DNA of 63,923 nucleotides, filler included, from an uncultured Gemmatimonadota bacterium (GTDB lineage: Bacteria; GCA-2686955), in NCBI GenBank assembly GCA_964490075.1. It is 3 parts of 3 records of this genome, joined end to end, with 100 filler letters (N's around TTAATTAATTAA, not from the genome) between each part and the next. Parts side by side here need not be neighbours in the genome. Positions count along the whole stretch, not along the records: positions 26,208 to 50,453 come from CAZBBK010000076.1; 2 more parts are not named here. One strand, 5' to 3'. Made by a program: the position numbers and the translations under genes. Under the pieces are notes generated by a model. The model was not told the DNA's origin. It saw only the letters and a program-made list of their open reading frames with translations, and did no database searches. Shown here piece by piece: positions 1 to 63,923 of this stretch. How positions within the stretch are numbered: position 1 is the first letter of the stretch; every line of letters starts with the position of its first letter.

Positions 1-86
1 TCCTCGATCGGAATCGCTAGTTACGACCGGATTCCGGCCTTGATGCTACGACGCCTTCGCCTCTCCTCTCCCGACGGTGTCGTTCC

Positions 87-336
87 GCTGGCGTTTCGAT
101 CGGGAGCTTCGCCGCCCGGAAAGCGCCCGGAACGCCTCCCATCGGGCCCATGCCCATGCCCATGCCCGATTCGGGCAACGGAGTCGGGCAGGGGCAGGGG
201 CAGGGGCTCGCGAAGAAGTCCAGTCGAGACCGCCCCCCCACCCGCGCATGGAGCCCCGGAAGCCGGCGGACTCTCGCGGGGCCCGCGGTTCTTTGCGGAG
301 TGCGTCGCGCGAGACGCGCTATATCGAAACGCTAGG
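87..336 (+). mobile_element. MITE-like element copy 1 (~250 bp, TIRs CTGGCGTTTCGA...TCGAAACGCTAG, internal (TGCCCA)n/(GGGGCA)n hairpin)
   Basis: Terminal inverted repeats at 88-99 and 324-335. Colinear similarity to 22555-22795. Its right end truncates the integrase fragment at ~337. Confidence 0.7.
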
Positions 337-785
337 GATCCAGCCCCACTCTTGACAGTCCCAGAAGAAGGTCCGTGCGGCGGCGAGCTCTGCCGCCATT
401 GTCCGGGGTGACAAGAGCTGGCCGCCGCGTGGGTGGTCAATCCCGCGGGCGGTGTAGTCGCCGACCTGCATGCGACACACGGCGGCGACATACTCGGCGC
501 AGATGTCGCGCGTCCACTGCTCGGGGGACTCGACTTCTGCGTGGTGGACACCGAGCCAGCGGCCGAGCTTGTAGAGGTGGAGCCTGAGGTGGTCCCTGCT
601 TTCCAGCGTGGAAGTGCGGCGCCACCGCTCGACCCACTCGGCCCAGGCGGAGGCGACACCTTTGTTGATGCGCTGGTCCGTCCCATCCCGCGGGGGATGC
701 GCGACAGGCAGTGGTGCGACGAGGATGCCGTCGAAGGCCAGGGCTTTGGCGAGCTGGAAGTACAGCGATCGCTTTGCTGGAGCGG
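337..785 (-). pseudogene. Internal fragment of a second (Tn554 TnpB/RIT-like) tyrosine-recombinase gene
   Basis: Translation W..WVERWRRTSTL...LYKLGRWL...PEQWTRDICAEYVAAV...FFWDCQEWGWIP resembles the large partner integrases of tyrosine-recombinase transposons. Truncated at both ends. Confidence 0.6.
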
Positions 786-1565
786 CGGCTCGGCGCGGTT
801 GCGACGCGACTCCGACAGGAACAGCGGTCCCCGCTTCCGCGACAGGTCGCGACGACGAGCGAGGTACGCGGCGAGCAGCACGCCGGTCGTTTCGGAGTAG
901 GGCAACACCCGATCCTGCCTGCTCTTGCTCGTTTCGGCGCGGACGCGGAGCAGCCGATGGGCGGGCTGGACGTCGCCGGACTCCAGACCGCAAAGCTCCT
1001 CCCTTCGCAGCGCGGCATCGTAGGCCAGCGCAAGCATACAGCGATTGCGGATCCCCTCCTGTCGGGCCTCGTCGAGCAGTCGACGCCACTCCTCGTCGGA
1101 TGGGAGCCACGGAAGGCGCTTGCGACGAGCAAGCAAGCCGCGCTCGCCCTTGCAGGCGAAGCCCTTGCCGGCGGTGTACCGACCCCGACCCACGGGATTG
1201 GTGTCTCGCTGTCCCTCCTCGATGAGGAAGTCGAAGAAGAGTCGGATCGCCGTGAGGCGCTGCTGCATCGTGGCGTTGGACAACCCGGCACCTGAGTCGA
1301 GCGCGACCACACCCTTGCCTCGGGGGCCGGGACGGCTGCGCAGGTCACCCACGTAGCTCGCCAACACCCCTCGATTCGCGCCTACCGCGTCGACCTCGGT
1401 CCTCTCGCACCAACACAGGAAACCCTCAAGGCCCCGCCCATACGCCTCGACCGTGTTGGCGGCCAAGCCGAGCATGTGCTGGATCTCAAGCCACTTCTTG
1501 CCCTCCGGAGTGCCGTGCACCCTCGGAAAGCGGTCCCAACGGATCTCGTCGAAGCGACTGGCCAT
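785..1565 (-). pseudogene. Tyrosine recombinase (TnpA/XerD-like), C-terminally truncated
   Basis: AAGGAG RBS then MASRFDEIRW. SAM-like N-domain (NTVEAYGRGL) and YDAALRREEL (catalytic Arg box). Similarity stops at FLSESRRNRAEP, before the HxLRH box and catalytic Tyr. Confidence 0.8.
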
Positions 1566-1619
1566 GACACTCCTTGGTGCAGCCCCTCCGGCGGCGGTGG
1601 GGGCTGATTCCAAGCAACG

Positions 1620-1820
1620 CATATGATGGTTGGATTGCGCGCGTAGCGTTCGTCCATGAGGCGAAAAAAAGATGTTGCAGTGTTCTGGATTGAGATTGAG
1701 ATAACCAAGCTCATCGATGAGAAAAAGGTCGAAGCGCACGAGGTGGTTCAGCAATCGCTTGGTCGAACGATCGGCCAAGCTGGTGTACATCTCGTCGAAG
1801 AGATCGCTCGCGCCTTTTCA
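1620..1820 (-). pseudogene. istB: IS21-family IstB ATPase fragment
   Basis: LFDEMYTSLADRST..LL..L.RFDLFLIDELGYL then FFRLMDERY..NPTII, with a frameshift at the A-run near 1664-1670. Confidence 0.75.
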
Positions 1821-1904
1821 CCGGATGCGTTGGACTTGACGACTTCGAACGTGGGAGGGCTGGGCGTTGCCGTCAACCCCGTTTCTGGGACTTGACCGGC
1901 GTGT

Positions 1905-1970
1905 CGTTCTGGAGTCGGGCGGGGCATGGGCACGCGAAGAAGCGTGGTCGAGACCGTCCCCTACCGCGCA
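1905..1970 (+). repeat. Partial copy of the MITE-like element
   Basis: GGAGTCGGGCGGGGCATGGGCACGCGAAGAAGCGTGGTCGAGACCGTCCCC matches 180-240 of copy 1. Confidence 0.55.
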
Positions 1971-2152
1971 CGCCGCGCTCCCCCGCGCCCGCGCCCGGCC
2001 CCGACACAAAGCCCAGCTCCGCGCCCGGAACCGCGAGTATGGAGGCGTCGACGAATGGATCGAGGGCCGGGTCTGTTTCGAGATGGGCACCCGCCCCACG
2101 CCTGCGGACTGGCCCGATCCGCGGGTAGTCCCGCGGTTCCAACAGAGCAGAG

Positions 2153-3424
2153 TCAGGCTGTGAGCAGGGCCGCGGGAATGACGGCGATGCCGTCTTTTCG
2201 CCTGTAGGCTTCTTTGCCGGTGGTGATGATGCCGGCGTCGAGGAGGTCGGTGCCGATCGACTTGGCAAGCCACTCGAGGTGACGGGTGTCGGCGGCGTCG
2301 ATGGTCGCCGCGAGCTTCACTTCGAGGGCTACGATTCGACCGTCGTCTCGTTCGATGATGAGGTCGATCTCGCGTTCGCCGGCTCTGGTGCGCAGGTGTC
2401 GGACCCGTGCTTCGTTGGGCTGCGCATAGGTCCGCACCGAGAGGGTGACGAGCGACTCGAAAAGGGCGCCGAAGAGGGTGCCGTCGCGGGGGATCTTCGG
2501 CCCCGCTGGGGCGCCGTCCAAGAGTGCATCCGCGTTGATGCCGAGCAGGCGAGCGGCGAGGGCCGGGTCGGCGAGCTGATGCACGGGGGAGGCCGCGAGA
2601 CGGCGAAGACGATTTCGGGTTGGTGCCCACGCGGGCAGCTCCTCGATCATCCAGAGTTGCTCGAGGGCGGCTCGATAGGGGAGAGTCGTGCTCTTGGCGG
2701 ATTTGTCGCTTTCTCCGGCCGAGGCGGCGTCTCGGATCGACTCGTAGGAGGCGGTCGTCGACGATGCGGCGGCATAGGCGGTAAGCCAGCGGCGCAGGGC
2801 TTCCCGGTTGCGGACTCGGTGACCGACTTCGCTGAAGTCACGCTCGAGGATGCGCTCGAGGTAGCCGTCGAGTTGGGCGCGGAGGAGGCGGCCGGAAAGG
2901 GCGCGAATGGCGGGGAACCCGGAGCGCACGATCTCATCCGCGTAGTCCGCCAGGGTGAGCCGGGTGGTGCCCTCGAGCTCTGGGCGGCTGCCGGTCAGGA
3001 GATCAGCGAGTCGTATGGTCGGGGATTCGATGCCGCGCTCGGCCAGTGACATGGGGCGCATGCGAAGGGTGACGATGCGCCCGGCGCCGGAGTGGGTGGG
3101 AGCCTCGGCGGGAGCGGCGGAACCGGTGAGGAGGAAGCGGCCCGGGCTCGGTTTCTGGTCGACCGCGCGCCGAACGAGATCCCATGAAGTGGGGAAGCGT
3201 TGCCACTCGTCGACGAGGACCGGCTGGGCGCCGGCGGTGAGACGTTCCGGGGCGGCTTTGATGATCTCGAGTTGGCCTGGGTCGTCGAGACGACGCACCG
3301 TCGCTGCTCGGCGTAGGGCCGTCTCCGTCTTGCCGACCGCTTTGGGGCCTTCGAGGGAGATCGCCGGCAAGCCCTCGATCAGCCCGTCGAGCTCCGCATC
3401 GACGATTCGCGGGAGGTAGTCCAT
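2153..3424 (-). CDS. AAA+ ATPase (AAA_14) with C-terminal DUF4143 domain
   Basis: Walker A GPKAVGKT, VDEWQ, FLLTGSA, C-terminal FESLV...REIDLIIE...LEVK (PD-(D/E)xK-like). Confidence 0.9.
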   Translation of the reverse strand: MDYLPRIVDAELDGLIEGLPAISLEGPKAVGKTETALRRAATVRRLDDPGQLEIIKAAPERLTAGAQPVLVDEWQRFPTSWDLVRRAVDQKPSPGRFLLTGSAAPAEAPTHSGAGRIVTLRMRPMSLAERGIESPTIRLADLLTGSRPELEGTTRLTLADYADEIVRSGFPAIRALSGRLLRAQLDGYLERILERDFSEVGHRVRNREALRRWLTAYAAASSTTASYESIRDAASAGESDKSAKSTTLPYRAALEQLWMIEELPAWAPTRNRLRRLAASPVHQLADPALAARLLGINADALLDGAPAGPKIPRDGTLFGALFESLVTLSVRTYAQPNEARVRHLRTRAGEREIDLIIERDDGRIVALEVKLAATIDAADTRHLEWLAKSIGTDLLDAGIITTGKEAYRRKDGIAVIPAALLTA

Positions 3425-3544
3425 GGGGCTAGACTACCAAAAGGACGGCATCTACGCTACCGATCGGACGCCATCTGCCGGTCGTTTCGGACGTCCGCAC
3501 TCCTCGGGGCGCGGCAAGCGATACGAGCTTCCTGGGATCGCGGA

Positions 3545-5794
3545 CTATTTCAAAAGCACCACCCGCCGCGACCAGCGCTGCGAGCCGCTCTCCAGCAGCA
3601 TGACGTAGACACCCGAGGCCGCCGAGCGCCCGCTCTCGGTCCGTCCGTCCCAGACCACCCGGTGCTCGCCGGCGCTCAACGAACGGTTCAGCAGCTGCGC
3701 CACCTTGCGGCCGGTGATGTCGAGCACCGTCAGCCTGGTAGCTCCACTACGGTCGAGGTGGAAGCTCACGGCAGTGCGCGGATTGAAGGGATTCGGGGCG
3801 ACCCGCAGCCGAGCGCCGCGCGCCGCGGGAGGTGCGTCTCCCTCGTCGGCCAACCCCACCGGAACCCCCAGCTCGCCGAGCACTTGCAGGAACCAGGCCC
3901 GGGCGCCGGAAGGCCTCATGTAGAAGAGCGGCACGCCCAGGGTGTAGACGTCGCCGGCTCCGTCCGAGCCCGGGTGGCGCAGCGCCACCGGCCGACCCTG
4001 CAGCGAGGTGTCGCCACTGGCACTCACGAACGAGAGCAGCGGCTCGGCGCCCGCCGCCGGCTCGATGATCTCGGCCATCGGCATCGTCCCATCGGGCCAG
4101 AAGCGCTCCCACACCCGCAGCGCCGAGTAGCCGGGCGCCTCGGGATCGGCGCCGGCGAAGTCCTCGGGCACCACTCTCGTCACCTGGTCGATTCCCAGAA
4201 TCTCGCGGCCGAAGCTGCCCTCCTCGAAGGTGCCCGGGAGCTCATCCACGAGCGATCCGATCTCGGTCCAGGTCGAAAGCAGCAGGTGGCCGCCGCGGGT
4301 CTGGTAGGAGCCCAGCAGATCGCCGTGCTCCTCCAGCTGCAGAATGACCGGATCCTCGCCCATCCAGATCACCGTCGAATGGCCGCCCAGATCGGCAATG
4401 CTCAGCTCGCCGTGCTGCGCCAGATCGAGCTGCTCGTAGTCGGCGCCCTTCAGGTAGACGTCGATCAGGCTGTCCTGCACCGCCTCCTGCAGGTTGCCGT
4501 CGATCGTCTCGTCGATCACCAGCACGCCGCCCTCCAGGGTCAGCGGGGCATCGGCCGCCTCCGGCATCCACCAGCTCAACCGGTCGTCGTCGTCCAGCGC
4601 TGCCACCGACACGTGGACCAGCTCGTTGGCGCTCAGCCCGGTGATGGTCGCCGTGGTGTCGGCGATCTCCCGCTCCTCGGTGGGCACGCCGGAGATCGCC
4701 CCCCAGCGCAGCAGATAGCGTTCGGCGCCGAGGACCGCGGGCCAGCTCGCCACCAGGGTCGACCCGTCGCCGGCGTCGGTCAGCTCGATCGAGGGCACCG
4801 GCGCCGGGTAGCCGGCGGTGACCAGCGCCATCGCCAGGCCCACGCGCGTCACCTCGGCGCAGTAGTCGATGTCGAGGCGCCACATCTCGTCGCTCGAATG
4901 ATGCCAGCCGCCCCAGTTGAAGTCGGCCTCGATCAGGTTCACCGCCGGATGGCCGTGCTGCGAGAACGAGTAGTGGTCGGAGTTGCTGGGCCAGCCACCA
5001 TCGACCCAGGTGTGGTCGGAGTAGGTGTCGACCACGGCGCGCACCAGGTGCGTCTCGATGATGCCGCTGCCTCCGACCTCGATCTCGTCGCCGCCCTGCG
5101 GGTCATGGGCGACCATGTCGAGGTTGATCATCAGCCGCACGGTTTGACCGAGGGCCTCCATCGAGGACGCCATCCGCTCGCTGCCGAGCAAACCCAGCTC
5201 CTCGATGGTGAAGGTGGTGAAGCGCAGCGTGCGCGGCAGCGACAATCCCGCCGTCAGGCGAGCCATCTCCAGCACCGCCGCGGTTCCCGATCCGTTGTCG
5301 TCGGCACCCGGCGCAGGCGCGTAGGGATCGTCGATCGAGGGATAGTCGATCCAGTTGATCGAATCGTGGTGACCGCCCACCACCACCCACTCCGGTGGGG
5401 TCGCGTCTCCCTCGAGCTCCACGTAGATGTTGTTGCGTTGGAATCCCCGCAGCCCCACGCTCTGCAGGACCGGATCGTAGCCGCCGAAGGACTCGAACTT
5501 GCTCTCGATCCAGCTTTCGGCCGCCACCAGGGAGTCCGAGAAGGTGAAACGGTTGTCGAAGGCCACCAGGCGCTCCATGGTGGCCCGGATCGAGTCGGCG
5601 CTCACCCGCGAAATCAGCAGCGCGATCATCGGGTCGTAGGGCACGTGGGCGTAGCCGGACGCCGACTCGACGGCGGCCAGGAACTCCGGGTCCGGAGGGA
5701 CCGAAGGGCAGGCGCCGAAGTCGGCCGCGGCGGCCGATGACAGAGTGCCCGCGGCGATCGCGGCGGATGCAGTGAAGCGTGGCGCGAAGTACAT
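3545..5794 (-). CDS. Secreted M28 aminopeptidase with FN3-like domain and C-terminal FlgD/T9SS-like domain
   Basis: Signal peptide, GGHHDS, GADDNGSG, EELGL, INLD, SDH, C-terminal PNPFNP...WDG...SGVY...LLK. Start re-called at MYFAPR. Confidence 0.88.
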   Translation of the reverse strand: MYFAPRFTASAAIAAGTLSSAAAADFGACPSVPPDPEFLAAVESASGYAHVPYDPMIALLISRVSADSIRATMERLVAFDNRFTFSDSLVAAESWIESKFESFGGYDPVLQSVGLRGFQRNNIYVELEGDATPPEWVVVGGHHDSINWIDYPSIDDPYAPAPGADDNGSGTAAVLEMARLTAGLSLPRTLRFTTFTIEELGLLGSERMASSMEALGQTVRLMINLDMVAHDPQGGDEIEVGGSGIIETHLVRAVVDTYSDHTWVDGGWPSNSDHYSFSQHGHPAVNLIEADFNWGGWHHSSDEMWRLDIDYCAEVTRVGLAMALVTAGYPAPVPSIELTDAGDGSTLVASWPAVLGAERYLLRWGAISGVPTEEREIADTTATITGLSANELVHVSVAALDDDDRLSWWMPEAADAPLTLEGGVLVIDETIDGNLQEAVQDSLIDVYLKGADYEQLDLAQHGELSIADLGGHSTVIWMGEDPVILQLEEHGDLLGSYQTRGGHLLLSTWTEIGSLVDELPGTFEEGSFGREILGIDQVTRVVPEDFAGADPEAPGYSALRVWERFWPDGTMPMAEIIEPAAGAEPLLSFVSASGDTSLQGRPVALRHPGSDGAGDVYTLGVPLFYMRPSGARAWFLQVLGELGVPVGLADEGDAPPAARGARLRVAPNPFNPRTAVSFHLDRSGATRLTVLDITGRKVAQLLNRSLSAGEHRVVWDGRTESGRSAASGVYVMLLESGSQRWSRRVVLLK

Positions 5795-5913
5795 GGCTCG
5801 GCTCTCCTGGCGGGTATGGGCGTCGGCTTCGTACATCCTACGCCTGCACCGAGGCGGTGGGTTCGACAAGGGTTACTCTCTCGGCGAGGCGAGCAACCAA
5901 CTTGGACCGTCCT

Positions 5914-8619
5914 ATGATCAAGCCCATGGCACGCGCCGCACTGGCGCTTCTGACCACACTCCCGCCGGTCGCCGCCCTGGCCTCGACCACCCTCCGGGTC
6001 GCCACCTGGAACCTGCAAGAGGTGGGCGCGGTCGGCTCGCCGCAGTACGACGCGGCGCTGGATGTGTTGGGGCGGATCGATGCCGCCGTGATCGCCGTCA
6101 ACGAAATCTGGGACGACACCGACGCCGGGCGCCTGATCGATCTGGCCGCCGCGGCGGGTTACCCGCATCGCTTCGTGGCCCCTGGCGGACCGCTGGGCGA
6201 CATGCGCTCGGCGGTGCTCAGCAAGCACCCCTTCGTCGACGTGAGGGCGCGCAGCTCCGCCGATCTCTCCGGCGATTCCCAGGCCAACGATCTGACTCGC
6301 TACTTCATCGAGGCCCGCATCGATCCCCCCGGCTCGGCGCGCGACCTGGTGCTGGTGTGCAACCACTGGAAGGCGAGCTGGGGAGACGACGACGAGTTCC
6401 GGCGCGCGGTCGAGTCGCTGCGCGGCGCCCAGATCGCCTCGGCCTTCGATTCCGCCGAAGACGCCTATGTGATCGCCGGCGATCTCAACGAAGAGATCGA
6501 GGACGTGCCCCAGTACCCGACCTTCTTCACCAGTCTTCCCGACGGCCTTCCCTGGAGCTACCGGCTGGGCGAGGATCTCTACGAGCTGATGACCACCGAG
6601 GGAATCTACAACGATCCCTTCGAGCCGCTGAACGAGCACGCTCAGGCGGTGGACGCCTGGCAGCTGGACGGCCAGGACGCCACCCACCCCAGCACCGGCC
6701 AGCGCCTCGACTACCTGCTCATGAGCGCGGCGCTGGTCTCCGGCGGCGTCGCGACCGAGGTCTACGACTCCGCCGACGAGTGGCGCGGCGGAGGCCTGCC
6801 GAAGGCGGGTGATCCGCTGGGGGCCGGCACCAGCGCCACCGCTTCCGACCACCTGCCGGTGCTGGCCGACATCGTGGTGCCGGGCACCGGACCGGTGATC
6901 CTGCCGCCGCGGATCGAGCGGCACCGCTGGTCGCCGTTGCGCATGCCGTCCGCCGACCCCGAGCTCTCAGAGCGCATCGCCGCCAACCACCAGGCGCTGC
7001 GACCCGGCCACCGCGACGAATGGCGCGCGACCCCTCTCACGCCCGAAACCCCCGCCCAGGAGCGCTACGACGTGCTCCACTACACCATCGACATCGACGT
7101 CGACCCCGGCATCTTCAGCCGCGACATCGACGGAAGCTGCGAGATCACGCTGACACCGACCCTCGACGCGCTCGACGAGGTGGAGCTCGATCTCGACTGG
7201 CGCATGAAGGTCGGCGGCGTGTCGGACTCCGATGGCTCGCCTCTGCCCTACCGGCATCGTCTCGATCGCCTCAGGATCGAGCTCGACCCGGCGCTGGCGG
7301 TCGGCGAGGAAGAGACGATTCGAATCGAATACGGCGGATCGCCCCTGACCAACTTCTACGGCTTCGATATCTGGCGCTTGCGGCCGACGCCGGTGGTCTA
7401 CACGCTTTGTGAGCCGAACGGTTCGCGCACCTGGTGGCCGTGCAAGGACCTCCCCGGAGACAAGGCGACCGTCGACCTGATCATCACCATGCCGCAGAAA
7501 TATGTCGTTGCCGGAAACGGTCTCCTGGAAGGTGTACGCACCAACGACGACGGCACCAGCACCCACCACTGGTCGACGCGCTATCCCCTCGCCCCTTATC
7601 TCGTCGCCTTCACCGCCACCAACTTCGTGCTGATCGAAGACAGCTACGAAATGCTCGGCGGCGGCACCTTGCCCCTACTCTACTACACTTGGCCCGAGGA
7701 TGTGCGGCGCGCCGAGCGCGACGTGGCGTCGATTCCGGGCATGCTGGCGGTCTTCGAAGAGGAGTGGTTCGGATACCCCTTCCCCGAGGAGAAGTACGGC
7801 CACATGGAGACACCCCTGGTGGTCGGCGCCATGGAGCACACCACCATGACCAGCTACGGTCAGGCGCTCTATACCGGGACCGGCTACTTCGACTATGTCG
7901 CCGCCCATGAACTGGCCCACCACTGGTGGGGCGACCTGGTGACCTGCGGCACCTGGGACGACATCTGGCTCAACGAGGGCTTCGCCACTTACGCCGAAGC
8001 GGTCTATCACGAGTCGTTGGCCGGCTTCGAAGGCTACCTCGATTATATGCGCGCTCTGTCCCGCCCGCGCTTCTACGGTTCGATCTACGCGCCCAACCGG
8101 GTCCTGAACGACACCGTTTACGACAAGGGCGCCTGGGTGCTGCACATGCTGCGCGGGATCGTGGGACGCGAAACGCTGATGGAGATCCTGCGGACCTGGG
8201 GCGAGCGTTTCGCCCACACTTCACCGGTGACGGCCGACTTCACCGCGCTGGCTTCCGAGGTGGCGGGGCAGGACTTGAGCTGGTTCTTCGATCCCTGGCT
8301 CTACGAGATCGGCCGCCCGGACTACGAATACGCCCAGCGCATCCACCCGGCCGGAGAGGAGCGTAGCTGGATCCGGCTGCGGATCGAGCAGCTCCAGGAG
8401 GGCGTCGAGGCCTACTCCATGCCGATCACGGTGCGCGCTCGCGCCGACGACGGCACCCACCAGGACGTGGTCGTCTTCAACAGCCGGCGCGCCGAGGAGT
8501 TCGGGCTGATGCTCGGGGGACGAATCGTCGACCTGGAGCTCGATCCCGACGACTTCATCCTGGCCGATTTCCAGCGGCGGGATTGGGGCGACAACACTGG
8601 AGCGGTGATCGGGCGCTAG
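5914..8619 (+). CDS. Secreted fusion: exonuclease/endonuclease/phosphatase (EEP) domain + M1 zinc aminopeptidase
   Basis: EEP motifs ATWNL, NE, NHWK, AGDLN, LDY, SDH. M1 motifs GAMEH, HELAHHWWG, WLNEGFATY, YDKGA. Confidence 0.85.
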   Translation: MIKPMARAALALLTTLPPVAALASTTLRVATWNLQEVGAVGSPQYDAALDVLGRIDAAVIAVNEIWDDTDAGRLIDLAAAAGYPHRFVAPGGPLGDMRSAVLSKHPFVDVRARSSADLSGDSQANDLTRYFIEARIDPPGSARDLVLVCNHWKASWGDDDEFRRAVESLRGAQIASAFDSAEDAYVIAGDLNEEIEDVPQYPTFFTSLPDGLPWSYRLGEDLYELMTTEGIYNDPFEPLNEHAQAVDAWQLDGQDATHPSTGQRLDYLLMSAALVSGGVATEVYDSADEWRGGGLPKAGDPLGAGTSATASDHLPVLADIVVPGTGPVILPPRIERHRWSPLRMPSADPELSERIAANHQALRPGHRDEWRATPLTPETPAQERYDVLHYTIDIDVDPGIFSRDIDGSCEITLTPTLDALDEVELDLDWRMKVGGVSDSDGSPLPYRHRLDRLRIELDPALAVGEEETIRIEYGGSPLTNFYGFDIWRLRPTPVVYTLCEPNGSRTWWPCKDLPGDKATVDLIITMPQKYVVAGNGLLEGVRTNDDGTSTHHWSTRYPLAPYLVAFTATNFVLIEDSYEMLGGGTLPLLYYTWPEDVRRAERDVASIPGMLAVFEEEWFGYPFPEEKYGHMETPLVVGAMEHTTMTSYGQALYTGTGYFDYVAAHELAHHWWGDLVTCGTWDDIWLNEGFATYAEAVYHESLAGFEGYLDYMRALSRPRFYGSIYAPNRVLNDTVYDKGAWVLHMLRGIVGRETLMEILRTWGERFAHTSPVTADFTALASEVAGQDLSWFFDPWLYEIGRPDYEYAQRIHPAGEERSWIRLRIEQLQEGVEAYSMPITVRARADDGTHQDVVVFNSRRAEEFGLMLGGRIVDLELDPDDFILADFQRRDWGDNTGAVIGR

Positions 8620-9530
8620 AACCCCACCGCCAGATCGAAGCGGTGCGCAGCATCCAGGCCGAAACCGGTGTCTGTGAATGCGTAGCCGACCCGCGCTCCC
8701 AGCCTCTCGATCCGCAGATCGAAGCCGCCCGACCACCCTTCGGCGTCGATGCCGAAAGCGCGCCCGGCGCGCAGGCGCAACACCGGCGAGAGCCGCGCGT
8801 CGGCGCCGATCTGCACCACGCTGCCCGAGCCGCGCACCAGCGACAGATCGGCGAAAAGCGAGCCATCCAGCCGCCGCCGGAGGGCGGCCGGTGCATCGAG
8901 CCGCAGACCGGCCGCCGCGGTGAGCGGCAGGGGATCCTCTCCCGGGCCGAAAACCGGGCCGAGATGGCGCAGCGCGAGGCCGGCGGCGATCGGGCGGCCC
9001 TCGGGGGCTGCGCTCAGGCCCAGGTCGAAGCCGACACCGCTGGCCCGGTCGGTGTCGAGGCGCTGGGTCATGCCGCGCAGCGTGATGCCGCAGGCCAGCC
9101 CGGCGCGGCGCGGCGGCAGGGGACAGGCGTAGGAGAGGGCCGCGAATACGTCGGAGGGGGCGAAGGAGCCCTCGGGGGACTCGGTCGGGATCTCGCCGCG
9201 GCGCTCCAGCGATCCGTAGCCGACGACGGTCAGGGCCGCCGTGAAGCGGCCCGGCGCCAGATCGGTGGAGAGCGAGAGGTGATTGGCGGCGATGTCGGAG
9301 AGCCAGGCGGCGCGCGCGACATGCAGGAGAGTGCCGGTCGCGTCGCGAGCGGCGGCGGGATTGACCAGGAAAGCGCCGGCCTCGCCGCGGCTCGCCACGC
9401 CGGCTCCGCCGCGGCCGGCGATCGCCGCCCCGACGGGGATTCGAAGCGTGGCCAGGGTCGATTCCTGCGCAACCGCTCCACGCGCCCCCGCTAGGAGCGC
9501 TGCCGCCGTCAGCAGTCGAAGCATGCTCAT
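8616..9530 (-). CDS. PorV/PorQ-family outer-membrane beta-barrel
   Basis: Signal peptide, L.IPVGA...G.GGA...NPAA motif, alternating beta strands, terminal Phe (HRFDLAVGF). Start overlaps the upstream stop. Confidence 0.8.
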   Translation of the reverse strand: MSMLRLLTAAALLAGARGAVAQESTLATLRIPVGAAIAGRGGAGVASRGEAGAFLVNPAAARDATGTLLHVARAAWLSDIAANHLSLSTDLAPGRFTAALTVVGYGSLERRGEIPTESPEGSFAPSDVFAALSYACPLPPRRAGLACGITLRGMTQRLDTDRASGVGFDLGLSAAPEGRPIAAGLALRHLGPVFGPGEDPLPLTAAAGLRLDAPAALRRRLDGSLFADLSLVRGSGSVVQIGADARLSPVLRLRAGRAFGIDAEGWSGGFDLRIERLGARVGYAFTDTGFGLDAAHRFDLAVGF

Positions 9531-12500
9531 GATCCCCCTCCGACCACCGCCGCTTTGACCACCTGGCGCGCCGAGCCCACCGCCGAGCGGGCCTGCACCA
9601 GCAGCAGGTAGACCCCGCGGGGGACTCCATCCAGGTCCCATGCCCAATAATGATCGCCGGGGGCCAGCGCCTGAGGGTCGCGCAGTACGGTCTTCGATGC
9701 CAGCTCGCCGCGGGCGTCGACCACCCGAATCGTCAGCGCGGTCGCCCCCTCTCCGAGGCGGTAGTGCAGCCGCGCGTGGCCGCGCGCCGGGTTGGGGTAG
9801 ACGAAGGCCAGGTCGAGCAGCGCGGCGGGCGGGTCGCCCGGCTCCGGGTAGGGCCCCGGAAAGCTCCCGGCGCGCCCCGGACCGCCGCCGGCCTGTGCCC
9901 AGGTGGGGAGGGAGCGTCCCGGGAAATCCCAGGCCATGATCCGCCCCGGATCCTCGGCCACCACCAGCTCGAAATCGCCGTCGCCGTCGACGTCGGCGAC
10001 CGCCGGGGTGTACGAGACCGATCCCGCCTGCTGCAGCGGAAAGCCCTGGGGCGTATCGGCATCGGTCCCCGACGCACCCGGATCGAGGGCGCGGATGACG
10101 CCGGTCGGCAGGGCCGCGATCAGCTCTTCGACGCCGTCGCCGTCGAGATCGGCGGCCAGCACCCCGGCGGTCACGGCGACCACTGCCTCGCCGCCCTCGG
10201 CCAGGCGTGGGTCGTGCCAGTCGAGGACGCCGTCTCCGCTCAGATCCCAGCGCCGGAGCTCGGTGGGGTCGCTGGAGGTGGCCAGGATGTCCAGGCGTCC
10301 ATCGCCCCCCAGATCGGCCACCGCGACGCCGCCGGCGAGCCGGGCGCCCACCTCGACCGGCCAGCCGAAATACTCCCTCAGCTCCGAGTCGAAGAGGTGG
10401 GCACGGCCCTCGTCCTCGAGGACCAGCAGCTCGTCGCCGCCGTCGCCATCGAGGTCGGCGGCGGCCAGGGGGGATTGGACCGTCCCCGCGAGCGGCGCGG
10501 TGCCGACTGCGCTCAGCACCGCACCGTCCCAGCGGAAGACGCGCAGCGCGCCGGCGCTGACCAGGGCGATCCGCCCATCGCTCGCCAGCAGCGGCGGCGC
10601 CAGCACCGCCCCATTCAGCACAACCTCGGCCAGCAGCGCCCCGCCGGCATCGAGCAGCAGCAGATCGGTCTCCGACTCTCGCCCCTCGGGAAGCGCGAGC
10701 AGCACCACCTCCGGCGCGCCGTCCGCGTCCAGGTCGGCGCTGGCGGGCGCGTGGCGGAAACGCTCGCCCAGCACGGCGCCCCATGGGGCCGGCAGGGGCT
10801 CCGGGACCGGCAGCCGACCCGCCGCCGCGTCGGCCAGGCGGTAGGCGAGCGCCTCGCCGGCCCCGCTCGTGAGCAGCAGCTCGGGCACCTGGTCGCCGTC
10901 CAGGTCGATCGCCGCCACCCCGCCGGGACCGGAGCTCGGGCCGATCGCCAGCGGCGTCGCGTCCACACCCCCACCCCAGATCAGGTGCGCCGCCCCCCCG
11001 GCCCCCGCCACCACCACGTCGGCGGCGCCGTCGAGATCGAAATCGGCGGCCAGCACGTCGCCGGTCACTTCGTCACCGATCTCGACCGGCCACCCGCGCT
11101 GGGCGAGATCGATGGTCGCCACCAGCGACGCCCTGGACTGGTCGATGGCCACCACTTCGAGCGCCCAGCCGGTGCGGGCACCGGAGTTGGTGGAGCTGCC
11201 CGGCTGGCTGTCGGGACCGAAACGCGCCCCGGCGAGCCAGAAGTCGAGCGAGTCGCCCCACGATCCGGGGAACTGATCCAGGTTCTGAACTCCGCTCGCT
11301 TCTTCGAGATCGACCCCTTTGCGACCGGCGTCGTCGTTGACCAGGTTGACCTCGAGCGAGCCGCGCTCGTCGATGACTTGCTGGTCGAGATGCCAGATCA
11401 GCACCCCGGCGCTCGATCCGCCGCAGCGATCGCCCGACCCGGTGGGAAGGTAGTAGTCGAGCTCCGCACCCAGGTAGCTGTCGCCCGATCCGGGGTCGTA
11501 GTAGTCGAAGTGATCGTCGCCTTCGGGATCGGTGAAGTCGAAGCAGCCGTTGCCGTTTTCGTCGCCGAGGCGATACGCGGCCAGAAATGACTCGGTGGGG
11601 GTCGCGTCGATGCGCAGCACCGGTCCGGCGCCTTCGACGGCGGCGAGCGTGAGGGTATCGCCGGATCGGGCGGCGACGGCGTCGATCCAGCCCAAGCGCA
11701 GCTTGCTCCAGGCGCAGGGGTGGGGAGGCACGTAGCCGTTCGAGTTCCACGCCCCCAGCCCCATGACGCCCCAGGCGCCGATGCCCCAGCTGTCCTGGGG
11801 GGCGGGACCGGTGTCGAAGAGGTCGGGCAGAGCGAAGAAGTGCCCGGTCTCGAAGGCCATCACGCCGAGGGTCGCCAGGTTGCTGCGCGGATCGAGCTCG
11901 GGGGCGTCCTGGATCTCGCTCTCGGGCACGATCACCCCTTCGGTGAAGGCGACGCCGTCGGCCGTCTCGATGCCCTCGGGCAGATCCAGCTCCTCTTCGA
12001 GATCGACGCGGGAGATGTAGGAGGACCAGATGTCGTCGCTCGAGTCGAGCAGCAGGTCGGACTCCTGGCCGGCGCCGGCGTGGATCACCATCACACCGGT
12101 GTAGGGCGAGAAGTCGACCGCGGGGTCGGCCGCGAGGATGGCGTCGCGCAGCAGCTCCGCCACCCGCCGGCCCGACTGGTCGTCGGCGCCGTAGCGCGCC
12201 ATAGGATCGGGCAGCCGGAGCACCTGGCCGTGGAGCTCGGCGCCGAAGCCGGCGCGGCCCCCCGAGACCTGGGCCCAGTAGGCCTCGAGATGATCGAGCT
12301 GGCGGCGGAAGAAGGGGAGATCGTGCGGCAGGGAATCGGGCCAGGCCGGTTCAGCCAGGAAGGTCCCGTCGCCGGTCGTGGAGGGAGTGGCGTCGGGCTC
12401 GAACTCCACCAGTAGGACGATCAGCGCGACTTCTCCGGCGCTCCGCGGGCCTCGACTCCGAGACCCAACCGGGGCCGGCGCGGGCGACTCCGCTCTGGTC

Positions 12501-12621
12501 GCGAAGCGCATCGCCGCCGGGGGGGCGGAGGGGCGGGCGCGGGGAGCGCGGCGGGCGGCGGGCGCGGGGGAGCCGAGAGCCGCGAGCAGGGCGGCCGCGA
12601 GCAAGAGGCGGGGGATCGAGA

Positions 12622-12625
<4 letters not shown>
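9527..12625 (-). CDS. M6 (immune inhibitor A-like) metalloprotease domain + FG-GAP repeats + T9SS-like CTD
   Basis: IHAGAGQE, xETGHFFALPDL, W..MG.G.W, repeated DLDGDG motifs, YPNPA...GVYLL. Confidence 0.82.
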
Positions 12626-14004
<1,379 letters not shown>

Positions 14005-14183
14005 GGGGAGAAGGGCCTTTCCTGTGGAGCACGGGAGGGTCGATCATTCACTTGACCGAAGTCCATCCGCTTGGTAGAAGTGGGAGGTTGTTTCGTGAGT
14101 TACGGTCGGCTAAATCGGCGACTCCGGAGCGCATGACCCCTGCTCGGCACGCCGCGACACTTTAGACTTGGTGAGGTTGCTCA

Positions 14184-14636
14184 GTGAAGGTTGTCGACTT
14201 CCTCGCTGAAGAGTCCATCAATCTGGACCTTCAGGCTACGACAAAAGACGAGGTCCTCGAAGAGCTCGTTGGCTTGCTCGATCTCGACGAGAAAAACGCC
14301 GCCGTCGTGCTACGCATGCTGAAGAAGCGCGAGCATATGGGATCGACCGGGATGGGGCGTGGCGTGGCGATTCCGCACGGTCGCTCCCTGGTGATCAGCC
14401 GGCTCATGGTCGCCACCGGCCGCTCCACCGCGGGCATCGAGTTCAACGCGATGGACGGCAAGCCGGTCCACCTCTTCTTCTTGATCGTCGCGCCGCCGCA
14501 AGAGATCTCGAACATCTACCTGCCTACTCTCGGGCGAATCGCGCAGTTCCTCAAGGACCCGGAAAACCGCGACGCATTGATGAAGTCGGAGTCGCCGGCC
14601 GCTTTTCGCGAGCTGATGGCGCGGATCGAAGGTTGA
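14184..14636 (+). CDS. ptsN: PTS EIIA (Ntr/fructose-type) domain protein
   Basis: RE.MGSTGMG.GVAIPH motif with phosphorylatable His, F.AMDGKPV.LFF. Confidence 0.85.
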   Translation: MKVVDFLAEESINLDLQATTKDEVLEELVGLLDLDEKNAAVVLRMLKKREHMGSTGMGRGVAIPHGRSLVISRLMVATGRSTAGIEFNAMDGKPVHLFFLIVAPPQEISNIYLPTLGRIAQFLKDPENRDALMKSESPAAFRELMARIEG

Positions 14637-14679
14637 GGATTCACGACACGCGGTACCCATCCAGCCCTGAAGGGGCACC

Positions 14680-15024
14680 ATGCACAAGCGCCTGGAGCAG
14701 TTGATCACTCTCCACGACATCGATCTGATGATCGCGGAAATCGTCGAGGTCGGTGAGCAGGTCACCGATCTCGGTTTCAGCGCCCCCGATCTGAGCCAAC
14801 TCGAAGCCAACCGCGAACAGCTATTGGAGGAGATCGACGCCGCGATCCTGCGGCGCTACGAGATGCTCCGGGAGCGCTACGGGCGCCCGGTGGTGCCGGT
14901 GTCGCGCGGCATCTGCCACGGTTGCTTCACCGCACTGCCCACTGCCCGCGCGGCGGCCAACGTGACGAACCGGGCCCTGGTCAACTGCGAGAACTGCGGG
15001 CGCTTCCTCTACTGGCTCACCTGA
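14680..15024 (+). CDS. Short C4-type zinc-ribbon (DUF164-like) protein
   Basis: L..L..ID N-terminus, C-terminal CHGC...CENCGRFLY. Confidence 0.8.
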   Translation: MHKRLEQLITLHDIDLMIAEIVEVGEQVTDLGFSAPDLSQLEANREQLLEEIDAAILRRYEMLRERYGRPVVPVSRGICHGCFTALPTARAAANVTNRALVNCENCGRFLYWLT

Positions 15025-16300
15025 TCTTCTTCCCGCCGTGCACCGGAGTGGTGCCCGGGTAGTAGTGAGCCAGAATGCGCCGCCAGTCGGCCCCGCGCCG
15101 CGCCCGTTCGATGGCGCCGACCTGGCACATGCCGAGCCCGTGCCCCCAGCCCTGGCCGCGAACCACCAGGCTGTCGCTCAGCGTCACCTCGGTCAGCTTC
15201 GAGCTGCGCAGCAAGGAGTCCCCCCCCGGTCGCCGCAGGACCCAGCGCAACCTCTCCCCGCGGAGCTGGAAGCGGCGATCCCAGGCCTCGATGAAGGCGA
15301 GGCGAATGCGCCCGGAGTCGCTGCGGCGGACGATCTCGATGGCGATCGGCTCGGGATCGGAGGTCAGGTCCAGGTCGTGGTCGGGCCACTCGGCGGGCAG
15401 CCAGCGGCGCAGAGTCGCGACCAGCTCCGCGTAGGACCAGGACTCGGTCCATTCGTAGTACTTGGACCAGGAGCAGAAAGGGCCGCCGGCGGTGTCGCGG
15501 TCGTCCACCGGTTGCAGGTAGGGGATCGCGGCGGAACCGTCCCAGACCACGTCGACGGCATCGGTCGCGCCGGCGCAGGTGCTATGAAAGAGAGTGAGCG
15601 CCGGACGGCCGCCGTGGCCGAGGTAGATGCCGCGGGTCGACTCGATCGCCCGGTCGACCGCCTCGTGTCTCCCCGCCATGCCCCGGTAGACCTGGTCCAT
15701 CACGGTCGCCTGCAAGGGCCCTTGCCGGCCGCGCAGCTTGCGCAGGGCGTAGCTGCGCGACACGATCGCCTGGGCCTTGATCGCTTCGCTCTCGGCCGCG
15801 CCGACGAATCCCAGCTCGTGGGGAACGACGCCGCGCAGGTAGGTCTCGAGATCGACCCTGTTGACGACCCGCAGAGCCCCGTCCACAGCCGAGAGCTCCA
15901 GCTCGCCCGGATAGAGTCCGCCGGGCCCGATGGCGATGCCGGTCTCGCCCTGCGTTCGCAGCCGCAGCGGCGACGCAAGCTCGGCGATCCAGCTCGATCC
16001 CTCGGCCCCTGCGAGGAAGAGATGCACGAGGCCGGCGGCGTGCGCCGGCGCGGCCTCCAGGGTCGCCCCCGAGGGGAGCCGATGAAGCCCGCCCGCGACG
16101 GTCTCGACGATGAGGGGACCGGCGGCGGTGGAGAGCGACAGGCGGTCGGCGGCAAGGGGCAGCAGCACGCGCAGCACCGGAGACTCCGGGGGCGGTGCGG
16201 GCGGTCGGCGGGCGCAGCCGGCCAGCAACAAAGCCAGGGCGCAGCTCAGACCTAGCAAGCGCGCGGCGCATCGCGGCGCGGGGGGGTGCCTCACGATCAT
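15017..16300 (-). CDS. SpoIID/LytB-domain lipoprotein (lytic transglycosylase-like)
   Basis: Lipobox LAGC, YLRGVVPHE, KAQAIVSRSY, DQVY.G, GWGHGLGMCQ.GA, ILAHYYPG. Confidence 0.92.
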   Translation of the reverse strand: MIVRHPPAPRCAARLLGLSCALALLLAGCARRPPAPPPESPVLRVLLPLAADRLSLSTAAGPLIVETVAGGLHRLPSGATLEAAPAHAAGLVHLFLAGAEGSSWIAELASPLRLRTQGETGIAIGPGGLYPGELELSAVDGALRVVNRVDLETYLRGVVPHELGFVGAAESEAIKAQAIVSRSYALRKLRGRQGPLQATVMDQVYRGMAGRHEAVDRAIESTRGIYLGHGGRPALTLFHSTCAGATDAVDVVWDGSAAIPYLQPVDDRDTAGGPFCSWSKYYEWTESWSYAELVATLRRWLPAEWPDHDLDLTSDPEPIAIEIVRRSDSGRIRLAFIEAWDRRFQLRGERLRWVLRRPGGDSLLRSSKLTEVTLSDSLVVRGQGWGHGLGMCQVGAIERARRGADWRRILAHYYPGTTPVHGGKKIR

Positions 16301-18027
16301 CGCCGGCGCGCGATCGGCGCGCGCGCGATGCCGTCCGGCGTCTGGACCACGACGAAGTACATGCCTCCCGCGGTTCGGGCACCGCGGTCGTTGCGCCCGT
16401 CCCAGCGCAGCTCACACGACGAGACGCCTCTTCCGGCGGACATGTCGACGGGCTCCAGAGTCCGCACCGGAACGCCGGCAGCGTCGAAGATCCGCGCCTG
16501 GACGCGCGAGTCGAAGGGCAGGTCGATGGCGAGCTGGACGGCGTCGCGGGAAGGCTGAGGGAAGACCCGCAGCGCAAGCAGGTCGGGGGCCTCGGAATCG
16601 CTGCCTTCCGACATGGAGGAGAGCGCCTTGCACAGATCGGGGATGCCCCATCCGCGGGCGTTGTCTTGCTGGGGATCGGCGCCGATGCGCGACGCGCGGT
16701 CGGAGCTTTCCAGGAGCACCGCCCGGAGCTCGTGGGCCGACAGGGTCGGCCGCGCCTGGAGAACCAGGGCGGCGGCGCCGGCGATCAGCGGGGTGGCGGC
16801 CGAGGTCCCGCTGAAGGAGAGATAGTCCAGACCCTGCTCGTGGTTATAGCTGGCGGCCTGCAGGCCGACCCCCGGCGCCATCAGATCGGGCTTGATGCGA
16901 CCGTCCGAAGTGGGGCCGTGTGACGAGAACGAGGCGGTGGCACCACCGAGGTCGACGGCGCCGGCGCCGAGGATCGAATCGGCATCGGCCGGAGAGACCA
17001 GCGAACCCGGAGCCGGCCCCTCGTTCCCGGCGGCGGTGCAGAGCAGGATCCCCTGCCGCGCGGCGACGATCGCGGCCCGGGCGACCACCGTCGTTCGGCC
17101 GTCGAGATCGGTGGCGGGGTCGTAGTCTCCGATCCCGTCGTCGAAGCTCAGGTATCCGAGCGACGAGGAGATCAAGTCGGCGCCCAGGGAATCGGCCCAC
17201 TCCATGGCGGCCACCCAGTTGTCTTCCTCGACGCGGGTTTCCGAGAAGTTGTTCTCGGTCTTGGCCAGCAGCAGCTCGACGCCCGGGGCGGGCCCGATCC
17301 GGTCGCCGCTGACCGGGTCGATCCCGCCGATCAGAGAGAGCACGGCGGTCCCGTGCTGGAGCTGACGGTGGCGGGGGTCGCAGCCCGGGCTCCCTTCGCA
17401 GCTCTCGAGCGCGGTCTCCTCGAAGCCGGTGTCGTCATCGTCGTTGATGAAGTCCCGCTGGGCGACGATCGGCAGGTGAGCCAGCGCCGGATGGGTCGGG
17501 TCGAAGCCGGTGTCGAAGACCGCGACGCGGATGGCGGCGCCGTCGAGCCCGCGCTGCTCGGCCGCCGGAACGCCCAAGAGCTCCAGCGGCTCGGCGAAGT
17601 CGGTCGCGCCGGCCTCCTGGGCGCCGTAGAGGACGAGCGGCGGTGAGACCTCAGGCGCCCGCCAGCGGCCGACCGGGCACACCGATTCCACGAAAGGCAG
17701 GGCAGCGATGGCGCCGCGCTGCTCCGGATCGGCCCAGACGCTGACCGCGTTCAGCCAGCGGGAGCGGCGGTGGACGCTCGCGCCGCAGCGCTCGATGGCG
17801 GCGACCCGGCTCGCGTCCAGAGGCAGGTCGGCCTCGATCCGAGCCGGACCGAGCGGGCGAGCGCGCCGCAGCCGAGCCGCGCGGTGCTGATCGCATGCGC
17901 CCTCGCCCGGCAGCGCGTCGTCGCGAGGGGTGAAAAAGACCCAGCTGCGACCGCCCTGCGCCAGCGCGAGGGGCGCGGTCGAGAGGGCCGCGGCGAGCAG
18001 GAGCAGGAGGCGCGGGGGCTTGGTCAC
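16297..18027 (-). CDS. Secreted S8 (subtilisin) serine peptidase with FlgD-like CTD
   Basis: Triad motifs FDTG, HGT, SGTSAATP, plus AAGN. C-terminal WDGRN...GMYF. Confidence 0.92.
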   Translation of the reverse strand: MTKPPRLLLLLAAALSTAPLALAQGGRSWVFFTPRDDALPGEGACDQHRAARLRRARPLGPARIEADLPLDASRVAAIERCGASVHRRSRWLNAVSVWADPEQRGAIAALPFVESVCPVGRWRAPEVSPPLVLYGAQEAGATDFAEPLELLGVPAAEQRGLDGAAIRVAVFDTGFDPTHPALAHLPIVAQRDFINDDDDTGFEETALESCEGSPGCDPRHRQLQHGTAVLSLIGGIDPVSGDRIGPAPGVELLLAKTENNFSETRVEEDNWVAAMEWADSLGADLISSSLGYLSFDDGIGDYDPATDLDGRTTVVARAAIVAARQGILLCTAAGNEGPAPGSLVSPADADSILGAGAVDLGGATASFSSHGPTSDGRIKPDLMAPGVGLQAASYNHEQGLDYLSFSGTSAATPLIAGAAALVLQARPTLSAHELRAVLLESSDRASRIGADPQQDNARGWGIPDLCKALSSMSEGSDSEAPDLLALRVFPQPSRDAVQLAIDLPFDSRVQARIFDAAGVPVRTLEPVDMSAGRGVSSCELRWDGRNDRGARTAGGMYFVVVQTPDGIARAPIARRR

Positions 18028-18058
18028 GCAGGGCTCGGGGAGGGGCGCGAACCCGGGG

Positions 18059-19339
18059 TCAGGAGTAGGCCCCGCCGGGGGAGCGTCCGGCGCAGAACGA
18101 GGTCTTCTCGACCTTCAGCTCTCGAATCATGTAGCGCGCCGACTCGGCGAGGTCGCACTCGGGGTAGTCGACGAGGACCTTCTCGTAGGCGGCCAGCGCG
18201 CGCGCCGTGTCCTGGAGCTGCTCGGAGCAGACGAAGCCGATCATGAAACGCGCCTTGTAGGCGGCGACATCGTCGGGAAAACGGCGCAGGATCTCCTCGT
18301 AATCGTGAATCGACTGCTGCGGAGTCTTGCGCCCGGCCGCGGCCTGGAGCAGGTCGGGCACCGTGGCCGCCGCGTTGGCCTCTTCGTGCTCGGTCGGCGC
18401 CGGCCCCTCCTCGTCGCCCTCGCTCTCCTCGAGCTGGAATTCGAACTCGTCCGCGGCGGGATCCTCCGCGCCGTCGATGTTGGTGTCGTTGAACTCGACC
18501 GCGAAGCGTTCGTTCAGCTCCTCCAGCTTGGCGTCCATGGCGGCGCTCAGGAGCTCCCGCTTGAGCTCCCCTTTGATCAGGTCCTTGACCTCATCCAGGT
18601 CCTTGGTGCGGCCCGCGGTCTTCTCCTCGACCAGGAACAGGTGATAGCCCTTGCGCGACTTGACCGGATCGGAGATCGCGCCCTCGTCCATCGCGAAGAG
18701 CACCTGCTGAATCGCCTCGTCCTTGCCCACCGTGGGGATGTAGCCGTTCTCGATGATGTTGCCGAGCAGGCCGTCGCGCCGGGACGAGAGCTTGTCGCGA
18801 GACTTTTCCCGGGCCAGCTCCCGGAAGTCGGCCCCGCCATCGAGCTCCTTGCGCAGGGCCGCCGCGGCCTCTTCGGACTCGCTGAGGATGTGGCGGACCT
18901 TCACCCGCGCCTTCTCCACGTACTTCTCCTGATTCTCCAGGTAGTAGCCCTCGATCGCGGCGTCGTCGACCACCACGCGATCCTGGACCTCGCTGCGATA
19001 GAACTCTCGGATCAACAGGTTGCGCTCGTAGTCCTCGAGCTGGCTTCGGACCTCGGGCGAGTTCTGGTAGCCCTTTTCGCGGGCGGCAACGTAGAGCAGC
19101 TCGTTCTGCACCATGCGCTCGAGCATCCGGCGCTTGCCCTCCGGGCCGGAAAACTGGTTCTTGGCGAAGGGCGAGATCTTGTTCACCTCGGCCGCGAAAT
19201 CAGACTCGGTGATCTCCTGGCCGCGCATCGATACCAGTACCTTATCGGCCGATGCGGCGGGGGAATCGCCCGGGGTCCCGCAGGCGGCCAGCAGCGCCGG
19301 CCCGGCGAGTGCAATCACGCACAACTTGTTCATAGCCAT
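18059..19339 (-). CDS. PpiC-type peptidyl-prolyl isomerase lipoprotein (PrsA/SurA-like) with C-terminal TPR-like domain
   Basis: Lipobox LAAC, VRHIL, F.ELAREKS.D, ISDPVKS..GYH, then an acidic linker and helical repeats. Confidence 0.88.
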   Translation of the reverse strand: MAMNKLCVIALAGPALLAACGTPGDSPAASADKVLVSMRGQEITESDFAAEVNKISPFAKNQFSGPEGKRRMLERMVQNELLYVAAREKGYQNSPEVRSQLEDYERNLLIREFYRSEVQDRVVVDDAAIEGYYLENQEKYVEKARVKVRHILSESEEAAAALRKELDGGADFRELAREKSRDKLSSRRDGLLGNIIENGYIPTVGKDEAIQQVLFAMDEGAISDPVKSRKGYHLFLVEEKTAGRTKDLDEVKDLIKGELKRELLSAAMDAKLEELNERFAVEFNDTNIDGAEDPAADEFEFQLEESEGDEEGPAPTEHEEANAAATVPDLLQAAAGRKTPQQSIHDYEEILRRFPDDVAAYKARFMIGFVCSEQLQDTARALAAYEKVLVDYPECDLAESARYMIRELKVEKTSFCAGRSPGGAYS

Positions 19340-19433
19340 GGTTTTCTTCCGTCTCTGGATGCGGATCGTGAAGGCGCCGAAAGGCTGGATGATCGGGGGG
19401 GAGCGCGACGCTGTCAAGAAAGGGAGGGGCGGG

Positions 19434-19530
19434 CCTGAGGTTTCGATACAGCGCTTCTAAGGCGACCCACTCCGCGAAGAGGCGCGGGTGCAGCCAGAGT
19501 CCGCAGGCCCCCGAGGCCACCTGCGCTCCG
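19434..19530 (-). repeat. Partial inverted copy (right arm) of the MITE-like element
   Basis: GTTTCGATACAGCGCTTC..GCGACCCACTCCGCGAAGA..CGCGGG is a near reverse complement of 250-336. Confidence 0.6.
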
Positions 19531-19737
19531 GAGAGGGCCTCCGCGGGCCGCTTTCGCGGCCGAGGCGGAGGGATGGGCAAGGCGGTCCTCTCGGCCGCCT
19601 GACCTGCCTCAGGCGGGCATTTGGGTCTCTGCGCGGTCGATCTGGGAGCCTGGGTCGGCTCAGGCGGCGTTCCCGGCCGCTCTTGGGTCAATTCGCGCGC
19701 CTGAAGCTGCTCAGCCCGCGATCCGCGGCACGCCCCC

Positions 19738-20019
19738 TCAGTCCCCCTTCTTCTTCCCCTTCTTCTCGCTCTTTTCGCTCTTCTTCGGCTTCGGCTTGGC
19801 GGCGTCGGCTTCTTTCTTGGCCGCCTTCTTGTAGTCGTCGCTGCGGTAGTCGGTGATGTAGAAGCCGTCGCCCTTGAAGAGGATCGCGCCACCGGCGCTG
19901 ATCAGGCGCGTGACGGAGCCCTGGCATTCGGGGCAGGTGTCCAGGGCATCGGCGGTGATGCTCTGGAAGGCCTCGAACTCGTGGTCGCAGTCGTTGCAGC
20001 GGTATTCGTAGGTCGGCAT
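19738..20019 (-). CDS. FmdB-family zinc-ribbon protein
   Basis: MPTYEYRC..C...CP.C...FKG.GFY.TDY. Confidence 0.93.
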   Translation of the reverse strand: MPTYEYRCNDCDHEFEAFQSITADALDTCPECQGSVTRLISAGGAILFKGDGFYITDYRSDDYKKAAKKEADAAKPKPKKSEKSEKKGKKKGD

Positions 20020-20111
20020 GGTCTGGTATCGGTGGAAGGTGAACGCGCCATCGGGTTGCCGGATCGGCTATTGGCCGGGCGCGCGGTTTTCGCGCGGGGG
20101 ACGGAATCGCT

Positions 20112-20672
20112 CTATCCGCGCCCCATGAGTCTGGACATCCAGGAGCGCCCGTCGGTATCCGGAGGGCGACTCCGGTAGAAGCTCGCGTCGTTCTCCGCCT
20201 GGAGCAGCTTGCGCTCGACATCGTCGCGTCTGCGGCAGGCGGCTGACACGCGGCGCTGCAGATCCTCGAGACGGCCGCGGAAGATCCCGATGATGTAGAG
20301 CGCGCGATCGAGCTCGCCGCGCAGCCGGCGGTTCTCGCTCTTCAGCTCGACGATCTCGCTTTGCAGGTAGCGGAGCAAGGGGCCGTCGCCAACCGCGTGC
20401 GCCTTCTCGGGGGTCGCGGGCGTATCCGATGTGGCGGTGGTCTGCACCAGAGGCAGCCCCGCCTTCGCGACCTCCTGCTCCTCGATGAGGTAGAGCTGCC
20501 CGTGGGGGGTGGTGACCAGCTCGGCGTTCAACTTGCCGGCACGGATGTAACGGTAGATCGTCTTCTGGCTGCGGCCGGTGCGTCGCGCGACGTCCCGCAC
20601 GGTCAGACGCCCCGTCCCCTCGCCCTCGTCGCGCCGGCGACGGGTCGCAAGATCGGGCTGATCTAGCTGCAT
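20112..20672 (-). CDS. HTH (MerR/excisionase-like) + coiled-coil protein, TubY/RacA-like
   Basis: LTVRDVARRTGRSQKTIYRYIRAGKL HTH, heptad coiled coil, amphipathic C-terminus SWMSRLMGRG. Overlaps the parB stop. Confidence 0.75.
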   Translation of the reverse strand: MQLDQPDLATRRRRDEGEGTGRLTVRDVARRTGRSQKTIYRYIRAGKLNAELVTTPHGQLYLIEEQEVAKAGLPLVQTTATSDTPATPEKAHAVGDGPLLRYLQSEIVELKSENRRLRGELDRALYIIGIFRGRLEDLQRRVSAACRRRDDVERKLLQAENDASFYRSRPPDTDGRSWMSRLMGRG

Positions 20673-21517
20673 GTGCTCGCGGCCCCCAGTAGCTCGAGAA
20701 GGCGATGGAGATCGTCGTCGGAGAAGTAGTCGATCTCGATTCTGCCCTTTCCCTTGCGATGGTACAGACGAATGCGGGTCCCCAGGGCTCGCTGAAGCCG
20801 ATCCTCGATCTCCTGGAGATTCGGATCGCGAGGCCTGGTGGCCGGCTTCTTCGAGCGCGTCTTCTTGCCCAGGCCCTCCAGCTGGCGCACCGACCAGTCC
20901 ATGTTGGCGGCGCGTTCCGCCACCTCCTGGACATCGGTGCCGGGAGCCAGCGAAAGCAGTGCCTTGGCGTGGCCGGGGCTGATCCGCCCCTCGTGCACCA
21001 TGCCCTGGACCGCTTCCGGGAGGGTCAGCAAGCGCAGGGTATTCGCGATGCTGGCGCGGTTCTGGCCCAGATGCCGTGCCAGATCGGCCTGGGTGTAGTC
21101 GAAGCGTTCCATGAGCTGCCGATAGGCCCTGGCACGCTCGATGGCGGTCAGGTCGCGACGCTGGATGTTCTCGATCAGCGCCAGCTCGAGCGACTCGGTA
21201 TCGGAGATCTCTCGGATGATCACCGGGATCTCGGAGAGGCCCGCCTGCCGGGCCGCTCTCAGTCGGCGCTCCCCCGCCACGAGCTGAAAACCGGGGCCCT
21301 GCGGTCGCACCAGGACGGGCTGGATGACCCCCTTCTCGCGGATCGAATCCGCCAACTCATCGATGGCCTCCTGGTCGAACTCCACTCTTGGCTGGAAGGG
21401 ATTGGCCTCGATCCGATCGAGGGGCAGGTGCTGAAATTCCTCGCCGGCGGGCGCCTCGGGAGGCTGATCGGGAATGAGCGCGCTGAGTCCTCGACCGAGG
21501 GCTTTTCTAGCCGGCAT
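20663..21517 (-). CDS. parB: Chromosome partitioning protein ParB
   Basis: LGRGLSALI, NPFQPR, GERRLRA, ALIENIQR.DL, HTH. Confidence 0.97.
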   Translation of the reverse strand: MPARKALGRGLSALIPDQPPEAPAGEEFQHLPLDRIEANPFQPRVEFDQEAIDELADSIREKGVIQPVLVRPQGPGFQLVAGERRLRAARQAGLSEIPVIIREISDTESLELALIENIQRRDLTAIERARAYRQLMERFDYTQADLARHLGQNRASIANTLRLLTLPEAVQGMVHEGRISPGHAKALLSLAPGTDVQEVAERAANMDWSVRQLEGLGKKTRSKKPATRPRDPNLQEIEDRLQRALGTRIRLYHRKGKGRIEIDYFSDDDLHRLLELLGAASTCS

Positions 21518-22322
21518 CTCTCACCAACTTCCTGGAACGGTCCGTCGTCGCCGCGGCACTTCCGACACTGGAAATCACCTCCTGCGCGAGGTCGAGGTAG
21601 CTGCGCGCCCCCTTCGACAAGATGTCGTAGAGGATGACCGGCTTGCCGTGGCTGGGCGCCTCGCTCAGACGCACATTTCTGGGAATCGCCACTCGATAGA
21701 CCTTTTTGTCGAAGTAGTTGCGTGCCTCTTGCTCTACCTGGCGCGAGAGATTCAGCCGCGCGTCGTACATCGTCAAGAGCACCCCTTCGATCACCAGGTC
21801 CGGGTTGAGATGGCGCTGCACCAGTCGGACGGTGTTGAGGAGCTGCCCCAGTCCTTCCAGAGCATAGTACTCGCACTGAATGGGGATCAGGATGGAGTTG
21901 GCGCCGGTCAGAGCGTTCAGCGTGAGCAGACCGAGGGAGGGAGGGCAGTCGATCAGGATGAAGTCATAGCGCTCTCGCAGCGGGTCGAGCGCGCTCTGTA
22001 GCTGGTTCTCTCTGGCGATCGCATTGACCAGCTCGATCTCGGCGCCGATCAGATCGATGTGAGAGGGCGCCAAATCGAGGTAGGGAACCGCGGTGGGAAT
22101 GGCGATCTCCTCGAGCGCGCGTTTGCCGATCAGGACCTCGTAAACCGACGCCGCGCTGTCCTCGAGCTTCGTTCCAAGTCCGCTGCTGGCATTGCTTTGC
22201 GGATCCAAGTCGAGCAATAGGGTGCGCTTTTCGGCTGCCGCCAGACAGGCTGCGAGGTTGACGGCGGTGGTGGTCTTGCCGACGCCGCCTTTCTGGTTCG
22301 AGATCGCGATGACTCTGCCCAT
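21507..22322 (-). CDS. parA: Chromosome partitioning ATPase ParA/Soj
   Basis: NQKGGVGKTT, DLDPQ.N, IDCPPSLG, PRNVRLSEAPSHG. Confidence 0.97.
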   Translation of the reverse strand: MGRVIAISNQKGGVGKTTTAVNLAACLAAAEKRTLLLDLDPQSNASSGLGTKLEDSAASVYEVLIGKRALEEIAIPTAVPYLDLAPSHIDLIGAEIELVNAIARENQLQSALDPLRERYDFILIDCPPSLGLLTLNALTGANSILIPIQCEYYALEGLGQLLNTVRLVQRHLNPDLVIEGVLLTMYDARLNLSRQVEQEARNYFDKKVYRVAIPRNVRLSEAPSHGKPVILYDILSKGARSYLDLAQEVISSVGSAAATTDRSRKLVRDAG

Positions 22323-22339
22323 CAGGGCCCGTGGTCCTT

Positions 22340-22359
22340 TGTGGATAACTTGTTGATAA
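22340..22359 (-). promoter_or_regulatory. Two tandem DnaA boxes upstream of parA
   Basis: TGTGGATAA (22340-22348) is a perfect TTATCCACA on the minus strand. TGTTGATAA (22351-22359) has one mismatch. Confidence 0.7.
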
Positions 22360-22554
22360 CCATGGAATCCGCTGGATTCACTTGAGTTACAAAGAAACGA
22401 CAGGGACGATCATAGTGAGAGCGCGGGGGGGGATGCAAGACCGCTTTGCTCGCGTGTGCCGGATCGTTGGGCCGGGATGCGGCGAAGGCCATGCGCAACG
22501 GCGTTCTGCGGGGGAAGCGACCGGGACCCGCTTGGCAAGGGATGGGTGCATCCA

Positions 22555-22795
22555 CCTGGCGTTTCGACATAGCGAGCCCCTACGCAGGGAGCGGCCGGTA
22601 TGCGACAGAACCTGCCCGTGCCCATGCCCGATTCGGCCAACGCAGTCGGGCAAGGGCATGGGCGCGCGAAGATATGCGATCGAGAGCGCCCCCCCCCCCG
22701 GCCGCGGATGATCCCCGAATGCCCGCAGGCTCCGGCTGGGCCCGCAGTTGTTCACGGAGTGCGTCGCTCGAGAAGCGTAGTATCGAAACGCCAGG
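22555..22795 (+). mobile_element. MITE-like element copy (241 bp) with perfect 13-bp TIRs CCTGGCGTTTCGA/TCGAAACGCCAGG
   Basis: TIRs at 22555-22567 and 22783-22795. Internal CCCGTGCCCATGCCCGA...TCGGGCAAGGGCATGGG hairpin. Homologous to 87-336. Confidence 0.75.
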
Positions 22796-22899
22796 GCTCG
22801 GTCACGAATTGGGTGGCGGATCGTGGACATCCCGGCGCGGTGGAGTGCGGATGGACCGCGAGTGCCGGGGCGTCGGCGTTGTGGACTCGTCGAGGCAGT

Positions 22900-22915
22900 T
22901 GTTCCACGTGGAACA
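22900..22915. promoter_or_regulatory. parS centromere site
   Basis: Perfect palindrome TGTTCCACGTGGAACA matching the parS consensus, ~0.6 kb from parA. Confidence 0.93.
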
Positions 22916-22922
22916 GGGCTGA

Positions 22923-23390
22923 TTACTCCTCCGTGGGCTCGATCACCACCACCTTGCGAAGCCCATCTCCGATCGAAAAGGTCCGGACCTTGCCATCCGC
23001 CTCCGCAACCCGGTGAATCACTCGTCGCTCGGAGGGGAGCAGCCGCTTCGAGCGAACCGGCTCTCCGAAGTCGTAGACCTCGTCCATCAGCTCCTGCGCC
23101 ATCTCCTCGACCCCACGATCCCGCTTCGTACGCCGCCCATTCACGTCCAGGTAGACCTGGCCGTCCTCCCCAGCCACCGCCTGCATCACCCCCAGAATGT
23201 ACTGGAGAGACTCCATCGTCTCGAAGCGCTCCCCGACCAGACGCTCTTCATCATCCTCGACCTCCACGTCGATGCGGACGACCTCCCCATCCCTCTTCTC
23301 CGTGACGCGCCCGTCCACGTCCATCAGCTCGAGAATGAAGTCCAGCACCTCTGCGGGTCCCCGAATGTAGTCGAACTCTTTCACTGTCAT
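22923..23390 (-). CDS. jag: Jag/EloR (KhpB) RNA-binding protein, KH + R3H, lacking Jag-N domain
   Basis: LVG...ET..SLQY, LDVNG.R, ERRVIH (R3H), directly after yidC. GGAG RBS. Confidence 0.85.
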   Translation of the reverse strand: MTVKEFDYIRGPAEVLDFILELMDVDGRVTEKRDGEVVRIDVEVEDDEERLVGERFETMESLQYILGVMQAVAGEDGQVYLDVNGRRTKRDRGVEEMAQELMDEVYDFGEPVRSKRLLPSERRVIHRVAEADGKVRTFSIGDGLRKVVVIEPTEE

Positions 23391-23519
23391 CTCCTGCCAA
23401 GGCTCGCTGGCCTCTCCTCCGTCACTGCGGCGGCGTGCCCGCCCGTTGTCCGACAACAGGCACCTCACGAATGGGCATGTTCGCCAAAACGCTTCCGCCT
23501 CGTGACGGAAGTTGGGCTC

Positions 23520-25163
23520 CTAGAGGGTCGCACCCTCTACGCTTCGTCGGTTGATCAGAATCTGCTGGATGATGGACGCAACGTTGCTCACCGTCCAGTA
23601 CAAGACCAGCCCGCTGGGCATATTCAGGAACAGAGCCGTGAAGATCACCGGCATCATGTAGCCCAGCATCTTCTGGCGCGGATCGGTCACCATCTGCGCC
23701 ATCACCTTCTGCTGCAAGAGCATGCTCACCCCCATTACCAGCGGCAGAATCCAGTACGGATCGGGCGCAGAGAGGTCGGGGATGTACCCCAGAAAGGGCT
23801 CGCCGCGGAAGGCGATCGTGCTTCTGAACACGATGAAGAGGGCGTAGAGCACCGGCATCTGCACGATCATCGGCAAACACCCCCCCAGCGGGTTCACACC
23901 GTGCTCCCGGTAGAGCTTCATCATCTCCTGCTGCTGCTTTTGGGGATTGCTCTTGTGCTTCTCCTGCAGCTGCTTGATCTTCGGCGACAGAGCGCGCATC
24001 TTCGCCGACGACTCGAAGGACTTGTGGGTCAAGGGCCAGAAGATCGCCTTGACCAGCAATGAGACGACGATGATCACCAAGCCGTAAGAGGGAATCACCT
24101 TCCTGATGTGGACCATCACTTCGAAGATCACCCTGCTGATCGGTCTCAGGAAGCTGCCGCCGAAGTCGACGGCTCGATCCACATCGCGGCCGAGTGTCTT
24201 CAGCTCGTCGTAGTCCAGCGGCCCGATGTACATGGTGTGGCGCTCGGAGAAAGCGCGTCTGCCGACCCGCCCGCGCCGCAGCACGACCTCGAATCCTTCC
24301 GGCGCCGCTCGGTCTCCCACCCCCGCTACCTCTGCCGACAGATCGGCCCTTTCCGCCGGGATCATCGCCACCAGGAAGTAGCGGGTTCTCGCTCCCGCCC
24401 AATCGACACGCCCGCTGCTCCCCCAACGGTCCCCCCGGTCCACGTCCTTGAGCTTGAGGTCCTCCAGCTTCGCGTCCTCCATGACCAGACCCTTGAAGTA
24501 CTCCTGGTCCATCTTCGCGTGGGTCTCGGTCAGCCTCAGCGGGACTCCCCATTTGCAGTAGTACGCCCCGACCCGCTCCGGCCCCTCGTAGTCGATGCTG
24601 CTCTCGAAGCTGTGTCGATCCCCCCAGAAGAGGTAGCGCCGGCTCACCACGGTACCGTCCGCCAGCTCCGCCCTGAACACCACCTGCGTCGAATCGGCCC
24701 CGAAGAGCTCTACCCGCGGCGAAGCTTCACATTCGAAAACGACCTCCGCCAGATCGACGATCCCGCCGACTCGATCGACCAGGTAGGTAGCCCCGGCTCC
24801 GCCGCTCGTCCGCGCGTTGACGATCTCGATCGCCAGTCCCTCGGAGCTGTGCCCTGGGCCGTACACGTGATCCAGAACCGTCGCCCCGACCACGCTCGCC
24901 CCGCGCGTGTCGAGCACCACCTCCAGCACATCACCCCGCACCACCAGCTCTCGGCTCCGCGCCTGCGGCGCGACCCGATCCATCGCATCCGCGCTATCGA
25001 CCACCTCCGCCGGCCGGCTGGGCATCTCGAAGCGCTCCTCCACCGGCACCCCTGGTTGATCGATCGCCTGCTCCCGCGGAGCCTCCTGCTCGATCGCAAT
25101 CCAGAAAATGTAGAAAAGCGCTACCGCGAAGAAGAGCGTCCACGCCGACCTGGTCTCGTTCAT
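23520..25163 (-). CDS. yidC: Membrane protein insertase YidC
   Basis: Periplasmic domain, LY..HGVNPLGGCLP..VQMP, DLSAPDPY, PSGLVLYW. Confidence 0.96.
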   Translation of the reverse strand: MNETRSAWTLFFAVALFYIFWIAIEQEAPREQAIDQPGVPVEERFEMPSRPAEVVDSADAMDRVAPQARSRELVVRGDVLEVVLDTRGASVVGATVLDHVYGPGHSSEGLAIEIVNARTSGGAGATYLVDRVGGIVDLAEVVFECEASPRVELFGADSTQVVFRAELADGTVVSRRYLFWGDRHSFESSIDYEGPERVGAYYCKWGVPLRLTETHAKMDQEYFKGLVMEDAKLEDLKLKDVDRGDRWGSSGRVDWAGARTRYFLVAMIPAERADLSAEVAGVGDRAAPEGFEVVLRRGRVGRRAFSERHTMYIGPLDYDELKTLGRDVDRAVDFGGSFLRPISRVIFEVMVHIRKVIPSYGLVIIVVSLLVKAIFWPLTHKSFESSAKMRALSPKIKQLQEKHKSNPQKQQQEMMKLYREHGVNPLGGCLPMIVQMPVLYALFIVFRSTIAFRGEPFLGYIPDLSAPDPYWILPLVMGVSMLLQQKVMAQMVTDPRQKMLGYMMPVIFTALFLNMPSGLVLYWTVSNVASIIQQILINRRSVEGATL

Positions 25164-25408
25164 CTGCTATCGCTTCTCTCGCTCGCTCCAGCTCCGAGCT
25201 GGGGAAAGGGATCCCATCCGCTTCCCCCCCAGGGATGACAGCGCCCCAACCTCCGAATCACCAGCCACAGAGCTCTCGGCAAGCGCTCCTCCCGCAGTGC
25301 ATCGAGCGCATACTGCGAACAGGTCGGCTCGAACCGGCAGTGTCTGGGCAGCAGCGGGCTCACTGCCCATCGATAGGCTTCCACCAGCAGGCACAGCGCT
25401 CGCCTCAT
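25160..25408 (-). CDS. yidD: Membrane protein insertion efficiency factor YidD
   Basis: Y...SPLL..CRFEPTCSQY...RCHPW..SG.DP. Confidence 0.93.
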   Translation of the reverse strand: MRRALCLLVEAYRWAVSPLLPRHCRFEPTCSQYALDALREERLPRALWLVIRRLGRCHPWGGSGWDPFPQLGAGASERSDSR

Positions 25409-25758
25409 CCGTCCAGCCTCTCGCCCAACCGACGCAGCGCCGCTCTGCTCAGCGCCCAAAGCCCTCGCCCTTCGACCGCTCCACGCTCGGTCGAGATCCG
25501 CATCACCACGTCGACCTCTTCCGCCGGCAGGTCGCCCTCGACCACCGCCGCCCGAAACGACTCCCGCAGCATTCTGCGTACGCGGTTCCTCTGCACGGCC
25601 GAGCACCGCCCGCGGGCCACCACCAGCCCTATTCTGCTCGCTCCCCGCCCGCGCTCCCACTGCACCGATAGAGCCCCGACTCGGACCCTTCGCCCGGACC
25701 GTACGATCCGCTGAAACTCCGACGATCGTCCGATCCGTGTATCAGCACCGAAGCGCAC
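25405..25758 (-). CDS. rnpA: RNase P protein component
   Basis: RIGLVV.R...AVQRNRVRR.LRE, located between rpmH and yidD. Confidence 0.9.
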   Translation of the reverse strand: MRFGADTRIGRSSEFQRIVRSGRRVRVGALSVQWERGRGASRIGLVVARGRCSAVQRNRVRRMLRESFRAAVVEGDLPAEEVDVVMRISTERGAVEGRGLWALSRAALRRLGERLDG

Positions 25759-25781
25759 ATCTCACCCGCTGGCCTGCCGCT

Positions 25782-25916
25782 TCACGCCGAAAGGCGCTTG
25801 CGCCCCTTGCGGCGCCTCGACGCCAGAACACGCCGCCCCGCCGCGCTCGACGCCCGCTGGCGGAACCCGTGCTTGTTCTTCCGCTTTCTGTTGCTGGGTT
25901 GAAAGGTGCGCTTCAT
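25782..25916 (-). CDS. rpmH: 50S ribosomal protein L34
   Basis: [21 protein letters not shown]...[13 protein letters not shown]. Confidence 0.97.
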
Positions 25917-26107
25917 CGTAATCCTCTCGCGCTGTGCTGCGTTCTCATGATGGGGTCGCGCCCCTTTTGGCAAACGCGTATTTTGCTCCTCCCTCGACCC
26001 GCCTGTCAACCCGCGGTCCTGTCTTCTGGCCTTTCGACATCGAGCCCCCGTTTCCAGGTCCCATTCCGCGCCCCGCCGCTCCCCGCTCCTCCCCGCCCCC
26101 CGCGCCC

Positions 26108-26207
26108 NNNNNNNNNNNNNNNNNNNNNNNNNNNNNNNNNNNNNNNNNNNNTTAATTAATTAANNNNNNNNNNNNNNNNNNNNNNNNNNNNNNNNNNNNN
26201 NNNNNNN
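26108..26207. other. Artificial contig join (N-run with TTAATTAATTAA linker)
   Basis: 100 nt of Ns with a stop-in-all-frames linker at 26152-26163. Confidence 0.98.
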
Positions 26208-26415
26208 CTATCCGGCGCGCCGCTCGCTCCACAGCGTCGAGCGCGGAGAGCACGGCCGCCAGGAGCGAGCGCGCCTCGCGATCGAACTCGATCCGTCCCA
26301 CGCCCTCGCTGACCCGGACCGTGCAGTCGTCGCACCCCTCTTCGAGAATCGCGTTGACCGCGTCATCGGTGAGCGCTGAGGGTGACGCGATCAGGGCAAA
26401 ACCGTGGGCTCGCAT
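26208..26415 (-). CDS. Partial small protein (EGCDD...FDREA family, probable antitoxin/DNA-binding protein)
   Basis: EEGCDD.T......RIEFDREA.SL..A..SA...VE motif. Runs into the gap. Confidence 0.55.
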
Positions 26416-26604
26416 GTTCTTCGCTTCAGCTCCTCTCGCATCGGCAGGCTGAGACCGCTCGCCGGATGCGGATTGCGTGGTTGCCGGCGTTGCACTTTGG
26501 CAACGGTTGTGGTGAGACCTGCTTGCCAGGGTGGGGCGGTGTGCTTGGGCGGCTGCGAAAGGAACTCCCTGTGCTCCTCAGGTGACCGCGATACACGAGG
26601 CAGA

Positions 26605-26724
26605 GACGGTTGAGGCCCCCGCGTACGCGAGGGCCTCAGAGCCTGCGGATCTGAGTCCCGTCCGCGCCGTATCGGCGCGCGGACTGTTGGTGGGAAAGGC
26701 CCGAGGACTCTGATCGGTTACACT
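26605..26724 (-). ncRNA. Candidate tracrRNA of a type II-C locus
   Basis: Minus strand reads AGTGTAACCGATCAGAGTCCTCGGGCCTTTCCCACCAA (anti-repeat-like; its complement ends in TACACT like II-C repeats), then stem-loops, ending in the hairpin TGAGGCCC-TCGCGTACGCGG-GGGCCTCA. Adjacent to cas1. Confidence 0.4.
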
Positions 26725-26804
26725 TTGCATGCAGCATATGCGCTGGTCGCCGGCGGCACAGGGGATTCGGATTGCTCGACACCACCGCGGCGGGCCGCCG
26801 CGGC

Positions 26805-27902
26805 GATCCAGGTCTCGCATCGGCCGATTCGTGGCATCCGGGGTCCCTTCCACGAGGAGACCTTCTTTGGAGCGGTGGAGGTCGGGCGGGTGCCGCTCGA
26901 GGACCTGGGTGTCCTCGTGCTCGACAGCGAGCGTCTGACCCTGACCAGCGGCGCGTTGGTCGGCGCGGCGCGGCACGGGGCGGTGGTGCTGGTGGGGGGC
27001 GCGATCATCTGCCGGCGGGTCTCTTCCTGCCGCAGCAGGCAAACACCACCCTGGCGGAACGTCTGCGCGCCCAGGTGAACGCATCGAAGCCGCTCTGCAA
27101 GCGTCTGTGGCAGAGGATCGTGCAAGCCAAGATCCGAAACCAGGCCGCACTGCTGGCTGACGAGCGTACGCGAAATCGTCTGCTCGAGCTCGCCCGCGCC
27201 GTGCGCTCGGACGACGCCGGCAACCGCGAAGCGCAGGCGGCGCGCATCTACTGGGCGAAGCTCTTTGGTGGTCTGCCGGAGGGGGTGATCGATACCCCCT
27301 TCCGCCGACGTCGTGAGGGCGCCGCGCCGAACCCCTTCTTGGACTACGGCTACGCCGTGCTGCGCGCGGCGGTGGCCCGTTCGCTATGCGCCGCCGGGCT
27401 CAACCCCAGCCTTGGGATTCACCACCACAACCGCTACGACAATTTCTGTCTCGCCGACGACCTGATCGAGCCCTTCCGGCCCTGGATCGATCGCTGCGCG
27501 CGGACTTTGCTCGAGGCTGGCACGACCGAGATCGACCGTGACGCCAAGGCCGAACTGCTCGGTGTGCTGACGGCCGACGTGACCACGAACGCCGGCACCG
27601 GCCCGCTGACGGTGGCTGTGGAAAGGACCGCGTCCTCGTTGGCTCAGTGCTTTCTCGATGCGGCCGAGGGCGGCGCGGCGGTTGATGTAGCCCGGCGCAT
27701 TTTGCTACCGGACATGCCCTCGGGCGAGACGGAAGATGCGAATTGGCGGGTACCGCGCGATGTGGCTCCTGGTGATGTTCGATCCGCCGGTCAAGACGCC
27801 GAAGCAGCGCAAGCTGGCGACTGGCTTCCGCAAGAGTCTGCTCGAGGACGGCTTTGCCATGATGCGGTTCTCGATCTACTCGCGGCCGTGCCCGAGCGAT
27901 GA
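26805..27902 (+). pseudogene. cas1: Type II-C CRISPR Cas1, frameshifted
   Basis: GRVPLEDLGVLVLD in one frame. RDHLPAG...KRLWQRIVQAKI.NQ, NREAQAARIYW, YGYAVLRA, GIHH, LADDLIEPFRP in another. Shift at the G6 run 26994-26999. No clear start, and the ORF runs 167 nt into cas2. Confidence 0.88.
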
Positions 27903-28137
27903 GAACGCGGCTGTCCACCAAGAGCGCGTGAAGAGATGGCTCCCGCCGGAGGGGAGCGTGCGGATCCTGAAGATCACCGACAAGCAGTTCGAGAGGGCGG
28001 GCGAGTCCCAAAGAGCCAGTGTGAGTTTTCGGGAAAAAATGTTGGCGGCGATAGTGATCCTGCCAATGATTGCGGCGTTCTTCGCCGGGATCATCATCGG
28101 TTTCAGGAACATGCGTGACGGAAACCACGACGATTGA
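27736..28137 (+). CDS. cas2: Type II-C Cas2, native C-terminus replaced by an unrelated hydrophobic tail
   Basis: YRAMWLLVMFD.PV....RK.A..FRK.LL.DGF.M..FSIY.R.C...LPP.G.VR...ITDKQF. Similarity ends at ~27997. Confidence 0.85.
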   Translation: MRIGGYRAMWLLVMFDPPVKTPKQRKLATGFRKSLLEDGFAMMRFSIYSRPCPSDENAAVHQERVKRWLPPEGSVRILKITDKQFERAGESQRASVSFREKMLAAIVILPMIAAFFAGIIIGFRNMRDGNHDD

Positions 28138-28309
28138 TGTGTGGCTGAGAACGCGGCCCGTAGTAGCTCGCGCGTGAGTCCCAACCATGACACCCACCGT
28201 TCGCGATGGCCGATGCGGTGCAAGACCATCGACCTGAGTCAAACAGCCGCGAGGCTCCGATCCGCAGCTTGAATCCGAGGGGTTGTCGGCCCCAGAAGAT
28301 CCGTCTCCT

Positions 28310-28465
28310 CAACCGTATTCGGGGGGAGTCTCTCTCGACAGCAGCTCTTCCCCTGCCCCTGCCCGACTCCGTTGCCCGGATCGGGCGCGGGCATGGGCAT
28401 GGGCAGGGGCAGGTTCTATTCCATACCGGCCGCACTCTGCGTAGAGACCCACCATATCGAGACCT
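28310..28465 (-). repeat. Inverted, degenerate copy of the MITE-like element
   Basis: Reverse complement CTACGCAGAGTGCGGCCGGTATGGAATAGAACCTGCCCCTGCCCATGCCC...GGCAACGGAGTCGGGCAGGGGCAGGGG matches 22578-22665 and 150-205. Confidence 0.7.
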
Positions 28466-28468
28466 CCC

Positions 28469-29443
28469 CTACAACCCCCGCACCACCGGCAGCCCCACCC
28501 CCGGATCGTGACCGACCCGCACCGCGTCGCGGCGGAAGCGAAAGAGCTCCGCCGGACGGCCGCGCGAGCGCGATCGGAAGCGCCCGGTCCCTTCCACCAG
28601 ACCGCCGCGGTCGACCACGCGCCGGAAGTTCTGCTTGTGGATCGCCACTCCGGCCAGCGCCTCGACCACCTGCTGCAGCTCGAAAAGGGTGAAGTGTTCC
28701 GGCAGCAGCTCGAAGACCAGCGGCCGGTAGCGGATCTTGCCGCGCACCCGCCCCAGGGCCGTGGCGCAGATCCGCCGGTGGTCGACCGCCATCGCCCGAC
28801 CGACACCCCGCGGGCTCGACGCCCCTTTCGCGGACCCATCGCGAATCGCCTCTTCCACCAGCTCGGCCTCGTAGAGCAGCTCGTAGCGCTCCAGCACCCG
28901 CTCGCCGTCCCACTGGGCCCCGCCCTCTCCGAAGCTCCGATCGATCCGCTCGCCACGCCGCGCCGATTCGGATCGATCGTCCGGCCTCTCGGCCCAGCGC
29001 CGCAGTCCGGCCCGCACCTCCTCCTCGATCTCCCGGGACCGACCGGGGCGCCGATCCTCCCAGGGCAGAAAGCGATAGAGATCGCTCCAGCGGGTCGTCT
29101 GGTGGGAGGTCGAGCGCTCCAGCTCGGCCCAGACATCCTCACGCACCAATGCCAGGTAGGCCACCGACACCACGCGCGCCCCGCCGTGCCGCTCGGTCGG
29201 CTGCCGGTAGCGGTCGCCGAAGGTGTAGAGCTGCTCCACGTAACCGAGCTCGATTCCGGTGCGCTCCGCCACGCGCCGGCGCAGGGCGATCTCCAGGGTG
29301 CGGTCGAGGCGCAGGTCGACCGCGCCCGAAGGCAGCGCCGGCAGCGCTTCGGTCAGTGTGCAGACCCGCGGAGCCCCTTCGGTGACGGCGATGATCACGG
29401 CATCGACGCGGATTGCGACGGCGGGAGAGGGGTCGGCGCCCAT
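28469..29443 (-). CDS. nrtR: NrtR-family Nudix/wHTH transcriptional regulator
   Basis: GYVEQLYTFGDR.R, VSVAYLAL, DHRRI.ATAL.R.RGKI.YRP.VFEL, FTL.ELQ, HKQNFRR, GRPAEL. Confidence 0.88.
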   Translation of the reverse strand: MGADPSPAVAIRVDAVIIAVTEGAPRVCTLTEALPALPSGAVDLRLDRTLEIALRRRVAERTGIELGYVEQLYTFGDRYRQPTERHGGARVVSVAYLALVREDVWAELERSTSHQTTRWSDLYRFLPWEDRRPGRSREIEEEVRAGLRRWAERPDDRSESARRGERIDRSFGEGGAQWDGERVLERYELLYEAELVEEAIRDGSAKGASSPRGVGRAMAVDHRRICATALGRVRGKIRYRPLVFELLPEHFTLFELQQVVEALAGVAIHKQNFRRVVDRGGLVEGTGRFRSRSRGRPAELFRFRRDAVRVGHDPGVGLPVVRGL

Positions 29444-29528
29444 GGCCGGACCCTACAGCGCGGCGGCCGCCGCGTGCTACCTTCGGCGCGCCCGGACAGG
29501 CTCGGCCGGGCGCAGCGAAAGGGCTTCT

Positions 29529-30500
29529 TTGCGAAGGCATCAGGCACTCGCTCTCCGCCTGGCGGCGGCTCTCCTGCCGGCCGGCGGAGCCGCGGCGAAC
29601 CAGGACGCCGCGGCCGTCGCCGCGATTCGCGCCGAGCTGGCCGCCCGCCCGCCGGCCGCCATCGGTGCCGCTTTCGACGTGCTCGACGCCGACGCCGACG
29701 GGCGCCTCGGCGCGACCGAGCTGCCGCCCTCCTCGATCGCCGCCCTCGATTCCCCGGACGCCGATCGCGAGGTCGACCCCGCCGAGCTGGCGTCGGCGAT
29801 CGCCCGCCACTGGAGCCGGCCTCCGCTCTCGTCGGGTCTCCTGGCCGAGTACTGGATCTGGCGCATGGCCCAGGCGGCCGAAAGCGGCGGTGCCGGTGCC
29901 GCCCTCGCGATCGGTGAGCAGGCGCTGGCCGAGGTCGGGCCCGACTACCGGCTCTGCCAGCACGTCGGCTGGCTGGCCCTCGGCGCGGGGCGGCTGGCGC
30001 TGGCGGAGCACTGCGCCGCCGAGGCCCGCTTCAGCGAGCCCTCGGCGGGCGACGTGTGGTGCCTGGAGGCCGAGATCCGGCTGGCCCGCGGCGATCTCGC
30101 CGGCGCGATCGCTCTGCTCGAGTCGAAGGTCGAGCTGCCCAGCTACCGGCTTTGCGCCCGCCTCACCCTGGCCCGGCTCTACGCCGCCGGCGGGCGCCCG
30201 GGCGATGCCAGACGGATCCTCGACGCCGCGGTGGCGAGCCCGCCCTCCTCGTCGCGCGACGCTTTTCGAGCCCACCAGCAGCTTGCCCGACTCAACCTCG
30301 AGCTGAACGACGTGCAGGCGGCGGGGCTGCACGCGCTGCGCGCGGTGGCGCTGCACCGCGTGGACGGAAGCGGCTGGGCGTTGCTGGCCAGCTTCCTGGA
30401 GAGCGCCGAAGGGGCGCCGGAGGCGGTCGACCGCGCTCGCTCCCTGGCCGTCGAGATCCGCGCGCAACAGGCTCCCGGCCGGCGCGGGGGCGCCCGATGA
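29529..30500 (+). CDS. Secreted EF-hand + TPR-like protein
   Basis: Signal-like N-terminus, DADADGRLGATE and DSPDADREVDPAE EF-hand-like loops, helical repeats. Start uncertain. Confidence 0.55.
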   Translation: MRRHQALALRLAAALLPAGGAAANQDAAAVAAIRAELAARPPAAIGAAFDVLDADADGRLGATELPPSSIAALDSPDADREVDPAELASAIARHWSRPPLSSGLLAEYWIWRMAQAAESGGAGAALAIGEQALAEVGPDYRLCQHVGWLALGAGRLALAEHCAAEARFSEPSAGDVWCLEAEIRLARGDLAGAIALLESKVELPSYRLCARLTLARLYAAGGRPGDARRILDAAVASPPSSSRDAFRAHQQLARLNLELNDVQAAGLHALRAVALHRVDGSGWALLASFLESAEGAPEAVDRARSLAVEIRAQQAPGRRGGAR

Positions 30501-31948
30501 TCCGTGCGCGGGCTCTTGGTCTGGCGCTGCTCTGCCTGCTCGGCCGGCCGGCCGTGGCGGCGCGCCCCGCCGACTCCCCCGCGCCGCCCCCGCCCCGCGG
30601 TGTGCTGATCCTGGCGGTCGACACGATGCGTGCCGATCGGGTGGGTCCGCGCGCCGGACGTCCCTCGCTCACCCCCAACATCGACCGCCTGGCCTCCGGC
30701 GCCGTCGTCTTCGAGTCGCACTACGCGCCGGCCTCCTGGAGCCTGCCCTGCTACGCCAGCCTCTTGACCGGCGCCTGGCCCACCCGGCACGGCGTGCTGG
30801 ACCAGAACCAGAAGCTGCCCCAGCGTTTCTACACCCTCGCCGAGGTGCTTTCGGCCTACGGTTTCCGCGCCGCCGGTTTCGTCGGTGGGTCGCATCTGAC
30901 CGGGATCTTCGATCTGAAACAGGGTTTCGAGGTCTGGGCCGACCAGCCGAACTTCGGCTCCTTCTACCACTCCGTGCCGCGGGCGCTGGCCTGGCTCGAT
31001 CGGCTCCAACCGGACCAGAAATTTCTGTTGCTCGTTCAGGGCTACGACTGTCATACCCCGTACTACGTCCCACACGGCCTGGGCGAGCTCTTCGATCCCG
31101 ACTACTCCGGCGTGGTGCACGATCTCGATCTGCTGGACTTCACCCGGCTGCACCTGATCCGCGATCGTCGCTACTACCCCGGACGCAAGGTGCCGGTGTC
31201 GTCCGATCCGCGACACCAACCGATCGGAGGTGAATACGTTTCGCTCGATGACGCCGACATCGATCATATCCGCGCCCACTACGACGCCGCGGTCTGGTAC
31301 TCCGATCTCTGGATCGGCATCCTGCTCGACGAGCTGAAGCGCCGCGGCCTCTACGACGACACTCTGATTCTACTGCTCGGCGACCACGGCGAAGATCTGA
31401 TGGAGCACGGCTTCTTCTTCCATCGCAACGCCCTCTATCGACAGAATATCCACACCCCCCTGATCCTCAAGCTGGCCGGGGGACGCCACGCGGGGCGGCG
31501 CATCGCGGCGCCGGTGTCGACCGTCGATCTGTTGCCGACCTTGCTCGGGCTGCTCGGCGCGACCTCGCCCGCCGGCCAGGTCGACGGCCGCGATCTGGGC
31601 GCCTGGCTCGCCGCCGAGGAACCGGCCGAGGCGCGGCCGGTGTTCTCGATGCTGAGCGATCAGCGCTCGGTGGTCTGGGGCCGCTGGCACCTGCTGCGCC
31701 GCCTGGGCCAATCGCGTCGCTACGATCCCGAGATCGAGCTCTACGATTTGCTGAGCGATCCGGCCGAGGAGCACGATCTGGCGAGCGCGCGCCCCGACGT
31801 GGTGGCGCGCCTCTCGGCGGCGCTGCAGCGCTGGCAGGACGAACAGCCGCGCGCCCCGCGCGCCGAGACCGTCGATCTCGACGCCCGCCTGGAGAACGCA
31901 CTGCGGGCGGGCGGCTACTGGGAGCACCGGCGGGAGGATCCCCGGTGA
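30497..31948 (+). CDS. Sulfatase-like (alkaline phosphatase superfamily) hydrolase/transferase
   Basis: DTMRAD, TPNID.LA, ASWSLPCYASLLTG, GDHGE, ELYDL.SDP.E. Confidence 0.85.
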   Translation: MIRARALGLALLCLLGRPAVAARPADSPAPPPPRGVLILAVDTMRADRVGPRAGRPSLTPNIDRLASGAVVFESHYAPASWSLPCYASLLTGAWPTRHGVLDQNQKLPQRFYTLAEVLSAYGFRAAGFVGGSHLTGIFDLKQGFEVWADQPNFGSFYHSVPRALAWLDRLQPDQKFLLLVQGYDCHTPYYVPHGLGELFDPDYSGVVHDLDLLDFTRLHLIRDRRYYPGRKVPVSSDPRHQPIGGEYVSLDDADIDHIRAHYDAAVWYSDLWIGILLDELKRRGLYDDTLILLLGDHGEDLMEHGFFFHRNALYRQNIHTPLILKLAGGRHAGRRIAAPVSTVDLLPTLLGLLGATSPAGQVDGRDLGAWLAAEEPAEARPVFSMLSDQRSVVWGRWHLLRRLGQSRRYDPEIELYDLLSDPAEEHDLASARPDVVARLSAALQRWQDEQPRAPRAETVDLDARLENALRAGGYWEHRREDPR

Positions 31949-32319
31949 GATCGGCTTTCGCCCTGGTGCCGCTCGCAGTGACGCTGGCGGCCTGCGCCCC
32001 CGACTCGGCGCCACCTCCCGACCGCGGCACGCCCGCCGCGGCCCGATCCCCGTCCGCTCCATCCACACCCTTCCAGGCCGAGCTCTACCTGCGCAGCTTC
32101 GCCACCACCCTCGAGCTCGCCGGCGCGGCGCCGATCGACAGCACCCTGCTGGCCGCCGCGATCGCCGAGAACGACTACGAGGGAAGCGCCTTCCGGGCGG
32201 CTTTGGCGGCGCTGAATCGAAACCTCGGCGCGCTCGGGGAGCGGCCGATCGCCCGCCCTCTCCCCGAAGGTCTGGGAAGCGGCGGAGCCCCCCCGTCTCG
32301 GCCGCCGGAGACGCCCTGA
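31945..32319 (+). CDS. Hypothetical lipoprotein
   Basis: Lipobox LAAC. Translationally coupled within the operon. Confidence 0.6.
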   Translation: MRSAFALVPLAVTLAACAPDSAPPPDRGTPAAARSPSAPSTPFQAELYLRSFATTLELAGAAPIDSTLLAAAIAENDYEGSAFRAALAALNRNLGALGERPIARPLPEGLGSGGAPPSRPPETP

Positions 32320-32322
32320 GCG

Positions 32323-34020
32323 ATGCGCCCCGACCGCCGCGCCGCGGCTCTCGATCTGCTGCCGGTCGCCCTCTTCGGCGTCCACGCCGCACTCTTCCGC
32401 ACCCTGCTCATCGACGACGCCTACATCCTCTATCGCTATGCCGCCTCCTGGGCCACCGGCGGCGGCCCCTTCTTCAATCCGGGCGAGGCGGTGGAGGGCT
32501 ACTCGAGCCCGCTCTGGGTGATCCTCGCCGCGCTGCTGCACCGGATCGCGGGGCACGCCGCGCTGCCGCTGCTGATGAAGGGCGCCGGAGCCCTGGCCGG
32601 AGCGGTCACCGTGCTGCTGGCGGCCCGCCTGACCCGCACCCTCGCCGCGCGCGCGGGTTGGGAGCGCCCAGCCGCCGCCTGGGCCGGACTGCTGGCGGGA
32701 TGCGTGCTCGCCCTCAGCCCCGCCTTCGCGATGCACGCCATGAACGGCCTCGAGACCGCTCCCTACGCCGCCTGCCTGGTCCTGGCCGCGCTCCTGCACG
32801 TCCGCACCGGCGCCCTCCCCACGCGCCGCTGGTCCGCGGCCGCCTGGGCCCTCGCCGCCGCCTCCCTGCTGCGGCCGGAGGGAGTGGCGATCGCCGCTCT
32901 GCTCTGCCTGATCCAGGCCCTCGCGATCGCTCCCGATCGCCCCGCCGCCGCCTCCCGCTGGCGCCCCCTCGCCGACCTAGGTCCCGTGGCGGCCGTGCTG
33001 GCGCTGGTCGCCCTCCACCGCTGGCTGGTCTACGAGGGAGCCTGGCTGCCGAACACCTACCATGCCAAGATCGGCGGCTTCTGGGGCATCGGGCGCGGCC
33101 CCTACGTCGCCGCCGGCCTGCTGCCGCCCCTGCTCGGCATCCCCGGGATCGCCCTGGCGCTGGTCGGTCTGCTGCGTGCGCCCCGCCTCGCCCGCCGCGC
33201 CGCACCGGCCGTGGCCGCCGGTCTGGCGGGCGCTCTGCTGCCGCTGGTCCTCGGCTCCGACTGGATGCCGGGCGCCCGTCTGCTGGTCCCCTATCTGTCG
33301 CTCCTGGTGGTCGGCGCGGCCCTCGGCTGGCTGAGCTGCGCGCGCTGGGCGACCGCCCCCCTGCGCAGTCGCGGACTCGCGCGTTCCGTCGCCGCCGCCC
33401 TGGCGCTCACCGCCCTCGCCACCGCTGCCACCGCGGGCTTCAGCCAGCGCGCCGATCGCGCCTCCTGGCGCCACTACGCCGCGGTGCGCGCCCGCGGCTA
33501 CAGCGCCGGGCACGACGCTCTGGCGCACTGGCTCGGCGAGCACACCACCCCCGGCGACACCATCGCCTTGATGGACGTCGGCCTGGTCGGCTACCGCCGC
33601 ATGGATCTGAACATCGTCGACCTCGCCGGCCTGACCGACCGCGGCATCGGCCGCAGCCCCGGCGGGTCGCTCGGCAAACGCTACGATCCGGCCTATGTTC
33701 TGGACCGCGATCCGACCCACCTGATCCTGGTCTTCACCGCGCCGCGCCCGCGCCCCGACTTCGCGGTCCGCCGCGCCGAGCTGGCACCCGCCCTCGCCGA
33801 CCTCGAACCGCTGCTGCCGCACGCCCGCACCATATACCAGCATCCCGGCTTCCGCGCGCGCTACCTGGCCCCTCCCGCCGCCTCGCCACCCAGCGCCGAG
33901 CGCTCGATCGAGGCCCTGGCGGCCGGGCTCGGCGCCGCGCGGATCTTCGTCCACGACCATCCTTGGCGCCACTACCTGTTGGCGGTCTTCGAGCGCCAGT
34001 CGAAGGGCCAAGAACGATGA
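32323..34020 (+). CDS. Polytopic GT-C-fold glycosyltransferase-like membrane protein
   Basis: DDAYI.YRYA..W..G.G..FN.GE.VEGYSSPLW, GLET, RPEG, PNTY.AK, GSDWM...R, D..GL.D. Confidence 0.8.
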   Translation: MRPDRRAAALDLLPVALFGVHAALFRTLLIDDAYILYRYAASWATGGGPFFNPGEAVEGYSSPLWVILAALLHRIAGHAALPLLMKGAGALAGAVTVLLAARLTRTLAARAGWERPAAAWAGLLAGCVLALSPAFAMHAMNGLETAPYAACLVLAALLHVRTGALPTRRWSAAAWALAAASLLRPEGVAIAALLCLIQALAIAPDRPAAASRWRPLADLGPVAAVLALVALHRWLVYEGAWLPNTYHAKIGGFWGIGRGPYVAAGLLPPLLGIPGIALALVGLLRAPRLARRAAPAVAAGLAGALLPLVLGSDWMPGARLLVPYLSLLVVGAALGWLSCARWATAPLRSRGLARSVAAALALTALATAATAGFSQRADRASWRHYAAVRARGYSAGHDALAHWLGEHTTPGDTIALMDVGLVGYRRMDLNIVDLAGLTDRGIGRSPGGSLGKRYDPAYVLDRDPTHLILVFTAPRPRPDFAVRRAELAPALADLEPLLPHARTIYQHPGFRARYLAPPAASPPSAERSIEALAAGLGAARIFVHDHPWRHYLLAVFERQSKGQER

Positions 34021-35003
34021 GAGCGATGCTCCTCGAGCGCCTGGGCGACCCACTGCGCCCCGCCGAGATCCCGACTCCCGAACCCTCCCCCGACCAGGTC
34101 CGCATCCGGGTCCGCGCCTGCGCCGTCTGCCGCACCGATCTGCACATCGTCGACGGCGACCTGAGCGAGCCCAGGCTGCCCCTGGTGCCGGGCCACGAGA
34201 TCGTCGGCGAGATCGACGCCCTCGGTGCCAACGCCACCGGTCTCGCGCTCGGCCAGCGCATCGGCATCCCCTGGCTGGGCGGCACCTGCGGCGGCTGCGA
34301 GCCCTGCCGCGAGGGGCGCGAGAATCTCTGTGACCGGGCCCTCTTCACCGGCTACCAGGTCGACGGCGGCTTCGCCGAGCAGGCTCTCGTCGACCATCGC
34401 TACGCCTTCCCGATCCCCGAGTCCTACTCGGATATCGAGGCCGCGCCGCTGCTCTGCGCCGGACTGATCGGCTACCGCGCCTACTCCATGGCCGGGAACG
34501 GTCCCCGCCTCGGCCTCTACGGCTTCGGGGCGGCGGCCCATATCATCGCCCAGGTGGCCGTCTTCGAAGGCCGCGAGGTCTACGCCTTCACCCGCCCGGG
34601 CGATTCCGAGGGCCAGCGTTTCGCTCGCTCGCTGGGGGCGGTCTGGGCCGGAGGATCGGATTCCGGGCCGGACTCGGATCTCGACGCCGCAATCATCTTC
34701 GCCCCAGTCGGCTCCCTCGTCCCCGCGGCGCTGGCGGCGGTGCGCGAGGGAGGCAAAGTGATCTGCGCCGGGATCCACATGAGCGACATCCCCGCTTTCC
34801 CGTACCGGCTTCTCTGGGGCGAGCGAACCTTGCGCTCGGTCGCCAACCTCACCCGCCGCGACGGCGAGGCGCTGCTCGACCTGGCGGCGCGCGTCCCGGT
34901 GCGCACCGAGGTCCAGACCTTCGCGCTCGAAGAGGCCAACGAGGCGCTCGAAGCGCTGCGCGCGGGGCGGGTGCGGGGGGCGGCGGTGCTGGTCGTCGGC
35001 TGA
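34017..35003 (+). CDS. Zinc-dependent alcohol dehydrogenase family protein
   Basis: VCRTDLH, GHE, CGGC..C.......C, LCAGLIGYR, YGFGAAAH. Confidence 0.93.
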   Translation: MRAMLLERLGDPLRPAEIPTPEPSPDQVRIRVRACAVCRTDLHIVDGDLSEPRLPLVPGHEIVGEIDALGANATGLALGQRIGIPWLGGTCGGCEPCREGRENLCDRALFTGYQVDGGFAEQALVDHRYAFPIPESYSDIEAAPLLCAGLIGYRAYSMAGNGPRLGLYGFGAAAHIIAQVAVFEGREVYAFTRPGDSEGQRFARSLGAVWAGGSDSGPDSDLDAAIIFAPVGSLVPAALAAVREGGKVICAGIHMSDIPAFPYRLLWGERTLRSVANLTRRDGEALLDLAARVPVRTEVQTFALEEANEALEALRAGRVRGAAVLVVG

Positions 35004-35214
35004 GGCCGATGCGAACCATCAAGTTGTACTGAATTGATAGCTCGGGCTTGATGGCGAGCTTCCCGACCAACATCTTCAGTCACTATCATTTCACCATCAA
35101 CTGGTAGTTTCCGGAGCCACCAGAGAATCCCGGCGACTCCCCCGGCGGTGGATGAGCTGCTGCACGAGCTCGTGGGTCGCGGCCCGGAGGCGGCGGCCAC
35201 TCTCGATCGGATCT

Positions 35215-35273
35215 TGAACCGAGAGCGTGCCTTCGCACCGGCTGGCCAGCATGTACACACAAGGCTGTCTCAT
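35215..35273 (-). pseudogene. N-terminal remnant of a GIY-YIG nuclease
   Basis: MRQPCVYMLASRCEGTL matches the typical VY.LAS..NGTLY start of small GIY-YIG proteins, then breaks off. Confidence 0.55.
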
Positions 35274-35292
35274 CGGTCGCCGGCCCGATCCT

Positions 35293-36060
35293 CTACCTCG
35301 GCTGCATCCTGAGCGCCCCATCGATCCGCACGCACTCGCCATTCAGGTAGGGATTGTCGACCATCGACTCCACCAGCGCCGCGAAGTGCTCGGGATCGCC
35401 CAGGATCTGCGGATGCGGCACTCCCGCGGCCAGCGCCGCGCGGATCTTCTCCGGCACCAGCGCCAGCATCGGGGTGTCGAAGATGCCCGGCGCGATCGCC
35501 AGCACCCGGATCCCGAGCTGGGCCAGGTCGCGTGCGGCCGGCAGGGTCATCGCCACGATGCCGCCTTTCGACGCGGCGTAGGCGATCTGGCCGATCTGCC
35601 CCTCGAAGGCCGCCACCGAGGCGGTGTTGATGATCACCCCGCGCGCGCCGTGCTCCACGGGTTCGGTCGCCGCCATCGCCGCCGCCGCCAGGCGCAGCAC
35701 GTTGAACGAACCGACCAGATTGATGTCGACCGTCTTGCGGAACATGCCCAGATCGTGGGGCGTGCCGTCGCGGCTCAGGATGCGTCCGGCGGTCCCGACT
35801 CCGGCGCAGCTCACCGCCACCCGCAGGGGTCCGAGCTCGGAGGCTGCCGTCACGGCCTTCGCGACCTCGTCCTCGTCCCTCACGTCGGCCGTCATGAAGC
35901 GCGCGCCCGCGCCCAGCTCGTCGGCCAGCGCCGCGCCCTTCTCTGCGTCCCGATCGAGCAGGAGCACCTTCGCTCCTCGTGCCGCCAATCGCCGCGCCGT
36001 CGCCTCACCGAGCCCCGATGCCGCTCCGCTCACCAGGGCCGCTGCTTCTATCAGTTCCAT
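35293..36060 (-). CDS. SDR 3-hydroxyacyl-CoA dehydrogenase type II (HSD10-like)
   Basis: SGAASGLG, INTASVAAFEGQIGQ.AYAASKGG, RIDGALRM. Confidence 0.93.
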   Translation of the reverse strand: MELIEAAALVSGAASGLGEATARRLAARGAKVLLLDRDAEKGAALADELGAGARFMTADVRDEDEVAKAVTAASELGPLRVAVSCAGVGTAGRILSRDGTPHDLGMFRKTVDINLVGSFNVLRLAAAAMAATEPVEHGARGVIINTASVAAFEGQIGQIAYAASKGGIVAMTLPAARDLAQLGIRVLAIAPGIFDTPMLALVPEKIRAALAAGVPHPQILGDPEHFAALVESMVDNPYLNGECVRIDGALRMQPR

Positions 36061-36187
36061 CTCTGTCTCTCCCGGGCGCGCGCCGCTCCCGAAGCCCGCG
36101 CCAGGTCTCGATTCTACGTCCAACGGTCTTCCCGAGGTGGCGTCGCCGTGCAACACTGCGCCCGCCCGAGCAGAGGAGATCCGCGCC

Positions 36188-37162
36188 ATGAGCTCGATTC
36201 GTTACGTCGCCCCCCTGGACCGTGCGCTGCAACACATGCGCACCATGCTCTTTCGGCCCTTCGCCGCCAAGAAATGGCTGGTGATCGCCTTCGCCGCGTG
36301 GCTCGCCGATCTCGGCAGCGGCGGCGGCGGCGGTCCCTCTTCGACCTTCGATGCGAGCGACGCGGTGCGCAAGAGCTGGGGGGCGGCGGATGCGGGCCTC
36401 CTGCCGCCGGGCCTGTCCGGACCCTTCTCGGAGTGGAGCTCGTCGTCGGCCTTCTTCGGGCTCTCGGTCCTGGCCCTGGGGCTGGTGGTGATCGGCGCCG
36501 TGCTGCTGGCCCTCCTGGTCTTGTGGATCAGCGCGCGCGGCAAGTTCATCTTCCTCGACTGCGTGATCCACGACCGCGCCGCCATCAAGGCGCCCTGGAG
36601 CCGCTACCGGCAGCAGGGCAACTCGCTCTTCCTGTGGAACCTGGCGTGGATCACGGCGGGGATGCTGGCGGTCAGCGCGGTGGCCGCGGCGGTGATGCTC
36701 GGTGGCCTGCTCTCGGGCCTGCTGAGCGGGTTCGAGCCCGGAGTCGCTCCGATCATCGGTCTGGTGCTGGCGGCCGCCCTGCCCGTGATCCCGCTCCTCT
36801 ATCTCTTCCTGTGGATCGAGAGCTTCGTGGTCCCGATCATGTACCGCCGCGAGATCGCCATTCTGGAGGCCCTGAAGGAGTTCTGGGGACTGCTCTCGGC
36901 GCGTCCCGCGCCCTTTGTCCTCTACGGCCTCTTCTATCTCCTGATGCTGCTCTGCGTGTTCTTCGTGGTGATCGCATTGGTGGTGCTGACCTGCGGAGTC
37001 GGGGCTCTGCTGCTCATCATTCCCTACGTGGGGGCGGTGGTGATGCTGCCGATCAGCATCACTTTGCGCGCCTACTCTCTGGCCTGGCTGGAGCAGATCG
37101 ATCCGCGCTATGGGTTGAGCGTCGAGCCTGGAGCTCCGCCCCAGTTCCCTGACCCCGCGTAG
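36188..37162 (+). CDS. Uncharacterised integral membrane protein
   Basis: Several TM segments, LF.PF...KW, FVVPIMY motif. Confidence 0.75.
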   Translation: MSSIRYVAPLDRALQHMRTMLFRPFAAKKWLVIAFAAWLADLGSGGGGGPSSTFDASDAVRKSWGAADAGLLPPGLSGPFSEWSSSSAFFGLSVLALGLVVIGAVLLALLVLWISARGKFIFLDCVIHDRAAIKAPWSRYRQQGNSLFLWNLAWITAGMLAVSAVAAAVMLGGLLSGLLSGFEPGVAPIIGLVLAAALPVIPLLYLFLWIESFVVPIMYRREIAILEALKEFWGLLSARPAPFVLYGLFYLLMLLCVFFVVIALVVLTCGVGALLLIIPYVGAVVMLPISITLRAYSLAWLEQIDPRYGLSVEPGAPPQFPDPA

Positions 37163-37506
37163 CGACCGAATGTGGCCGCTCACTACCCGCCCGCGGCGGG
37201 GGGATGGACGCGGAGCTCCTGATCGCGACTTGACCATCGCACTCCGATGAACCGAGCTCACAAGGTGAGGGGACGAACGAGCTGCGCGGAGTGCGGGCAA
37301 TGACACGCAACCTGTTGACACAGTGTGATATGACCGGGCCCAAAAGGTCCCCAGGCCCCCAGGCCCCGCTGACGCTCCACGGCTGCCCCTCGGTTCCAGA
37401 ACCCCACCGATTCCCAAGGCCCCACGTGCCCCCAAACCGGCGCTGGAGCGATGTCGCGAGCACCTGTCCTCGCAACGGAGAATTGACCGCGCAGGTGGAG
37501 AATCGC

Positions 37507-38441
37507 ATGGAGGCGTCGAACACCCGCGGGGAGCATGATCTCAACCGAATCTTCTCTGGGCTTCTCGCGGCCATCGCCATCGCCGTGGCGGTCTTCCCCG
37601 GTGACGCGAGAGTACTGCGTGTCCCGGGGGATCATCCGACGATCGGCGCGACGCTGGAAGCGGCGGAGGACGGTGACCTTGTGCGGGTGTGGCCCGGTAC
37701 GTACGTCGAAGACCGGCTCTCTTTCGGTGGCAAGAATATTGTTGTCGCGGGACTCGATCATCTCGATCCGAAGGTGGTGACCGCGACCGTCATCACGGCG
37801 GATACTTCATTGCACGACCGAAACGTCGTATTCGAGAATGGAGAGGACTCCACCGCGGCCTTGGTCGGTATCAGCATCAGAGTGCCGACAACCGAGGACG
37901 ACTGGCCCTACTACCTCGGTGGCGTCCGCTGCGTGGACAGCTCCCCCACCATCGCTTACTGTCGAATCAGCAGATCTCTTGCGGCGGGCCTGTTGTGATC
38001 ACGGACAATTGTGGCGTATGCGGGGGCGACTCCACGCGCGGTAGCGACAATGCGCTCGCGATGCGCTTCGACCAGGCAGTGGTGGAAAATTGCGTCGTTC
38101 TGGGAGAGAAGACGCTGGTGAGAACCAAGGAGAGCAACGGGCGAATCGAGTGCTCGCTGGTGCAGCGTGGATGGCCCGGCGTGGGAAATATCGACACCCT
38201 TCCCGGGTTCGTGAGCGTCGGTGACCATCCCTATGCTCTTCGGAAGTCGTCTGCCTGTATCGATGCGGGCAACCCAATGTTGCGCGACGGCCTCGGGTGG
38301 CCCCGCCGCTACGGCAATGAGGAACGGTCCGACATGGGAATCTACAGCGGGCCCTGCAACGGACTTTGGGCGAATCGGGCGGATCGCGACTGCCAGAGGA
38401 TCAGCGCGGTCCTGAAGCGGTTGGAGGCGCTCAGGGAGTAG
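37507..38441 (+). pseudogene. Frameshifted/deleted secreted parallel beta-helix protein
   Basis: RVPGDHPTI..A....GD.V.V.PGTY.E, stop at 37998, then another frame with S.CIDAG.P and RSDMG.Y.GP, typical of such proteins. Confidence 0.65.
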
Positions 38442-38639
38442 AGGTGCCGCCTCACCTTGGCCTCTTGAGGAGTGCCGCGATCTCTCGCGCAGCAGTGGGC
38501 AAAGAACCGAGATGGCCCGGGGCGGGTTCCCTCGATGTGGGCTCGCCTGAGTAGCGGCGCATGGCGGCCCCGCCAGCGAGCACTTCATCGGCCAACTGAC
38601 GGAGTTCCTGGGTGAGCCCCACGTCGCGGTGCTGCCATC

Positions 38640-38893
38640 GGGGCCGGATCGGCAGAGGCAGCGAACCGGGAACGTCGTTCGCCACGATTGGGTCCTCGTT
38701 GACAGCGCTGGCGGGTTTGACCATCACAGGCGGAAGAACGCGCCGCGCGGCGCGGACATCGACATCGCGGCACCCAGGCCGCCGGCCTCGCGGCACCCAG
38801 GCCGCCGGCGTCGCGGCACCATCAGGGGTCTATCTGGTTCGGCTCGAGGTGCGAGAGAGCTCTTCGTTGCGGCGTGTCGTGTTGCTGAAATAG
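38640..38893 (+). pseudogene. Fragment of a secreted protein ending in a FlgD/T9SS-like CTD, with a 23-bp tandem repeat (38765-38820)
   Basis: L.GLTITGG and SGVYLVRLE....RRVVLLK (same ending as the M28 protein). TCGCGGCACCCAGGCCGCCGGC x2.4. Confidence 0.5.
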
Positions 38894-39100
38894 TCGGGCG
38901 GATTCCCCGGCGGAACGCGATCTTGCTCCGCCCATCGCGGCGACTTGGTAGACGCGGAGATCCTGGTCTCGATCCTCGAACGTAGCGGCCACCCCCCAAT
39001 CCGCGTTATGCTCTCCATACTTGGTGCGGTATCGCAACACCGCACCCGGGGGGTGCGGAATCGACTATGTGGCCGCGGGCGGCGCGCGGGCGGACACGCG

Positions 39101-39610
39101 ATGTCGAGTCCCGAATCGGGCCATCCCCATGGAGATACCGTGAACGAAACAGAGGCAATCCGGCAAGCACCCGAGCTCAAAGGCTCGGCGACCCACGAGC
39201 GGCTGAGGCGCGCCTTCGACATCGCCTCGCGTTCCGTGCAGCGCCTGCTCTATCTCGCCAACATGGCCGACATCGAGGGCCGCTCCCACGCTGCTTCCGC
39301 CTTGCGCGAGCTGGCCCAGGGCGAGGCGGTGAACGCCCAGGGACACCTCGATCTGCTGCGACGGGTTGGAGATCCGGTGACCGGCCTGCCGATCGGAGAG
39401 ACCAGACAGAATCTCGACGCCCTGAGGGTGTCGGAGCTCGACGAGGCCGAAACCACCTACCCGAACATGGCGCGCACCGCCCGTGCCGAGGGCTTCCTCG
39501 ACATCGCCGACTGGTTCGACACCTTGGCGAAGGCCAAACGGGACTTCGCCGCACGCCTCGACGACCTGTCTTCTCCGCAGGATGCACCCGTCGCCGGCGA
39601 TTCCGCCTGA
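39101..39610 (+). CDS. Rubrerythrin-like (short ferritin-fold) protein with degenerate diiron ligands
   Basis: LKGS.T...L..AF, AD.EG, GHL, GDP.TGLPIG.T..NL, YP.MA.TAR.EGF.DIADWF.TLAKA. Alternative GTG start at 39140. Confidence 0.8.
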   Translation: MSSPESGHPHGDTVNETEAIRQAPELKGSATHERLRRAFDIASRSVQRLLYLANMADIEGRSHAASALRELAQGEAVNAQGHLDLLRRVGDPVTGLPIGETRQNLDALRVSELDEAETTYPNMARTARAEGFLDIADWFDTLAKAKRDFAARLDDLSSPQDAPVAGDSA

Positions 39611-39638
39611 GCCACCCACGCCGCGCCTCGAAATAGCC

Positions 39639-41612
39639 ATGAGCCACTCCACCAACGATTCCGCCGGCCCCAGCCGCCAGGTCTACGACGCCCGCAGCAT
39701 CACCGTGCTGCCCGGGCTCGAAGCGGTTCGCCGCCGCCCCGGCATGTACATCGGTGCCACCGACGTCCAAGGGCTGCACCACCTGGTCTTCGAGGCGGTC
39801 GACAACGCCGTCGACGAGTCGCTGGCCGGTTTCTGCGCCCGCATCGCGGTCGCCGTCCACCGGGACGGCTCCTGCTCCGTCGAAGACGACGGCCGCGGCA
39901 TCCCGGTCGACCTGCACCCCGACGAGAACAAGCCGGCCTGTGAGGTGGTGCTCACCACGCTGCACTCCGGCGGCAAGTTCGAGCGCGGCAGCTACGGCAT
40001 CGCGGCCGGCCTGCACGGGATCGGGATCTCGACCGTCAACGCGCTCTCGGAGTGGCTCACGCTCGACGTCTACCGCGACGGCGTGAGCTACCGCCAGCGC
40101 TACCGGCGCGGGCGCGTCGCATCGCCCCTCGAGGAGGTGGGATCGATCGAGCGCCGCGGCACCCGAATCCACTTCATGCCCGACGCGGAGATCTTCGGCG
40201 CGGGCGTCGAATTCTCCGCCGAGCGTCTGCTGAGCCGGCTGCGGGAGCTCGCCTTCCTGGAGCCCGGCATCGAGATCCGCTACTCCGACGAGCGCGACGG
40301 GCGCGACGAGCTCTTCTGCTTCGCGGGCGGGATCCCCAGCTTCGTCGAGCACCTGAACCGCGCCCGCACCGCGCTGCACCCCGCGCCGATCCACATGCGC
40401 TCGCGCCTGAACGGCATCCGCATCGAGCTCGGCCTGCAATGGACCACCGGCTACGCCGAGGATCTGTGCAGCTTCGTCAACCACGTGCGCACCTCCGATC
40501 ATGGCAGCCACGTCGACGGCCTGATGGCGGCCATGACGCGGGCCATGAACCGCCATGCCGCCGACCGCCGGCTGCTCGAGTCGGGGGAGCGGCTGCAGAC
40601 CATGGACCTGCTAGAGGGACTGGCCGGCGTGCTCTCGGTGCAAATGACCGAGCCGCAGCTCGAGGGGCAGACCAAGACCCGCCTGCGCAGCGACCACGTG
40701 GCGGAGGTGGTCGAGGAGGGGGTGGTGCGGCACCTCGCGAGCTACCTCGAGGAGAATCGCTCGGTGGCCGCCACCATCATCGGTCGGGCGCTCGAGGCGC
40801 AGCGGGCACGGATCGCCGCCCGGCGAGCATCCGAGAGCGCTCGCTACGAAGCCTCCCAGGCCGAGGTCAACGAAGATGTCTACCGCGCTCAGTTCGGCAT
40901 CCGCTCGGAGAACTGGCACGAGTCGGCCACCTGGATCACCCACGAGAACCTGCTGGCGGCCCACGCCGCGGCCTCGAAGATGCCCGAGGACGGAGTGCTG
41001 CTCGACGTCTGCTGCGGCAGCGGCGTGGTGGGGGCCTCGTTCCAGGGCAAGGTGGGGCGCATCGTCGGCCTCGACCTCACCCCGCAGATGGCCGCGCTGG
41101 CTCGCACCCGACTGGACGAGGTGCACCTCGGCAACATCTATCACATCCCCTTCGACGAAGGCACCTTCGACGGCGTGGTGACGCGCGAGGTGCTGCACCT
41201 GCTGCCGGAGCCGGAGCGCCCGGTGGCGCAGATCTTCCGGGTGCTGAAGCCGGGCGGCCAGTTCATCGTCGGCCACATCCTGCCCTACGGGCCGACCGAT
41301 GCGCCGTGGATGTGGCGGGTCTTCAAGAAGAAGCAGCCGCTCATCTTTAGCATGTTCCAGGAGGAGGACTTCCGCGCGCTCCTGGAACAGGCCGGGTTCG
41401 TCGACATCGAGATGACCGAGCAGACCGTCTGGGAGTCGATCGACCTCTGGATCGACACCCACGAGACGCCCGCCATCCACCGCCACGAGATTCGCCGCCT
41501 CTTCGACAGCGCGCCGCAGATGGTTCGTGACGTCCATCCCTTCGAGATCCTGCCGAGCGGCGAGATCCGCGACCTCTGGCGTTGGTGCGTGTTCTCGGCG
41601 CGCAAGCCCTGA
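39639..41612 (+). CDS. Fusion: GyrB/ParE N-terminal GHKL ATPase+transducer domain :: class I SAM methyltransferase
   Basis: GLEAVRRRPGMYIG, LHHLVFEAVDNAVDE, DDGRGIP, LHSGGKF, GLHGIG, EGQTK, ARIAARRA. No TOPRIM; instead LLDVCCGSG, GLDLT..M, FD.V, VLKPGG. Confidence 0.88.
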   Translation: MSHSTNDSAGPSRQVYDARSITVLPGLEAVRRRPGMYIGATDVQGLHHLVFEAVDNAVDESLAGFCARIAVAVHRDGSCSVEDDGRGIPVDLHPDENKPACEVVLTTLHSGGKFERGSYGIAAGLHGIGISTVNALSEWLTLDVYRDGVSYRQRYRRGRVASPLEEVGSIERRGTRIHFMPDAEIFGAGVEFSAERLLSRLRELAFLEPGIEIRYSDERDGRDELFCFAGGIPSFVEHLNRARTALHPAPIHMRSRLNGIRIELGLQWTTGYAEDLCSFVNHVRTSDHGSHVDGLMAAMTRAMNRHAADRRLLESGERLQTMDLLEGLAGVLSVQMTEPQLEGQTKTRLRSDHVAEVVEEGVVRHLASYLEENRSVAATIIGRALEAQRARIAARRASESARYEASQAEVNEDVYRAQFGIRSENWHESATWITHENLLAAHAAASKMPEDGVLLDVCCGSGVVGASFQGKVGRIVGLDLTPQMAALARTRLDEVHLGNIYHIPFDEGTFDGVVTREVLHLLPEPERPVAQIFRVLKPGGQFIVGHILPYGPTDAPWMWRVFKKKQPLIFSMFQEEDFRALLEQAGFVDIEMTEQTVWESIDLWIDTHETPAIHRHEIRRLFDSAPQMVRDVHPFEILPSGEIRDLWRWCVFSARKP

Positions 41613-41719
41613 GCGCCGCCCGCCGCCGGTCCATGAAGCCCCTTGAACGATGATATGCTAGCCCTACCAGCGAGACGCTGGCCCGAGCCACACGACTCGG
41701 AACGCTAGGAGTGAACGCC

Positions 41720-43405
41720 ATGCGCAAACCATCACTGGCTCCAGAGCTCTACGCCGCATCGGATACCACGGTCGATCAGCACTATATGGGTCTGATGCGC
41801 GAGCAGGATCAGGCACCGCGCCCGACCGACCGGAACCTGCCGCGCTTCTCCCTGGTGGTCGGCCCCTCGCCCTTCACCATGCCGCGCGGCTGGGAATTCT
41901 TCCTGACCTCGCCCTACGAAGGTGCGAGCTACGTCGCCACGGTGCTGCACAACGCCGGCTACCCGACCCGCATCATCGACGTGCGCTACGCCCGCGACCC
42001 GATCGGCGAAGCACTGCGCCAGATCGAGGAGGGGACCGACGTGCTCGGGGTTTGCACCTTCGAGGACAACTACCCCTTCGTGCGCCGGCTGGTCGACCGC
42101 GTCAAGGACGCATCGCCGCAGCTGCCGGTGATCCTGGGCGGCTCGCTGGTGACTTCGTCGCCGCATATCTTCATGCAGCACACGCGTGCCGACATCGGAG
42201 TGATCAGCGAAGGCGAGCTCACCATCCTGGAGCTGATGGAGGCCTACACCGCCGGCCAGTGGCCGCGCCGCCTGAGCGAGATCCGCGGTCTGGTCTACCG
42301 CGACGCCGAGGGCAAGATGCGCCGCACCCCGCCGCGCGGTCAGATGCCCGATCTCGACTCGCTGCCGCGCATGCGCCTCGATCTCTGGCCGCAGGCCCAG
42401 GGACCGCAGGGGTTGCAGCCGCAGATCATCGCCTCCTACAGCCGCGGCTGCTACATGGACTGCTCGTTCTGCTACCGCACCACGCCCCAGGAACGGGTCA
42501 AGTCCCCCGAGAAGATGAACGCCGACATGAAGTGGCTGAAGGAGCGCTACGACACCGAGTTCATCTTCTTCGTCGACCTCACCTTCAGCGCCCGCCGCGA
42601 CTACACCCTGCAGATGATGGACGTGATCAAGGACCACGACGTGCGCTGGACCTGCCTCACCCGCTGCTCCGACGTCGACCCGGTGCGCCTGGAGGCGATG
42701 AAGGGGGCCGGCGCCGACATCATCCTCTACGGCGTGGAGTCGCTCGGCAAGGCGAGCCTGAAAGAGGCGCGCAAGGGCAACTCCGAAAATCTGACGGTGC
42801 GCGCCATGTACGACACCTGGGACGCCGGCATCCGCTTCGGCGGCCTGATGATCGTCGGCCTGCCCGGCGAGACCAAGGAGACCCTCGACCACGCCTGCGA
42901 CTGGGCCGAGGAGCACCAGCACATCACCCGCGTCAAGTACCTCTCGGCCATGCCCGGCACCTCGGTGTTCCAGCAGGGGCTGCAAGACGGCCTGATCCGT
43001 TCCGAGATCGATCACCTGAACTGGCTGTCGATCGAGCAGGCCCTGGTGCAGGACGAGTTCATCAACTACACAGGCATGCCGGAAGCCGACCTGCGCGTCG
43101 CCTACCGGCGTCTCTACGATGCCTATCAGCCGGGTCCGGTGGTCGACTTCAAGCACTGGCCCGGCTTCTTCGAGTACCATCAGCCCAACACGACCGACGG
43201 CTCCGGCGCCTGCGTCGACTACGCGGGCCAGGGCTGGCGATCGCGGTTCTCCTCGGCCGGGCCCTACCTGCTTCCGGGCTCCGAGTCCTTCGGGCTGGCC
43301 GACGTGGGCGCGCGGGGAGTGAGCGACACCGGGGCCGCCGTCGACTGGGCGGTCGAGATGCGTGAAAAGGAGTTTCGCGCGCCACTGGAAGCGAATGGCG
43401 GTTGA
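41720..43405 (+). CDS. B12-binding radical SAM enzyme (class B methyltransferase-like)
   Basis: N-terminal cobalamin-binding fold (VILGG, EGE.TI.EL), SRGCYMDCSFC, YGVES, IVGLPGET, PGT. AGGAG RBS at 41707. Confidence 0.9.
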   Translation: MRKPSLAPELYAASDTTVDQHYMGLMREQDQAPRPTDRNLPRFSLVVGPSPFTMPRGWEFFLTSPYEGASYVATVLHNAGYPTRIIDVRYARDPIGEALRQIEEGTDVLGVCTFEDNYPFVRRLVDRVKDASPQLPVILGGSLVTSSPHIFMQHTRADIGVISEGELTILELMEAYTAGQWPRRLSEIRGLVYRDAEGKMRRTPPRGQMPDLDSLPRMRLDLWPQAQGPQGLQPQIIASYSRGCYMDCSFCYRTTPQERVKSPEKMNADMKWLKERYDTEFIFFVDLTFSARRDYTLQMMDVIKDHDVRWTCLTRCSDVDPVRLEAMKGAGADIILYGVESLGKASLKEARKGNSENLTVRAMYDTWDAGIRFGGLMIVGLPGETKETLDHACDWAEEHQHITRVKYLSAMPGTSVFQQGLQDGLIRSEIDHLNWLSIEQALVQDEFINYTGMPEADLRVAYRRLYDAYQPGPVVDFKHWPGFFEYHQPNTTDGSGACVDYAGQGWRSRFSSAGPYLLPGSESFGLADVGARGVSDTGAAVDWAVEMREKEFRAPLEANGG

Positions 43406-43439
43406 GCGCGCCGCGGGGCGGCGGGCGCAGGAGTGAAGA

Positions 43440-44180
43440 TTGACAGCCCAGGATGTTCGGGAACATTTCTCGGCGCGAGCGGAACGCTATGACCGTTCCA
43501 GCCACTGGTGCGGCGACCGCGATTTCCTGCGGCGGATCATCGCCCGGATCGGCGTCGGACCGGGCGCGACGGTGCTCGACGTGGCGTCGGGGACCGGTCA
43601 GGTGGCACGGGTGCTGCGGGAGACGGGCGCGACCGTGGTCGGGCTCGATTTCACGGAGGCGATGCTGCGCCAGGGAGTCCTCCGCACCGACCGTTTCTTG
43701 ACCGCCTCGGCCGAGGCGATGCCGCTGGCCGACGACTCTGTCGACGCGGCGATTGAGCGCCAGGGGATCCAGTTCATGGACGACCAGGCGGCGGTGCGCG
43801 AGATGGTGCGGGTGACGCGCCCCGGCGGGCGGGTCTGCCTGGTGCAGCTCTGCGCTTTCGGCAACGACGACGAGCGCGAGTACTTCGAGATTCTGCGGCT
43901 GCGCAACCCGGCCCGGCGCAACTTCTACCGGCTCGAGCGGCTGGACGAGCTGCTGCGCAACGCGGGCTGCCGCGAGGTGGCGGTGCACCGCGAGCACTCC
44001 CGCGAGGACGTCCGGATCTGGGCCGACAACGGAGCCATTCAGAGCGAGGCTCAGCGCGCCATCGAGGCCTGCTACCGCGACGCCTCGGAGCCTTTCCGGC
44101 GCCTGCACCAGGTGCACTTCGAGGGCGAGGGGACGATCGTCGACCACATGCTCTTCGGCATCGCGATTGGTACTTGTTGA
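43440..44180 (+). CDS. Class I SAM-dependent methyltransferase
   Basis: VLDVASGTG, GLDFT.AML, EMVRVTRPGG. TTG start with AGGAG RBS. Confidence 0.9.
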   Translation: MTAQDVREHFSARAERYDRSSHWCGDRDFLRRIIARIGVGPGATVLDVASGTGQVARVLRETGATVVGLDFTEAMLRQGVLRTDRFLTASAEAMPLADDSVDAAIERQGIQFMDDQAAVREMVRVTRPGGRVCLVQLCAFGNDDEREYFEILRLRNPARRNFYRLERLDELLRNAGCREVAVHREHSREDVRIWADNGAIQSEAQRAIEACYRDASEPFRRLHQVHFEGEGTIVDHMLFGIAIGTC

Positions 44181-45598
44181 TGGGGACCAGCCAGCAGGGA
44201 CCGATCGGGGGCACGGGCCAGGCGGCGGAGTCGCTGGACGAGGCCCGTCCCAACGGCATCGATTCCGGTCTGGTGGCGGCGCTGAGCGACATTGCGCAGC
44301 GATCGCCGATCTCGACCCAGAGCTTTCGGCGCCGCGTGCGCGATCTGATCCTGGTCTGCTCGAGCTCGCGGGGCGGCTCCAGCGTGTTCTCCGAGATGCT
44401 GCGCCACTCCGAAGATCTGCTGCATTTCCGCGCCGAGATCAACCCCTTCCTGGTGCTCAGCGAGCTCTCGTGGCCGCGCAGCGAGACCGGCTCGGACCAG
44501 CTCCACGCCCACCACGCGACGCGCGCCGACGCCCTCGACTTCTGGCTGGCCTGGGATGTCGGCGGGCAGGCGGAGCGTCTGCGCAACGACGAAGAGCTGG
44601 ACCGTTTCGCGGTGCATCTCACCTGGCGGCTGCAGGCGCAGTGGCCGGAGGAGCGCTTCGAGATCGACGAGGTGCATCGCCGGGCGCTCGAGGTACTGCG
44701 CGAGCCCAGCGACAACCATCCCGGAATCGACGATCCGCAGCATTTCCACATCTGCTTCCTGAAACGGCTGCGGCGCGACCATCCGCGGGTCAACCCCTAC
44801 TACTACGATCTCGATCCGGCGCTGATCGCTCGGCTCGATCCCGAGGCGGGTGTTCCCGACGGTCCGCCCAGCGACTTCCTGATCGAGGAGCCGCCCTTCG
44901 TCGCCACCCTGCCCTGGGCGGTGCCGACCGCGGAGGAGATCGAGAGCCGCCCGCTGGTGATCAAGACGCCGAGCAACGCCTATCGGCTGCCCTTCTTCCG
45001 CGCTTTCTTCCCCAACGCCCGCATCCGCACCCTGCACCTGACCCGCCACGCCGCCGACGCCATCAACGGCCTCTACGACGGCTGGCTGCACCGCGGCTTC
45101 TTCTCCCATCCGGTGCAGGCGGCGCTCGGGGGCCGCGAGCTGAGCATCCCTTCCTACAGCGACGACCAGCCCGAGTGGGGGAAGAGCTGGTGGAACTTCG
45201 ACCTGCCGCCGGGCTGGCAGGAGTGGATCGACGCGCCTCTGGAGCAGGTCTGCGCCTTCCAGTGGCGGGCGGCGCACCAGGCGGTGCTCGACTGGGTGGC
45301 CGAGGCTGACTCGGTCGACTACTTCCGGGTGTCGTTCGAAGAGAGCGTGCTGGCGTCTCCGGCCAAGCGCCGCGAGGTCTTCGAACGCCTGGCGGCATGG
45401 ATCGGAATCCCCTACCGGGGCGGGTTGGCGCGGGCGGTTCAGAGGGGACTGCCGCCGATCATGGCGATGGCGCCGCCCAAGCGCGACCGCTGGCGGGCGC
45501 GCGCCGAGCGCATCGAGCCCTTGCTGCGCGAGCCCCGCAACCGGGAGCTGCTGCTGCGCCTGGACTATCCGGCGCCGGCGCCGCGCGAGGGGCCCTGA
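44180..45598 (+). CDS. PAPS-dependent sulfotransferase family protein
   Basis: 5'-PSB-like SSSRGGSS..SEML, V.KTP.N, HLTR...D.I.GL..GW, CA.QW, V.FEE. TGATG coupling with the upstream gene. Confidence 0.8.
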   Translation: MGTSQQGPIGGTGQAAESLDEARPNGIDSGLVAALSDIAQRSPISTQSFRRRVRDLILVCSSSRGGSSVFSEMLRHSEDLLHFRAEINPFLVLSELSWPRSETGSDQLHAHHATRADALDFWLAWDVGGQAERLRNDEELDRFAVHLTWRLQAQWPEERFEIDEVHRRALEVLREPSDNHPGIDDPQHFHICFLKRLRRDHPRVNPYYYDLDPALIARLDPEAGVPDGPPSDFLIEEPPFVATLPWAVPTAEEIESRPLVIKTPSNAYRLPFFRAFFPNARIRTLHLTRHAADAINGLYDGWLHRGFFSHPVQAALGGRELSIPSYSDDQPEWGKSWWNFDLPPGWQEWIDAPLEQVCAFQWRAAHQAVLDWVAEADSVDYFRVSFEESVLASPAKRREVFERLAAWIGIPYRGGLARAVQRGLPPIMAMAPPKRDRWRARAERIEPLLREPRNRELLLRLDYPAPAPREGP

Positions 45599-45605
45599 GG
45601 GCCCG

Positions 45606-47168
45606 ATGAGCCCCAAGCTCGGCCTGGTCGCCCTCGCGGGACTCATCGTCGCGACGGGTGTGGCGATCCTGCATCTGCTCGGCCGAGGCGCATCGGAGCC
45701 GGTTGCCGCGCAGAGGGAGCCCCTGCACTTCGAGACCCGGCAGCCGAACTTGCTGGTGATCGCCCTCAACAACGTCTCCTGGGAGCACATGAGCCTCTCC
45801 GGCTACCATCGCCAGACCACGCCCGAGCTCGATCGCTGGGCGCGCGATGCGGTCGTTTTCAAAAACTTCTACTCCCACTGCTCGTGGACTCTGCCGGCCG
45901 GCACCTCGCTTTTCACCTCGCTCTATCCCTACAGCCATCGCGTGATGGATCGCTATCACGGCAATCTGCTCGACGAAGAGGTGATGCCCCTGGCCGAGGT
46001 GCTGGCGCGCAACGGCTACCGCGGCGCGGCGTTCACCGGGGGGCTCGACTACAAGCCGATCTTCGGACATATGCGGGGCTTCGAGCAGATCGCCGACAAT
46101 CCCAACTTCACCTCTTTCGCCACTACTTTCGCCCAGGCCGAAGAGTGGATCGAAGAGAGCGACGGCCGTCCTTTCTTCTGTTTCGTACACGGTTACGACG
46201 CCCATTCCCCCTTCAATCCGCCCGAACGCTTCAAGGGTGTGTTCAGCGATCCGGCGGGCAAGAACATCACCGTGACCACGCAGTACTCATTGCGCGGCTA
46301 CCAGGCCGAGGGCGGGGACTATGTCGCTTATTACATCTGGAACGAAGACCCTTTCTTGAAGAAGTCGGAGGCCGAGCGTGCCGGCAAGCGCTTTCCGATG
46401 GAGCGGCGCGTGGTGCTGACCGCCGACGACATCGACTATCTGACCGCGCTCTACGACGAGGAGCTGCTCTATATCGATTCGTTGCTGGCCGATTTCCTGT
46501 CTTCGTTGCAGCCGTCGGTGCTCGACAACACGGTGATCGCACTGGTTTCCGAGCATGGCGAGATGTTCGCCAAGCACGGGCGCTTCGGGCGCGCGGGAAC
46601 GGTGCGTGGCAACCTCTACGACGACGTGGTGCACGTTCCATTTCTGTTGCGAGCTCCGGGACTGGAAGGGCGGCGGGTCGATGCCCTGGCGCAGATGGTC
46701 GATGTGATGCCGACGCTGCTGGAGCTGCTGGGGATCACTCCGCCGGTCGGCGTGCAGGGCAAAAGTCTGTTGCCGGCGGTGGAGAGCGGCGCGGTGGTCA
46801 ACGAGCTGGTCTTCGCCGGAGCGCGTTTCAACCACGCGCGCAAGAAGAGACACCCTTTCTTCTGGGCCGAGACGCTGAACGAGTCGGTGCGCAGCCGCCG
46901 GTGGAAGCTGATCCGCGAGCTGGTCCACCCGGCCGCCAAGGGCTGGGAGGTGATCGAGGCGGCCGAGACCTTCGAGCTCTACGACATGGCGGAGGATCTG
47001 GGCGAGCAGGTCGACGTGGCGGCACTTCATCCGGATGTGACGGAGCGGCTCAAAGGCGAGCTTGCGGCCTGGGCCGATGAGTGCGGGGCCGCGGCGCGGA
47101 TGAGCCCGGCGACGGTCGAGGTGTCCGGCGAGATGGAACGCGAAGCGCGCGAGAAGGGCTATTGGTGA
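45606..47168 (+). CDS. Membrane-anchored sulfatase-like protein
   Basis: PNLLVI, GY.RQTTPELD, SWTLPAGTSLFT, HGYDAH, SEHGE, DVMPTLL, ELYD. Confidence 0.85.
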   Translation: MSPKLGLVALAGLIVATGVAILHLLGRGASEPVAAQREPLHFETRQPNLLVIALNNVSWEHMSLSGYHRQTTPELDRWARDAVVFKNFYSHCSWTLPAGTSLFTSLYPYSHRVMDRYHGNLLDEEVMPLAEVLARNGYRGAAFTGGLDYKPIFGHMRGFEQIADNPNFTSFATTFAQAEEWIEESDGRPFFCFVHGYDAHSPFNPPERFKGVFSDPAGKNITVTTQYSLRGYQAEGGDYVAYYIWNEDPFLKKSEAERAGKRFPMERRVVLTADDIDYLTALYDEELLYIDSLLADFLSSLQPSVLDNTVIALVSEHGEMFAKHGRFGRAGTVRGNLYDDVVHVPFLLRAPGLEGRRVDALAQMVDVMPTLLELLGITPPVGVQGKSLLPAVESGAVVNELVFAGARFNHARKKRHPFFWAETLNESVRSRRWKLIRELVHPAAKGWEVIEAAETFELYDMAEDLGEQVDVAALHPDVTERLKGELAAWADECGAAARMSPATVEVSGEMEREAREKGYW

Positions 47169-48013
47169 GGGGCGTAGGGGACGGCGCTTGGAGCGTCGCG
47201 CTGGCGTTTGTGCTGTGGGCGGCGGCCTGTGGCGGGGAGCGGGGGGACTGGGTCGAGGAGCAGAGGTTCGCGAACATCCCACGCAGTGGAAAGCGGGTGG
47301 TCTCCGGCCGGGTGGATTGCCCCGACTGCGAGGGAGAGATCCAGGTGACGGTGGCGGAGCTGCGGTTCGAGCTGACCGGCTCGCCGATCATCCGCGAGAT
47401 CGTCTGGATCGAGGAGCCGTGGCGCTTTCGCATCGACCGGCTGCCGGAAAAAGCGTCGCTGTCGATTCAGGCGCGTTGGGATCCGGGCGACACGGTGAGC
47501 TGGGGACCGCCCCTACCGAGCAGCCGGCTGATGCAGATCGAGCCCTTCCCTCCGGGCTCGGAGCCGATCGAAGGGATCGAGCTGGCGCTGCTGACCGCCG
47601 GCCAGGTGAAGGTCCGGCCGGGGGGGGGCGAGTCGGAGCGGAGGGCGACTCCCCCGAGTCCATTGAAGCTGGTGGACGAGCCCGAGGGCCTGCGGGTGCG
47701 GACTCTCACCGGCACGATCGAGTGCGCGGCCTGCACCGGCAGCTTGGCGGTGTTCCTCTCGGCGGTTCCGGTCGAAGATCCGCTGAGCACGGAGGTGGAC
47801 GCGCGGGTGTTTTTACACTCGGGCGAGGAGTTCAGCTTTGGCGGCGTGATCGCGACTCGCGAGTTCTTCCTCGGAGCCCGCTGGGACGCCGACGGCGAGC
47901 CGGGGCGGGGGCCGCCGGGACCCGAGGACCACTTCACGGTGCGGCCCATTCCGGCGCTGGGGCTGGACGAAGAGCAGCTCCCCCTGGCGATCGATTTGAT
48001 GTCGGCTTGGTGA
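47165..48013 (+). CDS. Hypothetical lipoprotein with two homologous CxxC-containing domains
   Basis: Lipobox AAAC. SGRVDCPDCEG...ARWDPG..GPP and TGTIECAACTG...ARWDADG..GPP. Confidence 0.6.
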   Translation: MRGVGDGAWSVALAFVLWAAACGGERGDWVEEQRFANIPRSGKRVVSGRVDCPDCEGEIQVTVAELRFELTGSPIIREIVWIEEPWRFRIDRLPEKASLSIQARWDPGDTVSWGPPLPSSRLMQIEPFPPGSEPIEGIELALLTAGQVKVRPGGGESERRATPPSPLKLVDEPEGLRVRTLTGTIECAACTGSLAVFLSAVPVEDPLSTEVDARVFLHSGEEFSFGGVIATREFFLGARWDADGEPGRGPPGPEDHFTVRPIPALGLDEEQLPLAIDLMSAW

Positions 48014-48093
48014 GGCTCGGCGGTCTCGACGTGGGTGGTTCTGGCCGCTTGCCCATTCCCGATCCGGCGGATTTGGCAACGGATCGAGGGCAA

Positions 48094-48408
48094 CTATCCG
48101 GCCTTGCGGCGACGCTCGTACTCCACACGCTCCGCCAGGTAGATCTTGAGAAGGGACTGGTACGGAACGTCGCGCTGGTTCGCCAGCACCTTCAGCTCGT
48201 TTAGAAGCGACTCGGGGAGACGAAGCGATATGGTGGCGGTCGATGGCTTCAGCCGTGCCAGGGTCACCGCCTGGGCCTTCGACCAATCGACGTAATCGAT
48301 CGAATCGTGAGAGTCCCAGAACTCCCGCTCTTCTTCCTCGGTCTTGAATCGCGGCAGGTTCTTCGGGCGCATGGCTCTACGTTTCGGACTCCTCTTGCGC
48401 TCGCTCAT
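48094..48408 (-). CDS. brnA: BrnA/CopG-family antitoxin
   Basis: P.FKTE.EEREFWD.HDS.DY.D, ISLRLP..LL..LK..A....VPYQSL.K. Confidence 0.88.
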   Translation of the reverse strand: MSERKRSPKRRAMRPKNLPRFKTEEEEREFWDSHDSIDYVDWSKAQAVTLARLKPSTATISLRLPESLLNELKVLANQRDVPYQSLLKIYLAERVEYERRRKAG

Positions 48409-48436
48409 ACTCTCTCCGCTCCCGCCGGCTCATGGG
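48377..48436 (-). pseudogene. C-terminal remnant of BrnT toxin
   Basis: PMSRRERREYE overlaps the antitoxin start, as in the usual brnT/brnA junction. The rest of the gene is absent. Confidence 0.6.
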
Positions 48437-48479
48437 AGTCATATACGCCCGTCAGGGGAATGGGCGAGAAGACTCGTGT

Positions 48480-49955
48480 CTAGTACTCCGCAATCGGCGT
48501 CTCGCGCAAATCGCGGAACGACTCGGGCGCCTGGCGCACGCGACGCATCCAGCCGCGCAGCTCCTGCTCCATCTCGTAGGTGCGGCGCGGCGCGCGGCTG
48601 GAGAGGTCCTGGCGCTCCAGCGGGTCGGAGCTCAGGTCGTAGAGCTCGCGCTGCCCGCTGCGCAGGTCGAAGATCAGCTTCCAGGGGCCGTCGCGCAGCA
48701 TCCGCCGGTGCACGAAGAGCCGGTAGTCGGTCTCGGCGATCACCTCGATCTCGAGCGGCTCGCCGCGCAGCAGGGGCAAGAGGCTGCGGGCGTCGATCCC
48801 GACCGGCGGCGCGATCCCCAGGGCGTCGAGCACGGTCGGCAGGGCGTCCATCGAGCGCACCGGCTCGGTGATCTCCAGGCGCTTGGTGTAGCCCGGGAAG
48901 CGGATCAGGAGCGGTACGTGGACCATCTCCTGGTAGAGCGTGGGACCGTGATCCAGCCCGCCGTGCTCGCCGAACTCCTCGCCGTGGTCGGCCAGCACGA
49001 TGATGATGGTGCGCGAGAGCAGATCGAGGCGCCGGAGCGCGCTCAGGAAACGCCCCACCTGCTCGTCGGCCGCCTGCACCTTCTCGTCGTAAAGCCCCAG
49101 GTGGTACTCGAAGTCGGCCGCGCTCATCAGGTCGGAGGCGCGCGGGCCGCCCTCTTCGGTGTAGCAGGTCAGCGATTGCTCGCGGATCTCGGCCTGCTCG
49201 TCCTTGCCCCCTTTCAGGGTGCCGTCGTAGTCGGGGGTGAAGTGGCCCGAGTAGCCGGAGGCCGGATCGAACTGGCCGTGCACGTCGTAGCCGTGCAGGA
49301 AGAGGAAGAAGCGCTCGCTGCGGTGCGTTTCCAGCCACGAGATGGCGGCCGGAACCGAGTGCGGCAGGCCGCCGAACTTCTCGTCGTCGAGGTAGGTTTC
49401 GAAGCCGCGCGAGAAGCCGAACTCGCCCGAGACCCCGGCGTCGCCGGTGAAGCCGCCGCAGAGGAAGCCCTGGTCGCGCAGCAGCTCAGGCATGGTCGGG
49501 ATGGCCGGCGAGAGCGAGGCGCGCTCCAGGCGATCGCCGCCGACTACCCGCAGCTTGTTCACCACGCCGTGGATCGAGGGCCAGCGCCCGGTGAAGATCG
49601 ACATGTGGGACGGAAGGGTCCAGGCCGAGGGCGAGGTGGCGTCGGCGAAGAACACCGCCTCGTCGGCCAGGCGGTCGAGATTCGGGGTGACGTCGCGCTC
49701 GTTGCCGCCGAAGCCGCAGCGGTCGTAGCGCAGGGCGTCGAGCGAGATCAGGCAGATATTGAGCGGCTCGCCTTCGAAGTCGAAGCGGGATTCGGCCCGG
49801 GTGCGCTCTTCGAGCAGGCGGCCGATGCGCTCGCCGCCGCTGCTCTCGGCCTCGGAGGGGCGATCGAGCAAGAGCCAGACGATGACGGCGACGTTTGCGG
49901 CGACGATCGCCGCGCCGGCCATCAGGAAGGGACGCAGGCGGCTGGATTGGCTCAT
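48480..49955 (-). CDS. Membrane-anchored sulfatase-like protein
   Basis: ISLDALRYD, TPNLD.LA, AWTLPSHMSIFTG, HGYDVH, ADHGEE, ELYDL..DP.E. Confidence 0.88.
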   Translation of the reverse strand: MSQSSRLRPFLMAGAAIVAANVAVIVWLLLDRPSEAESSGGERIGRLLEERTRAESRFDFEGEPLNICLISLDALRYDRCGFGGNERDVTPNLDRLADEAVFFADATSPSAWTLPSHMSIFTGRWPSIHGVVNKLRVVGGDRLERASLSPAIPTMPELLRDQGFLCGGFTGDAGVSGEFGFSRGFETYLDDEKFGGLPHSVPAAISWLETHRSERFFLFLHGYDVHGQFDPASGYSGHFTPDYDGTLKGGKDEQAEIREQSLTCYTEEGGPRASDLMSAADFEYHLGLYDEKVQAADEQVGRFLSALRRLDLLSRTIIIVLADHGEEFGEHGGLDHGPTLYQEMVHVPLLIRFPGYTKRLEITEPVRSMDALPTVLDALGIAPPVGIDARSLLPLLRGEPLEIEVIAETDYRLFVHRRMLRDGPWKLIFDLRSGQRELYDLSSDPLERQDLSSRAPRRTYEMEQELRGWMRRVRQAPESFRDLRETPIAEY

Positions 49956-50453
49956 GAGGGGTCCGGCTTGGTGGTTCCAGGGCCTGTGCGGGGGGCTCCC
50001 GCCGGCCCGGATGGAATCTAGCACGGGGTGGGGGTGGGCACGGCGAGCCTGATGAACGTTGACACTTCGACATGACGCTCGCCTTTAGAGCACACCCCGC
50101 CGAGGCGACGATCTCGACTTCGTCAGCCCCGCCTTCCGGAGCGAAAACGCGCCTCCAGGTTGGGACCCCCGTGCCCACCCGGACTTCGGCCCCTTCGCTA
50201 TTCTCGACATTCAGTTCGAAGACGAGACAACCATCACCGAGCATTCTCAAACCTGGGGTCTGGTCGACGCCCTGGCAAAGGCTGATGCCAGGCCCTACAT
50301 GGTCCCCTACGTGAAGCTGAGCGGCTACATGGAGAACGTCAACGGACAGGTGCAAGAGGCGATCATGGACCGTACCTTCTGGCCCGAGACCGTCACCACC
50401 GGCAGCATCGTGCTCAACTCGGGGCCGCCGCAGTGATCGGCCCGATTTTGACA

Positions 50454-50553
50454 NNNNNNNNNNNNNNNNNNNNNNNNNNNNNNNNNNNNNNNNNNNNTTA
50501 ATTAATTAANNNNNNNNNNNNNNNNNNNNNNNNNNNNNNNNNNNNNNNNNNNN
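50454..50553. other. Artificial contig join
   Basis: N-run with TTAATTAATTAA linker. Confidence 0.98.
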
Positions 50554-50555
50554 GC

Positions 50556-52760
50556 CGACGTGGGTGGACCCGCGAGCAGGTCGCGCGCTTCAACCGGGAG
50601 CGCTTCGACGACCTCGTCTCGGCCGGCTGGGACCTCATCATCATCGATGAAGCGCACCGCCTCGGCGGGAGCACCGAGCAGGTCGCGCGGTACCGGCTGG
50701 GTGAGGCACTGGCCCAGGCTGCGCCCTACCTGCTCCTCCTCTCGGCAACGCCGCACCAGGGCAAGACAGACGCGTTCCGCCGGCTCGTCAGCTTCCTCGA
50801 CGCCAAAGCGCTACCGGACGATGAGTCTGTTCGCAGGGAGAATGTCGCGCCCCACGTCATCCGGACCGAGAAGCGGCGCGCCATCGACGCCGATGGCAAC
50901 CCTCTGTTCAAGCCGCGCCGCACGCAGCTCGTCCCCGTGGCCTGGGACGAAGGCCGCCACGAGCAGCGGGCGCTCTACGAGGCCGTCACCGAGTACGTCC
51001 GCGAGGGATACAACCAGGCGCTCCGAGAGAAGAAGACCGCCATCGGCTTCCTCATGATCCTGATGCAGAGGCTGGTCACCTCGAGCACCGCAGCGATCCG
51101 CACGGCGCTCGAACGTCGCCTGAACGTGCTTCAGCTCCCGCAGGGCCAGCTCTCCTTGTTCCCCGAGGACGTCGGCGAGGAGTGGGTCACCCTCGACGGG
51201 CAGGACCAGATGGAGTCCATCCTGAAGTCCCGTCTGAAGGGTCTGAAGAACGAACGCGCCGAGGTCGAGCTGATGCTCTCGGCCGCCCGTCGATGCGAAG
51301 CACGAGGGCCCGACATCAAGGCCGAAGCGCTCCTTGGCTGGGTTCAGCAGCTCCAGCGCGAGGAGAACGATCCAAGCCTCAAGGTGCTGGTGTTCACGGA
51401 GTTCGTTCCGACCCAGGCGATGCTGGCCGAGTTCCTCCGCAACCGCGGGTACACCGTGACCTGCTTGAACGGCTCCATGGGCCTGGACGAACGCCGCGGC
51501 GTGCAACGAGCGTTCGCCGAAGAGGCGCAGGTGCTCGTGTCGACGGACGCCGGCGGCGAGGGACTGAACCTCCAGTTCTGCCACGTCGTCGTGAACTACG
51601 ACCTGCCCTGGAACCCCATGAAGTTGGAGCAGCGCATCGGCCGGGTAGACCGCATCGGTCAGTCGCACGTCGTGCGCGCGTTCAACTTCGCGCTGGAGGA
51701 CACCGTCGAGCTGCGGGTTCGTGAAGTCCTCGAGGAGAAGCTCGAACGGATCCTGGAGGAGTTCGGTGTCGACAAGCTGGCCGACGTTTTGGACTCCGAG
51801 GAAGGCGACGTCGACTTCGACAACCTCTACGTCGGCGCCGTGCTCACCCCCGGCGACGCCGAGCAACGCGCGGCCGCCCTGGCCGAGGAGATCCGACGCC
51901 GAGCACAGGCTGCACGCGATGGGGCGAAGGTCTTGGCCGCGACCGAACGGCTCGACCCCGCTGCAGCACAGAAGATCGCGGCTCACCAGATCCCCTTCTG
52001 GGCCGAGCGGATGACGGTCGCCTTCCTGCGCACGAAGCGAGAGGCTGGAGCGGAAGCAGAGCGAGATGACGTCGGGTATCGGCTCCGCTGGCCCGACGGC
52101 ACCGAGGTGAGCAAGGCCGTGTTCGCGCGGCACGAAGCCGAGGATCCGGGCACGACCCACCTCTCGTTGGAGGATCCGCGTGTTCGCAGCCTGACCGGGT
52201 CCCTTCCGCACTTCGCTCCCGGGCAACCGCTGACCGCCGTGGAGGTCCCCGGTGTCTCCGACAAGGTGTCGGGAACCTGGTCGCTATGGCGGGTGGCCCT
52301 CCAAGCCTCCGAGGGGCGCGAGCAGAGGATGGTGCCGTTGTTCGTCAGCGATGCTGGTCGTCTACTCGGTCCGACCGCTCGAGTCGTGTGGGACCGGCTG
52401 ATCGAGATGGACAGCGACGTGGTGGTTGTTCCCGCTTCGGTCACCGGTGACGCAGCGACGGCGGCCTACGATGACGCTCGGAGGGCGGCCGAAGAACACG
52501 GCATGGCCGTCTTCCGGGAGCTCGTCGACGACCACCGCGACCGCCTCCGGCGAGAGCGGAGGAAGACCGTTCACGCCTTCGCAGCTCGTCGACGTGCGAT
52601 CGAGCGCATTGGCCTGCCCCAGGTTCGGAGTCACCGTCTCGCGCAGCTCGAACAGGAAGAGCGGCAGTGGAAGACCGAGATGGACGCGAAGGAGAACACC
52701 CTTCCCGAGCTGTCCGCGGTGGTGCTCGTGCGAGTCGCGGCCGCCGGGGAGATCGCATGA
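50556..52760 (+). CDS. brxHII: SNF2-family helicase of type 3 BREX (5' truncated by the gap)
   Basis: In frame upstream of the listed ORF: LIIIDEAHR, LLLSATPHQG. Then STDAGGEGLNLQF, YDLPWNP..LEQRIGR.DRIGQ. Coupled to pglZ. Confidence 0.85.
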   Translation, partial: RRGWTREQVARFNRERFDDLVSAGWDLIIIDEAHRLGGSTEQVARYRLGEALAQAAPYLLLLSATPHQGKTDAFRRLVSFLDAKALPDDESVRRENVAPHVIRTEKRRAIDADGNPLFKPRRTQLVPVAWDEGRHEQRALYEAVTEYVREGYNQALREKKTAIGFLMILMQRLVTSSTAAIRTALERRLNVLQLPQGQLSLFPEDVGEEWVTLDGQDQMESILKSRLKGLKNERAEVELMLSAARRCEARGPDIKAEALLGWVQQLQREENDPSLKVLVFTEFVPTQAMLAEFLRNRGYTVTCLNGSMGLDERRGVQRAFAEEAQVLVSTDAGGEGLNLQFCHVVVNYDLPWNPMKLEQRIGRVDRIGQSHVVRAFNFALEDTVELRVREVLEEKLERILEEFGVDKLADVLDSEEGDVDFDNLYVGAVLTPGDAEQRAAALAEEIRRRAQAARDGAKVLAATERLDPAAAQKIAAHQIPFWAERMTVAFLRTKREAGAEAERDDVGYRLRWPDGTEVSKAVFARHEAEDPGTTHLSLEDPRVRSLTGSLPHFAPGQPLTAVEVPGVSDKVSGTWSLWRVALQASEGREQRMVPLFVSDAGRLLGPTARVVWDRLIEMDSDVVVVPASVTGDAATAAYDDARRAAEEHGMAVFRELVDDHRDRLRRERRKTVHAFAARRRAIERIGLPQVRSHRLAQLEQEERQWKTEMDAKENTLPELSAVVLVRVAAAGEIA

Positions 52761-54820
52761 GCCGGCCTGCACCAGGCAAGAGCTGGCGGATGCCGATCCT
52801 CGCGCACTTCACCCGCGAGATTGCGGCCGTGTCCCGGCTGACCATCGTCGCCGACCCGGACCAGTTGCTCACCGAGCAAGGCGTCCTGGACGGCATTCGG
52901 CGGCTCGGCTTCGAGCTCATCCCCTTCGAGGACCACGTCGCCTTCCGCTACGCCTTTGAGAGCCGGTATCGGCAGGTCTGGGACCGAGGCGACGACACCA
53001 ACCTGGTGGTCGTACTGCGAGCTGGCCAGTCCGATGTCAGCGCTTTGCCCTTCGACCTGCTCGAGCAGGCGCGACGGAACTCGCGGCTGCTCTCCTTCAG
53101 CATCGGAGAGCTGTTCCCGCATCTCGATCCGCAGGTCGTTGCAGACCTGGACCGGGCTGACCTCGATGCGCTCTACCGAGCACAGGCCACACACCAGCCG
53201 GGTCCGATCGGCGAGAACGCGACCAAGGACTTCATCCTGCGTCACGTGTTCGAGGTTGCCGCCGAGCTGATCAAGACACCGGCCGACCTGATCCGCGTGC
53301 TGCTGCGCCGCCACTACCGGGGCCGGGCCTTTCCGCCGTCGCTCGATGAGCGCTTCATCCACCTGCTGCAGCAGACGGGCAACTGGAAGGACTGGCCGCT
53401 CGGGGAGATCGTACCCGACCGCACGGCCTTCCTCGGCTTCCTGGAGGAGCGCTGGCCGATCTTCCTGCGACGCAAGGTGGCGAGCCCGGATCGCGTGGCC
53501 GAGCCCAAGAAGGCATACGGCCTGCGATTCAAGGGCCCGGACGACCTCCCCTTCGACCACGACGACGTGCGTGTCTACATCGACAACCTCTTCATCGAGG
53601 GGCACCTGCCGCCCACCGATGCAGTGCCGAAGGCTGCGGTCGAGGGCACGTGGATGGCGGTGGGCGTCGTCGGCGATGCGGAGACCGACGCGCTCGACAG
53701 GTTCCAGAAGCTTCTTGCGCGCATCGAGAAGGATCTACCGGGGTCGGACGCCGAGCATGCCGCGTGGCTCGAGGTGGCGTTCCGCTGGGCTGAGGCGACC
53801 GCTCTGCGATGGCGGCTCCCATCGGAGGCGATAGATGGGACGTGTTCGGACATCGAGCAGCTCCACGACCGGATCGAGGATGGCTTCACGGCCTGGATGC
53901 TCGAGCACTACGCCTCGCTACACAACCTGGCGTACTTGCCGAAGCCCGTGATGGTCCACCACGTGCCACGCTTCCTGGCCCACAACTTCGCACCGACCGG
54001 TTCCGGTGGTGCCCACCAGAAGTACGCGGTCGTGGTCGTCGATGGGCTCGCACTCGATCAGTGGGCCTTGCTCCGCGAGGACCTTGAGACGAATGCGGGC
54101 TGGACGACGGACGAGAGCGCCGTCTTCGCCTGGGTGCCCACGCTGACCTCCGTCTCCAGGCAGTCGATCTTCGCCGGCGATCCGCCCTTCTACTTCGCCG
54201 CCAGCATCGACAGTACCCACAAGGAGGAACACCACTGGCGTCGGTTCTGGGAGGACCACGGTGCCCGCAGGGTGGAGGTCGCCTACACCTGCCAGAAGAA
54301 GCAGGAGGACGAGGACGGATTCCTCGGGCGCGTTCGCGAGCTCGCCGAGCATCCGAAGTGCCGCCTGCTCGGAGTCGTCGTGGGCACCATCGACCAGACG
54401 ATGCACGGGACCGTGATGGGCAGCGGCGGCATGCATGCGAGCGTCCGGCACTGGGCCGAGGTCGGGCGGTTCCGAAACCTCGTCGGGCTTCTCATGGAGA
54501 ACGACTTCGATGTCTTCGTCACGGCCGACCACGGGAACATCGAAGGCGTGGGGATGGGCAAGCCGAAGGTCGGCGCCATCGCCGACGAGCGCGGCCAGCG
54601 CGTGCACGTGTTCCGCGACGACCTGACCCGGGCGAAGGTCCACGAGGACTACGCCGAGACCATGGTGTGGCCGCAGGTGGGCATCCCGGAGGACTACCGG
54701 GCCCTGCTGGCCGCCAAGCGTCACGCCTTCATCCACGAAGGCAAGCGGGCGGTGGCCCACGGTGGGATCTCCATCGAGGAGGTGATCGTGCCCTTCGTCA
54801 GGATCGTGGGGGGAGGATGA
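52757..54820 (+). CDS. pglZ: BREX-3 phosphatase PglZ
   Basis: [47 protein letters not shown]. Confidence 0.92.
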
Positions 54821-55593
54821 CGCGCAGGAGCGCCATAGGGTTCGACCGGCGGATCGACATCGAGTGGGTCGACGCGGCGGCGGGCAAGGTCGCCTCCGGC
54901 TCGAGCGAGCAGGAGGTCCGCGAGTACCTCTGGAAGATGCTGGACGGTGTCGTCTCCGGCGAGAAGCGCAACAGCGCTCGGGGCAAGACCGTCACCGTGC
55001 TCAGCCACATCTGGTCCCAGGTGCCTGCTCGCGCTCGCCCGCTACGAGACCGAGCCGTGGAGCTCCTGCCGGAGGTGAAGCCGGAGCAGCGGCTCGCCAT
55101 CCACTGGGCGATGGTGCTCGGGACCTACCCGTTCGCGACGGACGTGGCAGCGGGCGTGGGGAAGCTGCTCGCTCTCCAGGGCGACGTCGCCCTGTCGCAG
55201 CTGACCAGGAGGCTCGTCGAGACCTGGGGCGAGCGCTCGACCATGGTGCGCGCGGCGCAACGCATCGTCCGGTCCATGGTCCAGTGGGGCGTGCTGAAGG
55301 ACACCGACGTTCGAGGGATCTACGAGCGCGCCGACAGGCGTCGCGTCGTGAACAACCAGATTGCGCAGTTGCTCATCGAGGCGTTGCTGGTCGACGCCGG
55401 CGAACGCCTCATTTCGGTGGACCAGCTCGTCGGCCACGCGGCGCTGTTCCCGTTCAATCTCTCGATCGGCGCCCACCAGCTCCGCAGGGCAGACCAGTTT
55501 CGGGTTCACCGACAGGGGCTGGATGTGGACGTGGTCGGGCTGGCCGACAAGCCCAAGCCCCCGAAGCAGCCCGAGCAGATGACGCTCTGCTAG
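54817..55593 (+). CDS. brxA: BREX-3 BrxA-like protein
   Basis: IGFDR.I..EW, KT.TVL..IW, IHW.M....YPF, WGERST..RA, LFPF. Terminal position after pglZ. Confidence 0.7.
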
Positions 55594-55851
55594 GCAAGCC
55601 GTTTTCGTCTGCCGCGATCCACGACCTGGTTCGCGATCGAGCGGTACGAATCCTGGTCTTGGTCGAGGCACGTCTCCGATAGCAGGGCGCGGCGGGCGAA
55701 GTCCGTGAACGTCCGGCGCGACCGGTTCCGCGACGTGATTGCCCGTGCCGCCACCAATCGGCGCTCCCTAAACAAGAGGCCAGGCCCACCGGGTGGATGA
55801 GACCGCCAAGACGGCCCAGCGTACCAGCCGTACGGTGAATGCACTGGGCTC

Positions 55852-57177
55852 TCATTGCGCGATGACGTCCGAAACCCAGAGCAGCGAGATCTCCAGGCGC
55901 TCCAGCAAATGCTCTGAGTGGCCGCCGCCGTGCCGATCGAGCGTCACCGAATCGAGGTTGCGGCCCAGCGCCTCGGCGAAGCGCTCGCTGTCGTCGCTCA
56001 GTCCATACTCGTCCGAGCCCCCCGCATCGATCCACACCGCGCTGCCGGCGTCGGCCAGCGGTGCCATCGCCGCGGCGTCGCCCGCCATGATCAGCGGATC
56101 GTGGTAGAGGCTCCAGCGCAGCAGCACTCCGTCGACGATGCCGCCGTCGGCCTGGACCGGCAGCCAGACGCCGAGCCACAGATCGTCGGCGGGGGCTGCG
56201 CGCCTCTGGGCGCCTGCCAGACGCCGAATCGGCACCTGGAAGTTGTTGAGCGGATCGCCGTCCGGATCGGCGTGGGACAGGTTGGAGTCGATCTGGGCCG
56301 CCATGTCGAAGGAATCGAGCGGTCCGAGAGCCGGCGAGAAGGCGGCCGCCATCGCGAAGATCATTTCTGAGAAGGGGGCGTCCGGGTGGTCGCGCAGCGT
56401 CGCGCTCTCCGGTATCAGACGGTCCTCGCCCAGCAGAGCCCGGGTCTCGGCGAGCAGCGCCCCGGCCCAGCTGGCGCCCACGATGGGGTCGGCGTTCATG
56501 ATTCCGCCGCGCAGGTCCAGGAAGCCCGAGTGCAGCACCAGCGCTTCGAAGACCGGCGCCCGCACGGCGCCGACGAAGGCGCCGTAGGCCCCCATGCCGA
56601 CCCCGCCGATGGCGCGCCCGCCGGCGCTGCCGCCACCGGCCAGCACCACCTCCGTGTCGAAGGGCTCGGTGCGCGTGGCGAAGCGCGCCTCGGCATCCTC
56701 CATGACTCGAAAGAGCTGGCCGCCCCAGGGGCCGAAGGCGTTGTCGTCGACCGGATCGCCGCCGGGAACCAGAACCGAGTCGGTGTAGAAGCCGCCTCCC
56801 ATCTCATTCAGACCGTTCGGCATCACCACCAGGATCGGATCGATCTCGCCGGAATCGATCAACCGGTCCAGCAACGCGCCGAGGCCCAGGAACAGGGGGT
56901 AAGCGCTCAAATCCTGGCCCAGGTCGGTGAGCAGGTAGAGCACGGGGAGAGGCTCGTCGCCGCCGGGCGGCAGGTAGGCGAAGTAGGAGGGTGGCTCCTC
57001 GGCGCCGCCGCTGCGCAAGGTGGGCTGGGTCGCGACCAGGGGATCGGCGACGCGAACCTCGACGATCTCGCCGCGCTGCGCGGGACGCGGCAGCTCGACC
57101 ACCTCGGCCTTCTCGCAGGCCTGGGCCACGAGCAGTGCGAGCGCGATCGAGAGGCGTGGGCGCCGGGCGCGGGTCAT
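55852..57177 (-). CDS. Esterase-like alpha/beta-hydrolase lipoprotein (nucleophile Ser absent)
   Basis: Lipobox AQAC, YLPPG...PVLYLL, ILVVMPNG....FY.D, AIGGVGMGAYGA, D.G..DE, GGH. Confidence 0.75.
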   Translation of the reverse strand: MTRARRPRLSIALALLVAQACEKAEVVELPRPAQRGEIVEVRVADPLVATQPTLRSGGAEEPPSYFAYLPPGGDEPLPVLYLLTDLGQDLSAYPLFLGLGALLDRLIDSGEIDPILVVMPNGLNEMGGGFYTDSVLVPGGDPVDDNAFGPWGGQLFRVMEDAEARFATRTEPFDTEVVLAGGGSAGGRAIGGVGMGAYGAFVGAVRAPVFEALVLHSGFLDLRGGIMNADPIVGASWAGALLAETRALLGEDRLIPESATLRDHPDAPFSEMIFAMAAAFSPALGPLDSFDMAAQIDSNLSHADPDGDPLNNFQVPIRRLAGAQRRAAPADDLWLGVWLPVQADGGIVDGVLLRWSLYHDPLIMAGDAAAMAPLADAGSAVWIDAGGSDEYGLSDDSERFAEALGRNLDSVTLDRHGGGHSEHLLERLEISLLWVSDVIAQ

Positions 57178-58400
57178 GGCGTCCAGATCCAGGTCAGGGT
57201 CAATCCGCGGCGCCGCAGCGAGTCGTGTCCCGAGAGCTCGGCATAGCCCTCGCGGACCTGCTCTCCCGTCCAGCGCAGCGCGGCGGCGATGCGCATCCGA
57301 TCGCCGGCGCGCCAGCTGGCGCCGATCCCCCAGGTGGCGGCGATCGCCTGCTGCGCGAAGAGCGGACTCGCTTCTTCCAGAGCGGCGCCGTCCAGCTCGA
57401 GCCCGATCCAGGCGGCAGCCGGTCCCCAGTCCCAGTCGATCGAGCCCGCTCCGCGCCAGGCCGAGCTCCAGGTCGTCCGCCAAGTCGGATCGGGGGCGGG
57501 ATGCTCGTCGGAGATCCCTTCGATCCAGGGATCCGGTGTGCCGCCCGAGAGCTTCGCCCGGTCGCACCACCCGAGCGCGACGCGGATCCCTCCCTGGAGC
57601 ACCGGACGGTGGCGCGCTTCGATCCAGATCTGCGCCGGCGAACGGCGCCGAATCTCGTAGCGGCCGGTTTCGACGACCTCTGCGGGCAACCCCTCGGTCC
57701 ATTGCAGCGCCGCGGGGACGTCGGAGCGAGCCGACGCGTCCCGAGTCCAGCGCCCGCTCGCCTGTGAGCGGAGCGTGGCGCCTAGCTCGAGCCGGGGGTG
57801 GAGATCGAGCCACAGTCCCACACTTCCGCCGCCCGTGAGCCCCGCCCCGGAGCTGCTCAGGTGGGTGTAGAGCCGCGACAGGGGAGGAGCGAGCCCCGAA
57901 GAGGTCGAAAGAGTGTGCTCGATGTCGGAGCTCCAACGCTCCGTGAAGAGTGTCGCTCCAATGCGCACGCGCTCGCCGAGATCGGTGCCGAGCCAGGCAT
58001 TGAGACGCGCGGCCCAGATGCGGGCGCGCCAATCGACGCCAGGATCGCTCAGCTCGTCGTTGTAGCCGGGCGGCAGCGCCATCAGATCCCAGGCGCTGTC
58101 GGCGATCAGCTCGCTGCCCAAGGTCACGCCGATGGTCCAGCGACCGTGCCGGGTAGCGGCCGCGGCTTCGGGCAGCGCCATGATGCGGGCGCCGGTGGCG
58201 CTGCGGGTTCGCTGGTCGTAGCCGGGATCCGGTTGCAGCGGCGTGTGGTCGGCCGCCGTCGCCCAGGTGCGCAGTGCCAGGCTCAGCGCCGGGCGCAGGG
58301 GGCGGGCGGGGTTCTCTGGCAGGATCGAGGCGAGGGAGGGCCACGGCGCGGCAGCGACAAGCATCAGGCCGACCAAGACCCTCGTCGGCGGAAGGCCCAT
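57174..58400 (-). CDS. Probable outer-membrane beta-barrel (FadL/OmpP1-like)
   Basis: Signal peptide, ENPA motif, alternating amphipathic strands, C-terminal LTLTWIW. Coupled to the esterase-like gene. Confidence 0.55.
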   Translation of the reverse strand: MGLPPTRVLVGLMLVAAAPWPSLASILPENPARPLRPALSLALRTWATAADHTPLQPDPGYDQRTRSATGARIMALPEAAAATRHGRWTIGVTLGSELIADSAWDLMALPPGYNDELSDPGVDWRARIWAARLNAWLGTDLGERVRIGATLFTERWSSDIEHTLSTSSGLAPPLSRLYTHLSSSGAGLTGGGSVGLWLDLHPRLELGATLRSQASGRWTRDASARSDVPAALQWTEGLPAEVVETGRYEIRRRSPAQIWIEARHRPVLQGGIRVALGWCDRAKLSGGTPDPWIEGISDEHPAPDPTWRTTWSSAWRGAGSIDWDWGPAAAWIGLELDGAALEEASPLFAQQAIAATWGIGASWRAGDRMRIAAALRWTGEQVREGYAELSGHDSLRRRGLTLTWIWTP

Positions 58401-58538
58401 GCCCGGGATCGATCGGCTGCGATGGGAGCGTGCGGCGCGCATCGGCGCACTCTACCGCGTTCACCGACTTGTCGCCCGGCAGCGGTTCGTGGTCCACTGC
58501 ATCTGCTTGCCACGTCCGCCCAATCACCAGGAGCTTCC

Positions 58539-60032
58539 ATGTCCGCGCAGCATATCCTCGCCCTCGATCAAGGCACCACCGGCACCACCGCGCTGGTGTT
58601 CGACGCGCAAGGGGCGATCGTGGGACGGGGCTACGCCGAGATCGCGCAGCACTACCCGAAACCGGGATGGGTGGAGCACGATGCCGAGGAGATCTGGGCC
58701 TCGGTGGCACGCACCGCCGGCCAGGCTCTGGGCGACGCCGGGATCTCCGCTTCCGATTGCGCCGCCATCGGCATCACCAATCAGCGCGAGACCGCCGTGG
58801 TTTGGGATCGGAGCAGCGGGCGACCGGTGCACCGGGCCATCGTCTGGCAATGCCGTCGCTCGGCGTCGATCTGCGACGAGCTGCGCGCGGCGGGCCATCT
58901 CGACACGATCCGCGACAAGACCGGGCTGGTGCTCGACGCCTACTTCAGCGGCACCAAGCTGACCTGGCTCTTTCGCGAGCGGCCCGATCTGCGCGAGCGC
59001 GCCCAGGCGGGCGAGCTGGCTTTCGGCACCGTCGACAGCTGGTTGATCTGGAAGCTGACCGGCGGCGCGCTGCACGCCACCGACTACACCAACGCCTCGC
59101 GCACGCTGCTCTTCGACATCGAGAAGCTGCGCTGGGACGAAGCGCTCTGCGATCTCCTGGAGGTGCCGACGGCGATCCTGCCCGAGGTGCGCCGATCGGC
59201 AGAGATGCTGGGCCGGGTCGAGGCGCTCGACTTCCCGGCCGCCGGCGTGCCGATCGCCGGGGTGGCCGGCGACCAGCAGGCGGCCCTCTTCGGTCAGGGC
59301 TGCGTGCGCCCCGGCGAGGCGAAAAACACCTACGGCACCGGCTGTTTCTTGGTCACCAACACCGGAGCCGAGCGCCGGCGCTCGCGCGGCGGGCTGCTCG
59401 AGACCCTGGCGGTGGGGGAGGACCTCGGTCCCTGCCACGCGCTGGAAGGCTCGATTTTCATCGGCGGGGCGCTGATCCAGTGGCTGCGCGATGAGCTGCG
59501 CATCATCGACTCCGCGGCCGACTCCGAGGCGGTGGCGCGCGGCACCGACTCCTCGCAGGGCGTGCACGTGGTGCCGGCCTTCGTGGGCCTCGGGGCACCG
59601 TGGTGGGACATGGAGGCGCGTGGCACCATCACCGGGCTGACACGCGGCAGCGGGCGGGCCGAGATCGTGCGCGCCGCGCTGGAGGCGATCGCCTTCCAGG
59701 TGCGCGACGTGCTCGAAGCGATGGAGAAAGACGCCGGCTCGAAGATCGAGCTGCTGCGGGTCGACGGCGGAGCGACCGCCAACGATCTCTTGATGCAGTT
59801 CCAGGCCGACCTCCTGGGCATTCCGGTCGATCGCCCGGTGGTCGCCGAGACCACCGCGGCCGGTGCCGCCTACCTGGCCGGCCTGGCGGTCGGACTCTAC
59901 CCGGGGATCGACCAGCTCACGCGGCTGCGGCGCTCGGAGCGGGTCTTCGAGCCGCGGATCGAGGCGGCGGAGGCCGAGTCCCTGCACGCCGACTGGCTGC
60001 ACGCCGTGGCGCAGGCGCGCTTGCGACCCTGA
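58539..60032 (+). CDS. glpK: Glycerol kinase
   Basis: ALDQGTT, ITNQRET, DAYFSGTK, GDQQAALFGQ, KNTYGTGCF, RVDGG..AN. Confidence 0.96.
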   Translation: MSAQHILALDQGTTGTTALVFDAQGAIVGRGYAEIAQHYPKPGWVEHDAEEIWASVARTAGQALGDAGISASDCAAIGITNQRETAVVWDRSSGRPVHRAIVWQCRRSASICDELRAAGHLDTIRDKTGLVLDAYFSGTKLTWLFRERPDLRERAQAGELAFGTVDSWLIWKLTGGALHATDYTNASRTLLFDIEKLRWDEALCDLLEVPTAILPEVRRSAEMLGRVEALDFPAAGVPIAGVAGDQQAALFGQGCVRPGEAKNTYGTGCFLVTNTGAERRRSRGGLLETLAVGEDLGPCHALEGSIFIGGALIQWLRDELRIIDSAADSEAVARGTDSSQGVHVVPAFVGLGAPWWDMEARGTITGLTRGSGRAEIVRAALEAIAFQVRDVLEAMEKDAGSKIELLRVDGGATANDLLMQFQADLLGIPVDRPVVAETTAAGAAYLAGLAVGLYPGIDQLTRLRRSERVFEPRIEAAEAESLHADWLHAVAQARLRP

Positions 60033-60051
60033 CACGCACGATGCTCTGGCG

Positions 60052-61392
60052 TCACGGAACCGCCCTGAGCACTGCCAGCGCGCGATCGTCGGCAGGCTCG
60101 GACCCTCCGGTGAAGGTCTCGATCGTTCTCCACAGGTGCTTCGTCACAGCCTCGGCGTCGGCTTCCGGGCTCAGCTCCGCCAGAACCCGGATGAGACCGT
60201 CGATCCCCAGCTCTTCGTGGGAGCCGTCCTTCGAGCGCGCCTCCGTGACTCCGTCGGTGTAGCAGACCACCAGATCTCCCGGTTTCAAGGCGCGCGTCTC
60301 GCATTCATAGCGCTCATCGCGCCGCACGCCCAAGACCAGCCCCCCGACGCTCAGCTCTTCGGCCGGCTCCCGCCCGCCGGGTAGAAACAAGGGTCGATCG
60401 TGGCCGGCGCAGCAGCTACGGAGCGTCCGCTCTCGGGAATCGTAGCAGGCCAGGAAACAGGTCACGAAGCGGCTCGGATCGGTCTGTTCGTATACCAGGT
60501 TGTTGATCCAGGCGGCCAGTTCGCTCAGCTCGAGCCCGGCGCGGGCCAGGCTGCGGATCGAGGACTGCACGGAAGCCGAGAGAATCGCGGCGGGAACTCC
60601 TTTGCCGGTCACGTCGGCGACGGCGAGGAGCGCGCGACGATCGTCGATCTGTACCGCCTCGCAAAGATCGCCACCGACGTGCTTGGCCGGGCGGGTGCAG
60701 GCGTGGAAATCGAGACCTGGCAAGATCGGATGCTCCTCGAGCGCCAGTCCCGATTGGATCGATGCGGCAATCGCCAGCTCACTCCGTAGGCGCTCGCGCT
60801 CGGCGGCGATGCGGTAGAGCTGAGTCCGCTCGATTCCCACTGCCGCCATCGACGCCATCGCGCCCAGCAGGTCCAGGTCGTCGCGCCCGAATCTCTGGCT
60901 GCCCTCGGAGGTGTCCACGTAGAGAACCCCCAAGACCCGACCCTTGCGCAGCATCGGTGCACAAATGGCGGAACGGATGCCGAGTCTCACCACCGAGTCT
61001 TGGTCGCGCAAGTGGGCGTCGTCGCGAGCATCGAGAATCAGGAGCGATTCCTTGGATTGGATCGCCTCGCTCACGATCGAGTGACTGAGCTGGAGATCGG
61101 GCTGCCGCTCGACGCCCGCGGCGGATCGTGAAATCACGACACGCTGCTTCTTGCCGGCGCCCACGCTGAGCAGGACCGCGGCGCGGTCCGCCGCCAGCTC
61201 CTCGAAGATCAGATCCAGCAGAGCTGGCAGCAAGTCCTTCTGCGTCAATGAAACACCGAGTGCGTTCGCGGCGCGGATCAAGACCCCCACGCGGCGGGAC
61301 TGTCTGTCATCCGGGAGGCCTTCGGTGAGAACCGCCTGCGGCTCGTCGTAGGCCCCTTGTCGCCAGCGGATCACCTGCGTCGAATTCGACAT
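60052..61392 (-). CDS. GAF + PP2C/SpoIIE (RsbU-like) phosphatase
   Basis: IRSAICAPM..GVLYVD, EL.IA..IQ, VGGD, ADVTGKG, AGH, YTDGVTE, DD. Confidence 0.9.
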   Translation of the reverse strand: MSNSTQVIRWRQGAYDEPQAVLTEGLPDDRQSRRVGVLIRAANALGVSLTQKDLLPALLDLIFEELAADRAAVLLSVGAGKKQRVVISRSAAGVERQPDLQLSHSIVSEAIQSKESLLILDARDDAHLRDQDSVVRLGIRSAICAPMLRKGRVLGVLYVDTSEGSQRFGRDDLDLLGAMASMAAVGIERTQLYRIAAERERLRSELAIAASIQSGLALEEHPILPGLDFHACTRPAKHVGGDLCEAVQIDDRRALLAVADVTGKGVPAAILSASVQSSIRSLARAGLELSELAAWINNLVYEQTDPSRFVTCFLACYDSRERTLRSCCAGHDRPLFLPGGREPAEELSVGGLVLGVRRDERYECETRALKPGDLVVCYTDGVTEARSKDGSHEELGIDGLIRVLAELSPEADAEAVTKHLWRTIETFTGGSEPADDRALAVLRAVP

Positions 61393-61537
61393 GCCGAGGC
61401 CTCGTCTCCGCGATCGCATCCTGCCTGGGATCGTCCCACCGATCATCATACTCTCATTCCATTCTGTTGCTCCGGCGGCGGGTAGCTGGCTCACTGCTCG
61501 GTTCCAGCGATCCCCGGAAGCGACTAGACTCCGCCCC

Positions 61538-63673
61538 ATGGAGAGCCTGTCGTTCATGGTGGAACGGATGATGTTCCAGAGCCCGGACAGCGACTTCGCC
61601 ATCGTTCGGGTGACGCTCGACGAGCCGAAGGGGGAGAGCGCCACCGCCCTGGGCGAGCTGCCCGGCGTGCTGCCAGGCCTGCGGGTCAGGGCCGAAGGGG
61701 AGTGGGTGCGGCACAAGAAGTACGGGCGTCAGCTCAAGGTCGCCTCGTTCGTGGTGCAGGAGCCGCACGACGCCGCCGGGGTGCTGCGCTACCTCTCCTC
61801 GGGTGCGGTGGAAGGGCTCGGTGTCGCCCTGGCCAAGAAGGTCGTCGACCATTTCGCGGACGACACTCTCGATGTGCTCGACCAGTCCCCGCATCGCCTG
61901 GTGGAGATCCGCGGCATCGGCAAGGCGACCGCCGAGAAGATCCGCAAAGCCTGGTCCGAGCACCGCGACATCCGCGAGATCATGATCTTCCTACAAGGAC
62001 ACGGCATCGGCCCCGGCTTTGCCGCACGGGTCTACCGGCGCTTCGGATCCGAGACCATCGGTGTCGTCAAGGAGGATCCCTACCGCCTGATCCGCGAGGT
62101 CCGCGGGATCGGCTTCGCCACCGCCGATCGGCTGGCCACCGAGCTGGGTCTTCCCGCCGAGCATCCGGCGCGTCTCGGTGCCGGGCTCGATCATGTGCTC
62201 TTGGAGTCGCTGGGCGCGGGGCATCTGCACCTGCCGGCAAACGCCTTGCTCCATCAAAGCGCCAAGCTGCTCGCGGTCGATCCGGCGCCGGTCCACGAAG
62301 AGCTCGAGCAAGCACTGGCTCGCGGCGAACTGATCGACGATGAAGGCCGCATCTACCGGCCGACGGAGTACGCCTGCGAGGTTGAGGTGGCGCGGCGAGT
62401 GTGCGACCTCGCCGTGGCGCGCGCCCGCCCGGGAAGCAGCAATCGCCCGGTCGAGGCCGACATCGACCAGGTGGCGCGGCGCCAGCGTCTCGATTTCACC
62501 GAGCGGCAGCGCGCTGCCCTGCGCCAGGCTCTGGAGCGGAAGATTCTGGTGGTCACCGGCGGTCCCGGCACCGGCAAGACCACCATCACGGTCGGGCTGA
62601 TCGCGCTCTTCGCCTTGCGTGGCCTCGCCGTGCAGCTCGCCGCCCCGACCGGTCGCGCCGCGCGCCGCCTGGCGGACGCTTCCGGCCGCCGCGCCAGCAC
62701 CATTCACCGCATGCTGGCCTTCGATCCGGAGTCGGGCGAGTTCAGCCGCAACGAGCAGAAGCCTCTGCAATGCGACGTGCTGATCATCGACGAGGCCTCG
62801 ATGATCGACGTCCCGTTGATGCAGAGCGTGCTGCGGGCGCTGCCGCGCGAGGCCCGACTGATCCTGATCGGCGATGTCGACCAGCTGCCCTCGGTCGGAC
62901 CGGGCACGCTGCTCAAGGACCTGATCGACTCACGCATCGGCGCGGTGGTGGTGCTGGACCAGATCTTCCGCCAGGAAGAGACCAGCCGGATCGTCTCCAA
63001 CGCCCACCGCATCAACCGCGGGACCATGCCGGAGCTGGTCAACGGCCACGGCTTCTACTTTCTGAGCCGCGAAGAGCCGGAGGAGATCGCCGACACGGTG
63101 GTCGAGCTGGTCGCCGAGCGCCTGCCGGCGGCCTACGATCTGCATCCGCGCGATGAGATCCAGGTGATCACGCCGATGTATCGCGGCGAGACCGGCGCCG
63201 ATCGGCTCAACCTCCGCCTGCGGAATCGGATCAACCCCAACGGCGCGCCGCTCACACACAAGAACCGCGAGTTTCGCGTCGGCGACAAGGTGATGCAGAT
63301 CCGCAACGACTACAACAAGATGGCGTTCAACGGCGACATCGGCATCGTGGAGTCGGTCGACCGCGAAAGCCTGAAGGTGGTGTTCGCCGAGACCGCCGCG
63401 GAGTACGACGCCGCCGATCTCGACGACCTGGCGCCGGCCTATGCGGTGTCGGTGCACAAGAGCCAAGGGTCGGAGTTTCCGGCGGTGATTCTGCCGGTGA
63501 CGACGCAGCACTATGTGATGCTGCAGCGCAATCTTCTCTACACGGCGCTGACCCGCGCGCGCCGGCTGGCGGTTCTGGTGGGAACGGAGGAGGCGGTGGG
63601 GTTGGCGGTGCGGCGGGATCAGGTGAAGCGGCGGAACTCTGGGTTGCGGGGGAGGCTAGAGGGAGACCGATAA
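61538..63673 (+). CDS. recD2: RecD2 ATP-dependent DNA helicase
   Basis: H.KYG.Q, GIGF.TAD, TGGPGTGKT, APTGRAA, IDEASM, GD.DQLPSVG, FRQ, HKSQGSE, LLYTA.TRA. Confidence 0.95.
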   Translation: MESLSFMVERMMFQSPDSDFAIVRVTLDEPKGESATALGELPGVLPGLRVRAEGEWVRHKKYGRQLKVASFVVQEPHDAAGVLRYLSSGAVEGLGVALAKKVVDHFADDTLDVLDQSPHRLVEIRGIGKATAEKIRKAWSEHRDIREIMIFLQGHGIGPGFAARVYRRFGSETIGVVKEDPYRLIREVRGIGFATADRLATELGLPAEHPARLGAGLDHVLLESLGAGHLHLPANALLHQSAKLLAVDPAPVHEELEQALARGELIDDEGRIYRPTEYACEVEVARRVCDLAVARARPGSSNRPVEADIDQVARRQRLDFTERQRAALRQALERKILVVTGGPGTGKTTITVGLIALFALRGLAVQLAAPTGRAARRLADASGRRASTIHRMLAFDPESGEFSRNEQKPLQCDVLIIDEASMIDVPLMQSVLRALPREARLILIGDVDQLPSVGPGTLLKDLIDSRIGAVVVLDQIFRQEETSRIVSNAHRINRGTMPELVNGHGFYFLSREEPEEIADTVVELVAERLPAAYDLHPRDEIQVITPMYRGETGADRLNLRLRNRINPNGAPLTHKNREFRVGDKVMQIRNDYNKMAFNGDIGIVESVDRESLKVVFAETAAEYDAADLDDLAPAYAVSVHKSQGSEFPAVILPVTTQHYVMLQRNLLYTALTRARRLAVLVGTEEAVGLAVRRDQVKRRNSGLRGRLEGDR

Positions 63674-63690
63674 GGGATATTATGTAAACT
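63663..63690 (+). other. dif-like XerCD recombination site
   Basis: GAGACCGATAA-GGGATA-TTATGTAAACT has the 11+6+11 architecture with ATAA/TTAT cores and a XerD-like arm. Overlaps the recD2 stop. Confidence 0.7.
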
Positions 63691-63830
63691 TGCTTGCAAG
63701 TTTACATAATATCGGCGGCATTATGTAAACCTGCGCCCTCCCTTAGTTTGCGGTGCTTTGTTCGAGGGGTGCGGCATCGTTCACGGTTGGGGCTCGAGTT
63801 TCATTGGGCGCAGGTTTACATAATGCCGCC
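63676..63830. repeat. Adjacent perfect inverted repeats built on ATTATGTAAAC
   Basis: 18-bp IR 63676-63693/63696-63713. 25-bp IR GGCGGCATTATGTAAACCTGCGCCC 63714-63738/63806-63830. Confidence 0.9.
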
Positions 63831-63923
63831 CGGCTCCGGGGTGGCGTGGTTGGCGGCCGAGGGGTTTGGGGCGCGGGCGTCGTTGGGTGGGCTCGCGCTT
63901 TGCGCGTCGCATTCGGGGCGGTG

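Follow-up and report, generated by a model that had tools for sequence, protein, structure and literature searches.

A marine Gemmatimonadota operon homologous to the sulfamylation gene set of Streptomyces nucleoside antibiotics

By sequence comparison, an operon of an uncultured marine Gemmatimonadota bacterium is a copy of the Streptomyces gene set for the rare sulfamoyl (O-SO2-NH2) group of nucleoside antibiotics. Five consecutive genes (g1–g5) are homologues of NucQ, NucP, NucJ, NucL and NucO and of AcmQ, AcmP, AcmJ, AcmL and AcmO, with 37–65% identity to the Streptomyces calvus proteins. A sequence-only reading of the same DNA had proposed an undescribed cluster, to be abandoned if it mapped to a known pathway; g1–g5 map to the sub-cluster for sulfamylation in the nucleocidin (nuc) and ascamycin (acm) clusters. 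The gene set is thus known already, from Streptomyces knockouts, and its chemistry is unsolved. We consider it probable (roughly 0.62) that g1–g5 and a second locus in the genome assemble a sulfamoyl group and attach it to a small primary metabolite through a hydroxyl. The likeliest acceptor is an adenosine-type nucleoside, and the product would be exported.

The window analyzed (63,923 nucleotides) consists of three contigs joined by N spacers (1–26107, 26208–50453 and 50554–63923). All of g1–g7 lie within the middle contig (C76); their true neighbourhood ends at 50453, and sequence past that point belongs to another contig. Translation and Pfam searches confirmed seven same-strand (+) open reading frames at 39101–48013, and the gaps computed from coordinates (25, 98, 34, −7, 7 and −88 nt from g1 to g7) match the earlier description of seven co-oriented, tightly packed genes with gaps of up to about 110 nt and two overlaps. 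The 88-nt overlap of g6 and g7 disappears if g7 starts at an in-frame GTG near 47165. GC content at the third codon position is 0.79–0.91 in the seven frames. An Rfam scan of 36900–50453 gave no matches at E ≤ 1, a promoter scan gave 0 sites against 1.0 expected, and terminator-like sites (4 against 5.0 expected) did not exceed expectation. The upstream genes of the contig (Cas1-like, NrtR-type regulator, TPR protein, sulfatase-like gene, two dehydrogenases and DUF7544) were checked for links to the pathway and none fits; nucleoside-tailoring genes (PNP, APRT, glycosyltransferase) were not found near the cluster. The earlier view of a biosynthetic cluster that does without NRPS or PKS and combines SAM, B12 radical SAM and PAPS-type sulfur chemistry is retained.

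The second gene, g2 (39636..41612, +), encodes a 658-aa NucP/AcmP-type fusion with Pfam matches to HATPase_c (2.9e-15), DNA_gyraseB (2.4e-43) and Methyltransf_11 (5.7e-20), and shares 54% identity with S. calvus NucP over 664 aligned residues. Residues from about 1 to 405 correspond to the N-terminal 43-kDa-type ATPase of GyrB (GHKL plus transducer; profile E-value 8e-137 against solved 43K fragments), and residues from about 445 to 658 to a class I SAM methyltransferase. The GHKL fold, transducer and QTK loop are common to g2 and the GyrB 43-kDa fragment, whereas the Toprim domain and tail of DNA gyrase B are replaced by the methyltransferase; neither Toprim nor a GyrA-interacting C-terminal part appeared among the Pfam matches of g2. 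DNA_gyraseB and methyltransferase domains occur together in all of the best 120 relatives listed. Residues E53, N57, D84, R87, G88, K114, Y120, G125/G128/G130, T176, Q345 and K347 are invariant in the family, and judged by these positions the ATP site of the GyrB-type domain is intact. Distinct GyrB- and ParE-like genes are present on contigs C49 and C60 of the genome, the GyrB-like gene on C49 encoding a protein 42% identical to g2. The g2 protein is not the housekeeping enzyme.

Directly upstream, 25 nt from the start of g2, ends g1 (39101..39610, +; 169 aa), so that a NucQ-type gene adjoins a NucP-type gene. This NucQ/AcmQ-type pseudo-rubrerythrin has a Pfam Rubrerythrin match at E 2.5e-6 (28.3 bits; cut-off, 22.8) and 37% identity to S. 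calvus NucQ over 129 aligned residues. Rubrerythrins carry a di-iron four-helix bundle with two E-x-x-H motifs and two further Glu ligands. This ligand pattern was not found in an alignment of 24 NucQ-family members: only E59, G60, D84, N104, G131 and W138 are invariant, and the di-iron ligand set is therefore not kept in the family. In g1 itself, Ala replaces the first Glu and Gln the His of most members. A published study likewise describes two of six iron ligands as missing from NucQ (PMC10946740). Modeling of a NucQ–NucP complex gave a score of 0.72, while the best of three controls scored 0.00. In a benchmark, 116 of 157 solved complexes but 2 of 215 mismatched pairs scored that high, counts that hold only roughly here because analyst-made alignments were used. 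Model runs had at least 91% of contacts in common, with partner pLDDT of at least 79, and support a predicted binding of NucQ to the methyltransferase domain of NucP.

The remaining three genes of the set follow without interruption. The 564-aa product of g3 (41711..43405, +) is a NucJ/AcmJ-type B12-binding radical SAM enzyme (B12-binding 6.4e-14, Radical_SAM 1.3e-19), sharing 65% of 541 aligned residues with S. calvus NucJ, in which a C-x3-C-x2-C motif (CYMDCSFC) and a B12-binding domain give the features of class B radical SAM enzymes. Its solved relatives (AprD4, CysS and TokK) are all distant, and the nearest, AprD4, carries the annotation of an oxidoreductase, not of a methyltransferase. 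The 246-aa g4 protein (43440..44180, +) is a NucL/AcmL-type class I SAM methyltransferase (Methyltransf_11, 4e-18) with 50% identity to S. calvus NucL over 245 residues. An atypical, NucO/AcmO-type sulfotransferase-like protein of 474 aa is encoded by g5 (44174..45598, +), with a Sulfotransfer_3 match at E 1.3e-7 (32.5 bits; cut-off, 27) and 42% identity to S. calvus NucO over 479 residues. The NucO family profile matches the CurM sulfotransferase (4gbm, E 1.7e-7; also 4gox), and the loop SSSRGGSS aligns with the CurM loop SSPRSGST.

The S. calvus queries were taken from the T3018 locus (L048), which also holds genes of the purine-nucleoside-phosphorylase family (PNP_UDP_1), a phosphoribosyltransferase and GT2. 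According to the nucleocidin study, single deletion of nucI, G, J, K, L, N, O, Q or P in Streptomyces abolishes sulfamylation, and all nine knockouts have a common phenotype in which the sulfamyl group is lost and the rest of the pathway is intact (PMC10946740). The gene table of the acm cluster (acmG–acmQ, Streptomyces sp. JCM9888) places side by side a sulfatase, a B12 radical SAM enzyme, a sulfotransferase, a UbiE-type methyltransferase, an amidinotransferase, a 444-aa hypothetical protein (acmO), a 658-aa 'DNA topoisomerase II' (acmP), exactly the length of g2, and a 155-aa rubrerythrin (acmQ). It also includes acmK, acmL and acmN, and enters acmJ as an Fe-S oxidoreductase (PMC4257720). 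The families correspond one for one with those of the nucleocidin sub-cluster in S. calvus and S. virens (PMC10946740), with Q directly upstream of P as in the T3018 locus. Unlike nuc, the Gemmatimonadota set belongs to a different phylum, is split over two loci, has no fluorination, glucosylation, PNP or APRT genes, and is accompanied by two exported alkaline-phosphatase-superfamily proteins and a CxxC lipoprotein. Several components of the acm cluster (PAPS genes, alanyl-tRNA-synthetase-like genes, an esterase, halogenases and acmM) are absent from the window. No activity has been demonstrated for any enzyme of the set, even in Streptomyces, and no report of the set outside actinomycetes, or of its enzymology, was found in the openly accessible literature searched.

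NucK and NucN are absent from the contig that carries g1–g7; the genome supplies them from a second contig (C63). There, a homologue of the PAPS sulfotransferase NucK (40–43% identity to NucK) and a NucN homologue (46% identity to S. calvus NucN) are encoded 2.2 kb apart, flanked by genes for a CysZ-type sulfate transporter and an MFS exporter. PAPS supply is required for sulfamylation, as established in Streptomyces only; APS kinase is present in the genome, so that a PAPS supply is available. NucN is annotated in the literature as an amidinotransferase, whereas its family profile has its best matches in bacterial DDAH (E 1.4e-24) and arginine deiminase, with 3rhy, 3bpb and 1h70 as closest solved relatives (E 1e-24 to 6e-23), and reaches only E 0.008 with arginine:glycine amidinotransferase. 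Two residues of the family, C327 and H230, are invariant; C327 lies within a conserved G-x-G-C that aligns with GGvsC near the C-terminus of 3rhy. NucN looks like a DDAH-type hydrolase rather than an amidinotransferase.

The gene set is widespread, the GyrB::methyltransferase fusion being encoded in 204 species loci. Gene content was counted in 80 of the 204 loci, where Q is present in 75, J and L in 61 each, O in 57, and K and N in 49 each. All seven core genes (Q, P, J, L, O, K and N) occur in 37 of these 80 loci, 13 of the 37 being non-actinomycete. A rubrerythrin-like gene stands directly 5' of the fusion in 75 of the 80 loci, in other species; the arrangement far exceeds chance, and the cluster is conserved and co-inherited across phyla. 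Compact seven-gene operons exist, with the order L-J-Q-P-K-O-N in loci L003 and L060, and a genome of the same class (G001) has all seven genes together, whereas in the present lineage K and N lie on other contigs. This separation counts against the reading favored below: of the 49 loci flanked on either side by 8 kb or more, not one shows Q-P-J-L-O without K or N. An unbiased family count (fast-mode all-against-all blastp of ORFs of at least 90 aa, a size below which short precursor peptides fall) found a phosphorylase family in only 4 loci and no nuclease, helicase or restriction partner among the co-conserved families.

The genes downstream of g5 belong to the set to differing degrees. The 520-aa g6 protein (45606..47168, +) is a 'sulfatase-like' member of the alkaline-phosphatase superfamily (Pfam Sulfatase, 1.9e-40) with a hydrophobic N-terminal anchor. 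An orthologue occupies the equivalent place only in locus L001 (71% identity), a relative lies near the cassette in L050 (47%), and a paralogue elsewhere in the same genome reaches 48%; from this distribution, g6 appears only weakly tied to the cassette. The lipoprotein-like g7 (47081..48013, +; 310 aa from 47081 or 282 aa from 47165) has no Pfam match and contains two repeats, each with a CxxC motif (CPDC and CAAC), and a lipobox-like signal (LWAAAC). The genome encodes paralogues of g7 on contigs C5 and C7, and no homologue was found in any of the 80 related loci, which places g7, earlier counted as a cluster member, outside the conserved gene set.

A convergent gene beyond the previously noted interval (39101..48013), g8 (48480..50024, −), encodes a second membrane-anchored alkaline-phosphatase-superfamily protein of 514 aa (Pfam Sulfatase, 1.1e-35). 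Its homologues are linked to the cassette in eight loci (45–50% identity, 397–418 bits), as compared with 35% and 220 bits for its best own-genome paralogue, and by this comparison g8 is an accessory gene specifically linked to the cassette. Alignment of g6 and g8 revealed no formylglycine motif (Cys/Ser-x-Pro-x-Arg) and Thr-x-Pro-x-Gly/His in its stead: WTLPAG (T-L-P-A-G) in g6, and SAWTLPSH (T-L-P-S-H) in g8, which aligns with the C/S-x-P-x-R of solved sulfatases with Thr at the nucleophile. In g6, Asn also replaces the first metal-binding Asp (LNN versus LDT/LDA in relatives), and g6 is probably no sulfatase. The proposed sulfotransferase/sulfatase pair that adds and removes sulfate is not supported by these motifs. 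The Thr-type motif is common to g6, g8, NucG and a second S. calvus sulfatase-like protein. Many paralogues elsewhere in the genome are as similar to the S. calvus sulfatase-like proteins as g6 and g8 are (25–27% identity): S. calvus NucG matches g8 at 27% and 108 bits, less well than it matches other paralogues (up to 149 bits). Neither NucG nor NucI could be assigned a specific orthologue in the genome.

The added group is probably a sulfamate, with an S-N bond, and not simply the sulfate ester of the earlier note, in which sulfamate had not been considered. In the pathway we favor, the sulfamoyl (SO2-NH2) group would be built from PAPS-activated sulfate and moved to the hydroxyl of a small primary metabolite, yielding a 5'-O-sulfamoyl nucleoside for export; the acceptor is a guess, because nucleoside-tailoring genes were not found nearby. 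NucK would N-sulfonate a guanidino nitrogen in a PAPS-dependent step, and the DDAH-like NucN would cleave the N-sulfonated guanidino product to give sulfamate or a sulfamoyl intermediate. This species may then be re-activated by NucP through its GyrB-type ATPase, with NucQ seated on the methyltransferase domain, and the CurM-like NucO would deliver it to the acceptor. We infer these four steps from fold or family likeness, and they assign no function to g3, g4 or the methyltransferase part of g2. An attack of sulfamate on C5' of ATP with loss of triphosphate, which would give the GyrB ATP site a role, was dropped because 18O is incorporated intact at C-5' of nucleocidin, as reported in the abstract of PMC10616807. 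A bolder and rather doubtful proposal is that Q-P-J-L-O-K-N constitute a self-sufficient, ancient 'sulfamate synthase' pathway, spread over eight or more phyla and upwards of 200 species, with its chemistry carried out by NucK, NucN, NucP–NucQ and NucO.

The conserved seven may instead make something other than a sulfamoyl nucleoside, such as a carrier or donor that is methylated, bears sulfur and was merely co-opted for sulfamylation in Streptomyces, perhaps with an envelope or periplasmic substrate handled by g6 and g8. We regard this as unlikely but deserving of serious attention. Most non-actinomycete loci have no nucleoside genes, g8-type exported genes stand beside the cassette in ten non-actinomycete loci, and a simple sulfamoyl transfer gives no role to two methyltransferase domains and a B12 radical SAM enzyme. 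Against it, the nine Streptomyces mutants uniformly lose the sulfamyl group, with the rest of the pathway intact, compact operons without any g8-type gene exist (e.g., L003, L014 and L060), and an MFS exporter and a sulfate transporter lie beside K and N.

The sequence-only reading envisaged a multiply methylated, sulfated pro-form de-sulfated outside the cell, with the GyrB domain as a decoy or target mimic against a gyrase-directed product. The closeness of the g2 N-terminal part to real GyrB and the membrane anchors of g6 and g8 are consistent with this idea, which we nonetheless find very improbable. The target-mimic role is unsupported because nucP is a biosynthetic requirement in Streptomyces and not a dispensable resistance gene, its deletion abolishing sulfamylation (PMC10946740). 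The residues for ATP hydrolysis and the SAM motif do not vary across phyla, which fits an enzyme, and the genome keeps its own GyrB- and ParE-like genes. In the sources consulted, ascamycin and dealanylascamycin are described as acting by protein-synthesis inhibition, and nucleoside sulfamates by tRNA-synthetase hijacking, rather than on gyrase, and g6 and g8 are without the sulfatase-defining C/S-x-P-x-R. Nucleic-acid modification or defence, in which a GyrB-type clamp would bring the methyltransferase and radical SAM enzyme to DNA, is scarcely credible: domain content (GHKL plus transducer, methyltransferase, radical SAM) speaks for it, and the lack of a Toprim domain or GyrA-binding part in Pfam searches, of nuclease, helicase or restriction partners among co-conserved families, and a Streptomyces phenotype of small-molecule sulfamylation (PMC10946740) speak against it.

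How the sulfamoyl group is biosynthesized in nature is an open question, and the cross-phyla comparison narrows it: the seven-gene core recurs in compact operons without 'sulfatases', NucQ is predicted by modeling to pair with the methyltransferase part of NucP, and the supposed amidinotransferase resembles a DDAH-type hydrolase. Nucleoside-sulfamate-type compounds are potent AMP mimics, and our data suggest that such metabolites may come from non-actinomycete bacteria of marine, groundwater and sediment habitats. If the sulfamate synthase proposal is true, S-N bonded sulfamate metabolites would extend far beyond the handful known from actinomycetes, and the gyrase ATPase fold would have a new use, in small-molecule biosynthesis.

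The cluster lies entirely within C76, the middle one of three contigs of a single assembly (C75, 1-26107; C76, 26208-50453; C96, 50554-63923) joined by N-containing spacers at 26108-26207 and 50454-50553, so genes facing each other across a spacer are not true neighbours. G+C content is 64-76% throughout the window (2-kb windows). The seven plus-strand ORFs named in the sequence-only reading are all present, with high third-position GC in their frames. The first, g1 (39101-39610), has a weak Pfam Rubrerythrin match (28.3 bits), and g2 (39636-41612) matches HATPase_c, DNA_gyraseB and a class I methyltransferase, with no Toprim domain among its Pfam matches. These are followed by g3 (41711-43405; B12-binding and Radical_SAM), g4 (43440-44180; methyltransferase), g5 (44174-45598; a weak Sulfotransfer_3 match, 32.5 bits), g6 (45606-47168; Sulfatase, membrane-anchored at its N-terminus) and g7 (47081-48013), which matches no Pfam family and has a pair of CxxC motifs plus a lipobox-like signal. 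Intergenic distances from g1 to g7 are 25, 98, 34, -7, 7 and -88 nt. A convergent minus-strand gene, g8 (48480-50024), encodes a second membrane-anchored sulfatase-family protein. Immediately 5′ of g1, the third-position GC signal is weak over ~1.9 kb (37163-39100), where the ORFs tried gave no Pfam match and no Rfam match was found. Near the start of C76, an ORF at 26772-27902 has a Cas1 Pfam match (E 1.2e-22).

Each of the best 120 database relatives listed for g2 has, like g2, DNA_gyraseB joined to a methyltransferase, with identities of 53-81%, and the named sources among them include Streptomyces, Micromonospora, Sorangium and Desulfobulbaceae. The ascamycin cluster table (PMC4257720) places next to one another acmG (sulfatase), acmJ (Fe-S oxidoreductase), acmK (sulfotransferase), acmL (UbiE-type methyltransferase), acmN (amidinotransferase), acmO (hypothetical, 444 aa), acmP (“DNA topoisomerase II”, 658 aa) and acmQ (rubrerythrin). 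Wojnowska et al. (2023) deleted 26 nucleocidin-cluster genes and found that in Streptomyces sulfamylation requires each of nucI, G, J, K, L, N, O, Q and P and likewise PAPS supply (PMC10946740). The Streptomyces calvus T3018 locus (L048) holds this set and, in addition, genes for a purine-nucleoside-phosphorylase-family protein, a phosphoribosyltransferase and a GT2 protein, and its proteins were used as queries against the window's genome. Matches on C76 were obtained with NucJ (65% identity over 541 aa), NucP (54% over 664 aa), NucL (50% over 245 aa), NucO (42% over 479 aa) and NucQ (37% over 129 aa), and on another contig, C63, with NucK (40% over 339 aa) and NucN (46% over 307 aa). Homology and co-inheritance show the C76 cluster to be the sulfamylation gene set; what had been put forward as an undescribed methylation/sulfation cluster around a GyrB fusion maps to the known nuc/acm pathway.

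The C63 matches belong to a second locus of the same pathway (G000:C63:25432-30601, corresponding to L081 10320-15489). There a gene for a CysZ-type sulfate transporter is followed by one for a NucK-type sulfotransferase, then by a minus-strand MFS transporter gene and finally by the gene for a NucN-type DDAH-like protein, with unrelated genes (helicase, Band 7 proteins) on either side. An APS kinase is also encoded in the genome.

One genome per species was scanned for relatives of the fusion; 204 loci were found, and the 80 kept were queried in tblastn searches using proteins from the window and from C63. Across all 80 loci, and then in the 49 with flanks of 8 kb or more on each side, we detected P in 80 and 49, Q in 75 and 49, J in 61 and 43, L in 61 and 41, O in 57 and 44, K in 49 and 41, and N in 49 and 39. 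The complete seven-gene core occurs in 37/80 loci, 13 of them non-actinomycete, and compact operons are common among these (L-J-Q-P-K-O-N in L003 and L060, for example). An unbiased clustering of every ORF of 90 aa or longer in the loci returned no further family common to several phyla; regulators, DUF6027, an A-PCP protein and a second radical SAM enzyme were essentially actinomycete-only. None of the 49 well-flanked loci has Q-P-J-L-O without K or N, and the split layout of the window's genome is therefore unusual. A split is also seen in two same-family genomes (G002 and G003, each with N and P on different contigs), and all seven core genes stand together in a genome of the same class (G001), although these three may overlap the counted loci and are not independent of them.

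A tree built from 77 fusion proteins unites the 31 actinomycete sequences in a single clade (support 100), which, on midpoint rooting only, falls among diverse Gram-negative and candidate-phylum lineages; the window protein pairs with that of L001. The fusion protein of L040, a record labelled as a Bifidobacterium breve MAG, falls within a clade labelled Myxococcota or “proteobacterium”, and L004, L005, L017 and others carry Enterobacterales MAG labels. These labels look unreliable, so phylum counts should be taken loosely. S. griseus-type loci, such as the Streptomyces griseus record L075 (419-2353, 14138-14560, 15124-17091), combine the cassette with a protein that has AMP-binding and PP-binding domains (A-PCP), with DUF6027 and with a second B12 radical SAM enzyme, and contain no purine-nucleoside-phosphorylase or phosphoribosyltransferase genes. 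The gene content of this clade points to a different sulfamate-type product.

The number of sulfatase-family paralogues in the window's genome is unusually large, at ~60 matches, several of which form tandem groups on contigs C1 and C4; the mere presence of one beside the cassette therefore says little. A third such gene of C76 lies at 30056-31948. Genes of g8 type occur in 10/80 loci, all non-actinomycete (5/49 well-flanked), g6-type genes in 2/80 (0/49) and g7 in none of either set. By identity and bit score, the kinship of g8 is specifically with cassette-linked genes of other phyla (45-50% identity, 397-418 bits, 8 loci), as compared with 35% and 220 bits for its best paralogue at home. 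A 48% paralogue of g6 exists elsewhere in the genome, and its synteny is found in L001 only. Paralogues of g7 (38% and 49-57% identical) lie at G000:C5:130944-131645 and G000:C7:43590-44432; that on C5 is within ~0.5 kb of a sulfatase-family match, so g7-type proteins may partner such enzymes rather than the cassette. An alignment of all sulfatase-family proteins beside cassettes, among them both S. calvus copies (NucG and a second one), has Thr throughout at the sulfatase Cys/Ser position that becomes formylglycine, and His or Gly at the sulfatase Arg position. In g6, Asn additionally replaces the first metal-binding Asp.

The GyrB part of g2 closely resembles genuine GyrB (profile E 8e-137 against solved 43K fragments). 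Invariant in 24 family members are E53, N57, D84, R87, G88, K114, Y120 and T176, as well as the glycine-rich lid (G125/G128/G130) and the Q345-T-K347 loop; these are the ATP-binding and hydrolysis residues. Separate GyrB- and ParE-like genes are retained on contigs C49 and C60. The NucQ family (g1) keeps no di-iron site and only six invariant positions. A complex model of g1 with the g2 methyltransferase domain scored 0.72 versus 0.00 for the best of three controls, a mark that 116 of 157 solved complexes attain, as do 2 of 215 mismatched pairs (approximate counts, own alignments used). Model runs shared at least 91% of contacts, with partner pLDDT of at least 79. On the Q side, the confident contacts include G60 and W138, both invariant, and D134, which is nearly so; on the P side, they include the invariant residues P524 and K564 and the nearly invariant A556. 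The models support, rather than demonstrate, binding of g1 to this domain.

The only profile matches of the NucO family (g5) are the sulfotransferases of CurM (4gbm) and of an olefin synthase (4gox), with the g5 loop SSSRGGSS aligned to SSPRSGST of CurM. For the NucN family, bacterial DDAH (E 1.4e-24) and arginine deiminase are by far the better matches, with arginine:glycine amidinotransferase at E 0.008. The family's invariant C327 lines up with GGvsC near the 3rhy C-terminus, and H230 is also invariant. The solved relatives found for NucJ (g3) are all distant (AprD4, CysS, TokK), which makes “methylase” an assumption.

From these families we infer a four-step route to the sulfamoyl group. 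NucK would N-sulfonate a guanidino nitrogen, for example of arginine, with PAPS, the S-N bond thus arising through ordinary sulfotransferase chemistry. The DDAH-like NucN would then cleave the substituted guanidine and free sulfamate, much as DDAH releases dimethylamine. Sulfamate would be re-activated by the GyrB-type ATPase of a NucP-NucQ complex, its sulfamoyl group moved to a hydroxyl by the CurM-like NucO, and the product exported by the MFS protein. The acceptor is most plausibly the 5′-OH of an adenosine-type nucleoside, since the compact operons come without scaffold genes. That every gene is needed for the sulfamoyl group and that PAPS is the sulfur source has been shown in Streptomyces only (PMC10946740). 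The main weakness of the scheme is that g3, g4 and the g2 methyltransferase domain are left without a role.

The literature searched contained no report of the breadth of the set outside actinomycetes, of a seven-gene minimal core, of the modelled Q-P pairing, of a DDAH-like NucN or of the non-sulfatase motif of the “sulfatases”. The C76 cluster adds a member to this known gene set, from a lineage for which the nearest database records carry the label Gemmatimonadota.

What the first reader, a model, noticed from the sequence alone, without database searches (positions are those of the whole stretch)
39639..41612. GyrB ATPase domain fused to a SAM methyltransferase
Seen: one open frame encodes the whole GyrB N-terminal ATPase/transducer region. 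The residues equivalent to E. coli E42/N46 (FEAVDN), D73 (DDGRG), K103 (GGKF), the GLHGxG lid and QTK are present. At the end of the transducer helix (ARIAARRA, ~40840) it switches to a class I methyltransferase rather than TOPRIM. Known: the GyrB N-domain is an ATP-gated dimerising clamp and the aminocoumarin target; with no TOPRIM and no gyrA nearby this cannot be a gyrase. Inference: an ATP-gated methyltransferase, or a decoy/self-resistance module that binds and methylates a GyrB-targeting metabolite. I do not recognise this architecture from characterised proteins.
Basis: partly seen in the sequence, partly recalled or inferred. Interest (0 to 1): 0.92.

Follow-up and report, generated by a model that had tools for sequence, protein, structure and literature searches.

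The report
Gyrase-ATPase methyltransferase of sulfamate pathway
This is a real, intact gene that joins the ATP-driven clamp of DNA gyrase to a methyltransferase; the family is already known genetically from two Streptomyces antibiotics, where it is needed to build a rare sulfamate group, and here it sits with the same partner genes in a marine bacterium.

Summary
ORF 39639-41612 (+), 657 aa, has a complete GyrB N-terminal ATPase and transducer, then a class I SAM methyltransferase (MT) and no TOPRIM. It is not a chimera. 118 of the 119 other listed relatives share the architecture. Both halves are under purifying selection, and per-run contigs span the junction.

The architecture is already in print. 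The protein is 55% identical over 98% of its length to the Streptomyces calvus/virens protein that fits NucP. [quoted passage not shown] AcmP is its ascamycin counterpart (PMC4257720). The window carries the matching sub-cluster Q-P-J-L-O-G, at 39101-47168.

No biochemistry for NucP/AcmP turned up.

New here:
- The ATPase and dimerisation residues are invariant or nearly so in 118 members.
- The fusion has a single origin within GyrB.
- J, O and N co-occur with it in 6 of 6 genomes across phyla.
- A model supports docking of the pseudo-rubrerythrin Q onto the MT cap.

The decoy/self-resistance reading is not supported. This scan met the same family twice before on other DNA. Verdict: a new member of a known kind.

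The parts
39101..39610 (+). Q: pseudo-rubrerythrin (NucQ/AcmQ-like), 169 aa from ATG 39101
   Evidence: Pfam Rubrerythrin E 6e-06. A homologue lies directly upstream of the fusion in 6 of 6 loci with upstream sequence. It lacks canonical di-iron ligands in alignment A2. A model supports docking onto the MT domain of P.
39639..40313 (+). P, aa 1-225: N-terminal arm plus GHKL ATPase domain of GyrB type
   Evidence: HATPase_c. Aligned to E. coli GyrB43. The equivalents of Y5, I10, E42, N46, D73, K103, Y109, G114, G117, G119 and T165 are kept in 116-118 of 118 relatives.
40314..40838 (+). P, aa 226-400: GyrB transducer domain with the QTK loop (aa 344-346) and the C-terminal helix
   Evidence: DNA_gyraseB E 2.4e-43. 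The K337 equivalent is kept in 118 of 118 and Q335 in 112 of 118. dN/dS 0.21 against the L001 orthologue.
40839..41612 (+). P, aa 401-657 plus stop: short flexible linker, class I SAM methyltransferase and a conserved C-terminal cap
   Evidence: Methyltransf_11 and relatives. AF2 model pLDDT 86.1, pTM 0.83, with low confidence at about aa 397-408. Closest folds are YcgJ 1xxl and BH2331 1vl5, TMt 0.83. Motif I LDVCCGSG is invariant apart from V (114 of 118) and S (113 of 118). dN/dS 0.06.
41711..43405 (+). J: B12-binding radical SAM protein, 564 aa (matches the size and kind of AcmJ/NucJ)
   Evidence: Pfam B12-binding plus Radical_SAM. Orthologues at 56-84% identity in 6 of 6 genomes that carry the fusion.
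43440..44180 (+). L: stand-alone UbiE/BioC-like methyltransferase, 246 aa (NucL/AcmL-like), a distant paralogue of the MT domain of P
   Evidence: Methyltransf_11. Homologues in L001, L002, L003, L004 and L028. 21-29% identical to the MT domains of the fusions, E 1e-17 to 1e-30.
44174..45598 (+). O: 474-aa protein with a weak Sulfotransfer_3 match (NucO/AcmO-like)
   Evidence: Sulfotransfer_3 E 1.3e-07, the same weak signal the paper reports for NucO. Orthologues in 6 of 6 fusion genomes and 0 of 4 without it. O-N and O-APS-kinase fusion proteins exist.
45606..47168 (+). G: sulfatase, 520 aa (NucG/AcmG-like), last gene of the co-directional block
   Evidence: Pfam Sulfatase E 1.9e-40. 71% identical to the gene at the same position in L001.

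Best explanation
The gene is an orthologue of NucP/AcmP. That protein is the GyrB-ATPase::methyltransferase of the gene set that builds the sulfamate (O-SO2-NH2) group of nucleocidin and ascamycin.

In the window it is the second gene of a six-gene block, Q-P-J-L-O-G:
- Q, pseudo-rubrerythrin
- P, the fusion
- J, B12-radical SAM
- L, small methyltransferase
- O, sulfotransferase-like
- G, sulfatase

The companion sulfotransferase K and amidinotransferase-like N probably lie elsewhere in the genome, as they do in its closest relatives.

Shown:
- Identity, architecture and synteny.
- Purifying selection on both halves.
- An intact ATPase and dimerisation apparatus and an intact SAM site.
- A single origin from GyrB.

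Inferred:
- The N-terminal half still works as in gyrase. ATP binding closes a dimer through the N-terminal arms, and the QTK lysine completes the site.
- This gates or pairs the two C-terminal methyltransferase domains, which hang on a short flexible linker.
- Each MT domain carries a Q subunit on its substrate-side cap.
- The P-Q complex then performs a methyl transfer that does not survive in the final product. This would be a cryptic or activating methylation of a sulfur-oxygen intermediate, on the way to S-N bond formation or sulfamoyl transfer.

My odds: NucP/AcmP family member in a sulfamoylation cassette, about 0.9. ATP-gated dimeric MT working with Q, about 0.5. Cryptic activating methylation, about 0.2. 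The confidence figure given for this explanation (0.75) is for the family identity together with a role in sulfamoyl-group assembly, not for the detailed mechanism.
For: Architecture and similarity:
- Pfam architecture and the alignment to E. coli GyrB43.
- 55% identity over 98% coverage (E 9.4e-237) to P0089. Its 90% cluster holds S. virens and S. calvus proteins.
- The acm gene table lists acmG, J, K, L, N, O, P and Q with matching sizes and kinds, and Frankia homologues Francci3_1756-1762 (PMC4257720).

Synteny and co-occurrence:
- Q, P, J, L, O and G recur in Gemmatimonadota-, Myxococcota- and Elusimicrobia-labelled loci.
- L004 and L028 also hold K and N.
- In six genomes with P, the counts are N 6 of 6, O 6 of 6, J 6 of 6 and K 5 of 6. 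In four genomes where P was not found, N is 0 of 4, O 0 of 4 and a J orthologue 0 of 4.

Conservation:
- ATPase and arm residues are kept in 116-118 of 118 relatives. MT motif I is invariant or nearly so.
- dN/dS is 0.23, 0.21 and 0.06 for GHKL, transducer and MT.

Evolution:
- 35 fusion N-halves form one side of a branch (SH-aLRT 99) against 14 GyrB/ParE N-halves. These include those of four genomes that also carry the fusion.

P-Q complex model:
- Score 0.68, best control 0.05. The mark was reached by 58 of 80 solved complexes and 2 of 110 mismatched pairs.
- The runs agree in at least 86% of contacts, and the partner's pLDDT is at least 78.
- The interface is P 523-524, 551-563, 569-574 and 613-620 against Q 54, 57-58 and 133-148.
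- It falls on columns that are invariant in the P family (W557, R560, K563).
Against: - No assay of any family member was found, so the substrate, the role of ATP and the role of the methyl group are all inferred.
- The window has no K or N homologue (tblastn), and no whole genome is held for it. Completeness of the pathway in this organism is therefore unproven.
- I could not check the identity of the window's J, L, O and G with the Streptomyces Nuc proteins by sequence. Only NucP-cluster sequences were in hand, and no Streptomyces name appeared among the 120 listed O relatives.
- The K110 equivalent of GyrB is variable in the family.
- The complex model is a prediction made with my own alignments, and the Q alignment has only 11 rows.
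- The C-half query found the family in 0 of 401 sampled genomes of the phylum of G004. Only 6 candidates per genome were scored, so the cassette is rare or was under-detected.
- The final sulfamates carry no methyl group, so a methyl-transfer role is paradoxical and the 'cryptic methylation' idea is speculative.
Confidence: 0.75

Rival explanations
1. The GHKL domain is used chemically or as a nucleotide-binding module rather than as a clamp. It would bind the adenosine-based substrate or product, which mimics AMP/ATP. Alternatively it would transfer a phosphoryl or adenylyl group to a sulfate ester to activate it for amination, with the MT domain acting separately.
For: The known products are 5'-O-sulfamoyl adenosines (PMC9113183 passages). 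The adenine-binding D73 and T165 equivalents are invariant. GHKL folds include kinases (established knowledge, recalled). Activating a sulfate ester needs energy.
Against: Residues specific to GyrB-type hydrolysis and dimerisation are also kept: the Y5 and I10 arm residues (116 of 118 each), the E42 general base (117 of 118), and the trans-acting QTK lysine and full glycine lid (118 of 118). A simple binding module would not need them. No residue suggests a phosphoryl acceptor site. The product in non-actinomycete hosts is unknown.
Confidence: 0.12
2. It is a decoy or self-resistance protein. It would soak up and methylate a metabolite that targets the GyrB ATP site.
For: The aminocoumarin-contact equivalents D73, R136 (113 of 118) and T165 are conserved. 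The protein cannot act as a gyrase.
Against: Deleting the Streptomyces orthologue blocks sulfamylation, which is a biosynthetic phenotype (PMC10946740). The conserved neighbours are sulfur-handling enzymes, not a gyrase-inhibitor pathway. The known products act on protein synthesis and aminoacyl-tRNA synthetases, not on gyrase (PMC9113183 passages; PMC7613620 abstract in the listing). A decoy would not need the hydrolysis and dimerisation residues.
Confidence: 0.03
3. It acts on DNA. It would be an ATP-operated DNA clamp that delivers a methyltransferase, perhaps linked to the BREX-type defence genes 3 kb downstream.
For: GyrB43 dimers enclose a DNA-sized cavity (established knowledge, recalled). 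BrxHI and PglZ homologues lie at 50937-54820. There is a weak PADLOC match to the MT part of 'mad2', E 1.5e-15.
Against: The MT domain is of the small-molecule kind. Its closest folds are YcgJ, BH2331, RebM/AtmM and phosphoethanolamine MTs, and its closest NCBIfam models are ArsM, UbiE and BioC. No BREX gene turned up among the neighbours I scanned in L003, L004, L005 and L028. The small MT 'L' gives the same generic mad2 match.
Confidence: 0.03
4. It is an assembly chimera or a decaying pseudogene.
For: The window comes from a metagenome-type assembly. All four holder runs are from one study, and two may be the source.
Against: 118 of the 119 other listed relatives carry the same three-domain set, and some come from finished multi-megabase contigs. 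Contigs of three separately assembled runs bridge the junction without differences: X1 record 1, X2 record 4 and X3 record 15. dN/dS is 0.06-0.23 along the gene.
Confidence: 0.01

Closest known systems
NucP (Streptomyces calvus / S. virens, nucleocidin cluster) and AcmP (Streptomyces sp. JCM9888, ascamycin cluster)
   Same: Same length class (657 aa against 661 and 658) and the same GyrB-N plus MT architecture. 55% identity over 98% of the length. Same neighbours: pseudo-rubrerythrin Q, small MT L, rSAM J, O and sulfatase G.
   Different: The host is a marine, Gemmatimonadota-like bacterium rather than an actinomycete. The cassette is cut down and probably split, with K and N not in the window. 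I found no amidinotransferase or PAPS gene among the window ORFs I scanned. The product here is unknown.
E. coli GyrB 43-kDa N-terminal fragment (e.g. PDB 6eng, 1ei1)
   Same: Aligns over aa 14-402 at 374 bits. The ATP-binding, hydrolysis, lid, QTK and N-terminal-arm residues are kept.
   Different: No TOPRIM or tail. A methyltransferase follows the last transducer helix. The K110 equivalent is not conserved. The family forms its own branch apart from the GyrB and ParE of the same genomes.
YcgJ (B. subtilis, 1xxl) and BH2331 (1vl5): small-molecule class I methyltransferases of unknown substrate
   Same: Best fold matches of the C-terminal half (TMt 0.83, E about 1e-18). Methyltransf_11 type.
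   Different: 19-23% identity. The fusion's MT has an invariant Cys-Cys in motif I and an invariant KKKQPL loop and C-terminal cap that the model places against Q.
Carboxyl methylation followed by ester-amide exchange in capuramycin-type biosynthesis (CapS/CapW), and BioC-type cryptic methyl esters. Recalled from memory, from no call.
   Same: Precedent for a methyl group that is installed only to activate or mask an acid and is absent from the product. This is the logic I propose for a sulfur oxyacid here.
   Different: Those act on carboxylates and need no ATPase. No sequence relationship was tested beyond weak BioC-model matches.

Membership tests
NucP/AcmP (GyrB-ATPase::methyltransferase of sulfamoylation clusters) | Single polypeptide of about 650-660 aa: GyrB ATPase plus transducer, then a class I SAM methyltransferase, with no TOPRIM | tested here: met
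NucP/AcmP (GyrB-ATPase::methyltransferase of sulfamoylation clusters) | Full-length sequence similarity to the S. calvus / S. virens protein | tested here: met
   55% identity, 98% coverage, E 9.4e-237 to P0089. Its cluster holds S. virens and S. calvus records. That this cluster is NucP follows from the paper's statement that nucP has no paralogue. I did not check it against the deposited cluster.
NucP/AcmP (GyrB-ATPase::methyltransferase of sulfamoylation clusters) | Adjacent pseudo-rubrerythrin (NucQ/AcmQ) that lacks iron ligands and the rubredoxin domain | tested here: met
   Q at 39101-39610, 28 nt upstream. Ligand positions are replaced in cassette Qs but kept in ordinary 139-aa rubrerythrins. 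NucQ's own Figure S3 was not seen because supplements are closed.
NucP/AcmP (GyrB-ATPase::methyltransferase of sulfamoylation clusters) | Embedded with the other sulfamylation genes (J, L, O, G, and K, N, I) | tested here: inconclusive
   J, L, O and G are present and co-directional. K and N are not in the window, but they lie on another contig in the close relatives G001 and G407. No I candidate was recognised. No whole genome is held.
NucP/AcmP (GyrB-ATPase::methyltransferase of sulfamoylation clusters) | Groups with the family rather than with housekeeping GyrB/ParE | tested here: met
   One branch, SH-aLRT 99: 35 fusion against 14 GyrB/ParE N-halves.
NucP/AcmP (GyrB-ATPase::methyltransferase of sulfamoylation clusters) | Required for sulfamate formation | not testable with these tools
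   Genetic evidence exists only for S. calvus (PMC10946740).
DNA gyrase subunit B / topoisomerase IV ParE | TOPRIM domain and C-terminal GyrA/ParC-binding region; full-length model score above cut-off | tested here: not met
   No TOPRIM in Pfam. GyrB/ParE model matches cover only model positions 1 to about 400, and scores of 314-496 fall below cut-offs of 723-900.
DNA gyrase subunit B / topoisomerase IV ParE | ATP-binding and hydrolysis residues and the dimerisation arm | tested here: met
   with mapping from the alignment.
Rubrerythrin (for neighbour Q) | Two E...ExxH di-iron motifs and, in classical members, a rubredoxin domain | tested here: not met
   In the window's Q the aligned positions of four ligands are A, N, K and F. 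There is no rubredoxin domain.

The most novel reading that the evidence does not exclude
P and Q form an ATP-gated chamber, a GyrB-type clamp whose two methyltransferase domains each carry a pseudo-rubrerythrin. The chamber transiently methylates an oxygen of a sulfate or N-sulfo intermediate. That turns an inert sulfuryl group into one that can be aminated or transferred, which would be the missing step of biological sulfamate (S-N) formation.

The eight-gene set Q, P, J, L, O, G, K, N would then be a mobile pathway that crosses phyla. Marine and sediment bacteria far from Streptomyces would use it to make sulfamoyl antimetabolites of the 5'-O-sulfamoyladenosine kind.
Probability: 0.15. Interest if true: 0.85.

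Novelty: new member of a known kind. Interest (0 to 1): 0.45.

Why it matters
How nature makes the S-N bond of sulfamates is unsolved. The 2021 review calls the step "an unknown mechanism". The 2023 knockout study says its results shed no light on how the amine is incorporated, or on the roles of the remaining enzymes.

This window adds no new architecture, but the comparison does three useful things:
- It shows that the odd gyrase-derived enzyme keeps a working ATP clamp and SAM site wherever it occurs.
- It narrows the gene set to a co-occurring core (Q, P, J, L, O, N, usually K and G) found in several phyla. This gives smaller, non-actinomycete cassettes for reconstitution.
- It gives a concrete, testable pairing: Q on the cap of the MT domain.

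If the ATP-gated activating-methylation idea is right, a topoisomerase ATPase would have been re-used for small-molecule chemistry. I know of no precedent for that (recalled, from no call).

Tried and rejected
- Whole-genome search of the window's own genome: none is held. The host's own gyrB/parE could not be used, so those of the 81%-identical relative G001 and of three other fusion-bearing genomes stood in.
- Search of 401 genomes of the phylum of G004 with the C-terminal half: 0 matches at E 1e-40. Only 6 candidates per genome were scored, so this does not show absence.
- 'Phylum of G001' returned only 4 genomes.
- RNA evidence: no RNA holder was listed, so nothing can be said on expression.
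- The short extra 'joints' and loose ends lie on conserved GyrB motifs of other organisms' contigs. I ignored them.
- ThrRS next to the fusion in L005 as a possible resistance copy: it is the only ThrRS found in that genome, so it is probably housekeeping.
- Stand-alone MT relatives (39-46% identical) in G005:C63 as a possible split form: their neighbours are AtuA and ABC-transport genes, with no GyrB-like or Q gene.
- ORF 47081-48013 as a candidate NucI or NucN: no Pfam, NCBIfam or PDB match, only unnamed Atlas clusters, and no homologue in the other loci.
- PADLOC: only generic MT matches for P and L.
- Confirming the O protein as NucO by a named Streptomyces hit: none appeared among the 120 listed.
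- Literature searches for biochemistry of NucP/AcmP or of the cassette outside Streptomyces found nothing beyond PMC4257720, PMC10946740 and the review PMC9113183. Pasternak et al. (ref. 19 of PMC10946740) is not in the library and was not read.
Full report
**1. The observation**

The frame from ATG 39639 to the stop at 41610-41612 (+) encodes 657 aa. Pfam finds HATPase_c (aa 42-182), DNA_gyraseB (231-399) and Methyltransf_11 with related MT models (about 444-590). It finds no TOPRIM. Against solved structures the best match is the E. coli GyrB 43-kDa fragment, 374 bits over aa 14-402.

NCBIfam GyrB and ParE models match only their first 400 or so positions and score far below cut-off.

**2. 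Not an artefact**

Among the 120 best relatives listed in a 5.8-billion-protein search, which include the query itself, 118 of the 119 others carry the same HATPase_c + DNA_gyraseB + methyltransferase set at 53-62% identity. The exception, P0002 (517 aa), is truncated. The sources named include Streptomyces, Frankia, Sorangium, Desulfobacteraceae and MAGs.

I aligned 118 full-length members, dropping the 517-aa and 900-aa rows. Both halves are conserved, the MT and its C-terminal cap most of all. Against the 81%-identical orthologue in L001, dN/dS is 0.23 (GHKL), 0.21 (transducer) and 0.06 (MT). dS is near 1, so these values are approximate.

Contigs assembled separately from marine-metagenome runs cross the junction without differences. 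They are X1 record 1 (whole stretch), X2 record 4 (40300-40919) and X3 record 15 (40776-40926). All come from one study, and two runs may be the source of the window.

**3. What it is**

PMC10946740 (abstract, sections 7 and 9 and passages read) reports that deleting nucI, G, J, K, L, N, O, Q or P in S. calvus abolishes sulfamylation but not fluorination. It also states that none of nucK, L, N, O, Q and P has a paralogue in the producers. [quoted passage not shown] NucQ is a "pseudo-rubrerythrin" that lacks two iron ligands.

PMC4257720 (gene table and passages seen) lists these genes:

| Gene | Annotation | Length (aa) |
|---|---|---|
| acmG | sulfatase | 480 |
| acmJ | Fe-S oxidoreductase | 557 |
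| acmK | sulfotransferase | 356 |
| acmL | methyltransferase | 250 |
| acmN | amidinotransferase | 319 |
| acmO | hypothetical | 444 |
| acmP | "DNA topoisomerase II" | 658 |
| acmQ | rubrerythrin | 155 |

The table also gives Frankia homologues Francci3_1756-1762.

The window protein is 55% identical over 98% of its length to P0089. The 90%-identity cluster of P0089 holds S. virens and S. calvus records. Given the no-paralogue statement, that cluster is NucP. P0117 is the Frankia casuarinae protein.

**4. Context in the window**

Six co-directional genes with gaps of -7 to 98 nt match the published set in kind and size:

| Gene | Coordinates | Kind | Length (aa) |
|---|---|---|---|
| Q | 39101-39610 | rubrerythrin-like | 169 |
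| P | 39639-41612 | GyrB-ATPase::MT fusion | 657 |
| J | 41711-43405 | B12-binding radical SAM | 564 |
| L | 43440-44180 | UbiE/BioC-like MT | 246 |
| O | 44174-45598 | weak Sulfotransfer_3 (E 1.3e-07, as the paper reports for NucO) | 474 |
| G | 45606-47168 | sulfatase | 520 |

The next ORF, 47081-48013, matches nothing. No K-type sulfotransferase or N-type amidinotransferase is in the window (tblastn).

**5. Context elsewhere**

Q lies directly upstream of P in 6 of 6 loci where upstream sequence exists: the window, L001, L003, L004, L005 and L028. In three of them the genes overlap by 4 nt. L002 starts inside P. L, J, O and G recur in these loci. L004 (labelled Elusimicrobia) and L028 also carry N (ADI-like, 316-325 aa) and K (strong Sulfotransfer_3, 357-387 aa).

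In the window's closest relatives G001 and G407, K and N sit together on another contig. In G002 (Myxococcota-labelled) K-O-N lie about 80 kb from P, and J is on another contig.

| Gene | Genomes with P (6) | Genomes where P was not found (4) |
|---|---|---|
| N | 6 of 6 | 0 of 4 |
| O | 6 of 6 | 0 of 4 |
| J (orthologue) | 6 of 6 | 0 of 4 |
| K | 5 of 6 | not tested |

. These are small numbers from incomplete MAGs.

Among the O relatives there are O-N and O-APS-kinase fusion proteins (P0426, P0441). The genes therefore behave as one functional set even when they are scattered.

**6. Anatomy and evolution of P**

I mapped positions to E. coli GyrB from the alignment.

- Y5 and I10, the arm that contacts the partner's ATP, are kept in 116 of 118.
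- E42 and N46 are kept in 117 of 118.
- D73, R76, G77, K103, Y109, G114, G117, G119, T165 and K337 are kept in 118 of 118.
- Q335 is kept in 112 of 118, and the R136 equivalent in 113 of 118.
- Only K110 is variable.

In the MT half, most of motif I LDVCCGSG (including a Cys-Cys pair), the D479 acidic residue, the motif REVLH, a KKKQPL loop and much of the C-terminal cap are invariant.

An AF2 model of aa 380-657 is confident (pLDDT 86.1, pTM 0.83). The last transducer helix runs to about aa 402. About 10 residues around 397-408 are of low confidence. The MT fold starts near aa 412. Its nearest solved folds are the uncharacterised small-molecule MTs YcgJ and BH2331 (TMt 0.83), then RebM/AtmM and phosphoethanolamine MTs.

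L is a distant paralogue of this domain, at 21-29% identity. Stand-alone relatives at 39-61% identity exist, and those I examined sit in an unrelated context.

Every fusion-bearing genome I searched also has an ordinary GyrB, and two also have a second, more distant ParE-like copy. In a tree of 49 N-terminal halves, the 35 fusion rows form one side of a branch (SH-aLRT 99). That branch sits inside GyrB diversity, next to the Myxococcota-labelled GyrB (98). The fusion rows were every fourth member plus six chosen ones, and one duplicate row was dropped. The GyrB sample is too small to name a donor. This fits a single fusion event followed by spread across phyla.

**7. Q and its predicted docking**

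Cassette-linked Qs align with ordinary 139-aa rubrerythrins at 41-51% identity but have lost ligand positions. In the window's Q the aligned positions are:

- the E of GES is A;
- the H of the first ExxH is N;
- the E and H of the last motif are K and F.

This agrees with the published description of NucQ.

I asked for one complex prediction of P (40-row alignment) with Q (11-row alignment). The reasons were that the two genes are adjacent everywhere and both are needed for the same phenotype. The model supports binding:

- Score 0.68 (runs 0.72, 0.68, 0.66) against a best control of 0.05.
- The mark was reached by 58 of 80 solved complexes and 2 of 110 mismatched pairs.
- The runs agree in at least 86% of contacts, and the partner's pLDDT is at least 78.

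The counts hold only roughly, because my own alignments were used. The interface is P 523-524, 551-563, 569-574 and 613-620, which is just after motif IV, the KKKQPL region and the cap helices. It meets Q 54, 57-58 and 133-148, the last helix. This is a prediction, not a measurement. I know of no solved rubrerythrin-MT complex it could be remembering (recalled).

**8. How it most likely works**

Shown: the family identity, the intact ATPase and dimerisation and SAM machinery, and the linkage to the sulfamoylation genes.

Inferred: ATP closes the GyrB-type dimer and thereby gates or pairs the two MT-Q modules on their flexible linkers.

The chemical step is unknown. The review says S-N formation proceeds "by an unknown mechanism" (PMC9113183 passages). 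The knockout paper says its outcomes shed no light on how the amine is incorporated.

The products carry no methyl group, yet two MTs (L and P) are required. My preferred guess is therefore a cryptic, activating O-methylation of a sulfate or N-sulfo intermediate, which would prepare it for amination or sulfamoyl transfer. Such an ester would be reactive, and that could explain an enclosed, ATP-gated site. The analogy with carboxyl methylation followed by ester-amide exchange is recalled from memory and untested. I put this step at about 0.2.

**9. Rivals**

- The GHKL domain binds the adenosine substrate or uses ATP chemically (0.12). The conserved arm and QTK residues argue against it.
- Decoy or self-resistance (0.03). 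The biosynthetic knockout phenotype and the neighbourhood argue against it.
- A DNA-directed or defence role (0.03). BREX genes lie 3 kb away, but none turned up among the neighbours I scanned in other loci, and the MT is of the small-molecule kind.
- Chimera or pseudogene (0.01).

**10. Novelty**

The architecture and its genetic role are in print (2014, 2023), and this scan met the family twice before on other DNA. The finding is therefore a new member of a known kind, in a marine Gemmatimonadota-like genome with a cut-down, probably split cassette.

What the session adds:
- family-wide evidence that the clamp and SAM site are intact;
- the single origin of the fusion;
- the co-occurring core across phyla;
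- the predicted Q-MT docking.

Supplements of the two papers were closed. These include gene tables, Figure S3 on NucQ and construct details. They could bear on the exact identity of NucP, NucO and NucI, and I did not see them.

Noticed in passing
window 50937-54820 (+), with N runs at 50454-50497 and 50510-50553: BREX-type defence genes. The first is a BrxHI-like helicase C-terminal part (PADLOC E 7.8e-243, matching model positions 335-930 only). It is followed by PglZ (E 4.1e-252). The helicase's N-terminal part would lie where the masked N runs are.
   Followed up: partly
window 20112-25163 (-) and N runs at 26108-26207: parB, parA, an R3H (Jag-like) protein and yidC lie in a row. This is the gene order usual near a chromosomal origin, so the cassette is chromosomal and origin-proximal. 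A second masked stretch lies just beyond yidC.
   Followed up: no
window 30056-31948 (+), 45606-47168 (+), 48480-50024 (-): Three sulfatase paralogues (about 30-32% identical to each other) lie within 20 kb. Only the middle one is at the position conserved in L001. The third is 43% identical to the sulfatase in L028.
   Followed up: partly
window 28469-29443 (-); L029 13571-14575: An NrtR-type Nudix/winged-helix regulator lies 10 kb upstream of the cassette. A protein with the same Pfam domain set lies 2.5 kb from the K-N sub-cluster in relative G001.
   Followed up: no
proteins P0426 (766 aa) and P0441 (667 aa): Natural fusions of the O-type protein, one with an ADI/DDAH-like (N-type) domain and one with an APS-kinase domain. 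They link O functionally to N and to PAPS supply.
   Followed up: no
L029 6463-7437 (G001:C12): A CysZ/EI24-type sulfate-transporter gene lies directly upstream of the K gene in the K-N sub-cluster of the close relative.
   Followed up: no
L005 2930-4774: A threonyl-tRNA synthetase gene lies directly downstream of the fusion. It is the only ThrRS found in that genome, so it is probably housekeeping and not a resistance copy.
   Followed up: yes
L034 4859-6419 (G005:C63): Two tandem stand-alone methyltransferases are 46% and 39% identical to the fusion's MT domain. They sit beside AtuA and ABC-transporter genes, with no GyrB-like or rubrerythrin-like neighbour.
   Followed up: partly
PDB 3cwv: A solved 369-aa 'DNA gyrase, B subunit, truncated' chain matches aa 27-337 at E 3e-36. 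So other TOPRIM-less GyrB-derived proteins exist among solved structures.
   Followed up: no
window 47081-48013 (+): An ORF of 310 aa follows the sulfatase, with coding-like GC3. It has no Pfam, NCBIfam or PDB match and no homologue in the related loci. The nearest Atlas clusters are unnamed or 'lipoprotein family'.
   Followed up: partly
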